DNA from: Candidatus Methylomirabilis limnetica
GTDB taxonomy: Bacteria > Methylomirabilota > Methylomirabilia > Methylomirabilales > Methylomirabilaceae
Reading direction: 5' to 3'
DNA length: 32,000 nt
Assembly (NCBI RefSeq): GCF_003044035.1
Contig: NZ_NVQC01000016.1
Coordinates: 60,001 to 92,000, forward strand
Numbering within the stretch: position 1 is the first letter of the stretch; each line of letters starts with the position of its first letter. Both the position numbers and the translations under genes were made by a program. The notes beneath the pieces were generated by a model, which did no database searches, had not been told where the DNA came from, and saw nothing but the letters and a program-made list of their open reading frames with translations. Shown piece by piece: positions 1 to 32,000 of this stretch.

Positions 1-1001
1 CCGGTTCGGGCAAGAGTCTCACGCTCCTGGCCATTGCCGGCCTGATCAGACCGACTTCCGGAACGATTCGCATCAACGGTCGGACTGTCTTTGACGCGAA
101 GGCCGGCATCAATCTTGCGCCGCATCAGCGGCGGGTTGGCCTCGTGTTCCAGGAGTATGCTCTCTTCCCGCATAAGACAGTGTCAGGGAATCTCTCATTT
201 GGGCTGGCTCGAGGGGTTCCCACACATGAAGCAGCCTCCAGGGTTGACGAGATGCTTCAACTGCTGCGGCTCCAGTCATTCGCACAGCATTATCCGCATC
301 AGATCTCAGGCGGACAGCGGCAACGCGTGGCCTTGGGGCGTGCCCTGATCGGTCACCCTGAGATCCTACTGCTGGACGAGCCGTTCTCCGCCCTTGATCT
401 GGCTATCCGAGAGACCCTCCGACAGGAGTTGCTCCAGATGCTGGCTGACTACAAGGGCACGATCCTGCTTGTGACCCATAATCTTCAAGAGGCGTATCTC
501 ATGGCCTCCACCATCGCCATCATTGACGGCGGCAAGATTCTCCAGATGGGAACTCGAGAAGAGGTACTCCATCAACCACGGACCCGGCGCGTGGCCGAGC
601 ATACCGGCGCGAAGAACATCTTGCGAGGTGTTGCCTGCCGCGACCCAGACGGCGCCTTGGACATCGTCTGGCGAGGGCATCATCTGCGGGCCGATGGCCC
701 GGCGCCGTCGGCCCCTGGGGAGGTGGAATGCTGCATCCGACCGGAGGATGTCAGACTGGTATGGCCGGAAAGGCCGGGGCGGCGTGAGAACCTCCTGCGC
801 GGCCGAATCGTCCACGAACTTGGGCGCGGTCTTGACTTTCTGCTCTTTGTCAGCCTCACCGATGAGAGCGATCGCGGGAAGTATGACCTGGAAATCCAGG
901 TCCGAAGCCGCCTCCACCACTTGATGGCGCTGCATGTGGGAAAAGAGGTGTGGCTGTCGTTGCCACCAGACCGCTTACACCTGCTCCAGCCTGACGAGTG
1001 A
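1..1001 (+). CDS. ABC transporter ATP-binding protein, 5' end outside window (ModC/CysA-like, TOBE-like C-terminal domain)
   Basis: Frame 3 is open from nt 3, so the ORF-track start at 144 is internal. Motifs: GSGKSLTLLAIAGL (Walker A), ISGGQRQRVALGRAL (signature), ILLLDEPFSALD (Walker B), LLVTHN (H-loop). A ~90-aa beta-rich tail follows the ATPase core. Confidence 0.9.
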   Translation, partial: GSGKSLTLLAIAGLIRPTSGTIRINGRTVFDAKAGINLAPHQRRVGLVFQEYALFPHKTVSGNLSFGLARGVPTHEAASRVDEMLQLLRLQSFAQHYPHQISGGQRQRVALGRALIGHPEILLLDEPFSALDLAIRETLRQELLQMLADYKGTILLVTHNLQEAYLMASTIAIIDGGKILQMGTREEVLHQPRTRRVAEHTGAKNILRGVACRDPDGALDIVWRGHHLRADGPAPSAPGEVECCIRPEDVRLVWPERPGRRENLLRGRIVHELGRGLDFLLFVSLTDESDRGKYDLEIQVRSRLHHLMALHVGKEVWLSLPPDRLHLLQPDE

Positions 1002-1042
1002 TGGTCGCCAATCATTGGTCCGAAAGCTCCCCCTCACCCACG

Positions 1043-1125
1043 CCCTCTCCCCCAAAGGGGCGAGGGAACTCAAAAAATATCCTCTCCCCCAGGTGGGGGA
1101 GAGGATACAGGTGAGGGGGTATGGG
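1043..1125. repeat. GC-rich REP-like hairpin pair in intergenic spacer
   Basis: Hairpin ccctctcccc-aaa-ggggcgaggg, then a perfect 11-bp stem tcctctccccc/aggt/gggggagagga (1080-1105) followed by gtgaggggg. The same motif family recurs at 11018, 11450, 13975-14057 and 18797-18897. Confidence 0.8.
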
Positions 1126-1187
1126 GTGCCGACTTTCATGCTCATGGGCAAGCCTCCGGCGCATGCGGGAATGGTAAAGGAGCAAGG

Positions 1188-1886
1188 ATGGAGCTGATCT
1201 GGCAAGGCACCAAGCAGGCCGTCCTGCTGCTTGTTCACGGCGACCCGGAGGTCCTGCAGATTATGCTGCTTTCGCTGCAGGTCTCGGGGACCGCGACCCT
1301 GCTCAGCCTGCTGATAGGCGTCCCGCTTGGCACCGTCTTGGCCCTAGGCCGCTTTCCTGGACGGGGCATCGCCATCAGTCTGGTCAACACCGGGATGGGC
1401 TTGCCGCCGGTAGTGGTCGGCTTATTCGTGAGCATCTTCCTCTGGCGGAGCGGCCCGCTTGGCTTTCTGGAGTTGCTCTACACGCCAACTGCCATGGTCC
1501 TAGCTCAACTCGCCCTCGCCGCCCCGGTCGTCACTGGTCTCACGGTCGCCGCAGTTCAGCAGTTGAACCCGCGACTGCGCATGCAGCTTGTGGGACTCGG
1601 TGCATCGAGACTTCAGGTCGTGTACCTCCTCCTCAAAGAGGCGCGCCTGCCGCTCTTAGCTGCGCTGATGGCCGGCTTCGGTGCGGTCATCTCCGAGATC
1701 GGCGCCTCCATGATGGTGGGCGGCAACATCTACCGGCAGACGCGGGTGCTCACCACTGCCACTGTCTTAGAAACCAGCAGGGGAAATTTCGACATGGCGA
1801 TCGCGCTTTCTCTCCTGCTGATGCTCCTGACCTTTAGCGTGAACGTGACTCTTACCTGGATCCAGCAACGTGGGCGGACACCGTGA
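1188..1886 (+). CDS. ABC transporter permease (short tungstate/molybdate/sulfate-type inner membrane component)
   Basis: 232-aa multi-pass hydrophobic ORF. AAGGAG lies upstream of the ATG. Its stop overlaps the GTG of the next ATPase gene (GTGA). Assignment to tungstate (TupB-like) is from resemblance only. Confidence 0.8.
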   Translation: MELIWQGTKQAVLLLVHGDPEVLQIMLLSLQVSGTATLLSLLIGVPLGTVLALGRFPGRGIAISLVNTGMGLPPVVVGLFVSIFLWRSGPLGFLELLYTPTAMVLAQLALAAPVVTGLTVAAVQQLNPRLRMQLVGLGASRLQVVYLLLKEARLPLLAALMAGFGAVISEIGASMMVGGNIYRQTRVLTTATVLETSRGNFDMAIALSLLLMLLTFSVNVTLTWIQQRGRTP

Positions 1887-2974
1887 GCGGGCCGATACTC
1901 TGCATCGAGAGGGTCAAGGTCACATACGACGGCAGGCTCATCCTTGACGCGCCGTCATTTGAGGTCCAGGAGGGACAGACTCTGGCCGTCATCGGCCCAA
2001 ACGGGGCCGGCAAATCGACGCTGCTTCGGCTCCTCGGATTTTTGGAACACCCCACTGAAGGGCGCGTCCTTTTCAGAGGTCAGCCCGTTCAGCCGTATGG
2101 CAATCTGCTGATGGTCCGCCGCCGCATGGCCAGTGTCTTTCAGGAGCCATTGCTGACTGATGGAACCGTTGAGGGAAACGTGGCGCTCGGGCTCAGGCTT
2201 CGACGCGTCGATTCTACCGAGGTGAGCAGGCGCGTTCAGGAGAGTATGGCCACCCTTGGCATTGGGCATCTGGCCAAACGGCGGACCCGAACTCTTTCGG
2301 GCGGCGAGGCTCAAAGGGTGAGCCTGGCGCGGGCCCTGGTCCTAGACCCGGAGGTCTTCCTGCTTGACGAGCCGTTCGCAGCCCTGGATCCTCCGACCCG
2401 CGAGGGGCTACTGGTTGATCTCAAGGCGATTCTCGACAAGAGACGGATCACCACGATCTTCGTGACGCACGATCGGAATGAGGCGTTGGCGCTGAGCGAT
2501 CAGGTCGCCGTCATGATTGGTGGTCGGGTGCTGCAGATGGACATGCCGGAGCGAGTCTTTGCCGAGCCCCTCAACGAGGATGTGGCCCGTTTCGTCGGCA
2601 TTGAAACGATCCTGAGGGGCCACGTGCAGTCCGTGAGCCAGGGGCTTGCCACCGTCGAGATCCCGGGGTGGGCCCTGGAAGTGGCAGCGCCATTGACACC
2701 GGGGGAGCGCGTGCTGGTCTGCCTCAGGCCGGAGGAGATCACGCTCTTCCCTCGCGGGGCGATCCTGACCACCTCCAGCGCGCGGAATCAGCTCTATGGA
2801 CGGGTGGTCCGTCATCTGTCGGCCGGCCCCACCTACCGGGTGACGATCGACTGCGGTGTCCTGATCGTGGCGGCAGTTACCCGGCAGTCGTGGGAGCAAC
2901 TCGGCCTGCACGACGGAGCCGACGTTGTTGCCGCCTTCAAGGCAACCGCTCCCCATGTCATCCACTGCGCCTGA
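1883..2974 (+). CDS. ABC transporter ATP-binding protein with C-terminal TOBE/Mop-like domain (ModC/TupC-like)
   Basis: Motifs: GPNGAGKSTLLRLL Walker A, LSGGEAQRVSLARAL signature, FLLDEPFAALD Walker B, FVTHD H-loop. The C-terminal ~120 aa have a TOBE-like pattern (NQLYGRVV...VTIDCG...AAVT...LGLHDGADVVAAFKA). Confidence 0.9.
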   Translation: MSGPILCIERVKVTYDGRLILDAPSFEVQEGQTLAVIGPNGAGKSTLLRLLGFLEHPTEGRVLFRGQPVQPYGNLLMVRRRMASVFQEPLLTDGTVEGNVALGLRLRRVDSTEVSRRVQESMATLGIGHLAKRRTRTLSGGEAQRVSLARALVLDPEVFLLDEPFAALDPPTREGLLVDLKAILDKRRITTIFVTHDRNEALALSDQVAVMIGGRVLQMDMPERVFAEPLNEDVARFVGIETILRGHVQSVSQGLATVEIPGWALEVAAPLTPGERVLVCLRPEEITLFPRGAILTTSSARNQLYGRVVRHLSAGPTYRVTIDCGVLIVAAVTRQSWEQLGLHDGADVVAAFKATAPHVIHCA

Positions 2975-3181
2975 CGGTATTGTCCTTGACTTTCGTCTCA
3001 TAGTTGGGTAGGTTAGAAACAAAATGGGATGGTCCTCAGAACACATGCCTGCCTTTACGTATGAGCAGTCCAGCCTGCCAACGCTGAGAGGCGCTCATCG
3101 CCGCGAGTCTTTTGGCGTTAAGTTTCATTCAGTTGCGAGGTATCGTCATCGCGGTCAAAATCCACCCGAGAGGAGGTAAGA

Positions 3182-3430
3182 ATGGAAGAGACGGAAGCAC
3201 AACTCTTTGCTCGTCTCAGGGAGGAGAATTCGGAGTTTCAGCGGCTGGCCGAGAAGCACCGAGAATTCGATCTGAAGATCGGCGAGTACGACCGGATCTA
3301 TTACCTGACGAGTGAACAGGAGCGAAAGCGGAAGGAGCTACAAAAGCAGAAGCTGACAATCAAAGACCGGATGCACGTGATTATGCATCAATTCCGGAGC
3401 AACCATACACCGGCCACGTCCAAAAAATGA
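3182..3430 (+). CDS. DUF465 (YdcH-like) small coiled-coil protein
   Basis: 82 aa with the typical DUF465 pattern (LREENSEFQRLAEKHREFDLKI...LTSEQERKRKELQKQKLTIKDRM). GAGGAGG RBS upstream. Stop overlaps the moaC ATG (ATGA). Confidence 0.85.
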   Translation: MEETEAQLFARLREENSEFQRLAEKHREFDLKIGEYDRIYYLTSEQERKRKELQKQKLTIKDRMHVIMHQFRSNHTPATSKK

Positions 3431-3924
3431 AGCGGCTGACCCACGTCGACCGACATGGCCAGGCCCGCATGGTCGATATCAGCGAGAAGGATGAAACTAG
3501 GCGGGAGGCCGTAGCCAGGGGCACAGTCACCATGCAGCCCGTGACCCTTCGCATGATCCAGAAAGGGAGAGTCCCGAAGGGCGATGTCCTGGCCGCTGCC
3601 AGAATCGCCGGGGTCATGGCGGCAAAAAGGGTGCCTGACCTCATTCCGCTCTGCCATTCTCTCCTGCTCTCCAGCGCCGAGGTCGAGTTCACGCCGGTCG
3701 AGGAAGCCGGGCGCCTCGACATCGAATCACGGGTCAAGGTCACGGGACGAACCGGGGCAGAAATGGAGGCCCTCGCTGCTGTGGCTATGGCAGCCCTGAC
3801 CGTCTATGACATGTGTAAGGCGGTGGACAAGGAGATGGTGATCGGCTCAATCCGTCTGGTCGCTAAAACAGGGGGGAAGAGTGGGGTGTATCGTCGGCTT
3901 GGCGAGAACGGAGCCGAGGGCTGA
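3427..3924 (+). CDS. moaC: Cyclic pyranopterin monophosphate synthase MoaC
   Basis: 165 aa. LTHVD..GQARMVDISEK..T.R.A.A.G.V, KGDVLAAARIAGVMAAKRVPDLIPLCHSL and AAVAMAALTVYDMCKAVDK are classic MoaC blocks. Confidence 0.95.
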   Translation: MKRLTHVDRHGQARMVDISEKDETRREAVARGTVTMQPVTLRMIQKGRVPKGDVLAAARIAGVMAAKRVPDLIPLCHSLLLSSAEVEFTPVEEAGRLDIESRVKVTGRTGAEMEALAAVAMAALTVYDMCKAVDKEMVIGSIRLVAKTGGKSGVYRRLGENGAEG

Positions 3925-3974
3925 AAGGCCCCTGTAAGGGATTAAGTGCCCCGGCACACAGCTCGGCGATTAGG

Positions 3975-4289
3975 ATGCCTTCAGGACTGACGACAGCATT
4001 CATTTACACCCCGCGGTTCCTGGAATTCGACTATGGACCGGGTCATCCCCTTCGCACTGAGCGGCTGGAGCTGACCTATGATTCGATCAGCGCCTGTGGG
4101 TTGCCGGCCCTTCCTTCTATCCGCTATGTCGAGCCTGAGCCCGCCACTGACGACGAACTCCCGGTCTTTATGAAGGCAGACTATCTGAAGGTTCTCAGGG
4201 CGGCCGATACTGGTGACGCTCCTCCGGGAGCATTCCGGTACGGTCTTGGCGCCTCAGACAATCCAATCCTACCGGGAATCTTTCGGTGA
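3975..4289 (+). pseudogene. N-terminal fragment (~104 aa) of a histone-deacetylase-family / AcuC-like deacetylase
   Basis: FIYTPRFLEFDYGPGHPLRTERLELTYD...ATDDEL...YGLGASDNPILPGIF matches the first quarter of AcuC/HDAC proteins. The ORF stops just before the catalytic core. No continuation exists in any frame, and a repeat element starts 4 nt after the stop. Confidence 0.7.
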
Positions 4290-4292
4290 TAT

Positions 4293-4376
4293 GTGTCGGA
4301 TGTTTCGTGTTTCGGGTTTGAAGTTGCGGGTTCATGGTCCTCTAAACTTGGGATACGGAACCCGGAACTTCCGAAA
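4293..4376. repeat. Partial copy of the heptamer-array palindromic element also found inside holB
   Basis: gtttcgtgtttcgggtttgaagttgcgggttca...ggaacccggaac here aligns with gtttcgagtttcgagtttcaagtttcgagttca...ggaacccggaac at 7540-7590. The right arm is degenerate or missing. Confidence 0.65.
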
Positions 4377-4599
4377 TGGGACGACCAGGGCGTATGCCTG
4401 GGAGGAGGTTCTGGAGGAGGTAGGGCTTCTCAAGAGGTTAGTGTTTCCGCGGCACGGCATCTGATGTCGGACCGCTTTTATTGGTGGGGAGGGCCTATGA
4501 TAAGGCTATGAGACAGGCTAGACAGGATTGATGATAGGACAGGGCGTTGAGGTGCTGGAGCAGGGCAAAAACAGATTTCGGTTTGGTAGGAGGCAGCCA

Positions 4600-4887
4600 A
4601 TGGCATTCCAGGATAGGTCACTAACGTGTGTTGATTGTGGGCAGCAGTTTGTCTTTACCGCAGGGGAGCAGGAGTTTTACGAGCAGAAAGGATTTGTGAA
4701 CGAGCCAAAGCGGTGCAAGGGCTGTAAGACGGTGCGCAAAGGGACGGGCGGCCATGGTGGCCCTCGCCAAGAGTTCGAGGTTGTCTGTTCGGCCTGTGGC
4801 CAGCAGACCTCTGTTCCTTTCAAACCGACACTCGACAAACCGGTCTTCTGCAAGCCCTGTTTCGTGGCCAAGCGATCGACGATGTAG
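4600..4887 (+). CDS. Zinc-ribbon domain protein (two CxxC...CxxC modules)
   Basis: The start is taken at the ATG preceded by AGGAGG, so the ORF-track start at 4528 is probably too early. Motifs: CVDCGQQFVFTAGEQEFYEQKGFVNEPKRCKGC and CSACGQQTSVPFKPTLDKPVFCKPCF. Confidence 0.8.
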   Translation: MAFQDRSLTCVDCGQQFVFTAGEQEFYEQKGFVNEPKRCKGCKTVRKGTGGHGGPRQEFEVVCSACGQQTSVPFKPTLDKPVFCKPCFVAKRSTM

Positions 4888-4930
4888 TGAGATGTGCAAC
4901 TCTGAATAGCCTGTCGTTGTAAGCGTGCGT

Positions 4931-4966
4931 GAAGGGCCGGGCGAGTCTATGACCGCCCGGCCCTTC
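4931..4966 (+). terminator. Candidate terminator hairpin after the zinc-ribbon gene
   Basis: Perfect 13-bp GC-rich stem gaagggccgggcg / cgcccggcccttc with a 10-nt loop, 44 nt after the stop. No U-tract follows, so intrinsic termination is uncertain. Confidence 0.45.
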
Positions 4967-5040
4967 GCCGTCTGGATGGGATCGCGGAGGCGATCTCGGA
5001 GTTGAATCGGGTGGGCAAGTGTGATAACGTGGCGATAAAG

Positions 5041-5075
5041 CAGCTATCAGATCACAGCTTTCAGCGATCAGCTAT
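5041..5075. repeat. Degenerate heptanucleotide tandem array (CAGCNAT-like x5) just upstream of the selA RBS
   Basis: cagctat|cagatca|cagcttt|cagcgat|cagctat, with CAG at strict 7-nt period (5041, 5048, 5055, 5062, 5069). Confidence 0.7.
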
Positions 5076-5092
5076 TGGAGGAGGCGGCTTTC

Positions 5093-6508
5093 GTGGATAG
5101 TCGAACGCGGTTACTCCTCAGGCAACTCCCTTCAGTAGATGAGTTGTTGCAGGAGCCGTCGATCCGAGAGATGGTTCAGGCGTTGCCGCGCTGGGCGGTC
5201 GTTGAGGCGATCCGAGAGGTGTTGGAGCGTTGGCGACGGATGTTGGCCACCGGACAGTCCGAATCGGCGTCGGCGGATCTGCCGTCCAGGGACGCTCTGA
5301 TTGCCGAGGTAAAGCAGATCGCGCTGCGGCTGAATCGGCCGGCCCTGCGGCGTCTCATTAACGCAACAGGTGTGGTCATCCATACGAACCTCGGTCGCGC
5401 CCCGCTCGCCGAGGTTGGGATCGAGCGGATTGTCGAAGTGGCGCGGGGCTACTCGAACCTGGAGTATGATCTCGAACAGGGGGAACGGGGATCGAGGCAG
5501 GGCCATGTGGAGTGGCTTTTATGCCGTCTCACGGGGGCCGAGGCCGCGCTCGCGGTAAACAATAATGCGGCGGCGGTACTGCTCGCTATTAATACGCTGG
5601 CCGAGGGGAAGGAAGTCGTCGTCTCACGTGGGGAGCTGGTGGAGATCGGCGACTCGTTTCGGATCCCCGATATCATGCGCCGTGCAGGCGGGATCCTGCG
5701 GGAAGTGGGGACCACCAACCGAACCTACCTGAGAGATTACGAGGAAGCTATCGGGGCGGCGAGCGCGATGCTCCTGAAGGTTCACACCAGCAACTTCCGA
5801 ATCCAGGGCTTTGCCAGCCAAGTTCCCGTAGCCGAATTAGCGAGCCTGGGCGAGAAGACCGGCCTTCCAGTGGTGGAGGATGTGGGCAGCGGCGCCCTCG
5901 TCGATCTGTCACAGATCGGGCTCTCCAAGGAGCCTATGCCATCGGAGAGCATCCGCGCCGGAGCAGACCTGGTGACCTTCAGCGGTGACAAGCTGCTGGG
6001 AGGACCCCAGGCAGGCCTGATCGTAGGGAAGCGACTGCTAGTCGAGAAGCTTCGCCGCAATCCACTCGCGCGTGCCGTGCGGATCGACAAGTTCACGTTA
6101 GCTGCTCTTGAGGCGACGCTACGCCTCTATCTTGATGAAGGGCGAGCCTTTGCTCACGTTCCGGTACTCCGAGCGCTCGCTATGTCACTTCAGGAGATTG
6201 AGAGGCGAGCCGGACGTCTGCGAGACCGGATCGTCGCACTCGCCTCGGGCCATCTGGAGGTCTCTGTCATCGATGGGACCTCAGAGGTCGGTGGTGGCGC
6301 GCTACCCCTCGAGTCGATCTCGACGCGACTAGTGGCGGTACGGTCCGCTCACCTGAGTGCACCGGTTTTGGAGGGACGCCTGCGACGGACCGACCCGCCG
6401 GCGATGGTTCGGATCAAGGATGATCAGATCGTCTTGGACCCTCGTACCGTCTTGGAAGATGAGCTGGAAACGCTGGCCAACCTGGTGGCCTCGGTTGCAG
6501 TGCCGTAG
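5093..6508 (+). CDS. selA: L-seryl-tRNA(Sec) selenium transferase SelA
   Basis: SVDELL...INATGVVIHTNLGRAPL, NLEYDL..G.RG.R, AALAVNNNAAAVLL, FSGDKLLGGPQAGLIVG (PLP-Lys region), R.DK..LAALEATLRLY. GTG 5093 sits 7 nt after GGAGGAGG. The ORF track begins at TTG 5075. Confidence 0.93.
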   Translation: MDSRTRLLLRQLPSVDELLQEPSIREMVQALPRWAVVEAIREVLERWRRMLATGQSESASADLPSRDALIAEVKQIALRLNRPALRRLINATGVVIHTNLGRAPLAEVGIERIVEVARGYSNLEYDLEQGERGSRQGHVEWLLCRLTGAEAALAVNNNAAAVLLAINTLAEGKEVVVSRGELVEIGDSFRIPDIMRRAGGILREVGTTNRTYLRDYEEAIGAASAMLLKVHTSNFRIQGFASQVPVAELASLGEKTGLPVVEDVGSGALVDLSQIGLSKEPMPSESIRAGADLVTFSGDKLLGGPQAGLIVGKRLLVEKLRRNPLARAVRIDKFTLAALEATLRLYLDEGRAFAHVPVLRALAMSLQEIERRAGRLRDRIVALASGHLEVSVIDGTSEVGGGALPLESISTRLVAVRSAHLSAPVLEGRLRRTDPPAMVRIKDDQIVLDPRTVLEDELETLANLVASVAVP

Positions 6509-6517
6509 AGGTGCGAG

Positions 6518-6629
6518 GTAGGGGCAGCCCTTGTGGCTGCCCTAGCGCGAAGTGCGATTCCCTCCCTCGCCGACATAGGGGCGATCCTGGTGATCGCCAG
6601 ATCTGGGCAGGCACAAGGCCTGCCCCTAC
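6518..6629. repeat. ~110-bp palindromic GC-rich element between selA and tmk
   Basis: The terminal inverted repeat gtaggggcag (6518-6527) / ctgcccctac (6620-6629) encloses three local hairpins: gggcagcc-cttgt-ggctgccc, ggcgatc-ctggt-gatcgcc and gggcaggc-acaag-gcctgccc. It may also act as the selA terminator. Confidence 0.75.
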
Positions 6630-6683
6630 GAGGGGGAAGGGAAGGGTGGGGATGCAAGGAACGATCGTGAGGTGTGGCGGTAG

Positions 6684-7391
6684 ATGAGTGGGCTATTCGT
6701 GACCTTTGAGGGGGGTGAGGGGTCCGGGAAGACGACCCAACTCAAGCTGTTGGCCAATCGAATTCGTGCTTCCGGAAAAGAGGTCAACGAGACACGAGAT
6801 CCAGGCGGGACCGGCATCGGGGAGGGGATCCGGACGCTCCTGCTCTACTCCCCGCTCGATGCATGCGTGGACAGGCCTGGATCGGCCCCCATCGCTGCTG
6901 CCACAGAACTACTGCTGTATGAGGCCAGCCGTGCGCAGCTTGTCCGGGAGGTGATCGCTCCTGCCCTCGCGCGAGGGACAGTGGTGCTGTGCGACCGTTT
7001 CACCGATTCCACGCTGGCGTACCAAGGAGTTGGGAGAGGCATCGATTGCAACCTGATACAGCGGTTGAGCCGATTCAGCACCGATGGGCTTATCCCGGAT
7101 CTGACCATCCTGCTGGATCTCGACCCGAGGATCGGACTGGCGCGGTGCAGAGGAGGCGTTGACGGCGATGCTTCGACGGGACTTAGCACAGGACTGTCGG
7201 CTTGGGATAGGATTGAGGCCGAGCCACTTGACTTTCATCAGCGGATCAGAGGGGGGTACCTTGCCATGGCGCGTGAAGAGCCGGATCGAATTACCGTGAT
7301 CGATGCCGGTCTGAGTGTGACCGAGATCGAGACGATCGCGTGGAATCAGTTCCTTCATCTTCAAGATCGGTGCGGTCATGCCGTTTCGTGA
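6684..7391 (+). CDS. tmk: Thymidylate kinase
   Basis: FVTFEGGEGSGKTTQ P-loop, TR(D/E)PGGT, LLLYEASRAQLV, VLCDRFTDSTLAYQG. It overlaps holB by 14 nt. Confidence 0.93.
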   Translation: MSGLFVTFEGGEGSGKTTQLKLLANRIRASGKEVNETRDPGGTGIGEGIRTLLLYSPLDACVDRPGSAPIAAATELLLYEASRAQLVREVIAPALARGTVVLCDRFTDSTLAYQGVGRGIDCNLIQRLSRFSTDGLIPDLTILLDLDPRIGLARCRGGVDGDASTGLSTGLSAWDRIEAEPLDFHQRIRGGYLAMAREEPDRITVIDAGLSVTEIETIAWNQFLHLQDRCGHAVS

Positions 7392-8493
7392 TCTGATTGG
7401 GCAGGCGCGAGCCATTCGGTTCCTTCACCGGGCGCTCATGACCGGTCGGATCGCCCACGCCTATCTCTTCACTGGGCCGGCTGGGGTGGGTAAGCGGGCC
7501 GCAGCTCTCGCTTTTGCCCAGGCGCTCAACTGTGAACAAGTTTCGAGTTTCGAGTTTCAAGTTTCGAGTTCAAAATCTGGAACCCGGAACCTGCAACAGC
7601 GAAGCGAAACCCGACACTCGACACTCGAAACTCGAAACCCTGAACATCCTTATGATGGGTGTGGGGGCTGCCGTGTCTGTCGCAACATCGCTAACGGACG
7701 GCATCCGGACGTACAGGTGATCGAGCCGGACGGTGCGACAGTGAAGATTGAACAGATCCGGACTCTTGAGGCCGACGCGGCTTTAGCATCATACGAGGCT
7801 CGGTGGAAGGTATTTATCCTCGATAGGGCGGAGAGAATGACGGAGCAAGCCGCCAATGCCCTCCTGAAGACTCTGGAGGAACCGGCCAGGGGAACAGTGT
7901 TCATCCTTCTGACGAGTACCGTATCCGCCATGCTTCCCACGATCGTCTCTAGATGCCAGACAGTGACCTTCTCCCCCCTCCCGAACGGGCAGATCGAGGC
8001 CTTGCTGATAGAGAAGGGGATAGATCCGTCCCGGGCCCGACTGATCGCCTCTTTGAGCCAGGGCAGTATCGAGCGTGCTCTCAGTCCCGAGGTGGCGTCC
8101 CTGTCCGCGACGAGGGATCTACTACTCGAAGAGCTTGGGCGAGGGCTTCACGATGGACCCGCCGCCCTCGTTGAACTGGCCGAGAAGCTGGTGAAGGATC
8201 GGGAGAAGCTCCAGCAGCAGTTGGAAATCCTGTCGGCCTGGTTTCGTGATCTCATGGTCGCGAAGGCATCCGGACGGAAGGATTGGCTCGTGAACGACGA
8301 TCGTGGCGAGGAGATCGCCCGCCATGTGGAGGGCTTGCCCTTAGACGTCATCCTGGACGGACTTCGCGCGATCCACGCCGTCATGGATAACCTCCCCCCC
8401 CCACGCAACGCGAACCCGCGCCTGTCGATGGAGGATCTATTGCTCCGACTACGCGAGGGGTTCCCGTCTGGCCTTTTGCCGGTGACAGCATGA
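7378..8493 (+). CDS. holB: DNA polymerase III delta-prime subunit (HolB) carrying a ~36-codon in-frame repeat insertion
   Basis: GRIAHAYLFTGPAGVGKRAAALAFAQALNCE ... GCGGCRVCRNIANGRHPDV...KVFILDRAERMTEQAANALLKTLEEP...FILLT...LPTIVSRCQ. Conserved synteny tmk-holB-PSP1. Confidence 0.92.
   Translation: MPFRDLIGQARAIRFLHRALMTGRIAHAYLFTGPAGVGKRAAALAFAQALNCEQVSSFEFQVSSSKSGTRNLQQRSETRHSTLETRNPEHPYDGCGGCRVCRNIANGRHPDVQVIEPDGATVKIEQIRTLEADAALASYEARWKVFILDRAERMTEQAANALLKTLEEPARGTVFILLTSTVSAMLPTIVSRCQTVTFSPLPNGQIEALLIEKGIDPSRARLIASLSQGSIERALSPEVASLSATRDLLLEELGRGLHDGPAALVELAEKLVKDREKLQQQLEILSAWFRDLMVAKASGRKDWLVNDDRGEEIARHVEGLPLDVILDGLRAIHAVMDNLPPPRNANPRLSMEDLLLRLREGFPSGLLPVTA
7539..7640. mobile_element. 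MITE-like heptamer-array palindromic element inserted in frame in holB
   Basis: Perfect 16-bp inverted repeat gtttcgagtttcgagt (7540-7555) / actcgaaactcgaaac (7623-7638). The arms are heptamer arrays (tttcgag x4; cgaMact x4). It is flanked by direct TGAACA (7533-7538 and 7641-7646). Confidence 0.8.
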
Positions 8494-9440
8494 AAACGGT
8501 ACGCATTAACCTGGGAGAGACCGAACACCAGGAGCAACACTACGATCCGCGAGGGGTGAACGTGCAGCCTGGTGACCAGGTGGTGGTCGAGACCAAGTGG
8601 GGACAGGGGCTGGGTCGAGTATTCGCCACTTTCTCGATGTTTCCCCATCAAAAAATCACGGAACCACTCCCGGCCGTCCTCCGATTGGCAACCACTCGGG
8701 ATCGCGCCAACGAGGAACGGATCAAGCGCCTGGAATTGGAAGGGAAAGCCTCCTGCTTGCGGAAGATCACAGAACGGAAACTGCCGATGAAGCTGGTTGA
8801 TGTCAAGGCGAGCTTCGACCGGAGCAGGGTGACCTTTTACTTCTACGCCGACGCGCGGGTTGATTTCCGCGACCTGGTGAAGGAGTTGGCCCAGCAGTTT
8901 CACACCCGTATCGAGATGCGACAGATCCGTGCCAGGGACGTGGCCAGCAAGCTGGGCTGCGTTGGTCCGTGCGGCCGACAGCTCTGCTGCAAGACCTTTC
9001 TGAAAGAGTATGAACCGGTCTCAGTCCGGATGGCCAAAGACCAGGGCCTCCCCCTGAATCCGAGTAAGCTGGCGGGGATGTGCGGGCGGCTCAAGTGCTG
9101 TCTTCGCTATGAGCACTCAATGTATGAGGAGATGAAGCGGCGTCTGCCCAAGGTTGGTTCCCCCGTTGAGGCGCCTGCGGGATTAGGGATTGTGAGGGCG
9201 AGGAACATCCTGGCTGAATCGGTGGTGGTCGAACTGGAAGACAAGACGCAGATCACCGTGAAGGCGGCTGACCTGATCCACATCGGTCCCCCCCTGGACG
9301 ATACTACATCGCCCCGGGGCGGTTGCGGTGGCGGAGGCGGGGGTGGTGGCTGCAGCAGTGGCGGTGGCGGTGGGGGAGGCGGTGGCTGCAGCAGTGGCGG
9401 CTGCGGGGTGAGCTCTGCGCCGGACCGCAACAATATATGA
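8490..9440 (+). CDS. ricT: PSP1 C-terminal domain protein (YaaT/RicT family) with Gly/Cys-rich tail
   Basis: VTFYFYADARVDFRDLVKELAQQFHTRIEMRQI..RD....LG..G.CGRQLCC..FL..Y.PVS.RMAKDQ.L.LNPSK..G.CGRLKCCLRYE. It sits directly after holB, as in Firmicutes. The tail is GGCGGGGGGGGCSSGGGGGGGGGCSSGGCG. Confidence 0.88.
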   Translation: MKTVRINLGETEHQEQHYDPRGVNVQPGDQVVVETKWGQGLGRVFATFSMFPHQKITEPLPAVLRLATTRDRANEERIKRLELEGKASCLRKITERKLPMKLVDVKASFDRSRVTFYFYADARVDFRDLVKELAQQFHTRIEMRQIRARDVASKLGCVGPCGRQLCCKTFLKEYEPVSVRMAKDQGLPLNPSKLAGMCGRLKCCLRYEHSMYEEMKRRLPKVGSPVEAPAGLGIVRARNILAESVVVELEDKTQITVKAADLIHIGPPLDDTTSPRGGCGGGGGGGGCSSGGGGGGGGGCSSGGCGVSSAPDRNNI

Positions 9441-11401
9441 GTAACGAGACCTTCTACCTGACCACACCAATCTACTATGTCAACGCCACCCCGCATCTGG
9501 GACACGCCTACACCACCATCCTGGCCGATACGATGGCCCGCTTCCAGAAGCTCCGACTGGGGCCTGAGCGGGTCTATTTCCTGACTGGTACCGACGAGCA
9601 CGGCGACAAGATCGCCCAGGCGGCCACACAGACCGGCGAGAGCCCACAGGCCTATGCCGACCGGATCAGCGGCATCTTTCAGGAGACGTGGAGGCGACTG
9701 GGACTTGCGCCGAACCAGTTCATTCGCACAACCAGCGAACCTCATAAGCGTGCCGTACAGCGGCTGCTACAGCAGATCTATGATTCCGGGGACATCTATT
9801 TTGGGGAGTACGGCGGCCAGTACTGCTTTGGCTGCGAACGATTCTACACCGAGAAGGAACTTCAGGATGGCCGATGCCCCGATCATCAGACAACCCCGAC
9901 CTTTATCAAGGAGCAGAACTACTTCTTTCGGATGGGGAAGTACCAGGATTGGCTGATCGATCACATTCGCCACCACCCCGACTTCATTCGGCCGGAGCGC
10001 TTTAGAAACGAGGTCCTATCCTTTCTGAAAGACCCGCTGGAAGACCTCTGTATCTCGCGGCCTCGGACTCGCCTGGAGTGGGGGATCCCGCTCCCCTTTG
10101 ACGCCCAGTATGTCACCTATGTCTGGTTCGATGCCCTCGTCAACTACATCTCGGCCCCAGGCTGGCCCGATGGCGAGGTGTTCCAGCGTTTCTGGCCAAG
10201 CGCCCAGCATCTGATCGCCAAGGATATTCTGAAACCGCATGCTATCTACTGGCCGATCATGCTGAAGGCGGCCGGACTCCCGCTGTATCGCCACTTGAAC
10301 GTCCACGGCTACTGGAAGATCGAAGAGGCCAAGATGTCCAAGAGTAGGGGCTCGGTCGTCCGCCCTCTTGATCTGGCTGACAAGTACGGCGTCGATGCCT
10401 TTCGCTATTTCGTGTTGCGGGAGATGACGTTCGGCTTGGATGCCAGCTTCAGCGAGGAGGCACTTGTGGCCCGACTGAATGCGGACCTGGCCAACGACCT
10501 GGGGAATCTCTACAGCCGTGTCCTGAAGCTGATCCAGCGATACTATGACGGCAGGATTTCCGAATTGCCTGGTGAGCGTGGGCTTGCTGATGCCACGCGC
10601 GTCGCCGTCATGGGCGTGACAGCCGCGACGGAACGCTTTGCATTCAGTGAGGCGCTGGCGGCCATCTGGAATCTGGTCTCGGCCACGAACAAATACCTGG
10701 TGACCAACGAACCGTGGAAGGCGGACCCAGAGGATGCTCAAACAAAAGCGGTCCTGTTTAGCGCAGCCGAGACCCTCCGGGCGATCGCTATTCTTCTGTG
10801 GCCGTTTCTTCCTCAGACCGCAGAACGTATGCTCCAGGGTCTGGGCGTCTCAGAGCCGCTCACATCGATTCACTTCGATGAACTGCTGTCATCATCGTGG
10901 CATCTCGGGTCACAGGAGCGACGAGTCCAAGAGGTGGAGCCTCTCTTTCCCCGTATCGAGGTGACTGTTCCCCGCTTAAAACCTGCGGGGACAGGCGCCA
11001 AGCCGTTACCTCAAAAGTCCCCCCCACTCGTCCCCTCCCCCTCCGAGGGGGGAGAGTTGGGGGAGGGGTGCATCGAACAGATCACCATCGAGGAGTTTCG
11101 GCGCATCGACCTGCGCGTCGCGGAAGTGATCGAGGCGGTCGCGATCCCCGGCTCGAAGAAGCTGGTCAAGCTGCGGGTGAGGCTTCAGGACGAGGAGCGG
11201 ATCGTGGTGGCTGGCCTGAAGGAGCCGTATCCGCCGGAAAGCTGGGCGGGGAAGCGAGTCATCCTGGTGGCCAACCTCAGGCCAACCAAACTGATGGGGA
11301 TCGCCTCTCAAGGGATGGTGCTGGCCGCCGAAGACGAGTCAGGCCGGATCGTGCTACTCACTCCGGAACAGCCAATCTCCTCTGGTTCCAAGGTCCGCTA
11401 G
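9437..11401 (+). CDS. metG: Methionine--tRNA ligase with C-terminal tRNA-binding (Trbp111/EMAP-like) domain
   Basis: MSNETFYLTTPIYYVNATPHLGHAYT (HIGH region), KMSKSRG (KMSKS), and a C-terminal block ITIEEFRRIDLRVAEVIEA...KLVKL...VVAGL...LVANL.P.KLMGI.SQGMVLAA. The start ATG overlaps the ricT stop (ATGA). The ORF-track start at 9323 is an out-of-frame read-through of the Gly-rich repeat. Confidence 0.95.
   Translation: MSNETFYLTTPIYYVNATPHLGHAYTTILADTMARFQKLRLGPERVYFLTGTDEHGDKIAQAATQTGESPQAYADRISGIFQETWRRLGLAPNQFIRTTSEPHKRAVQRLLQQIYDSGDIYFGEYGGQYCFGCERFYTEKELQDGRCPDHQTTPTFIKEQNYFFRMGKYQDWLIDHIRHHPDFIRPERFRNEVLSFLKDPLEDLCISRPRTRLEWGIPLPFDAQYVTYVWFDALVNYISAPGWPDGEVFQRFWPSAQHLIAKDILKPHAIYWPIMLKAAGLPLYRHLNVHGYWKIEEAKMSKSRGSVVRPLDLADKYGVDAFRYFVLREMTFGLDASFSEEALVARLNADLANDLGNLYSRVLKLIQRYYDGRISELPGERGLADATRVAVMGVTAATERFAFSEALAAIWNLVSATNKYLVTNEPWKADPEDAQTKAVLFSAAETLRAIAILLWPFLPQTAERMLQGLGVSEPLTSIHFDELLSSSWHLGSQERRVQEVEPLFPRIEVTVPRLKPAGTGAKPLPQKSPPLVPSPSEGGELGEGCIEQITIEEFRRIDLRVAEVIEAVAIPGSKKLVKLRVRLQDEERIVVAGLKEPYPPESWAGKRVILVANLRPTKLMGIASQGMVLAAEDESGRIVLLTPEQPISSGSKVR
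11018..11070. repeat. GC-rich REP-like hairpin element lying in frame in the metG interdomain linker
   Basis: cccctcccc (11032-11040) pairs with ggggagggg (11060-11068), and ctccccc pairs with gggggag. It is translated as PLVPSPSEGGELGEGC. The same motif family occurs in the intergenic copies at 1043 and 11450. Confidence 0.7.
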
Positions 11402-11449
11402 CATACTATCACCCATCTTTGGCCCGATTTGGGGGGCCATTAAGAAATT

Positions 11450-11488
11450 CCCTCTCCCTGAAGGGAGAGGGCAAGGGTGAGGGTGAGC
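11450..11488. repeat. REP-like hairpin downstream of metG (possible terminator)
   Basis: Perfect 9-bp stem ccctctccc/tgaa/gggagaggg followed by caagggtgagggtgag. No U-tract. Confidence 0.7.
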
Positions 11489-11536
11489 AAGGGCGGTCCT
11501 CCTCACGACTGTAAAGGCAAACGCAACAGGATATGT

Positions 11537-12307
11537 ATGTTTATTGACACTCACGCCCATATCCAGATGCGGGAGTTCGATGCCGACCGAGTCGAAGCGC
11601 TCACGCGGGCCGAGGCTGCCGGGATCGGCCTGATGCTCGCGGTCGGGTATCACCTTGAGTCGAGCCGGCAAGCAGTGGAGGCGGCGGGCCGTTACCCGCA
11701 GGTCTACGCAAGCGTCGGCATCCATCCCCACGACGCTAACGGTTACGATGATGCGGCGGAAGAGACCCTTCGGGCCCTCGCCACGCAGCCCAAGGTTGTG
11801 GCCATCGGCGAAGCGGGCCTCGACTTCTTTCGCAACCGCTCGCCGCACTCTGTTCAGGCTGAGGCGTTTCGCCGTCAGATTCGCCTGGCCAGGGAGCTGG
11901 ATCTGCCGCTCATCGTCCACGATCGTGAAGCCGATCGCGACACGATGCAGATCCTGGAGGCAGAAGGGGTAGAGCGTGTGGTCCTGCACTGCTTCTCCGG
12001 CGATCTCGCGATGGCTGAAGAGGCCTGGCGGAGAGGCTACTACGTCTCAATCGCCGGTCCGGTCACCTATCCCAAGAACGAGGCCCTCCGCGAGGTCGTA
12101 CGGAAGGCCAATACGGATCGCCTCCTCTTGGAGACCGACTGCCCCTATCTCCCACCCCAAGCGTTCCGAGGCCAGCGGAACGAGCCAGCCCATCTCCTTC
12201 ACACCGCCCAAGAGGTCGCCAGGCTCCTGAATATGCCGCTCATCGAGCTAGGTTGCCTCACCAGCGAGAATGCCCGCCGCCTGTTCCGACTCCCTCCATT
12301 GGAATGA
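11537..12307 (+). CDS. tatD: TatD-family metal-dependent hydrolase/DNase (YabD/YcfH-like)
   Basis: MFIDTHAHI, VGIHPHDA, AIGEAGLDF, PLIVHDREA, VVLHCFSG, LLLETDCPYL. It lies downstream of metG, as in many bacteria. The ORF-track start at 11477 is upstream of the conserved N-terminus. Confidence 0.93.
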   Translation: MFIDTHAHIQMREFDADRVEALTRAEAAGIGLMLAVGYHLESSRQAVEAAGRYPQVYASVGIHPHDANGYDDAAEETLRALATQPKVVAIGEAGLDFFRNRSPHSVQAEAFRRQIRLARELDLPLIVHDREADRDTMQILEAEGVERVVLHCFSGDLAMAEEAWRRGYYVSIAGPVTYPKNEALREVVRKANTDRLLLETDCPYLPPQAFRGQRNEPAHLLHTAQEVARLLNMPLIELGCLTSENARRLFRLPPLE

Positions 12308-12531
12308 GTATCGCTCGTGCTTCCATTGCCCACCCTTTGTACTTATGACATAATGCCTGGTGTATCAGGATAGGAGAGTGCAGCGCGGCGGCTATGGATA
12401 GGCGGAGAGCCCTGTCCGCCGCCAGACGACAGTCCTGAAGAGACTAGTCGCATCCGGTCGGCGCTCATCGAAACAGGGTTGACTGTACGAGAAGGGTACT
12501 TGCTCTGAGTACGAGCACTGGAGAGAGGCAC

Positions 12532-12777
12532 ATGAGGCAAGTAGATCTAATGAAGCGCATTACGGCCAATCCGAGGATTTTGGGAGGGAAACCGATCATT
12601 CGCGGAACGCGGATTTCGGTAGAATTTATTTTGGAATTGCTTGCATCAGGGGCCACCGAACCCGAAATCTTACAAGACTACCCCCACCTGAAGTCGAACG
12701 ACATCATGGCATGCCTGCAGTATGCCGCCCGGTCTTCGCAGAACGAGATATACGTGGATCTGGAGAAGGTTGGGTGA
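12532..12777 (+). CDS. DUF433 domain protein (putative antitoxin)
   Basis: ITANPRILGGKPIIRGTRISVEFILELLASGATEPEILQDYPHL...DI.ACLQYA is the DUF433 signature. Its stop overlaps the GTG of the next ORF (GTGA). Confidence 0.85.
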   Translation: MRQVDLMKRITANPRILGGKPIIRGTRISVEFILELLASGATEPEILQDYPHLKSNDIMACLQYAARSSQNEIYVDLEKVG

Positions 12778-12998
12778 GGCCTGGTACGCTCAGGTTCTTG
12801 ACCGATGAGAATGTCTCGCCTCGCCTGGTCGCGCCCTATCTCCCCCCCCAAGCCTTCCGAGGCCAGCGTAACGAGCCGGCCCATCTCCTGCACACCGCCC
12901 AAGAGGTTGCTAAGCTCTTGAATATGCCGCCGACTGAGCTCGGCCGCCTCACCACCGACAACGCCCGCCGCCTGTTGCGACTCCCTCCATTGGAATAA
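12774..12998 (+). pseudogene. Chimeric ORF: first ~20 codons of a DUF5615-type (PIN-like) toxin fused in frame to a duplicated TatD C-terminus
   Basis: The N-terminus LRFLTDENVSPRLVA resembles a DUF5615 start. From PYLPPQAFRGQRNEPAHLLHTAQEVAKLLNM...RLPPLE* onward it copies the last 54 aa of TatD. Confidence 0.75.
12834..12998 (+). repeat. Diverged direct repeat of the tatD 3' end (partner 12143-12307)
   Basis: 165-nt colinear match by eye, with 8 of 54 encoded residues differing. Both copies end in ccattggaatga / ccattggaataa. Confidence 0.85.
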
Positions 12999-13010
12999 TT
13001 GTCAACTCAA

Positions 13011-13703
13011 TTACGAATTGGAATAGTGCACCCTTAGCGTAAACTCGCTCAGTAGAGTCCAACACTTATCGTTATTCTTGATCAGACCTTTTTCTTCCGT
13101 AGAGCTTACGAATACGAAGCCAAAATTAGTCTTCGTCCCAGTTGCCCACGCTTTGACCACATCGGTCACATCGATGCTGATTACGGAGCCCATAGGCTTC
13201 TCGGGGAGATCGTTCTTGTAAGGGTCTCCAGAAATGGTGTCTGGCGCCTTCGCGATCTCCACCTCGGGCATGCCATGCCATTCATCTTTCGCGAGCAAGA
13301 GCCTTAACGCACATAATTCTGGGAATCTTTTGTTCAGTGGCCTCACACCGCTCTTAATCGTGTAGTTCAGGGTAGCCTTGGTGACAGTCTTTGCCGGAGA
13401 CTCGTTCAGCGGATCCACATTGAATTTCACGGCGCCTCGGTAGATGTGATTCTGTATTCGCATACTAAAATCGTCAACCGTTCGAAAAAAGTGTTCCCAA
13501 CCCACTACAACGCCAACTGTTCCTTGTTTATAAAGCGCAATAGTCGCGTCTCCCGCCAATCCGACCTTGCCCTCACCCTGGAATTCAACATGATTGGAAC
13601 TTCCAACTTTTGTCGGCCCGGAAAGGTTGCTTTTGCAGGCGCCGAGCAACGGCAAAAGCACTAAAGCCAATAACATCCGTAGCCAAAATATTCTCATTTG
13701 CAT
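13011..13703 (-). CDS. Lipoprotein of unknown function, in a visibly AT-richer segment
   Basis: Signal peptide plus lipobox (LLPLLGAC). AAGGAG lies 7 nt upstream of the ATG. A C-terminal stretch ISIDVTDVVKAWATGTKTNFGFVF faintly resembles DNRLRE-type domains. Base composition differs clearly from the flanks. Confidence 0.7.
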   Translation of the reverse strand: MQMRIFWLRMLLALVLLPLLGACKSNLSGPTKVGSSNHVEFQGEGKVGLAGDATIALYKQGTVGVVVGWEHFFRTVDDFSMRIQNHIYRGAVKFNVDPLNESPAKTVTKATLNYTIKSGVRPLNKRFPELCALRLLLAKDEWHGMPEVEIAKAPDTISGDPYKNDLPEKPMGSVISIDVTDVVKAWATGTKTNFGFVFVSSTEEKGLIKNNDKCWTLLSEFTLRVHYSNS

Positions 13704-13736
13704 GTTTCATCTCCTTGATTTGCGAGAAGGATATTA

Positions 13737-13917
13737 TCGAGCATTGAGCAACACGCCGGCGTCAGTGAGCCGCCCGGCAAAGGCGGTGCTGGTGAACTGC
13801 GATCCCTGGTCGGAGGTGAAGAGCATCGGCGTCGCGATCGACATGGCTCGCTCCGCGCCGTCAGACAGAATCGGGTCTCCATCGCGATGGAGCTCTTCCG
13901 GGACAGCACGTCGCTGC
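13737..13917 (-). pseudogene. Fragment of an IS3-family (rve/DDE) transposase
   Basis: The minus-strand translation ...ILSDGAERAMSIATPMLFTSDQGSQFTSTAFAGRLTDAGVLLN matches the HSDxGSQ(F/Y)TS..F...L...G core of IS3 OrfB. Only ~60 aa remain, with no N-terminal or C-terminal parts. Confidence 0.65.
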
Positions 13918-13960
13918 TGGGCCAGTCTAGGCTCTCTGCCCCTGTTATACATATTACTCA

Positions 13961-14101
13961 GAGCATAAAATAGCTTACCCCCCTTTAGCAAAGGGGGGTA
14001 AGGGGGGTTTTGAACTATCGGTACAAACCCCCTCAATCCCCCTTTCGTAAAGGGGGAAGTTGCTGGAGATGTTGTGCGAGAGTGCAATCTATTTTATGCT
14101 C
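13961..14101. repeat. Small palindromic element with 13-bp perfect terminal inverted repeat enclosing REP-like hairpins
   Basis: gagcataaaatag (13961-13973) / ctattttatgctc (14089-14101). The interior holds ccccc-tttagcaaa-ggggg and ccccctttcgtaaaggggg hairpins. Confidence 0.7.
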
Positions 14102-14135
14102 CCCGTAATAACAATGTAGGTCATGTCCCGTTTAT

Positions 14136-14245
14136 CATTCCGGGCTCGACAAGCCTGCCCCGTACTTGATACGGGGGAATCCAGTTTCTCTCTGGTTTCC
14201 CGCTCCCGGCTTATAACGTGCCGGGACAGGCTTTGCGGGAATGAC
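14136..14245. repeat. MITE-like element, family cattccggg...gacaagcctgcccc...gcgggaatga (copy 1 of 3)
   Basis: tcattccgggctcgacaagcctgccccgtacttgatacggggg...ccgggacaggctttgcgggaatgac has imperfectly inverted ends. Related copies lie at 16334-16420 and 20267-20367. Confidence 0.7.
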
Positions 14246-14305
14246 GGACTTTGCGGTGATTAACCTCGCCGTGTTTAGAAAGCGTTGCCCGGCCTGTCTA
14301 AGCGC

Positions 14306-15295
14306 CTACGAGCGCCTGCCTAACAGTGTGAGACCATAGTGGGCGGCGCCGATCAGCGGCGTGCGTAGGTTCAATGAGACCTTCACTTCGATTGACTGAA
14401 GCAGTTCAGCGAAGCGCCCCTTGTCGGAGAAGGCATTGGTGAACGTGCCGTCTTGAAGTTTGGATAAAAGCTTCGGCGCGATCCCGCCACCGACATACAC
14501 CCCACCAATCGCGAGGGCCTTCAGGACCAGATTTCCCGCCTCTGCTCCGTAAATAGAGCAGAAAAGATCGAGCGCTTTCGTGCAGAGCAGGTCGTCCCCT
14601 GTCAGCCCGATCTCCGAAATCATGGCGCCAGGGTCATTCTCCGCGATCCGAGTTCGCAGCCACTCTGGCTCGGGGGCTATGCCGCTGTCCCGGAGGAACC
14701 GATAGATGTTGAAGAGCCCTGGACCGGACAGCACGCGCTCGTAGCTGACGCGGCCACGCTCCCGTTGCAGATAGCGGAGCAGGTCGATCTCCATGTCGCT
14801 GCGTGGGGCAAAGTCGGCGTGGCCGCCCTCAGTGGCCATGGGGTGATACCGCGCCCCGTCCCAGTACAGGATTGCCTCCCCCAGACCTGTCCCGGCTGCG
14901 ATGACGGCGATGTTCCCCTTTCGCTGAAGACCAGGTTGAAGCACACACAGGTCGGTCGGCTCGAGGTGGAGCATCCCGTAGGCTGCTGCTTCCAGATCGT
15001 TCAGGAGCTTCACTCGCGGAACGCGAAGGACTTCCGCCAGTCTGCGCTCATCCAACTCCCAGGGGAGGTTTGTGGCTTTACTCTGTCCTTCGATCACCGG
15101 TCCGGCCACCCCGAAGCAGGCCGCGTGTAGTGGCGGGCGAGATCCAGGTCCCATGAATTGATCCAGGACCGCCTCCAGCGACCCGTAACTCTGGCTGGGG
15201 AACGTTTCTTCACGGATGGCTTGCAGGCAAGTTGGCGTCTCCTCGAAGAGGCCGATAATGGTCTTCGTCCCACCGATGTCGCCAGCCAGGATCAT
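14306..15295 (-). CDS. glk: Glucokinase
   Basis: MILAGDIGGTKT, the AAGTGLGEA pattern (VIAAGTGLGEAIL), EGGH.DFAP, ER..SG.GL, GGVYVGGGIAPK. Confidence 0.92.
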   Translation of the reverse strand: MILAGDIGGTKTIIGLFEETPTCLQAIREETFPSQSYGSLEAVLDQFMGPGSRPPLHAACFGVAGPVIEGQSKATNLPWELDERRLAEVLRVPRVKLLNDLEAAAYGMLHLEPTDLCVLQPGLQRKGNIAVIAAGTGLGEAILYWDGARYHPMATEGGHADFAPRSDMEIDLLRYLQRERGRVSYERVLSGPGLFNIYRFLRDSGIAPEPEWLRTRIAENDPGAMISEIGLTGDDLLCTKALDLFCSIYGAEAGNLVLKALAIGGVYVGGGIAPKLLSKLQDGTFTNAFSDKGRFAELLQSIEVKVSLNLRTPLIGAAHYGLTLLGRRS

Positions 15296-16071
15296 GGGAC
15301 CTTCTCGCCGAGTCGGCTGGCGGCGGCCTGGTCAACAAGCCACAGCAATCGACCAGCTACCGGCCGGATGAGTTGGGCCGGGAGCCGCTCTGGGTCCGGC
15401 GGCCCTTCCAGAACTGCCTGGAGAACAGCGGCCTTCTCCCCTCCTGATACGAGGAACAGGATTGCTGACGCTCGATTGAGGATGGGTGGCGTCAGTGTCA
15501 GGCGATTCGTCTTCAGCTCAGGGATGTAGTTGGGCGCCACCCACCGCGTGGCCTCTTGAAGCGCGTGGGAGTACGGAAACAGCGAAGCGGTGTGACCGTC
15601 AGGCCCCAACCCCAGAAGAATAAGGTCGAACATCGGCGGCTCATCTGTTGGTCGTATCTCGAAAACCTTGGCGATTTCGGACTCGTACTCGCTGGCCGCC
15701 GCATCCAGGTCTGTCCGCTCGGCCTGCATCCGATGCACTTGGTTCGCGGGTATCGGAACGCGACTGAGCAGAGTAGCCCTTGCCATGCCGAAGTTCGAGT
15801 CCGGGTGCTCCGGCGGCGCCGCCCGCTCGTCGCCCCAGAAGATGTGAGTCCCTCGCCACGGCAGGCGAGTGCAGTACGGCTCAGCCGTCAGGAGCGAGTA
15901 GAGGCGCTTCGGGGTCGAGCCGCCTGCCAGGGCAACGGTGAAGCGTCCACAGCGGGCCACCGCCTTATCGGCGATCGCGACGACTTGCTTCGCGGCCTCC
16001 TGGGCGACAGCAGCGAAATCGGACACTACCAGTAGGTCGACCTCGTGCCTCAGTATCTGCCCGGTTTTCAT
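15292..16071 (-). CDS. pgl: 6-phosphogluconolactonase
   Basis: ALAGGSTPKRLY, W....IFWGDER, FDLILLGLGPDGHTASLFP, L.LT.P.L. It overlaps glk by 4 nt. Confidence 0.92.
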   Translation of the reverse strand: MKTGQILRHEVDLLVVSDFAAVAQEAAKQVVAIADKAVARCGRFTVALAGGSTPKRLYSLLTAEPYCTRLPWRGTHIFWGDERAAPPEHPDSNFGMARATLLSRVPIPANQVHRMQAERTDLDAAASEYESEIAKVFEIRPTDEPPMFDLILLGLGPDGHTASLFPYSHALQEATRWVAPNYIPELKTNRLTLTPPILNRASAILFLVSGGEKAAVLQAVLEGPPDPERLPAQLIRPVAGRLLWLVDQAAASRLGEKVP

Positions 16072-16114
16072 CGGTTCTGGGATCTCCCGACCTCCGCCTT
16101 TACCAATGGGTTCA

Positions 16115-16296
16115 GTAACTACTCAGGTGTTTAGGCTGTAGGCTGAAGGCTGTTAGCCATTGCGCATGGACCGAATCAAGAAGCCCAGAACCTTTTCGGT
16201 CTCCATCATGTTCGCGTCGCATTCTGAAAACGCCTGGCTCATCCGTGCGCGTTCCTACAGTCTAAAAGACTACAGTCTATCTACCTGAGTAGTTAC
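16115..16296. mobile_element. 182-bp miniature inverted-repeat element A with 8-bp target duplication and an internal relic of a four-helix-bundle (23S IVS protein/Avd family) gene tail
   Basis: TIR gtaactactcaggt / acctgagtagttac (14 bp perfect, ~29 bp imperfect). Subterminal heptamers (ctgtagg, ctgaagg / cctacag). Flanking direct repeat TGGGTTCA (16107-16114 and 16297-16304). The minus-strand relic reads ...FSECDANMMETEKVLGFLIRSMRNG*. Confidence 0.8.
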
Positions 16297-16333
16297 TGGG
16301 TTCATAAGTAACAAAACGTATCACAACTGTTTT

Positions 16334-16420
16334 GTCATTCCGGGCTTGACAAGCCTGCCCAGTACTTGATACTGGGGAATCCGGTGTATTCAGCCTGGAT
16401 CCCTGCTTGTGCGGGAATGG
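16334..16420. repeat. MITE-like element, cattccggg family (copy 2)
   Basis: gtcattccgggcttgacaagcctgcccagtacttgatactggggaat...cttgtgcgggaatgg. Confidence 0.65.
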
Positions 16421-16547
16421 CACGGTGTCGCCTGGCTTGTACACGCCTGACAATGTTGCTTCACGCAGGACTATGGAGAACCTACGCCTGCCGTATTGGC
16501 GTGTCAAGCAGATGATCGTGCCCCGGATGGGCGCAGCAGGCGGCCCC
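16421..16547 (+). repeat. Conserved ~127-nt block (copy 1; partner 20368-20496) preceding the promoter/leader module
   Basis: ggtgtcgcctg.cttgt.cac.cctga...gagaacctacgcctgccgt.ttggcgtgtcaa.cagat.atcgtgccccggatgggcg.agcaggcggccccc is shared by both copies with scattered substitutions. Confidence 0.7.
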
Positions 16548-16655
16548 CCACTTTTCCTTGACCGGGAGGGAGGGGGGGACGTTCTAATCTGCGCTGTCTG
16601 TGTGTGCCCCGGTTACTAGGCCGGGGCATGGAGCAACTTTCCTAGGAGGGAGTAG
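16548..16655 (+). promoter_or_regulatory. Promoter/leader module copy a (TTGACC, interrupted G-tract, TAATCT, stem-loop, AGGAGG)
   Basis: It aligns with 17797-17901 and 20646-20750. Here the G-tract reads GGGAGGGAGGGGGGG, putting 21 nt between TTGACC and TAATCT. Perfect 8-bp stem tgccccgg/ccggggca. Confidence 0.5.
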
Positions 16656-16724
16656 ATGCGACGAGAACGGAGGAGGGCTGTGAGCAGGGCGGTGCAGTGT
16701 CTGTTGGGAGGCGCGGCTCGGTGA
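16656..16724 (+). pseudogene. Truncated signal-peptide remnant, paralog of the collagen-repeat protein N-terminus
   Basis: MRRERRRAVSRAVQCLLGGAAR* compares with MRRGRRRAVSGAVQCLLGGAVLAMG... at 20751. Nucleotide homology ends near 16715. Confidence 0.75.
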
Positions 16725-16752
16725 GCTGCGTGGCCATGCGCGTTTCGCTGTT

Positions 16753-17052
16753 TCACCCTGCGGGCCTCTTCGCGTCGCGCGGTTCGAAGCTGATAAGCAA
16801 GCGCGATCCGGTCGCCTCCGCCAGACGCTCCAGCGTCCGCATCGATGGGTGCGTGCGTCCGCTTTCAAGACGGGCGACGACGGGCTGCGTCGTCCCCATC
16901 TTCCGGGCCAGCTCCTCTTGCGTTAGACCGGCGCGGTTCCTCACATCCATCACGGCCGAGGCCAGGACAAACTCTTTCTCAAGCGCCTCGTAAGCCTTCC
17001 GGTATTTCGGCTCTTTCATCCACTTCTTGTGTATGTCAGATATGCGTGCCAT
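16753..17052 (-). CDS. higA: XRE-family HTH antitoxin (HigA-like)
   Basis: 99 aa. The HTH is RAGLTQEELARKMGTTQPVVARLESG. It lies 13 nt downstream of the toxin gene (toxin-first order). Confidence 0.85.
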   Translation of the reverse strand: MARISDIHKKWMKEPKYRKAYEALEKEFVLASAVMDVRNRAGLTQEELARKMGTTQPVVARLESGRTHPSMRTLERLAEATGSRLLISFEPRDAKRPAG

Positions 17053-17065
17053 TGCTACACCTCCA

Positions 17066-17404
17066 TCAGTGAACCGATTTCGCGCGGGACAAGGCCAGAT
17101 CTATCTCGCGGCGCGGCGTTTTCTCTGTGCTCTTCACGAAGACCCGCACGATTACCACGCGCCGGCCCACGGCCGTCACATACAGCGCCCGCGAAATTCC
17201 GCTGCGGCCTTTCAGCCGCACCTCCCACAGCCGACCTTCCACATGCTTGACGTGCGGCTCGCCTACACGCTCCAGACCCTTGTCCTCGATGAGCTTCGCG
17301 ATACGCGCTAGCCTCGCCCGCATGTCTTCAGGCAAGGCCTCAACCTCCGCGTCAACGGTTTCATTGAGGGTTTCGACCGTCCAGCGCATACCAGAATATA
17401 CCAC
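17066..17404 (-). CDS. higB: RelE/ParE-superfamily toxin, phage Gp49-like (HigB-like)
   Basis: Pattern: V..E...LP.D.RARL.R...L.E.G......PHVKHVEG.LWE.R.....GI.RALYV...GRRVVI.RVF.KS.KTPRREI.LA. The true start may be ATG 17389 rather than GTG 17404. Confidence 0.85.
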   Translation of the reverse strand: MVYSGMRWTVETLNETVDAEVEALPEDMRARLARIAKLIEDKGLERVGEPHVKHVEGRLWEVRLKGRSGISRALYVTAVGRRVVIVRVFVKSTEKTPRREIDLALSRAKSVH

Positions 17405-17406
17405 AA

Positions 17407-17418
17407 AAGATATATCTT
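17407..17418. promoter_or_regulatory. 12-bp perfect palindrome AAGATATATCTT immediately upstream of higB (candidate operator / -10 region)
   Basis: Self-complementary AT-rich dodecamer 3 nt upstream of the toxin ORF. TA operators are typically palindromes overlapping the promoter. Confidence 0.45.
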
Positions 17419-17463
17419 GGGAAGCCCTGATGTCAGGGTGCGTTCGGCGATCATGGGTGCGTA

Positions 17464-17605
17464 GTAACTACCCAGGTGTTTAGACTGAAGGTTCTAAATT
17501 ATCTCGCAAGGCACGAATCGAGCCATTCAAGACCTTTTCGGAGTTTTGTATGATCACGCATGACTTACCCCTAAAAGCCTTCAGCCTATCTACCTGAGTA
17601 GTTAC
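17464..17605. mobile_element. 142-bp miniature inverted-repeat element B (same family and orientation as A) with 8-bp target duplication
   Basis: TIR gtaactacccaggt / acctgagtagttac. Flanking direct repeat GGTGCGTA (17456-17463 and 17606-17613). The minus-strand relic reads ...CVIIQNSEKVLNGSIRALRDN... Confidence 0.8.
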
Positions 17606-17796
17606 GGTGCGTAGAAGAAAGACCGCCGTCAGGCCTACTTCTCTGTCAATCCCGGCTATTGCTACAAACAACTGCTTGATACGCACGTCGTTCTCTCGTG
17701 CAGCGGTCGTATGCCCGGTGCGCCGGGCTGCACAGGTGCTTCCGGCCACGACCTGTCCGCGTGCGGACACACATCGGGAGGCGCAGGCGGCCCCGC

Positions 17797-17901
17797 ACTT
17801 TCCCCTTGACCGGGGGGGGTGCGTTCTAAGCTGCGCTGTCTTTGTGTGTCCCGGTGACCAGGCCAGGACAGGGCAGCAACCTTTACCATAAGGAGGTAAC
17901 A
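17797..17901 (+). promoter_or_regulatory. Promoter/leader module copy d (TTGACC-G8-...TAAGCT, stem-loop, AGGAGG)
   Basis: cactttccccTTGACCggggggggtgcgttcTAAGCTgcgctgtctttgtgtgtcccggtgaccaggccaggaca...aAGGAGGtaacaATG. There are 15 nt between the hexamers. Confidence 0.5.
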
Positions 17902-18690
17902 ATGCGACGACTACGCTGGGGACTGCTGATCGGAGTGCTCGGAGTGACGGTCGTGGTGGCGACCCCGCCACCGTCAGAGGCCGCCCAATGCGCCCCCGAC
18001 ACGGTGCCGTCTGGCAACAGTTGCATCGACCGGTACGAAGCCAGCGTCTGGCAGACCACCAACCCGGGCCTCATTCGCCTGATCAAGTTGGGCCGCGTGA
18101 CCCTGGCGCGGCTCACTGCAGCCGGCGCGACCCCGCTCGGGCTCGCCGCTGGGGACCTGGTCGCCGCCGGCTGCCCGACCACCGGTAACGGCTGCACAAA
18201 CGTCTACGCCGTCTCGATCCCCGGGGTGGAGCCAGCCCATGACCTCACCTGGTTCCAGGCGGCCGCCGCAGCCCGCAACGCTGGGAAACGCCTGCCGACC
18301 AATGCCGAGTGGCAGGCCGCCGCGCTGGGGACCCCGGATACGGGTGGAGCCGACAACGGCACGACCACGTGCAACACCGACAATCTGGCTCCCGGTGTGA
18401 CGCCCACCGGCTCCCGGTCGGCGTGCGTCTCCGATGTGGGGGCCTTCGACATGGTGGGGAACCTCTGGGAGTGGGTGGCCGACTGGGTGCCGCTCAGCAC
18501 GATCTGCGTCACCGGTTTGTTCGGAACGGGTGATGCGAACTGCCTGGCCGGAGCGAGCACCTTGAACGGCCCGGGCGCGCTGATCCGCGGCGGCGACTTC
18601 TTCGGCTCGGTTGCCGGCGTCTTCGCGGTGGCTGGCGACAACGCCCCGTCGGGCGCGTTCGGCCGCGTCGGGTTTCGTGCCGCCCGCTAG
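17902..18690 (+). CDS. Secreted FGE/SUMF1-type C-type-lectin-fold protein with DGR variable-region-like C-terminus
   Basis: The start is taken at ATG 17902, after AGGAGG. Signal peptide MRRLRWGLLIGVLGVTVVVATPPPSEA. Motifs CIDRYEASVW, AGKRLPTNAEWQAAALG, DMVGNLWEWVADW, and the end RGGDFFGSVAGVFAVAGDNAPSGAFGRVGFRAAR*. Confidence 0.85.
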   Translation: MRRLRWGLLIGVLGVTVVVATPPPSEAAQCAPDTVPSGNSCIDRYEASVWQTTNPGLIRLIKLGRVTLARLTAAGATPLGLAAGDLVAAGCPTTGNGCTNVYAVSIPGVEPAHDLTWFQAAAAARNAGKRLPTNAEWQAAALGTPDTGGADNGTTTCNTDNLAPGVTPTGSRSACVSDVGAFDMVGNLWEWVADWVPLSTICVTGLFGTGDANCLAGASTLNGPGALIRGGDFFGSVAGVFAVAGDNAPSGAFGRVGFRAAR

Positions 18691-18796
18691 TCGTCTGTTT
18701 TTGATACTTTGATACTTTGCACATTGACGTCCTCGTCGGCGGGCGGCCGGGGTTGGCCGCTCGCCGGTGAGGACCAGGGCCGGCGTCTCGCTATGC

Positions 18797-18897
18797 CTCC
18801 TTCTCCCTTCCCCCCCGTGTGGGGGAAGGTGAGGATGGGGGGTGAATTCAGCGACGGCCCCCCACCTTAATCCTCCCCCGCAAGGGGGGAGGAACGC
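18797..18897. repeat. Two REP-like GC hairpins inserted between the conserved avd upstream sequence and the avd start
   Basis: ccttccccc/.../gggggaagg (18806-18829) plus gtgagg, and tcctccccc/gcaag/gggggagga (18871-18893). This segment is absent from the paralogous site at 21855-21875. Confidence 0.75.
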
Positions 18898-18912
18898 TGG
18901 GTGAGGGGACCG

Positions 18913-19668
18913 ATGGCCGACGACGTCATCCCGATCGTGCAGCGGCCCTACGATTTCGCCGTGGCGCTGTACGGCTACGTGAACCGCTTTCCGCGCATGC
19001 ACAAGCTGCTCCTCGGGCGAGAACTCATGGGGCTGGCGCTCCGGCTCCTCGTCACGCTGGTGACGGCCAACCGCCGACGCGACAAAGTCCCGGAGTTGGA
19101 AGAGGCCAGCGGCGTGGTCGATGCGCTGCGCATCACGCTTCGGTTGAGCATGCGCCTGGGTCTGCTCAGTCACAAAGGATACGAGGCGCTGTCGCGAGAC
19201 CTGGACGAGATCGGCCGCATGCTCGGGGGCTGGCTCAAGCACAGCGCCGCAGCGGGCGCAGAGACGACCGAGGGTCCGCCAAGGACTCCCGACGATAGGC
19301 TGAGGAGGCGTCGGCAGATGGGCGGGCGCCAACGGGGCCTGCCTCCGTCTGTCTGCCAAGGCCCTCGATCTCCCGATGTCCTGTTTCGAATCGCCGCCGG
19401 TCAGCGCGCTCGCTGCAAGACCATCCAGATCACCGGCGCCTCCGCTGAGGTCATCCGCGCTAAACTGTCCGGTATCATCGAGCGGCCAAGCCACTGTTCT
19501 CCTGCTTCCAGCGAGCACTCTTCATTCTCTATGCATGCCGGCGCGGAGCGTATTGACAAGCCCCTCGGCCTGTTCCAGCGATGTGCGAACGTCCTGTTCC
19601 GTTATCCTGGTAGTCGCGATCAATGGATAGCGCTCCACCAGATAGAATGCAGAAATCTTTTGACATAA
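18913..19668 (+). CDS. avd: Avd-like four-helix-bundle protein (DGR accessory variability determinant family) with an aberrant C-terminal extension
   Basis: The first ~115 aa read IPIVQRPYDFAVALYGYVNRFPRMHKLLLGRELMGLALRLL...DALRITLRLSMRLGLLSHKGYEALSRDLDEIGRMLGGWLKH, the Avd/23S-IVS-protein pattern. The frame then stays open to 19668 through non-homologous sequence and overlaps the HEPN gene antisense, so the native 3' end is probably lost. Confidence 0.7.
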   Translation: MADDVIPIVQRPYDFAVALYGYVNRFPRMHKLLLGRELMGLALRLLVTLVTANRRRDKVPELEEASGVVDALRITLRLSMRLGLLSHKGYEALSRDLDEIGRMLGGWLKHSAAAGAETTEGPPRTPDDRLRRRRQMGGRQRGLPPSVCQGPRSPDVLFRIAAGQRARCKTIQITGASAEVIRAKLSGIIERPSHCSPASSEHSSFSMHAGAERIDKPLGLFQRCANVLFRYPGSRDQWIALHQIECRNLLT

Positions 19669-19917
19669 TTCGCGGAAGCCTGCAAGACCGGGATCGAAGG
19701 CCATCGCGTCATCTAAGAGGGCCTCCAAGTCGTGGATACGCCGAAGTTGCCAACCCTTGGACAGCAGAAATGCCTTGAGAAACTTTTCCACCCCCTTGCT
19801 GAAGGCAAAATCCCGCCATCTCGGGATCGTCGTTTTAAGCATCCGCTCCACCCGTCCCAGGTCTTTCTCCGCGATACGCAGCCAATCGACGGCGTAGGGA
19901 GATTCCTCACGCGGCAT
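19522..19917 (-). CDS. HEPN domain protein (toxin of HEPN/MNT pair)
   Basis: MPREESPYAVDWLRIAEKDL...FLKAFLLSKGWQLRRIHDLEALL (R-x-x-H-D-L HEPN motif)...YLVERYP. ATG 19917 overlaps the MNT 3' end by 11 nt. Confidence 0.85.
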   Translation of the reverse strand: MPREESPYAVDWLRIAEKDLGRVERMLKTTIPRWRDFAFSKGVEKFLKAFLLSKGWQLRRIHDLEALLDDAMAFDPGLAGFRELCQKISAFYLVERYPLIATTRITEQDVRTSLEQAEGLVNTLRAGMHRE

Positions 19918-20239
19918 AGAGGACCTCTCCTTTATTGAAGATTTCCTTGATGAATTGGTCGCCAACAGCCAGCCGCTTTTCGATCTCGTCTGGCGTGAGC
20001 ACGATAGCCTCCAGCGGCACTGACGGATGAGTCCCTGTGAGAATGCGTTTTACCGCCATCCAGCGATCGATGAAGCGCTCCGGCGTCTCTTTGATGATGA
20101 GCAGATCGATGTCGCTGTCCGGTCCTGGGGCGCCATAGGCATACGAGCCAAACAGAATCACCTGCTTGGGAGCGTACTCAGCGACAAGCTTGTTCACAAT
20201 GATCTGGATGAGTGTCCGTATGTCGTGTGACGTGGTCAT
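19907..20239 (-). CDS. Minimal nucleotidyltransferase (MNT antitoxin of HEPN/MNT pair)
   Basis: ILFGSYAYGAPGPDSDIDLLII is the GS-x10-DxD polymerase-beta-type NTase motif. The start is taken at ATG 20239. The ORF-track TTG 20275 is possible but less likely. Confidence 0.85.
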   Translation of the reverse strand: MTTSHDIRTLIQIIVNKLVAEYAPKQVILFGSYAYGAPGPDSDIDLLIIKETPERFIDRWMAVKRILTGTHPSVPLEAIVLTPDEIEKRLAVGDQFIKEIFNKGEVLYAA

Positions 20240-20266
20240 CGCATGAACCCGCGTACTCCTAAGGTC

Positions 20267-20367
20267 GCTTGACAAGCCTGCCCCGTACTTGAAACGGGGG
20301 TATTCAGTGTTTCCGGCTAGGATTCCCGCTCCCAGCTTAAGGCATGCGAGGACAAGCGCGGGAATGA
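20267..20367. repeat. MITE-like element, cattccggg family (copy 3, left end truncated)
   Basis: gcttgacaagcctgccccgtacttgaaacggggg...gacaagcgcgggaatgat. Confidence 0.6.
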
Positions 20368-20496
20368 TATGGTGTCGCCTGACTTGTGCACTCCTGAAAA
20401 AGTCGCACCACGCGCGACTAGGGAGAACCTACGCCTGCCGTTTTGGCGTGTCAATCAGATTATCGTGCCCCGGATGGGCGTAGCAGGCGGCCCCCA
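20368..20496 (+). repeat. Conserved ~127-nt block, copy 2
   Basis: It aligns with 16421-16547. It is followed by a ~150-nt insertion (20497-20645) that is absent in copy 1. Confidence 0.7.
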
Positions 20497-20645
20497 CCCA
20501 AGCACAGCGAGAGATTTCGCCATCACTCGATGCTTCCCGTCAATGCGGGCTCCCGGAGGGCGCGTGGTACGCTCAGTGCAATTATGAGCGATTACTTCAT
20601 TTCGTTCGCAATGGCAACGTTCTCTTGCTGTTCTTGAGCCCTCGC

Positions 20646-20750
20646 ACTTTTCTATTGACCGGGGGGGGGTGCGTTCTAAGCTGCACTCTCTGTGTGTGTC
20701 TCGGCTACCAGGCCGGGGCTGGGAGTAACCTTTACTAGGAGGAGGCAGCG
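20646..20750 (+). promoter_or_regulatory. Promoter/leader module copy b (TTGACC-G9-...TAAGCT, stem-loop, AGGAGGAGG)
   Basis: cacttttctaTTGACCgggggggggtgcgttcTAAGCTgcactctctgtgtgtgtctcggctaccaggccggggct...AGGAGGAGGcagcgATG. There are 16 nt between the hexamers. Confidence 0.5.
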
Positions 20751-21404
20751 ATGAGACGAGGACGGAGGAGGGCCGTGAGCGGAGCGGTGCAGTGTCTGTT
20801 GGGAGGCGCGGTGCTCGCAATGGGCCTGACGGGGCTGGCGAGCAACATCGAAGCGGCGGATATCAATGCGTGCGTCAACGAGGTGAATGGGTTGGTCCGG
20901 ATCGTTGCGCCGGGTACCGTGTGCAAGCCTGTCGAAACGGCCATGACTTGGAATAGCACAGGGCCGGCAGGTGCGACAGGTGCGGCAGGACCAGTAGGCG
21001 CAGCGGGACCAGCAGGGCCGGCTGGACCTGAGGGCCCGCCGGGTCCGGCCGGCTCGGGCAGCCAGATGGTGCGCGATCTCGCTCGATTTGCGGTGCCGCA
21101 GGTAGCTCCTCTCGAGTCGATCACCCTGGCCGACCTGCCCGAGCTCACGGCGATGATCGGCAAGGACGCCACCCTCACGACCGTCGCATCCCGCAACGTG
21201 ATCCTGCAGTTGTCAGCCAGCACGACCGAGTTCGACTACCGGCGGCTGTTGCTCGCCTGGATCGGGGCCCCGTCCATGGTCGGAGGAGCCCTTTCCTGGC
21301 CGATCAGGATCGAGCACTCAGGCACCAACACCGAATACAGTCGCCCGTCCTCCTCTTCGACAGAGATGCTCGAACTGGTCGTCGTCGCCAGCGCGACTGA
21401 GTGA
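20751..21404 (+). CDS. Secreted protein with collagen-like (G-X-Y)n triple-helix repeat and uncharacterised C-terminal domain
   Basis: Arg-rich signal peptide, then INACVNEVNGLVRIVAPGTVCKPVETAMTWNSTGPAGATGAAGPVGAAGPAGPAGPEGPPGPAGSGS, then ~110 aa with no motif I recognise. Confidence 0.8.
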   Translation: MRRGRRRAVSGAVQCLLGGAVLAMGLTGLASNIEAADINACVNEVNGLVRIVAPGTVCKPVETAMTWNSTGPAGATGAAGPVGAAGPAGPAGPEGPPGPAGSGSQMVRDLARFAVPQVAPLESITLADLPELTAMIGKDATLTTVASRNVILQLSASTTEFDYRRLLLAWIGAPSMVGGALSWPIRIEHSGTNTEYSRPSSSSTEMLELVVVASATE

Positions 21405-21574
21405 CGACCAACCCTTAGCCCGGATCCACCGAACGTCTTCGCCTGACAGGTCGATGACGGATACGGGGAGACGATCGACCCCGATCGAGGTCATGGCCAA
21501 GCCCTGAGCGGGGCGAACGAGGGTCGGAGGACGGCCAAAGCATATTGCCCATATGGCTGCGAGGCGATACCCCC

Positions 21575-21790
21575 TTCCACCGCCCATGAATCTACAGGAC
21601 GACGAACTCCTCTACCCCCTCGATTCAGGATATGGGTAGAGATCATCGTCGTGCTCACGTCGCTAGGACCGGCACCGTGTCTGCACCGTGCGGATGTCGT
21701 CTCCATCCTCCCCCAGTGGGTCGCAAAGGCATGGCGGCAGGTGAGAACGGCACTAGCCTGCCCTCGCTTGGTCTGGCTCCCGCTGCCTCA
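21575..21790 (-). pseudogene. Frameshifted C-terminal relic of an IntI-like (integron-integrase-type) tyrosine recombinase
   Basis: The minus strand reads LTCRHAFATH, then (shifted frame) LGEDGDDIRTVQT, then [28 protein letters not shown]. The canonical sequence is H.[48 protein letters not shown]. The catalytic Tyr is replaced by Ser and the N-terminal three quarters are absent. Confidence 0.7.
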
Positions 21791-21874
21791 GGAGCCGCCG
21801 GAGCAGCTTGCCTGTGCCAGGGCCGCCGGGGTAGGCCGCTCGCCGGTGAGGACGCCCGCCCGGTGGGGGCAGAG

Positions 21875-22012
21875 ATGGCCGACGCGGTCATCCCGATCGT
21901 GCAGCGGGCCTACGATTTTGCTGTGGCGCTGTACGGCTACGTGAACCGCTTTCCGCGCATGCACAAGCCGCTCCTCGGGCGAGAACTCATGGGGCTTACG
22001 ATACTGAATTGA
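21875..22012 (+). pseudogene. Truncated second copy of the Avd-like gene (first ~40 codons)
   Basis: MADAVIPIVQRAYDFAVALYGYVNRFPRMHKPLLGRELMGL, then unrelated sequence and a stop. The nucleotide match to 18742-19033 includes the upstream ggccgctcgccggtgagga. Confidence 0.8.
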
Positions 22013-22112
22013 GCGTGTCGCATGCGCTGGATCAGGGAGGGGATGAAAGATACATCCATGAGGGAGCAGAAAGACCCCGCGCTGCGATGAGGTGGTTGAC
22101 ACCTGGGGCCCG

Positions 22113-23708
22113 TTATGGGTTGACCCACTCCCGGCCGTCGGCCTCGATGAAGCGGTCGGCCTCTTTTGGGCCCCAGTTGCCGGCGGGGTAGTATGCCAGG
22201 CCGGTGCGGCCGTCGGCGGCCCAGGCTTCGACCACTGGCGTCACCATCGCCCATGCAGCCTCAACCTCATCACGCCGAATGAACAGCGTCGAATCCCCGA
22301 GCATACAGTCCAGCAGTAGCCGCTCGTAGGCCTCCTCGGGATCGACCCCGAAGGCCTCCCGGTAGGAGAAGCCCAATCGGGCCGGCACCAGGCTGATTCG
22401 CGGTCCAGGTGGCTTGAGCCCCACCCGCAACGAGATTCCCTCGTCGGGCTGGATTCGAAGGGTGAGTCGGTTTGGCTTCACGATGTCCTGGTTCTTATGG
22501 CCCGCATGGGCCGCCTGTTGAAACAAGAGGAGAGGTGGCTGTCGGTATTGGATGGTGACCTCGGTGACCCGCTTCGGGAGCGCCTTACCGGTCCGCAGAT
22601 AGAACGGCACCCCCGCCCAGCGCCAGTTGTCGATCTCCAGGCGCAGTGCCACGAAGGTCTCCATCGCCGTCTCTGCCGCAACCTCGGGCTCGTCGGCATA
22701 GGCCGCGATCTTCTTCCCGCGAAGCTGGCCGCTGATATACTGTGCCCGGACAGTTGTGTCGTTGGCGCGCTCTGCCGGGACGGGACGGATCGCCCGCAAG
22801 ACCTTGACCTTCTCGTCGCGGACCGCGTCAGGCTCGAAAGTGGCGGGCGGCTCCATGGCCACCAGCGACAGGAGCTGCAGCATGTGGTTTTGCACCATGT
22901 CCCGCATGGCGCCCGCGGTATCGTAGTAGCTGCCTCTACCCTCCACGCCCAGGTCCTCCGCAACGAGGAGCTGGACGTGGTCGACATACCGACGGTTCCA
23001 CAACGGTTCGAAGATGCTGTTGCCGAAGCGGAAGGTGAGGATGTTCTGGACGGTTTCCTTTCCGAGGTAGTGGTCGATGCGGTACACCTGCTGCTCGCGG
23101 AAGACCCGATGGATCTCGGCATTCAGGACCAGAGCCGTGGCTAGATCCCGTCCGAATGGTTTTTCGACGATGATCCGGCAACAGCCGTGAGCCTCTGGCG
23201 CAGGATCAGTGTCGTGCGGACCGTCCCAGACCTTGCTCACCAGTCCGGAGGCCCCCAGACGAGTCACAACTGCAGCGTAGGCCGCGGGGGGTGTGGCCAG
23301 GTAATAGAGCCGATTGCCGCCGGTTCCGTGCTGGCGATCCACGTCAGCGAGGAGGAGCCGGAGCCGCTCGTACCCGGCAGAGTCATCGAATGAGGCCGCG
23401 ACATAGTAGAGGCTCCGCGCCAGGCGGTCCCACACCTCCGCATTGAGCGGGTGAAGACGAGAAAACTGCTCCACCGCCCCGCGCATCTCATCGCGGAACG
23501 CTTCGTGGTCCTTCTCTCGTCTCGCGAACCCGATCACCGCAAACCGGTCAGGGAGCAGGCCGTCGTGCGCCAGCGCGTACAGGGCGGGCAAGAGCTTGCG
23601 CCTGGTCAGGTCGCCGGATGCGCCGAAGATGACCAACGCACACCCGTCCGGCACCTGGTAGCGGGAGGGTTGAGCGATCGCCTCGGTCAGGATCTGCGTG
23701 AGAGCCAT
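22113..23708 (-). CDS. zwf: Glucose-6-phosphate 1-dehydrogenase
   Basis: LVIFGASGDLTRRKLLPALY, RIDHYLGKE, VQNIL.FRF.N, EKPFG. The start is taken at ATG 23708, after GGAGGA. The ORF-track 23888 start would add 60 non-conserved residues overlapping gnd. Confidence 0.95.
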   Translation of the reverse strand: MALTQILTEAIAQPSRYQVPDGCALVIFGASGDLTRRKLLPALYALAHDGLLPDRFAVIGFARREKDHEAFRDEMRGAVEQFSRLHPLNAEVWDRLARSLYYVAASFDDSAGYERLRLLLADVDRQHGTGGNRLYYLATPPAAYAAVVTRLGASGLVSKVWDGPHDTDPAPEAHGCCRIIVEKPFGRDLATALVLNAEIHRVFREQQVYRIDHYLGKETVQNILTFRFGNSIFEPLWNRRYVDHVQLLVAEDLGVEGRGSYYDTAGAMRDMVQNHMLQLLSLVAMEPPATFEPDAVRDEKVKVLRAIRPVPAERANDTTVRAQYISGQLRGKKIAAYADEPEVAAETAMETFVALRLEIDNWRWAGVPFYLRTGKALPKRVTEVTIQYRQPPLLLFQQAAHAGHKNQDIVKPNRLTLRIQPDEGISLRVGLKPPGPRISLVPARLGFSYREAFGVDPEEAYERLLLDCMLGDSTLFIRRDEVEAAWAMVTPVVEAWAADGRTGLAYYPAGNWGPKEADRFIEADGREWVNP

Positions 23709-23712
23709 TGAG

Positions 23713-24696
23713 TTATCCTCCGGTAGGACGTTCGGTATGTCCGCCGAACTGCTGCCGCATCGCCGACAGCAGCTTCTCGGCGAATGTATGCGCCCGTCTG
23801 GACCGGAAGCGCGCGTACAGCGACGCCGAGAGCACATCGGCCGGCACTGCCTCTTCAATAGCCGCCATGATCGTCCAGCGTCCCTCACCGGAATCCTGGA
23901 CGAACCCGGTATAGTTCGATAACGTGGGGTCTTCAGCGAGCGCCATCGCCGTCAGGTCGAGTAACCACGATGAAACGACGCTGCCGCGCCGCCACACTTC
24001 CGCAACATCAGCCACGTTGAAGTTGTAACGGTACTCCTCAGGGAGGTCCTGTGAGATCGCATTGCGTAGGATGTCGAAGCCTTCCGCATAGGCTTGCATC
24101 AGGCCGTACTCAATGCCGTTGTGAACCATCTTGACGAAATGGCCAGCGCCCGCCGGGCCGCAGTGCAGGTAGCCATCCTCCGCCGTGCCGCCTAACTTCT
24201 CGCGGCCTGGGGTACGCGGGATGTCGCCCAATCCCGGTGCGAGCGTCTTGAAGATCGGCTCCAGATGTGCGACCGCGTGCGCTTCCCCGCCGATCATCAG
24301 GCAGTAGCCGCGTTCCAACCCCCAGACCCCGCCGCTGGTGCCCACATCCACGTACTGGATATCCCGCTCTTTTAATGCTCTCGCGCGGCGCACATCATCT
24401 TTGTAATAGGAATTGCCGCCGTCGATGATGATGTCGTCCGCGTCCATCCGCTGTGAGAGCGCCATGATGGTCTGCTCCGTTGGGTCTCCCGCCGGCACCA
24501 TCACCCACGCCACCCGCGGCCTGGTGAGGGCGCGCACGAACTCGTCCAGCGACATGGCAGCCGTTGCGCCTTCCTGTGCTAATGCCCCCACGTGGTCGGG
24601 ATTCACGTCGAACACGACGCACTCATGCCCACCGCGCAGCAGGCGGCGGACTATGTTTGCGCCCATCCTGCCCAGACCGATCATTCCGAGTTGCAT
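23713..24696 (-). CDS. gnd: 6-phosphogluconate dehydrogenase (decarboxylating), short Gnd-like form
   Basis: [19 protein letters not shown] Rossmann N-terminus, [33 protein letters not shown]. The start ATG 24696 is preceded by GAGGAG. Confidence 0.92.
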
Positions 24697-24726
24697 CGTG
24701 TGTGCTCCTCTCATGAAAAGAAGCGG

Positions 24727-24760
24727 TCAGCAATCAGCAATCAGCAATCAGCAATCAGCA
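24727..24760. repeat. Perfect heptanucleotide tandem repeat (TCAGCAA)x4 plus TCAGCAC at the pgi stop / pgi-gnd spacer
   Basis: tcagcaatcagcaatcagcaatcagcaatcagcac. On the coding (minus) strand this is GTGCTGA(TTGCTGA)4, which puts TGA in all three frames. Confidence 0.9.
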
Positions 24761-26491
24761 CTGCAAAGCCTGTTGGATTGCAGCGTGCAGTGTTGCCAAG
24801 CCGGCCGCCACATCTGGACCCAGATGAACCCGTAACACTCGGCGACTGCGCTCCGCTAAGACCTGGAAGTCGCCGCGCGCCTGGGCGGCCTTGACCACGC
24901 CAAAGGTGTATGTGTGGCCCGGCACAGGCAGATCGAGCGGGTCGTCGCAGGTGATCTGTAGAAAGACGCCGGTGTTTGGTCCACCCTTGTAGGCCTGGCC
25001 GGTCGAGTGTAGGAAGCGCGGGCCAAAACCCAGGCACGTCGCTACCCGCTTCTTGTCGCGGACTGCGTGACGCAGCATTTGAAGCGCGCTTTCATGAGCT
25101 TCGTTCATCTCGATATAGGCCAGGAGGGCGAAGTAATCGCCCGGCCCGAGTCGGTCCATGTGCGCCCTGAGATACCCGACGAGTGACCGATCGGCTCCTG
25201 TAGCCTCCTCCAGTGCCGCGGCGTTCGCCTCGTCACTGAACAGTGTAATGCTGCGCTCCTGCAGGATCTGGGTTTCCGACGGGGGTGAACCTGTCCGCTC
25301 GTAGGCCGCCGTCAATTGTTGTGTCGCCACCTTGCTTGCTTCCACGTCAGGCTGATTGAAGGGATTGATGCCGATGATCGACCCGGCCACCGCGGTCGCG
25401 ATCTCCCACCGGAAGAACTCGGCGCCCAGGTCGTAGGGATCGGACACGGCAATCCGGATCACAGGCTGACCGGCCCGTTCGAGGGCGTCCATCGCCGCAT
25501 CCTGGCACGGAACCGGGGCAGAAACCATTCTAAGGTAGATAAATGCGCGATCGGTACCGTAGGCCTTTGGAGGACCCAGCGACTCACGATCGACGGGGAT
25601 CAGCCCCCTCCCCGCCTTTCCGGTCGATTCGGCGAGCAGTTGCTCCAGCCATGCGCCGAAATGCCACATACCGGGCGAGGCGATGATGGTGACTTTGTCT
25701 CGGCCGGCACGGGCGAGGACGCCCAGGATGGCGCCCAGAACGACGCCGGGGTTCGCCTCGATCGGGACGCACGAGGCGCAGGCGCGCGCCATCTCCTCGG
25801 CGCGGTCCAGCAGCTTCGGTGCGTCTACTCCCATAATTGCCGACGGCACCATGCCGAAATCCGATAGGGCTGAGTATCTACCACCGATACTTGAGAGACC
25901 GTAGAAGATGTGACGAAAGCGAAGGCGCTCAGCGATCTGCTGCAACGTCGAGCCCGGATCAGTAATAGCGATGAAGCGGCTCCCGGCTTCCTCGGCACCG
26001 ACGACCTGCCCCACGCGCTCAAAAAAATACTGTGTGAAGATGTTCGGCTCCAGGGTGGTGCCCGACTTGCTCGACACGATAAAGATCGTGTTGGCCAAGT
26101 CCACTCGCGCTTCAAAGGCCCTGACCTGAGCAGGGTCGGTCGAGTCCAGTACGTGAAGTGTAGGGTAGCCGTCCTGCCTACCGAACGTCCTGGCTACTAC
26201 CTCGGGGCAGAGGCTGGAACCCCCCATCCCCAGTAGCAGCGCATGCGAGAACCCCGCTGACCTCACCTCTTCAGCGATGGCCCGAAGGTGGATCCCGCTC
26301 GCCTGCTGGTCCTCGGTGATCCCCAACCAGCCCAGCCACCCCCCTTCGTCCGTTCCCGTCCAGAGGGTCGCATCGCGCGCCCATAATCTGCGGACCTTGC
26401 CCGTGACCTGCCACTCGTGAAGCGATGCCTCGACAGCGGCGGCGAGATCGGCGGGTAGCGCGTAGGTCTGGCGGTTGACCATGACGCTCAC
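24755..26491 (-). CDS. pgi: Glucose-6-phosphate isomerase (type found fused or adjacent to transaldolase)
   Basis: 578 aa. LLGMGGSSL, IVSSKSGTT.E, GGRYS..S, and an N-terminal LWARDATLWTG....WLGWL block. It overlaps tal by 4 nt. Confidence 0.9.
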   Translation of the reverse strand: MSVMVNRQTYALPADLAAAVEASLHEWQVTGKVRRLWARDATLWTGTDEGGWLGWLGITEDQQASGIHLRAIAEEVRSAGFSHALLLGMGGSSLCPEVVARTFGRQDGYPTLHVLDSTDPAQVRAFEARVDLANTIFIVSSKSGTTLEPNIFTQYFFERVGQVVGAEEAGSRFIAITDPGSTLQQIAERLRFRHIFYGLSSIGGRYSALSDFGMVPSAIMGVDAPKLLDRAEEMARACASCVPIEANPGVVLGAILGVLARAGRDKVTIIASPGMWHFGAWLEQLLAESTGKAGRGLIPVDRESLGPPKAYGTDRAFIYLRMVSAPVPCQDAAMDALERAGQPVIRIAVSDPYDLGAEFFRWEIATAVAGSIIGINPFNQPDVEASKVATQQLTAAYERTGSPPSETQILQERSITLFSDEANAAALEEATGADRSLVGYLRAHMDRLGPGDYFALLAYIEMNEAHESALQMLRHAVRDKKRVATCLGFGPRFLHSTGQAYKGGPNTGVFLQITCDDPLDLPVPGHTYTFGVVKAAQARGDFQVLAERSRRVLRVHLGPDVAAGLATLHAAIQQALQC

Positions 26492-27612
26492 GACTGCTTG
26501 CCACCGCTTGCCACCGCCCGCAGCAGCTTGTCGAATGCCTCGGCGAACAACTGTACGCCGTCGTCCAGCAGCCTGTCGGTGACCTCCGACATCGAGATGC
26601 CCACCTGCTCTAGGATCTGCATGGTGTTGTGCGCTCCATCGACATCCTCTTCAAGACTAAAACGTGGGCGTCCGTGATCCCGGAATGCCTCTACGGTCGA
26701 TGCCGGTATTGTATTTACCGTGTCATGGCCGATCAGTTCCTCCACGTAGATCACGTCGCGGAAGTTCGGGTTCTTCGTGCTGGTGCTGGCCCACAACACG
26801 CGCTGGGTGTGCGCGCCTGTCTTGGCGAGCGCCTTCCAGCGCTGACTATCGAAGATCTCCTTGTACCGCTGATAGGTCAATTTGCCGTTCGCGATGGCTA
26901 CCTTGCCCAGCAGGCCTTGGAACATTGTCTGCTCTCGTGCATCTGCGGCCGCCTTCAGCTTGGCCGTAAGGGCTGCGTCGATGGCCGAGTCGATCCGGCT
27001 GATGAAGAAGCTGGCAACGCTCGAGACTCGGCTCGCGTCTCCGCCCCTGACTACGAGCGCTTCGAGCCCCGCAATGTAGGCAAGGGCGACCTGCTCGTAG
27101 ACCTGTTGGGAGAAGAGCAGGGTGACGTTGACGTTGATCCCTTCGCTGATGAGCGCCGTGATGGCAGGGATACCTTCAGGTGTGCCAGGGACCTTGATCA
27201 TCACGTTTGGGCGTCCAACCATCCGCCACAGTCTTCGTGCCTCATCCATCGTGGCCTGCGTATCGTGGGCAAGGTAGGGCGAGACCTCCAGGCTCACGAA
27301 GCCATCCCGCCGCATCGTCTGCTCATAGACAGGGAGCAGCACATCGGCGGCGTCCTGAATGTCCCTGATCGCCAACTGCTCGTAGCGCGACTTGGCGTCC
27401 AGATCCCTTTGCTGATCGAGGCGCGTAAGGGCCTCGGCGTAGTCGGTGCTCCCGGTGATCGCCTTCTCGAAGATGGCGGGGTTTGAGGTGACGCCCGTCA
27501 CCCCATCCTCATCTACGAATCGTTGCAGTTCGCCACCGGTGATGAGGCCTCGCCGGATATAGTCCAACCAAACCGATTGTCCGCACTCACGCAACGCTCG
27601 CAAGGGGTTCAT
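26488..27612 (-). CDS. tal: Transaldolase
   Basis: GQSVWLDYIRRGLI..GEL, GVTSNPAIFEKAI, VSLEVSP.LA.DT, IKVP.T.EG..A, NVTLLFS. The start ATG 27612 is preceded by AAGGAG. Confidence 0.93.
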   Translation of the reverse strand: MNPLRALRECGQSVWLDYIRRGLITGGELQRFVDEDGVTGVTSNPAIFEKAITGSTDYAEALTRLDQQRDLDAKSRYEQLAIRDIQDAADVLLPVYEQTMRRDGFVSLEVSPYLAHDTQATMDEARRLWRMVGRPNVMIKVPGTPEGIPAITALISEGINVNVTLLFSQQVYEQVALAYIAGLEALVVRGGDASRVSSVASFFISRIDSAIDAALTAKLKAAADAREQTMFQGLLGKVAIANGKLTYQRYKEIFDSQRWKALAKTGAHTQRVLWASTSTKNPNFRDVIYVEELIGHDTVNTIPASTVEAFRDHGRPRFSLEEDVDGAHNTMQILEQVGISMSEVTDRLLDDGVQLFAEAFDKLLRAVASGGKQS

Positions 27613-27797
27613 CGCCTGCTCCTTCACCGGAAAGCTCATCACTTAGCGCTGGTCGTTGAAGGCATCATTCAGTAGCCAGCTATCAGCGCTCCGTGATGAG
27701 TGACCGGCTGAGATTGTAACATTTATGATGCCCGTGGCCGTTGAGGCCAATTGTGATCTCCAGCTCTAGAAAAAGGAAGCGAAATTTTCATTTCCCC

Positions 27798-27826
27798 TTG
27801 ACATCCCCATGGGGTCAACTTAGCAT
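27798..27826 (+). promoter_or_regulatory. Candidate sigma70-type promoter for the qNOR gene (TTGACA-N17-TAGCAT) with a CCCCATGGGG palindrome in the spacer
   Basis: Consensus -35 hexamer, 17-nt spacer and a 4/6 -10 hexamer, ~190 nt upstream of the norZ ATG in the tal/norZ divergent spacer. Confidence 0.45.
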
Positions 27827-28019
27827 AGGGCAGACGTCGTGGGGTCCTCTTGCGCGGAGTGAGATTTAGGCTGAGGGGCGGCGAGGCGCCATCCAAGCAG
27901 TTCAATGGCACGCTGGGGGAGTGCGTCCGGCCCTTCAGGGCGAGGTGGATCCTGAGGGGCCGTGCTATTTCACGGCAGCCCACGGTGCCTCGGAGCAATA
28001 TAGGCCAAAGGAGTAATTC

Positions 28020-30242
28020 ATGAAGGCAACCCCCGGGGAACTTTCCCCTTGGTGGCGGTACTCGCTCGTTATTACGATAATCTTTGGATTGACTGTCTTA
28101 GTTTGGCTGACGGTGCGTACCTATCATTTTGCGCCGCCCATTCCAGACAAGGTTACTGGCCCGGGCGGCGTGACCGTCATGACAGCTAAAGACATCAGAG
28201 ACGGACAGGAAGTGTTCTTGAGGTATGGCCTGATGCAAAACGGTTCCGTCTGGGGACACGGGGCGTATCTGGGGCCGGATTTTTCGGCGGAGTATTTGCA
28301 CGCGTTGGCGGTGGCAGCGGGACCGGCGTTGAAGCAGAATCACTACGACCAACAGACCGGGATATTGACGTTCACGGAAGTCGAGGCGGCCACGTTCGAG
28401 AAGCAGGTGGAAAGGTGGACGGCGTACTTCGCTGAGCCGACGGGCAATGCCGGGTTACCGGCCAAGTACATCACTGACCCGGTGGAGTTACGGCACCTTA
28501 CCGCCTTCTTCGCGTGGACGGCATGGGCGTCCGTCGCCAATCGGCCCGGCAAGCTCTACTCGTACACGAACAACTTTCCGTACGAACCGCTGGCCGGGAA
28601 TACGCTTACCGCTGATGCGGTTCTGTGGAGCGCGCTTAGTTTAATCGCACTGTTGGGGGGGATTGCGGGGGCGCTGGTCGCATTCGGCAAGTTTGATTTT
28701 CTCGGTTGGAAGGGCCGGAGTGGGCACGTACATCCCATGATGTTGCCGGGCGTAGCCACGGAAAGCCAGCGGGCGACGATCAAGTTCTTTGCGGTAGTGG
28801 CGGTGTTGTTTTTCGCGCAGGTGATGGTCGGCGCCGTGGTCGCGCATTACCGGGCTGATCCCGGCAAGTTCTACGGCATAGACCTGTCACAAGTCGCGCC
28901 GAGCCACATCATGCGGACCTGGCATTTGCAGTTGGCGATCTTCTGGATTGTAACAGCGTACATTGCGGGTGGGCTATTCCTGGCCTCGGGGCTGGGCGGC
29001 AGCGAGCCGCGCTGGCAGGTTCGGGGCATTAATCTGTTGTTTGTCGCTCTGCTGCTGGTCGTGATTGGTAGTTTGGTGGGCGAGTGGATGGGGGTGAAAC
29101 AACTACTCGGCCCGCTATGGTTCTGGCTAGGGCATCAAGGCTGGGAGTATTTGGATTTGGGGCGGGCGTGGCAGATTATGCTGGTTGTCGGGCTGGTGCT
29201 GTGGCTGGTGCTGTTGGTGCGCGCCATGGCGCCGGCGCGGCAGAACCCGAAACAGCGCCAAATCGCATTGCTCTTTCTCTATGCCGCCGCCGCTATCCCA
29301 CTCTTCTACCTGCCGTCGATGTTTTTTGGCAGTACAACCAATTTGGCGGTCGTGGACAGCTGGCGGTTCTGGATCGTCCACCTCTGGGTAGAAGGATTTC
29401 TAGAGTTATTCGTGACAGTGATGGTGGCGCTCATCTTCTTCCAGTTGGGCGTCATGTCGCACACGAACGTAGAGCGAGTTATCTATCTCGATGCGATTCT
29501 GTACCTCGGGAGCGGCATCATCGGCACCGGACACCATTGGTACTGGACGGGTCAGACGACCATGACCATGGCTCTGTCGGCCGTCTTCTCGGCCATGGAG
29601 GTTGTGCCGCTGACGTTACTGACACTGGACGCGTGGGACTTCATCAAGCTGACCGAGAGTGAGTGTGGTGCGTGTGAACTGCCGGTGTCGTTGCCGCATA
29701 AGTGGACGGTCCACTTCTTAATGGCGGTTGGCTTCTGGAATTTTGTCGGCGCAGGTGTGTTTGGTTTCCTCATCAACCTGCCGGTCATCAGTTTCTACGA
29801 GGTTGGCACGATTCTGACAACGAACCACGGGCATACGGCGATGATGGGGGTATTCGGGATGCTGGCGTTCGCGCTTATGGTGAGTGCGTTCCGGCAGGTG
29901 CTGGACAACCAGCAGTGGCAGCGCGTGGAGAAGCTCGTGCGCGTGTCGTTCTGGGGACTGAATATCGGCCTGGCGCTGATGGTGGTGCTGAGTCTCTTGC
30001 CCGGGGGTATCTGGCAACTGTGGGACGTATTGACCAACGGCTACTGGCACGCACGCGGCGCGGAGTTTATGAACCAACCGTTCGTGCGCCGCCTCGAATG
30101 GCTGCGCCTTCCGGGGGATGCGGTGTTCATAGCGCTAGGCGCCGCTCCCATGGCGCTGGCGGCGGTTATGACGTACAGATTCACGCAAGCGAACAGGGGG
30201 CGTCGTCATGAAGCGGATCATGTCCACAGTCATCTTGCTTGA
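28020..30242 (+). CDS. norZ: Quinol-dependent nitric oxide reductase (qNOR, NorZ-type single-subunit heme-copper oxidase family)
   Basis: 740 aa. N-terminal GSVWGHGAYLGPDFSAEYLH. MRTWHLQLAIFWI, GHQGWEYLDLGR, FWIVHLWVEGFLELF, GTGHHWYW, FWNFVGAGVFGFLINLP, TTNHGHTAMMGVFG. All heme and FeB histidines of canonical NOR are visible. Confidence 0.92.
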   Translation: MKATPGELSPWWRYSLVITIIFGLTVLVWLTVRTYHFAPPIPDKVTGPGGVTVMTAKDIRDGQEVFLRYGLMQNGSVWGHGAYLGPDFSAEYLHALAVAAGPALKQNHYDQQTGILTFTEVEAATFEKQVERWTAYFAEPTGNAGLPAKYITDPVELRHLTAFFAWTAWASVANRPGKLYSYTNNFPYEPLAGNTLTADAVLWSALSLIALLGGIAGALVAFGKFDFLGWKGRSGHVHPMMLPGVATESQRATIKFFAVVAVLFFAQVMVGAVVAHYRADPGKFYGIDLSQVAPSHIMRTWHLQLAIFWIVTAYIAGGLFLASGLGGSEPRWQVRGINLLFVALLLVVIGSLVGEWMGVKQLLGPLWFWLGHQGWEYLDLGRAWQIMLVVGLVLWLVLLVRAMAPARQNPKQRQIALLFLYAAAAIPLFYLPSMFFGSTTNLAVVDSWRFWIVHLWVEGFLELFVTVMVALIFFQLGVMSHTNVERVIYLDAILYLGSGIIGTGHHWYWTGQTTMTMALSAVFSAMEVVPLTLLTLDAWDFIKLTESECGACELPVSLPHKWTVHFLMAVGFWNFVGAGVFGFLINLPVISFYEVGTILTTNHGHTAMMGVFGMLAFALMVSAFRQVLDNQQWQRVEKLVRVSFWGLNIGLALMVVLSLLPGGIWQLWDVLTNGYWHARGAEFMNQPFVRRLEWLRLPGDAVFIALGAAPMALAAVMTYRFTQANRGRRHEADHVHSHLA

Positions 30243-30387
30243 AACCGGCGCGACGTTAACCTCGGAGAAGTATTACGGCAAAAGAAACTCTGAACTGGAA
30301 ACCGAGAACATCGGAGACGCAGACCGCCAAGTACTGGACACGGCGATCAGTGACTTCGAGACCATTTCACTCAAAGGAGAAGCGGCA

Positions 30388-30783
30388 ATGAATTTCCTGC
30401 GAAAAATATTCAGTTCGAAACCAATGGCAGCGCTGGAGGATAATGACGAGGCCGAAGAGGCAACGGGAGACGGTCCCGCGCGAAGGAAAGTGAAGGGTGT
30501 GCTGATCCTTACTCGTCGACCCCTGGGTGACCAACACAGATTGATGGAACAAATCATTGACCTCCAGCGCTCTCAAGGTCACGATATTGCTTGGGACTTG
30601 ATCTCAAGGACAGCGGTGACTCAAGGAGACTTTGATGATAAAGCATTTCTTGAGGCAACGATTCTAAAACAATTCGTGAAGCTTGGCAGTGATGACATCA
30701 TGGGTAGGACAGAAGTGATTCCATGTCAAGATTCGCTTGGTAACTCTGGCGTATATTGCATCATCTTCAGTCGTCGCCCATAG
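30388..30783 (+). CDS. Hypothetical protein (131 aa) in an AT-richer segment
   Basis: ATG 30388 is preceded by AAGGAGA at a 7-nt spacing. The ORF-track start at 30208 overlaps norZ. No recognisable motif. Confidence 0.5.
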   Translation: MNFLRKIFSSKPMAALEDNDEAEEATGDGPARRKVKGVLILTRRPLGDQHRLMEQIIDLQRSQGHDIAWDLISRTAVTQGDFDDKAFLEATILKQFVKLGSDDIMGRTEVIPCQDSLGNSGVYCIIFSRRP

Positions 30784-31388
30784 TGTGAAGTTTTACCACG
30801 CCTGGCTCTCATATCGCGGGGCGCGGGCTAACCCGTAATGGTTGAGACGACCGATAGAGACGGCCACCTTGAAGCCATCGTTGGCACTGGACTTCAGTGT
30901 GGCCTCGGTGGCGCTTGCGGTAGCCCTATTCTCCCCTCTGCCACTGCTCTACCCAACCCCTGGTATCGTGTTTCGTAAATTCATCAACGTTCCGTTCGTG
31001 GTGAGCCTGTCGAACCCTGAACGTAACACGTTGAAAAAGCTCGCCCTTCTACAAGCTCATGGTTAATGGCCCATGTAACCGTATTTATTAAATGCTCCAG
31101 TAGATGACAGCTGTGGGAAGGTCTCTCTGCTGAAGTGCCAGGTCTCTCCTGAGGGGCCGTAGGTCCAAAAGCATACCCCATTTGTTCCTCACTGCAGATC
31201 GCCATGGTGCGCCTGCCTCCATTTCGAAAATAGTTGACACGCTAACCCGGATACCATAGGTTTGCATCGTAAGAGCATTTTTTGCGCGAAGACTTCAATC
31301 AGCGATCAAGGAACGATCCATTCGGCATTCGACTCGATAGACGCAACAGACGCTTTCTCAAGAAGTGTAGCGGCGTGGAGGGGAAGAG

Positions 31389-31922
31389 GTGATTAAGAGG
31401 ATGGGCGAGCGGATGCTCCGAGCCGCCAAGCTGGATGGAAGTCTCTATGATGAAATAAAGACTGATCGGCACGCCCCGCTACAGGCCGCGATGGTAGTGA
31501 TCCTATCATCCGCAGCCGCCGGGATCGGTGTGGGCGTTCATAGCGGGCTAGGCGGCTTCTTTTTTGTGACTATGCAGGCGATGGTGCAGTGGTATGCCTG
31601 GGCGTTCTTCACCTACCTGGTTGGCACGCGATTGCTCCAGGAGCCACAGACCAAAATGGACTGTGGTGCGATGATACGGATCATCAGTTTTGCCAGCGCT
31701 CCGGGAGTAGTGAGGCTGTTGGGCGGCATCCCTTACCTGGGCGGCTTCGTCTCTGGACTGGCATCGGTATGGATGCTGGGAGCCACGGTCATTGCGGTGA
31801 GAAAGACCCTCAACTACACGACAACTTCGAGGGCGGCGGGAGCGTGCGTGATTGGATGGGTCGCGCAGTACCTTTTTATGGGCATCTTAGAGAATCTGAG
31901 AGATTCGACTCCAGGGGCCTGA
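31389..31922 (+). CDS. Yip1-family (DUF1282-like) integral membrane protein
   Basis: N-terminal LRAAKLDGSLYDEIKTDRHAPLQAAMVVILSS followed by 4-5 TM segments. This is typical Yip1 domain architecture. The start could be ATG 31401. Confidence 0.65.
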   Translation: MIKRMGERMLRAAKLDGSLYDEIKTDRHAPLQAAMVVILSSAAAGIGVGVHSGLGGFFFVTMQAMVQWYAWAFFTYLVGTRLLQEPQTKMDCGAMIRIISFASAPGVVRLLGGIPYLGGFVSGLASVWMLGATVIAVRKTLNYTTTSRAAGACVIGWVAQYLFMGILENLRDSTPGA

Positions 31923-31949
31923 ACACACGCGATCAGCCTTCAACCGTAG

Positions 31950-31975
31950 GTCGGGTTAGCGCAGCGTAACCCGAC
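31950..31975. repeat. REP-like hairpin after the Yip1 gene (possible terminator)
   Basis: gtcgggtta/gcgcagcg/taacccgac, a 9-bp perfect stem 28 nt after the stop. Confidence 0.55.
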
Positions 31976-32000
31976 AACTCGGCCAGGGCGACGGTGGGTA

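Follow-up and report, generated by a model that had tools for sequence, protein, structure and literature searches.

An accessory island of Candidatus Methylomirabilis limnetica carries three segments, here called modules a, b and d, which are probably paralogous copies of one cassette composed of a promoter, a 5' untranslated region and the start of a signal-peptide gene, the promoter being of a genus-confined family with a labile run of G in its spacer. The segments lie within the 32,000-nt stretch of DNA analysed here, referred to as the window (GCF_003044035.1, NZ_NVQC01000016.1, positions 60,001-92,000, forward strand). As read from sequence comparison, the cassette would have been duplicated along with DGR target genes, the template repeat and reverse transcriptase of that DGR having disappeared since, and the -35 and -10 roles of its hexamers would follow from the promoter family on which it drew. 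The G run appears to be an evolutionarily labile length element, which varies among paralogues, among orthologues and once within one metagenome. Its consensus length is the same in all the independent assemblies of this strain that were compared, and rapid ON/OFF switching would be a possibility.

Cassette copies and the island that holds them

Three colinear segments of about 105 nt had been described in a first-pass annotation of this DNA. Their coordinates and strings were all recovered and the colinearity stood, but the length did not; the modules measure ~115 nt and the homology is wider still, running from ~30 nt 5' of the -35 to ~60 nt inside the signal-peptide codons (self-BLAST). Module a (16541..16660, plus strand; nhmmer E = 1.4e-30 with a three-copy profile) is a relic and comprises TTGACC (16558-16563), a G tract broken by two A's, GGGAGGGAGGGGGGG (16564-16578), and TAATCT (16585-16590) at a spacer of 21 nt, followed by a leader with a hairpin (16606-16627), AGGAGG (16644-16649) and ATG (16656). 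Module b (17788..17905, plus strand; E = 1.4e-33 with the same profile) has TTGACC (17806-17811), G8 (17812-17819) and TAAGCT (17827-17832) with a 15-nt spacer, and its leader holds a hairpin with a C.A mismatch (17848-17869), AAGGAGG (17890-17896) and ATG (17902). In module d (20637..20754, plus strand; E = 4.5e-35), TTGACC (20655-20660), G9 (20661-20669) and TAAGCT (20677-20682) are arranged with a spacer of 16 nt, and the leader consists of a hairpin (20698-20719), AGGAGGAGG (20737-20745) and ATG (20751). An uninterrupted homopolymer of at least ~8 nt between -35 and -10 is thus present in b and d and interrupted in a.

The likeness of the three modules is far above chance. A search for further copies, as had been proposed, showed a, b and d to be the sole copies in the 2.55-Mb genome, all in one 6-kb island; the next nhmmer match of the three-copy profile had E = 4.5. 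Modules b and d share 76% identity across 173 nt, and a and d have ~200 nt more in common upstream, with a 145-nt insertion in d (self-BLAST). BLAST detected the cassette in none of 60 relatives, and the exact module pattern had no match in metagenome contigs or genome contigs. The module itself is strain-specific.

The island (16072..22112; delimited by Pfam, the ORF list and self-BLAST) is inserted in a minus-strand pentose-phosphate cluster between pgl (15292-16071, minus strand; Pfam Glucosamine_iso) and zwf (22113-23888, minus strand; Pfam G6PD). It is made up of the three modules, DGR remains and two toxin-antitoxin pairs, in the order module a with a 22-codon stump; HTH/Gp49; module b with a lectin-fold gene and bAvd; HEPN/nucleotidyltransferase; and module d with a collagen-like gene and a truncated avd. 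In agreement with the first-pass annotation, each copy is followed by a signal-peptide ORF, with hairpin, AGGAGG-type RBS and ATG present in all three. The truncated signal-peptide ORF behind module a (16656..16724, plus strand; 22 codons, MRRERRRAVSRAVQCLLGGAAR and stop) is paralogous to the collagen-like protein's N-terminus (92% identity to 20750-20811) and is cut off by the HTH/Gp49 pair (16753-17404, minus strand; Pfam HTH_3 and Gp49). Module b precedes the gene of a secreted FGE-sulfatase/C-type-lectin-fold protein of the DGR-target type (17902..18690, plus strand; 262 aa; PF03781, E = 3.3e-17), after which comes the gene of the DGR accessory protein bAvd (18901..19250, plus strand; PF22296, E = 1.8e-16). 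Behind module d lie the gene of a secreted collagen-like protein (20751..21404, plus strand; 217 aa; weak PF01391 match) and a truncated second avd copy at ~21875-22012, found by repeat search and by tblastn (88% identity over 43 aa, to 21875-22003). Over its N-terminal 100 aa, the collagen-like protein has 42% identity (E = 2e-17) with a collagen-like/NHL protein from a different Methylomirabilis genome, whose gene also stands behind a family promoter, with G10.

DGR operons follow the layout target, avd, TR, RT. The island is like them in that module b leads into a C-type-lectin-fold target and then bAvd, and module d into a second gene and then a truncated avd; unlike them, it is without TR or RT. 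No TR-like match to the 3' end of the lectin-fold gene (18400-18760) was found anywhere in the genome, and no reverse transcriptase in the island, the sole RVT_1 match of the genome being on another contig (C4). With the target fold and bAvd present and TR and RT absent, the modules therefore head two (formerly three) target-type genes of an engine-less DGR. An overlapping HEPN and nucleotidyltransferase (MNT) pair (19522-20275, minus strand; Pfam families from gene tables) sits where the TR and RT of a DGR would be expected after avd.

An island in this state might be nothing but inert debris, its modules being leftovers of segmental duplication whose promoter activity is not under selection. 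The lack of TR and RT would fit, as would the truncation of copy a and its splitting by the toxin-antitoxin insertion, the truncated second avd, the sub-optimal spacers and the absence of the island from all relatives examined (60, BLAST). We consider this unlikely, since the other assemblies all carry intact, identical ORFs behind b and d, since both modules retain their hexamers, RBS and start codons, with a as the example of decay, and since the pairing of the promoter with collagen-like and lectin-fold genes recurs in other species. Duplication of a cassette with its target genes remains the reading that we prefer.

The leader hairpin had been reported as retained in all three copies, with one compensatory pair. 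A hairpin is indeed present in each; a conserved structure is not borne out by three sequences with one compensatory pair and one mismatch, the additional C.A in the stem of b. The compensatory pair exists as well, but its copies had been mislabelled, the actual pairs being U-A in the 17797 copy (b), U.G in the 20646 copy (d) and C-G in a. Compared with shuffled sequence, only the leader of a folds better (z = -3.0), with z = -0.5 for b and +0.7 for d. A candidate terminator at 17818-17837 (GGTGCG...TGCGCT) was rejected, as three of its six pairs are G.U and it overlaps the -10.

Further repeats were noted in the window. Two short, MITE-like elements (16114-16311 and 17463-17620) with matching terminal inverted repeats, GTAACTAC[T/C]CAGGT ... 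ACCTGAGTAGTTAC, flank the HTH/Gp49 pair. A three-copy repeat (14144-14231, 16344-16407 and 20267-20357) starts with GCTTGACAAGCCTGCCCCGTACTTGATACGGGG, that is TTGACA and then a hairpin, and recurs elsewhere (C37:46131, C38:94549); it is probably of REP/MITE type, and a generic promoter scan called TTGACA-16-GATACT at 16346, inside it. Positions 12143-12312 and 12834-13003 are the two units, 691 nt apart, of a 170-nt direct repeat (86% identity). A GGC/GGT-rich imperfect tandem repeat with 36-nt and 12-nt periods (9317-9402), within a plus-strand ORF (9323-11401), probably encodes a glycine-rich linker.

Promoter family, spacer and leader RNA

By the distribution of its sequence matches, the promoter family to which the modules are assigned is essentially confined to the genus Candidatus Methylomirabilis. 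Its architecture is a T-rich stretch, TTGACA, a G-rich spacer and TAnGCT. TTGAC and TA.GCT do not vary among ~30 related promoters of other genomes and metagenomes of Methylomirabilis, and the 18 members that were aligned all have TTGAC, GC.TT.TA.GCT and a G core; many loci of the genus match the window modules past the hexamers, with the T-rich stretch, TTGACA, G8-G11 and (A/T)GC(G/C)TT(C/A)TA(N)GCT. When a profile built without the window copies was run against the 2.55-Mb genome (nhmmer), module d was the best match (E = 4.7e-5) and module b the second (E = 3.7e-4); the third was an interrupted tract with an exact 17-nt spacer, TTGATA-GGGGTAGGGTAGCTTTC-TATACT, and module a gave E = 0.61. 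A covariance model of the core (R1) matched modules b and d at E = 8.7e-10 and 1.9e-10. Its strong matches (E < 1e-4) were in the genus only, where it found 11 of 20 genomes at E <= 1e-3 and 17 of 20 at E <= 0.05; among 131 other genomes of the phylum, three gave marginal partial matches. A degenerate core pattern, scanned over 185,579 species, occurred in Methylomirabilota MAGs only, and also in 12 metagenome contigs.

The genome has 97 G/C runs of at least 8 nt, five of which sit 1-6 nt 3' of TTGAC (four independent loci; ~0.5 expected), and TTGACA ranked top among 180 permuted hexamers for runs of at least 9. The five are the runs of modules b and d and G9 runs at three unrelated loci, namely upstream of a 955-aa TIG-domain secreted protein (C11:275892-275900, minus strand), of a radical-SAM protein gene (C33:57323-57331, plus strand) and of an IPTL-CTERM DUF1565 beta-helix protein (C35:110896-110904, plus strand). 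These three start 4-5 nt after TTGAC(A/G), and their orthologous promoters elsewhere have G8-G11. Over the genus, TTGACN followed within 0-5 nt by G8 was found at ~24 loci in 14 of 20 genomes, as against 6 for a reversed control, with A as the sixth base of the -35 in 17 of the 24. The family searches were seeded with pure-G members, which biases the share of pure tracts upward. In a sample gathered via the downstream RNA, pure G spacers numbered 3 of 11, and the interrupted ones there were 14-18 nt long; G-richness is therefore a property of the family, and an uninterrupted run may be fortuitous.

The association with secreted proteins, proposed from the window copies, extends to the family. 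Signal peptides, judged by eye, are encoded by ~16-17 of 18 genes downstream of family and other G-tract promoters. The products comprise collagen-like/NHL, Lcl_C (DUF1566; two cases), Kelch, TIG and beta-helix proteins and several lipoproteins.

Family membership bears directly on what the hexamers are. That the modules hold a sigma-70-type promoter with the G run between its -35 and -10, as the first-pass annotation had it, is upheld by the family-wide conservation of both hexamers and by the independent profile that ranks d and b at the top. TTGACC is probably the -35 and TAAGCT (TAATCT in a) the -10. The former matches the consensus at five of six positions and the latter at three of six, these being T1, A2 and T6; because the -10 match is only 3/6, a generic sigma-70 scan did not call the window modules. 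A T-rich, UP-like stretch lies 5' of the -35. Family members with interrupted G-rich spacers mostly hold 16-18 nt, which strongly supports the hexamer assignment.

Alternatively, the block of TTGAC, G run and GC.TT.TA.GCT could be a regulator site, or a transcribed leader RNA or G-quadruplex-type element, with transcription starting elsewhere. Conservation does continue beyond the hexamers, with GC.TT ahead of the -10, the tract of copy a fits the quadruplex motif G3N1G3N1G3N1G3, and G-rich spacers are peculiar to the family and not general in the promoters of this genome. Even so, we hold this to be very improbable. The invariant hexamers are a canonical -35 and a TAnnnT -10, set 16-18 nt apart in members without a homopolymer and preceded by the UP-like stretch; many members are followed, at a fixed distance, by the conserved terminator of a ~150-nt RNA; a three-tetrad quadruplex is impossible from G8 or G9 alone; and no Rfam family matches the window modules or the wider leader RNA. 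A G bias of promoter spacers genome-wide was likewise tried and rejected, G and C both being 0.28 in 90 TTGACA-N17-TAnnnT sites.

Sites of the form TTGACA-N-TAnnnT in this genome number 90 at 17 nt, 40 at 18, 24 at 16 and 4 at 15. None of the three module spacers is optimal, as had been stated, with 15 (b), 16 (d) and 21 nt (a) against a peak at 17 nt in the organism's own genome. Given that its sigma-70 promoters have spacers of 17 +/- 1 nt, we infer that copy d (16 nt) would be weak to moderate and that copy b (15 nt) would be poorly active unless the run gained 1-2 G; copy a, with a spacer of 21 nt, two A's in its tract and a truncated ORF, would be dead. With their sub-optimal spacers, the promoters of b and d may be near-silent, or may need an unseen activator.

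Many family promoters are followed by an RNA of ~150 nt that has a conserved hairpin terminator, GCGCCTTTTGCGCCTG...CAGGC.GC.AAAGGCGCGTTTGTGTTTT, at its end; compensatory changes are seen at four pairs of the stem. It was seen at L012, L024, L019, L038, L040, L041, L042, L062, L063, L065, L068, L069 and L071, all in other Methylomirabilis genomes and metagenomes, and always shares the orientation of a gene 45-160 nt 3', often that of a secreted protein or lipoprotein. This RNA is a candidate attenuator-type leader or sRNA. A conserved leader peptide within it was rejected, as neither frames nor stops are conserved and indel lengths are not divisible by 3. A covariance model of the leader RNA (R2) found 1-3 copies each in 10 of the 20 genus genomes and no copy in this genome, where a truncated copy lies outside the window (C35:109010-109170). 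The window modules, which reach the RBS ~60 nt after the -10, have nothing in common with such family members beyond the promoter and, perhaps, the initial ~45 nt of leader. On one metagenome contig, a c-di-GMP-I-GGC riboswitch (L042:3084-3217; 61.5 bits, above the gathering threshold) lies between the family promoter with its leader RNA and a small lipoprotein gene.

Length of the G run

The first-pass annotation had proposed the run as a possible phase-variable switch. In this strain its length proved invariant at consensus, an outcome which that annotation had named as counting against the proposal, with G8 in 2 of 2 independent assemblies for b and G9 in 5 of 5 for d; the assemblies, from several runs and retrieved by exact-protein look-ups, give the majority allele and would drop any minority length variant. 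The G9 promoters at C35:110896 and C11:275892 had G9 in 3 of 3 and 2 of 2 assemblies of this strain, and another family member had G9 in 3 of 3. Exact-protein look-ups for more family members returned 1-3 contigs each and no extra length variants.

Between genomes, length does vary, in family members other than the window modules, which are without orthologues. Orthologous promoters 1-3 G apart are L014/L016 (G9/G8, with identical flanks), L046/L007 (G9/G10), L023/L027 and this genome's own C33 promoter (G11/G8/G9), and L013/L015 (G11/G9). Within one metagenome (Ga0233425), two contigs (L035 and L045) have G9 and G8 in 140 nt that are otherwise identical, and it is here that the assembly broke. 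The genome of one relative was assembled from Ion Torrent data, with homopolymer sequencing error (PMC6094997), so some of the cross-genome differences may be error. A wider spread of spacer lengths in pure-G members was not upheld as proof of slippage, interrupted spacers also spanning 14-18 nt in the sample gathered via the RNA. At contig ends, a run of G10 (C32, 1683-1692) has the same 30-nt flank as G8 inside another contig (C2, 1003-1010), and runs of G17 and G34 occur at other ends; they look like poly-G artefacts of two-colour chemistry or assembly forks, which calls for caution on homopolymer lengths at contig ends.

Phase variation of the run is plausible, if on present evidence rather doubtful. 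It would work by frequent slipped-strand mispairing, which would move the spacer in and out of 16-18 nt and so, within subpopulations, reversibly switch or grade expression of two surface proteins, the lectin-fold and the collagen-like one; we regard this as a possibility of the less probable kind. Several observations are in its favour: G8 and G9 stand exactly in the spacer, 1-2 nt below the 17-nt optimum, G/C runs are enriched after TTGAC in the genome (5/97) and in the genus (~24 vs 6), nearly all the downstream genes (~16-17/18) carry signal peptides, orthologous promoters differ by 1-3 G and one contig pair of the same metagenome by one, the tract of the relic copy a is interrupted by substitutions, and proven analogues exist in tp0126, the tpr genes, porA and fetA. 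Set against these are the 12 of 12 observations of unchanged length at four G-tract promoters in independent assemblies, together with the 3 of 3 at another member, the occurrence of G-rich spacers in interrupted, non-slippery members of the family, and tract lengths of G8-G9, near the lower limit of those that switch fast. We prefer to read the run as a spacer element whose length drifts over evolutionary time.

Relation to known systems and significance

Host-adapted pathogens (Neisseria, Treponema, Bordetella) provide the textbook cases of promoters under homopolymer control. In the Bordetella fim promoters, with which the first-pass annotation had compared the run, a poly-C tract sets the distance from the activator (BvgA) site to the -10. 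The modules are like these in having a homopolymer in the promoters of surface-protein genes and one promoter design for several paralogous genes; unlike in fim, the run separates canonical -35 and -10 hexamers, and no activator site can be made out. Closer parallels are tp0126 of T. pallidum, whose poly-G spacer promoter is most active with a 17-nt spacer and to which the tpr genes are related, and the phase-variable poly-G/poly-C spacer promoters of porA in N. meningitidis (PMC7864442) and fetA in N. gonorrhoeae (PMC5320596). As in tp0126, tprE/G/J/L, porA and fetA, a homopolymer of 8-11 G lies between -35 and -10, best activity would be expected at 17 nt, the products are surface or secreted proteins with signal peptides, and tract length varies between related genomes. 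Unlike in those systems, where within-strain heterogeneity and switching are proven, consensus length is invariant here in independent assemblies, the G-rich spacer is inherited in a homologous promoter family with many interrupted members, and the organism is not a host-adapted pathogen but a free-living anaerobic methanotroph.

The triplication fits promoter reuse, as described together with putative mobile promoters by Nijveen, Matus-Garcia and van Passel (2012; PMC3575422). Similar promoter-leader segments stand before non-homologous genes (lectin-fold and collagen-like), both within and across related genomes, and some family segments carry an RNA motif along. Unlike mobile promoters, the cassette has no transposase or terminal repeats at its limits. 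The window copies include the first ~20 signal-peptide codons, and duplication of gene 5' ends is as likely as promoter mobility.

Candidatus Methylomirabilis is a slow-growing, free-living, nitrite-dependent methanotroph. The literature yielded no report of homopolymer-controlled promoters or phase variation in Methylomirabilis or in NC10/Methylomirabilota. It is tentatively conceivable that these bacteria run contingency loci in which poly-G in the spacer stochastically tunes the repertoire of secreted and surface proteins. Such a repertoire may include collagen-like proteins, C-type-lectin/Lcl_C-fold proteins (DGR targets among them), an exosortase-sorted beta-helix protein and lipoproteins.

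Even without switching, a genus-specific promoter/leader family is defined, which provides usable -35/-10 coordinates for an uncultured organism and points to an uncatalogued, terminated leader RNA before secreted-protein genes. Should the G runs prove to switch, surface proteins would be varied in a methanotroph from the environment, perhaps as a defence against phage or grazers, and the DGR target with the lectin fold would be exposed to variation at two levels. Simple-repeat phase variation would then be layered on DGR hypervariation, outside host-associated pathogens.

Follow-up and report, generated by a model that had tools for sequence, protein, structure and literature searches.

Between pgl and zwf, the 32,000-nt stretch of Candidatus Methylomirabilis limnetica DNA analyzed here (the window) probably preserves a decayed diversity-generating retroelement (DGR), a bacterial element for protein hypermutation, of a clade in which Avd is fused to a MutS-like (MSL) domain, with a variable region (VR) that is now frozen. 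Most likely, the locus is a genomic fossil of the ordinary sort, with no novel system behind it. The original prediction had left the choice between a decayed DGR and a target-plus-avd cassette served in trans by a template repeat (TR) and reverse transcriptase (RT) encoded elsewhere; of the two, decay is favored by the truncation of the first avd copy, by the stub of a second copy, and by the static VR. The assignment to DGRs as such is borne out by adenine-specific mismatches between the VR and the TR on L100, a metagenome contig that is closely related, by the Pfam score of the Avd domain, and by a conserved hairpin downstream of the VR.

The target gene (NCBI CLG94_04885; 17902-18690, plus strand) is an intact ORF of 262 amino acids, combining a putative signal peptide, read from its MRRLRWGLLIGVLGVTVVVATPPPSEA sequence, with an FGE-sulfatase/C-type-lectin fold. 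Its C-terminus reads ...RGGDFFGSVAGVFAVAGDNAPSGAFGRVGFRAAR*. Pfam FGE-sulfatase (PF03781) covers residues 110-262 (E=3.3e-17), and the ORF matches two solved DGR variable proteins in the PDB, TvpA (2y3c, E=1.2e-5) and TaqVP (5vf4), in agreement with its earlier description as a secreted protein of this fold. More than 3600 homologues exist, several with proven VR/TR pairs, and dN/dS of the target outside the VR is 0.29-0.51. Immediately 5' of the gene lies a promoter-like and 5'UTR-like leader repeat (copy c, 17783-17901, plus strand), which is 78-81% identical to 16536-16664 and 20640-20759 and 91% identical to the DNA upstream of a collagen::FGE target on L095, a sister-strain contig; it contains a conserved TTGACC...TAAGCT and a 5'UTR hairpin. 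A scan of 16000-22200 with promoter and terminator consensus sequences gave no excess over shuffles.

The tail of the target (18574-18695, plus strand), at the 3' end of the gene and ending at the stop codon, can be read as a genuine DGR VR because its mismatches to the L100 TR (GGCGCGCTGATCCGCGGCGGCAACTGGAACAACGACACGAATGCCGGCGTCTTCGCGGTGAATGGCAACAACACCCCGTCGAATGCGAACAACAACATCGGGTTCCGCGCCGCTCGC) concentrate on TR adenines: 22 of 26 fall at such positions, with 28 adenines in the 122 TR columns (hypergeometric P=4.7e-15). The remainder consists of four non-A mismatches, to which one 3-nt deletion is added. At the syntenic locus of L095, the VR differs from the L100 TR at adenines only. The RT-linked TR of L105 was considered as the cognate TR and ruled out by 15 non-A mismatches. 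As had been counted before, exactly 4 adenines occur in the 97 nt of 18591-18687; 97-nt windows with no more than 4 make up 0.07% of the 32 kb, and all of them lie within 18584-18825. The VR scaffold given in the original prediction (RGG-x6-AGVFA-x4-NAPS-x6-GFR) was slightly off. Its RGG, AGVFA, PS, and GFR elements recur in the translated clade TR (RGG-NWNNDTN-AGVFAV-NGNNT-PS-NANNNI-GFRAAR), whereas the N and A of NAPS are variable positions; the first variable block of the target is one codon shorter than in the clade TR. All assemblies found to carry the VR have it in identical form. The target's 90% cluster comprises one protein sequence from 4-5 contigs, which come from at least 3 samples and agree at 99.97-100% of their DNA; the VR is apparently frozen now.

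Between the stop codon and a GC-rich inverted repeat lies a conserved (TTTGNNNN)x3 motif (18700-18719, plus strand), in which every T and G is unchanged across an alignment of 11 clade loci. The inverted repeat itself (18729-18774, plus strand), presumed to be the DGR target-recognition hairpin, has a 20-bp stem of 17 Watson-Crick and 3 G-T pairs and a 6-nt loop. A hairpin is predicted at the same place in every one of the 11 clade loci, with differing outer-stem sequences and a conserved core, in which 4 of 10 pairs show compensatory changes. Motif and hairpin likewise follow the target stop codon in 10 related loci, and together they are 94% identical to L095, compared with 68% for the gene body. 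In the Bordetella phage BPP-1 the hairpin stem is short; the stem described here is much longer, at 20 bp, and stands about 40 nt past the stop codon.

The ORF downstream of the target, previously suspected to be Avd-like, begins at 18913, 222 nt past the target stop. Its first part, avd1 (18913-19273, plus strand), is a complete Avd four-helix domain, with a bAvd (PF22296) match at residues 8-110 that covers positions 3-106 of the 107-position profile and scores 61 bits (E=1.8e-16), above the Pfam cut-off of 40; a profile of avd homologues matches the bAvd structure 4dwl (E=0.017). Compared with the clade's Avd::MSL fusion, avd1 is truncated at its 3' end. Its DNA is 92.6% identical to the L100 Avd::MSL gene over 269 nt, and the homology ends at 19273, exactly where the MSL domain should begin; the match of the clade AVD HMM ends at position 145 of 191. 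The missing module, in clade members a C-terminal MutS-domain-I-like domain with the sequence GGVRYxMTSPxVERYLRAKL..., was found in none of the six frames of the 32-kb window with an MSL HMM. Values of dN/dS for avd1 are 0.20-0.31 (against L010, L100, and avd2).

What is the remainder of the avd reading frame? The full ORF has 251 amino acids, on which Pfam detects bAvd alone, and its read-through tail (19274-19668, plus strand) has no homologue, finds no match in related loci, and overlaps the 3' end of a HEPN gene in antisense. The idea that the stretch '...ITGASAEVIRAKLSG...' is a diverged MSL remnant is rejected by the MSL HMM, and DNA homology is already over at 19273. The claim that the avd frame runs on into a HEPN/MNT module was a strand error: HEPN and MNT are encoded by the minus strand, and the avd frame merely stays free of stops until 19668.

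Further downstream are parts that the original prediction did not include. Positions 21862-21996 are 92.6% identical to 18900-19034 and contain a second, truncated avd copy (avd2, 21875-21996, plus strand) that retains the first ~41-45 codons (AVD HMM positions 2-45, E=2.3e-18) and breaks off 117 nt short of the zwf stop codon (22113). Just 5' of it lies the right half of a second post-VR hairpin (21820-21853, plus strand), 94% identical to 18741-18774 and lacking its left arm. The ancestral residues A4, A12, and P32 are retained by avd2 and changed in avd1; of the avd1 residues, P12 and L32 are unusual substitutions at conserved positions.

The place expected for MSL, TR, and RT is occupied by a predicted toxin-antitoxin pair, HEPN (19522-19965, minus strand; PF05168, E=6.7e-17) and an MNT nucleotidyltransferase (19907-20275, minus strand; NTP_transf_2, PF01909, E=1.4e-10), whose genes overlap at 19907-19965. 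The avd1-HEPN/MNT junction also occurs in L095, where it is further deleted. It is followed in the window by a full-length leader (copy d, 20267-20750, plus strand; 76-82% identical to 16344-16716) and a collagen-repeat ORF (20751-21404, plus strand), a remnant of a second target that is missing its FGE domain and VR. The N-terminal ~100 residues of this ORF are homologous to collagen::FGE DGR targets; there is a weak Pfam Collagen match, 44% identity to P0006 over residues 38-101, and a full-length counterpart, P0071, at the syntenic site in L095. On the other side of the target gene, leader copy b with the truncated 5' end of a collagen-type gene (16331-16716, plus strand) and a HigB(Gp49)/HTH toxin-antitoxin pair (16753-17404, minus strand; Gp49, E=2.5e-24; HTH_3, E=1.4e-15) add to the mosaic debris left of this pgl-zwf insert. 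An integron array of repeat-flanked toxin-antitoxin cassettes was also considered; the long inverted repeats at 16100-16311 and 17453-17620 show, by eye, no RYYYAAC or GTTRRRY attC core sites.

Neither TR nor RT was found in the 32 kb, as had been stated before. An A-tolerant ungapped scan of both strands for a TR gave a best non-self match of 100/151, equal to background, and a six-frame HMM scan that detects the TRs of related loci was likewise empty. No large ORF of the window carries Pfam RVT_1, and a six-frame scan with an HMM built from 72 clade RTs, which recovers whole and fragmented RTs in related loci, gave no match at E<1e-5. Beyond the window, none of the 120 best RT homologues, which reach down to 41% identity to the clade RT, bears the name Methylomirabilis, in a database that does carry named M. 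limnetica proteins, and about 2 kb of new sequence obtained by extending the contig via NorB and MoaC holds no RT. A protein search, lossy enough to have missed the window's own 251-aa Avd ORF, found the stub P0157 as the only further Avd of M. limnetica. Scanning genome contigs with the VR scaffold pattern GCCGGCGTCTTCGCGGTG-N15-CCGTCG gave matches in three unrelated MAGs but failed to recover the VR of M. limnetica, and so carries no information on this genome; the same scan picked out a locus with two matches in an Oligoflexales MAG, where avd and RT are present as well, which suggests that the approach works. With Rfam, the window as a whole had no match at gathering score, and 13900-22200 had none that was credible at E<=1; the window has no tRNA or tmRNA genes.

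Intact members of the clade follow the order target, Avd::MSL fusion, TR, RT (L015, L018, L019, L020, L024, L007), and an RT match is present in the fetched DNA at about 66 of 71 related avd loci. Decay is common in the clade, as L007 carries a degraded cassette (a frameshifted target, avd, and an RT in three fragments) adjoining an intact DGR, and at L008, L010, L096, and L099 a target is accompanied by an avd that is truncated or frameshifted, and no RT was seen. L100 has a 5'-truncated Avd::MSL with its TR, comes from a different sample than M. limnetica, and fits the sister-strain VR perfectly, not that of the window. In the sister strain itself, glk and pgl are 89% identical to the window, and the pgl-zwf site of L095 holds an 82-nt avd1 fragment, HEPN/MNT, a leader, a full collagen::FGE target, and the hairpin. 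By this synteny, L095 appears to be the complementary decay product, retaining the opposite half of an ancestral tandem pair.

We propose the following model for the origin of the locus. The ancestor would have had two tandem cassettes, each with a leader, a secreted FGE/CLec target with its VR, (TTTGNNNN)x3, the hairpin, and avd, and both would have shared one TR-RT located 3' of the second avd. Mutagenic retrohoming from the shared TR would have given rise to the adenine-specific substitutions in the VR of the ORF at 17902-18690. The M. limnetica lineage may later have lost the MSL domain of avd1 through rearrangements linked to toxin-antitoxin cassettes and to the repeated leader modules, by which the second target would also have lost its FGE domain, its VR, and the left arm of its hairpin; the last loss would be that of avd2 from codon ~45 through MSL, TR, and RT, and no TR-RT would survive elsewhere in the genome. 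Left over are an intact secreted lectin-fold protein with a frozen VR, probably still expressed, an Avd-domain ORF with a nonsense tail, and the avd2 stub.

Decay is favored because avd1 is cut exactly at the expected start of the MSL domain, because the avd2 stub, 117 nt from zwf, stands where MSL, TR, and RT are expected, and because RT-bearing avd loci predominate among relatives (about 66 of 71); the identity of the VR in all assemblies found, the absence of a Methylomirabilis name among the best 120 RT homologues, and the complementary product at the same site in L095 argue in the same direction. Against decay, avd1 preserves its Avd domain in an intact reading frame (dN/dS 0.2-0.3), and since its junction with HEPN/MNT predates the split from L095, avd1 has long stayed open without an adjacent TR-RT of its own. 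The intact target gene, the conservation of the (TTTGNNNN)x3 motif and hairpin (94%, against 68% for the gene body), and the recurrence of RT-less target-plus-avd loci in several genomic contexts also weigh against it.

An orphan cassette, in which a TR-RT elsewhere in the M. limnetica genome uses the local Avd domain, VR, (TTTGNNNN)x3, and hairpin, is an arrangement that we consider unlikely. Remote DGR targets are documented, and avd-TR-RT works in trans from a plasmid, according to the account in Wu et al. 2017 (PMC5758913). The intact Avd domain (dN/dS 0.2-0.3), the strongly conserved cis elements, and the recurrence of target-avd pairs without RT agree with service in trans, and the 5'-truncated Avd::MSL and TR of L100 show that complementary half-genes exist in the population; the remote unit might possibly carry such a truncated gene, so that the accessory function is split over two loci. 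A split DGR of this particular kind, with the 5'-truncated avd of the TR-RT unit complemented by an Avd domain travelling with the remote target, is more doubtful still. Points against service in trans are the identity of the VR across all assemblies found, its 3-nt deletion and four non-A mismatches to the closest TR, and the RT homologue search, and the sole other M. limnetica Avd recovered by the protein search is the stub P0157. In addition, the avd2 stub beside zwf looks like a simple deletion of MSL, TR, and RT, and L100 stems from another sample and matches the sister-strain VR instead.

Improbable, too, is a domesticated remnant, in which TR and RT are gone and the frozen target and Avd domain have each been kept for RT-independent roles, for example as a secreted lectin of fixed specificity and a nucleic-acid-binding protein. 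The intact target ORF with its signal peptide and shared promoter-like leader, the dN/dS values of the target outside the VR (0.29-0.51) and of avd1 (0.2-0.3), and the stand-alone family members of M. lanthanidiphila, with no DGR parts within 10 kb, are consistent with such roles, but we know of no RT-independent function of Avd, pairwise dN/dS mostly reflects the time of active DGR, and the avd ORF drags a 130-aa nonsense tail. Moreover, it is the dead avd2 stub that is free of the unusual P12 and L32 carried by avd1. That no DGR was ever involved, and an ordinary FGE-sulfatase-family protein with a VR-like C-terminus by common fold lies beside an unrelated four-helix protein, is next to inconceivable. 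The RGG...GFR frame is indeed common to the whole family, and high GC alone depresses adenine content and favors NNC codons, but the adenine-specific mismatch pattern against the L100 TR (P=5e-15) refutes this reading; the bAvd match lies above the Pfam gathering score, and the post-VR motif and hairpin are shared with loci that hold TR and RT. Decay of a formerly active DGR remains our preferred explanation.

What is the relevance of such a locus? In the literature library that was searched, no paper links DGRs and Methylomirabilis, and the window locus is apparently the first of DGR origin to be reported from this NC10 methanotroph. As it stands, it is the expected kind of genomic fossil, and it offers a clean natural example of DGR death in which TR and RT would be lost first, via rearrangements next to toxin-antitoxin cassettes, while target gene, cis-elements, and Avd domain persist and the halves of a formerly tandem pair survive in complementary fashion in sister strains. 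The lesson for annotation is that target and avd without RT do not warrant the call of an active DGR, and that a VR-like tail may be a frozen relic. Were the locus served in trans after all, it would extend the known DGR architectures; in a split DGR, one RT could serve several target-avd cassettes, in contexts like those of L008, L010, L096, and L099.

Canonical avd-containing DGRs, such as mtd-avd-TR-brt of the Bordetella phage BPP-1 and Architecture B as outlined in Wu et al. 2017 (PMC5758913), share with the window locus a C-type-lectin/FGE-fold target with a 3' VR, adenine-specific VR/TR differences, a GC-rich inverted repeat 3' of the VR, and an avd directly after the target; unlike them, the window locus has no TR or RT, and its avd is truncated. 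The intact relatives resemble the MSL-containing Architecture D of the same account in pairing a MutS-domain-I-like module with Avd. However, MSL is described there as a separate small gene, whereas in the clade Avd and MSL form one fused ORF of about 230 aa (L015, L018, L019), and the window copy has no part of MSL. For remote targets, such as the Treponema denticola TvpA paralogues, the defining feature is a TR at another site of the same genome that matches them (PMC5758913), and the window locus is similar to these in having a VR-bearing target without adjacent TR-RT and a protein detectably similar to TvpA (2y3c). Where that source defines remote targets, it mentions no avd beside them; the window target is accompanied by avd, and a cognate-like TR for its VR is present only on the related contig L100. 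Also comparable is L007 (Ga0394879_0006164), a member of the clade that shares the tandem layout and carries a degraded cassette that adjoins a toxin-antitoxin insertion, but which, unlike the window, keeps one complete unit of target, Avd::MSL, toxin-antitoxin genes, TR, and RT.

The window comes from the chromosome of Candidatus Methylomirabilis limnetica. Pfam matches to its large ORFs identify housekeeping genes on the plus strand (modABC-like transporters, moaC, selA, tmk, holB, metG and tatD) and on the minus strand (glk, pgl, zwf, gnd, pgi and tal, with a NorB-like oxidase after them). An insert of about 6 kb separates pgl (15292-16071, minus strand) from zwf (22113-23888, minus strand). 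It is pieced together from repeated modules, toxin-antitoxin pairs and parts of a diversity-generating retroelement (DGR). The original prediction had recognized a DGR-derived locus here, correctly and from a real observation. Its target gene (ORF 17902-18690, plus strand; target 1), whose product is identical to NCBI CLG94_04885, had been called FGE-type, and Pfam bears this out with an FGE-sulfatase match (E=3.3e-17); the ORF also matches TvpA and TaqVP, DGR variable proteins of known structure. The tail does hold only 4 adenines in 18591-18687, the window's most A-poor stretch. That it is a genuine variable region (VR) emerges from comparison with the template repeat (TR) of L100, a 1044-nt contig: 26 mismatches separate this TR from window 18574-18695, and 22 of them fall at TR adenines (hypergeometric P=4.7e-15, with 28 A in 122 columns); the other 4 mismatches lie at non-A positions, and there is one deletion of 3 nt. 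The L100 TR encodes HGALIRGG-NWNNDTN-AGVFAV-NGNNT-PS-NANNNI-GFRAAR*, against which the VR scaffold proposed earlier is essentially right, except that the first variable block here is one codon short and the 'NA' of 'NAPS' is variable.

The ORF starting at 18913 (avd1) is, as had been proposed, an Avd gene, matching bAvd above the Pfam gathering score (61 bits vs 40), and its Avd domain is intact, with dN/dS of 0.2-0.3. The idea that the avd frame runs on into a HEPN/MNT module had to be abandoned: HEPN and MNT sit on the minus strand, and the frame stays stop-free until 19668, giving an antisense overlap with HEPN. DNA homology between avd1 and the Avd::MutS-like (Avd::MSL) ORF of L100, which is 92.6% identical to window 19005-19273, stops at 19273; the match to the Avd HMM weakens within the linker, and an HMM scan found no MSL in any frame of the window. 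In the space expected to hold MSL, TR and reverse transcriptase (RT) there are instead some 250 nt of unique sequence and, on the minus strand, the HEPN/MNT pair. The reported lack of TR and RT in the window stands: a two-strand scan tolerant of adenine mismatches and a six-frame HMM search able to recognize the TRs of related loci as VR-like peptides both found no TR, and neither Pfam nor the RT HMM of the clade found an RT. Toxin-antitoxin modules of differing families (HEPN/MNT, DUF4258/DUF4926, DUF433 and BrnA) lie directly 3' of avd in five loci (window 19522-20275, L007 13902-14700, L010 3166-3794, L096 9882-10004 and L095 2933-3382), in L007 leaving the DGR undestroyed. The post-avd site may be an insertion hot-spot, or may merely reflect TA-rich genomes.

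On contig L007, which carries the Avd homologue P0138 and is a more distant relative than L100, a DGR from this family is intact, in the order target, avd, DUF4258/DUF4926 pair, TR and RT, with VR/TR mismatches almost confined to TR adenines. An Avd-alignment scan of JGI metagenomes yielded 80 loci, and purpose-built HMMs of the target, Avd, MSL and RT were run against all six reading frames of these. In the nearest group (L015, L018-L020 and L024) the target is followed by a fusion of Avd with a MutS-domain-I-like module in one ORF (about 230 aa); a TR begins some 10 nt past the stop of this ORF, and an RT lies about 200 nt beyond. Fusion ORFs lie at L015 1959-2650, L018 1952-2650, L019 2941-3630 and L100 75-686, the last with the TR next to it. 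An RT match is present in the fetched DNA of about 66 of the 71 loci having an Avd match, and most of the loci lacking one (L022, L023, L032, L037 and L082) have their avd within a few hundred nt of a contig end. The clade shows frequent decay: beside its intact DGR, L007 has decayed pieces (frameshifted target, avd, and RT in three pieces), and L008, L010, L096 and L099 have a target and a damaged avd without RT. In L105, a related DGR, a DUF559/MTES_1575 endonuclease-like ORF (1298-1723) replaces avd between target and TR-RT.

Beyond the target stop, an (TTTGNNNN)x3 motif (18700-18719, plus strand) and then a GC-rich hairpin with a 20-bp stem (18729-18774, plus strand) occur in 11 of 11 aligned clade loci, those sharing the motif's position with the window being L095, L099, L008, L010, L007, L018, L019, L020 and L024. 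A GC-rich inverted repeat 3' of the VR is a DGR feature described in the passages of Wu et al. 2017 (PMC5758913) consulted. The motif has a period of 8 nt, its T and G positions being invariant in the 11 loci; it may be a protein-binding site of this DGR clade, and we found no description of it in the literature passages covered. Between this hairpin and avd1, an insert of ~117 nt (18775-18895) with short G/C-tract hairpins (CCTTCCCCCCCGTGTGGGGGAAGG, CCTCCCCCGCAAGGGGGGAGG) is present in the sister strain L095 and absent from copy 2, and similar REP-like hairpins occur near 1029-1119 (region 1026-1119). A leader module, ~545 nt at its longest, is repeated in four full or partial copies (14131-14244, 16331-16716, 17783-17910 and 20267-20811; also L095 4058-4215). 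Its 3' ~125 nt, directly 5' of target 1, the collagen-type ORF and the L095 collagen::FGE target, contain TTGACC...TAAGCT, the conserved hairpin CCCGGTGACCAGGCCGGG and AGGAGG-ATG, and look like a shared promoter and 5'UTR. The module had no Rfam match and turned up in none of the more distant loci.

A second avd fragment (avd2; 21875-21996, plus strand), unnoticed in the original prediction, lies 3 kb downstream of avd1, comprises about the first 41-45 codons and is separated from the zwf stop by 117 nt; the right arm of a second hairpin (21820-21853, plus strand) is 94% identical to copy 1. Upstream of this remnant, a collagen-repeat ORF (20751-21404, plus strand) has the same leader as target 1. 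Over its N-terminal ~100 residues it matches collagen::FGE proteins of the target family, but it has lost the FGE domain and VR. L095, whose sample also contains the window genotype, is syntenic with the window, at 89% identity in glk/pgl. Beyond pgl, 82 nt from inside avd1 (window 19160-19241) are joined to a 5' part of HEPN and MNT; the avd1-HEPN/MNT junction is older than the window/L095 split. There follow the leader, a full-length collagen::FGE target (P0071) with VR, the (TTTGNNNN)x3 motif, the hairpin and the contig end, and inside this VR differences from the L100 TR fall at adenines only. In the simplest history, an ancestor would have had two tandem target cassettes and one shared TR-RT, cassette 1 then being lost in L095 and the business end of cassette 2 in the window. 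Target 1 and L095 target 2 share 68-69% identity in the gene body, climbing to 87% immediately ahead of the VR; non-adenine sites of the VR reach ~96%, and the stretch between stop codon and hairpin 94%, as expected if one TR rewrote both VRs.

We propose that the locus is probably a DGR of ordinary kind that has decayed, leaving its variable protein frozen. The truncations argue for this, namely the end of avd1 homology, the missing MSL-TR-RT, the missing FGE domain and VR of target 2 and the avd2 stub close to zwf, as does the frequent decay in the clade. The 90% cluster of target 1 points the same way, with a single member sequence on 4-5 contigs (99.97-100% DNA identity between assemblies) from at least three samples. 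Counted against decay are the intact Avd domain, the age of the avd1-HEPN/MNT junction, the well-conserved post-VR cis-elements, and L100, whose 5'-truncated Avd::MSL with TR demonstrates that such a form exists in related populations. A target/avd cassette served in trans by a TR-RT elsewhere in the genome is in our estimate unlikely. For decay it also counts that no Methylomirabilis-named protein appeared among the 120 best clade-RT homologues, in a database where M. limnetica proteins do carry names, though by a demonstrably lossy protein search. A VR-scaffold scan of genome contigs lacked a positive control, as it did not pick up the M. limnetica VR either. A domesticated remnant is a variant that we regard as about equally unlikely.

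Other parts of the window carry further repeats and insertions. Two related elements of ~150-210 nt (16100-16311 and 17453-17620) bracket a HigB(Gp49)/HTH pair (16753-17404); they are long imperfect inverted repeats, with 45-nt arms at 16100-16144 and 16267-16311, and inspection by eye found no attC core sites in them. The 3' end of tatD is duplicated as a 170-nt direct repeat (12143-12312 and 12834-13003, 86-88% identical), between whose copies a DUF433 gene (~12532-12777, placed from the L103 gene table) is a further cassette insertion with flanking duplication. The low-GC (0.51) segment 13011-14087, with minus-strand ORFs 13011-13703 and 13734-14087 (no Pfam match for either), is possibly a mobile or repeated element; 13009-13527 is 96% identical to L095 but inverted relative to glk, and the ENA contig L001 stops at 14037. 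The tmk/holB junction (7539-7645) carries tandem repeats of a heptamer-like unit, GTTTCGA(G), which make up an inverted repeat pair of 31 nt with 87% complementarity. The NorB-like protein adjoining the pentose-phosphate operon (28020-30242, 740 aa) combines a NorB cytochrome-c-like domain with COX1; the proposed NO dismutase belongs among the NorB-like proteins of Methylomirabilis.

How does the locus compare with known systems? RT and TR, two features that define a complete DGR, were not found in the window, and we therefore file the locus as a DGR remnant or possible remote target, not as a DGR. It derives from an avd-containing DGR and would work like one. The Avd::MSL fusion seen in the intact relatives, outside the window, is a minor architectural variant that we did not find described in the literature passages covered. 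As far as the consulted parts of Wu et al. 2017 (PMC5758913) go, the relatives of the locus group with the MSL-bearing 'Architecture D', in which MSL is a separate accessory gene, whereas the intact relatives carry it as an Avd::MSL fusion.
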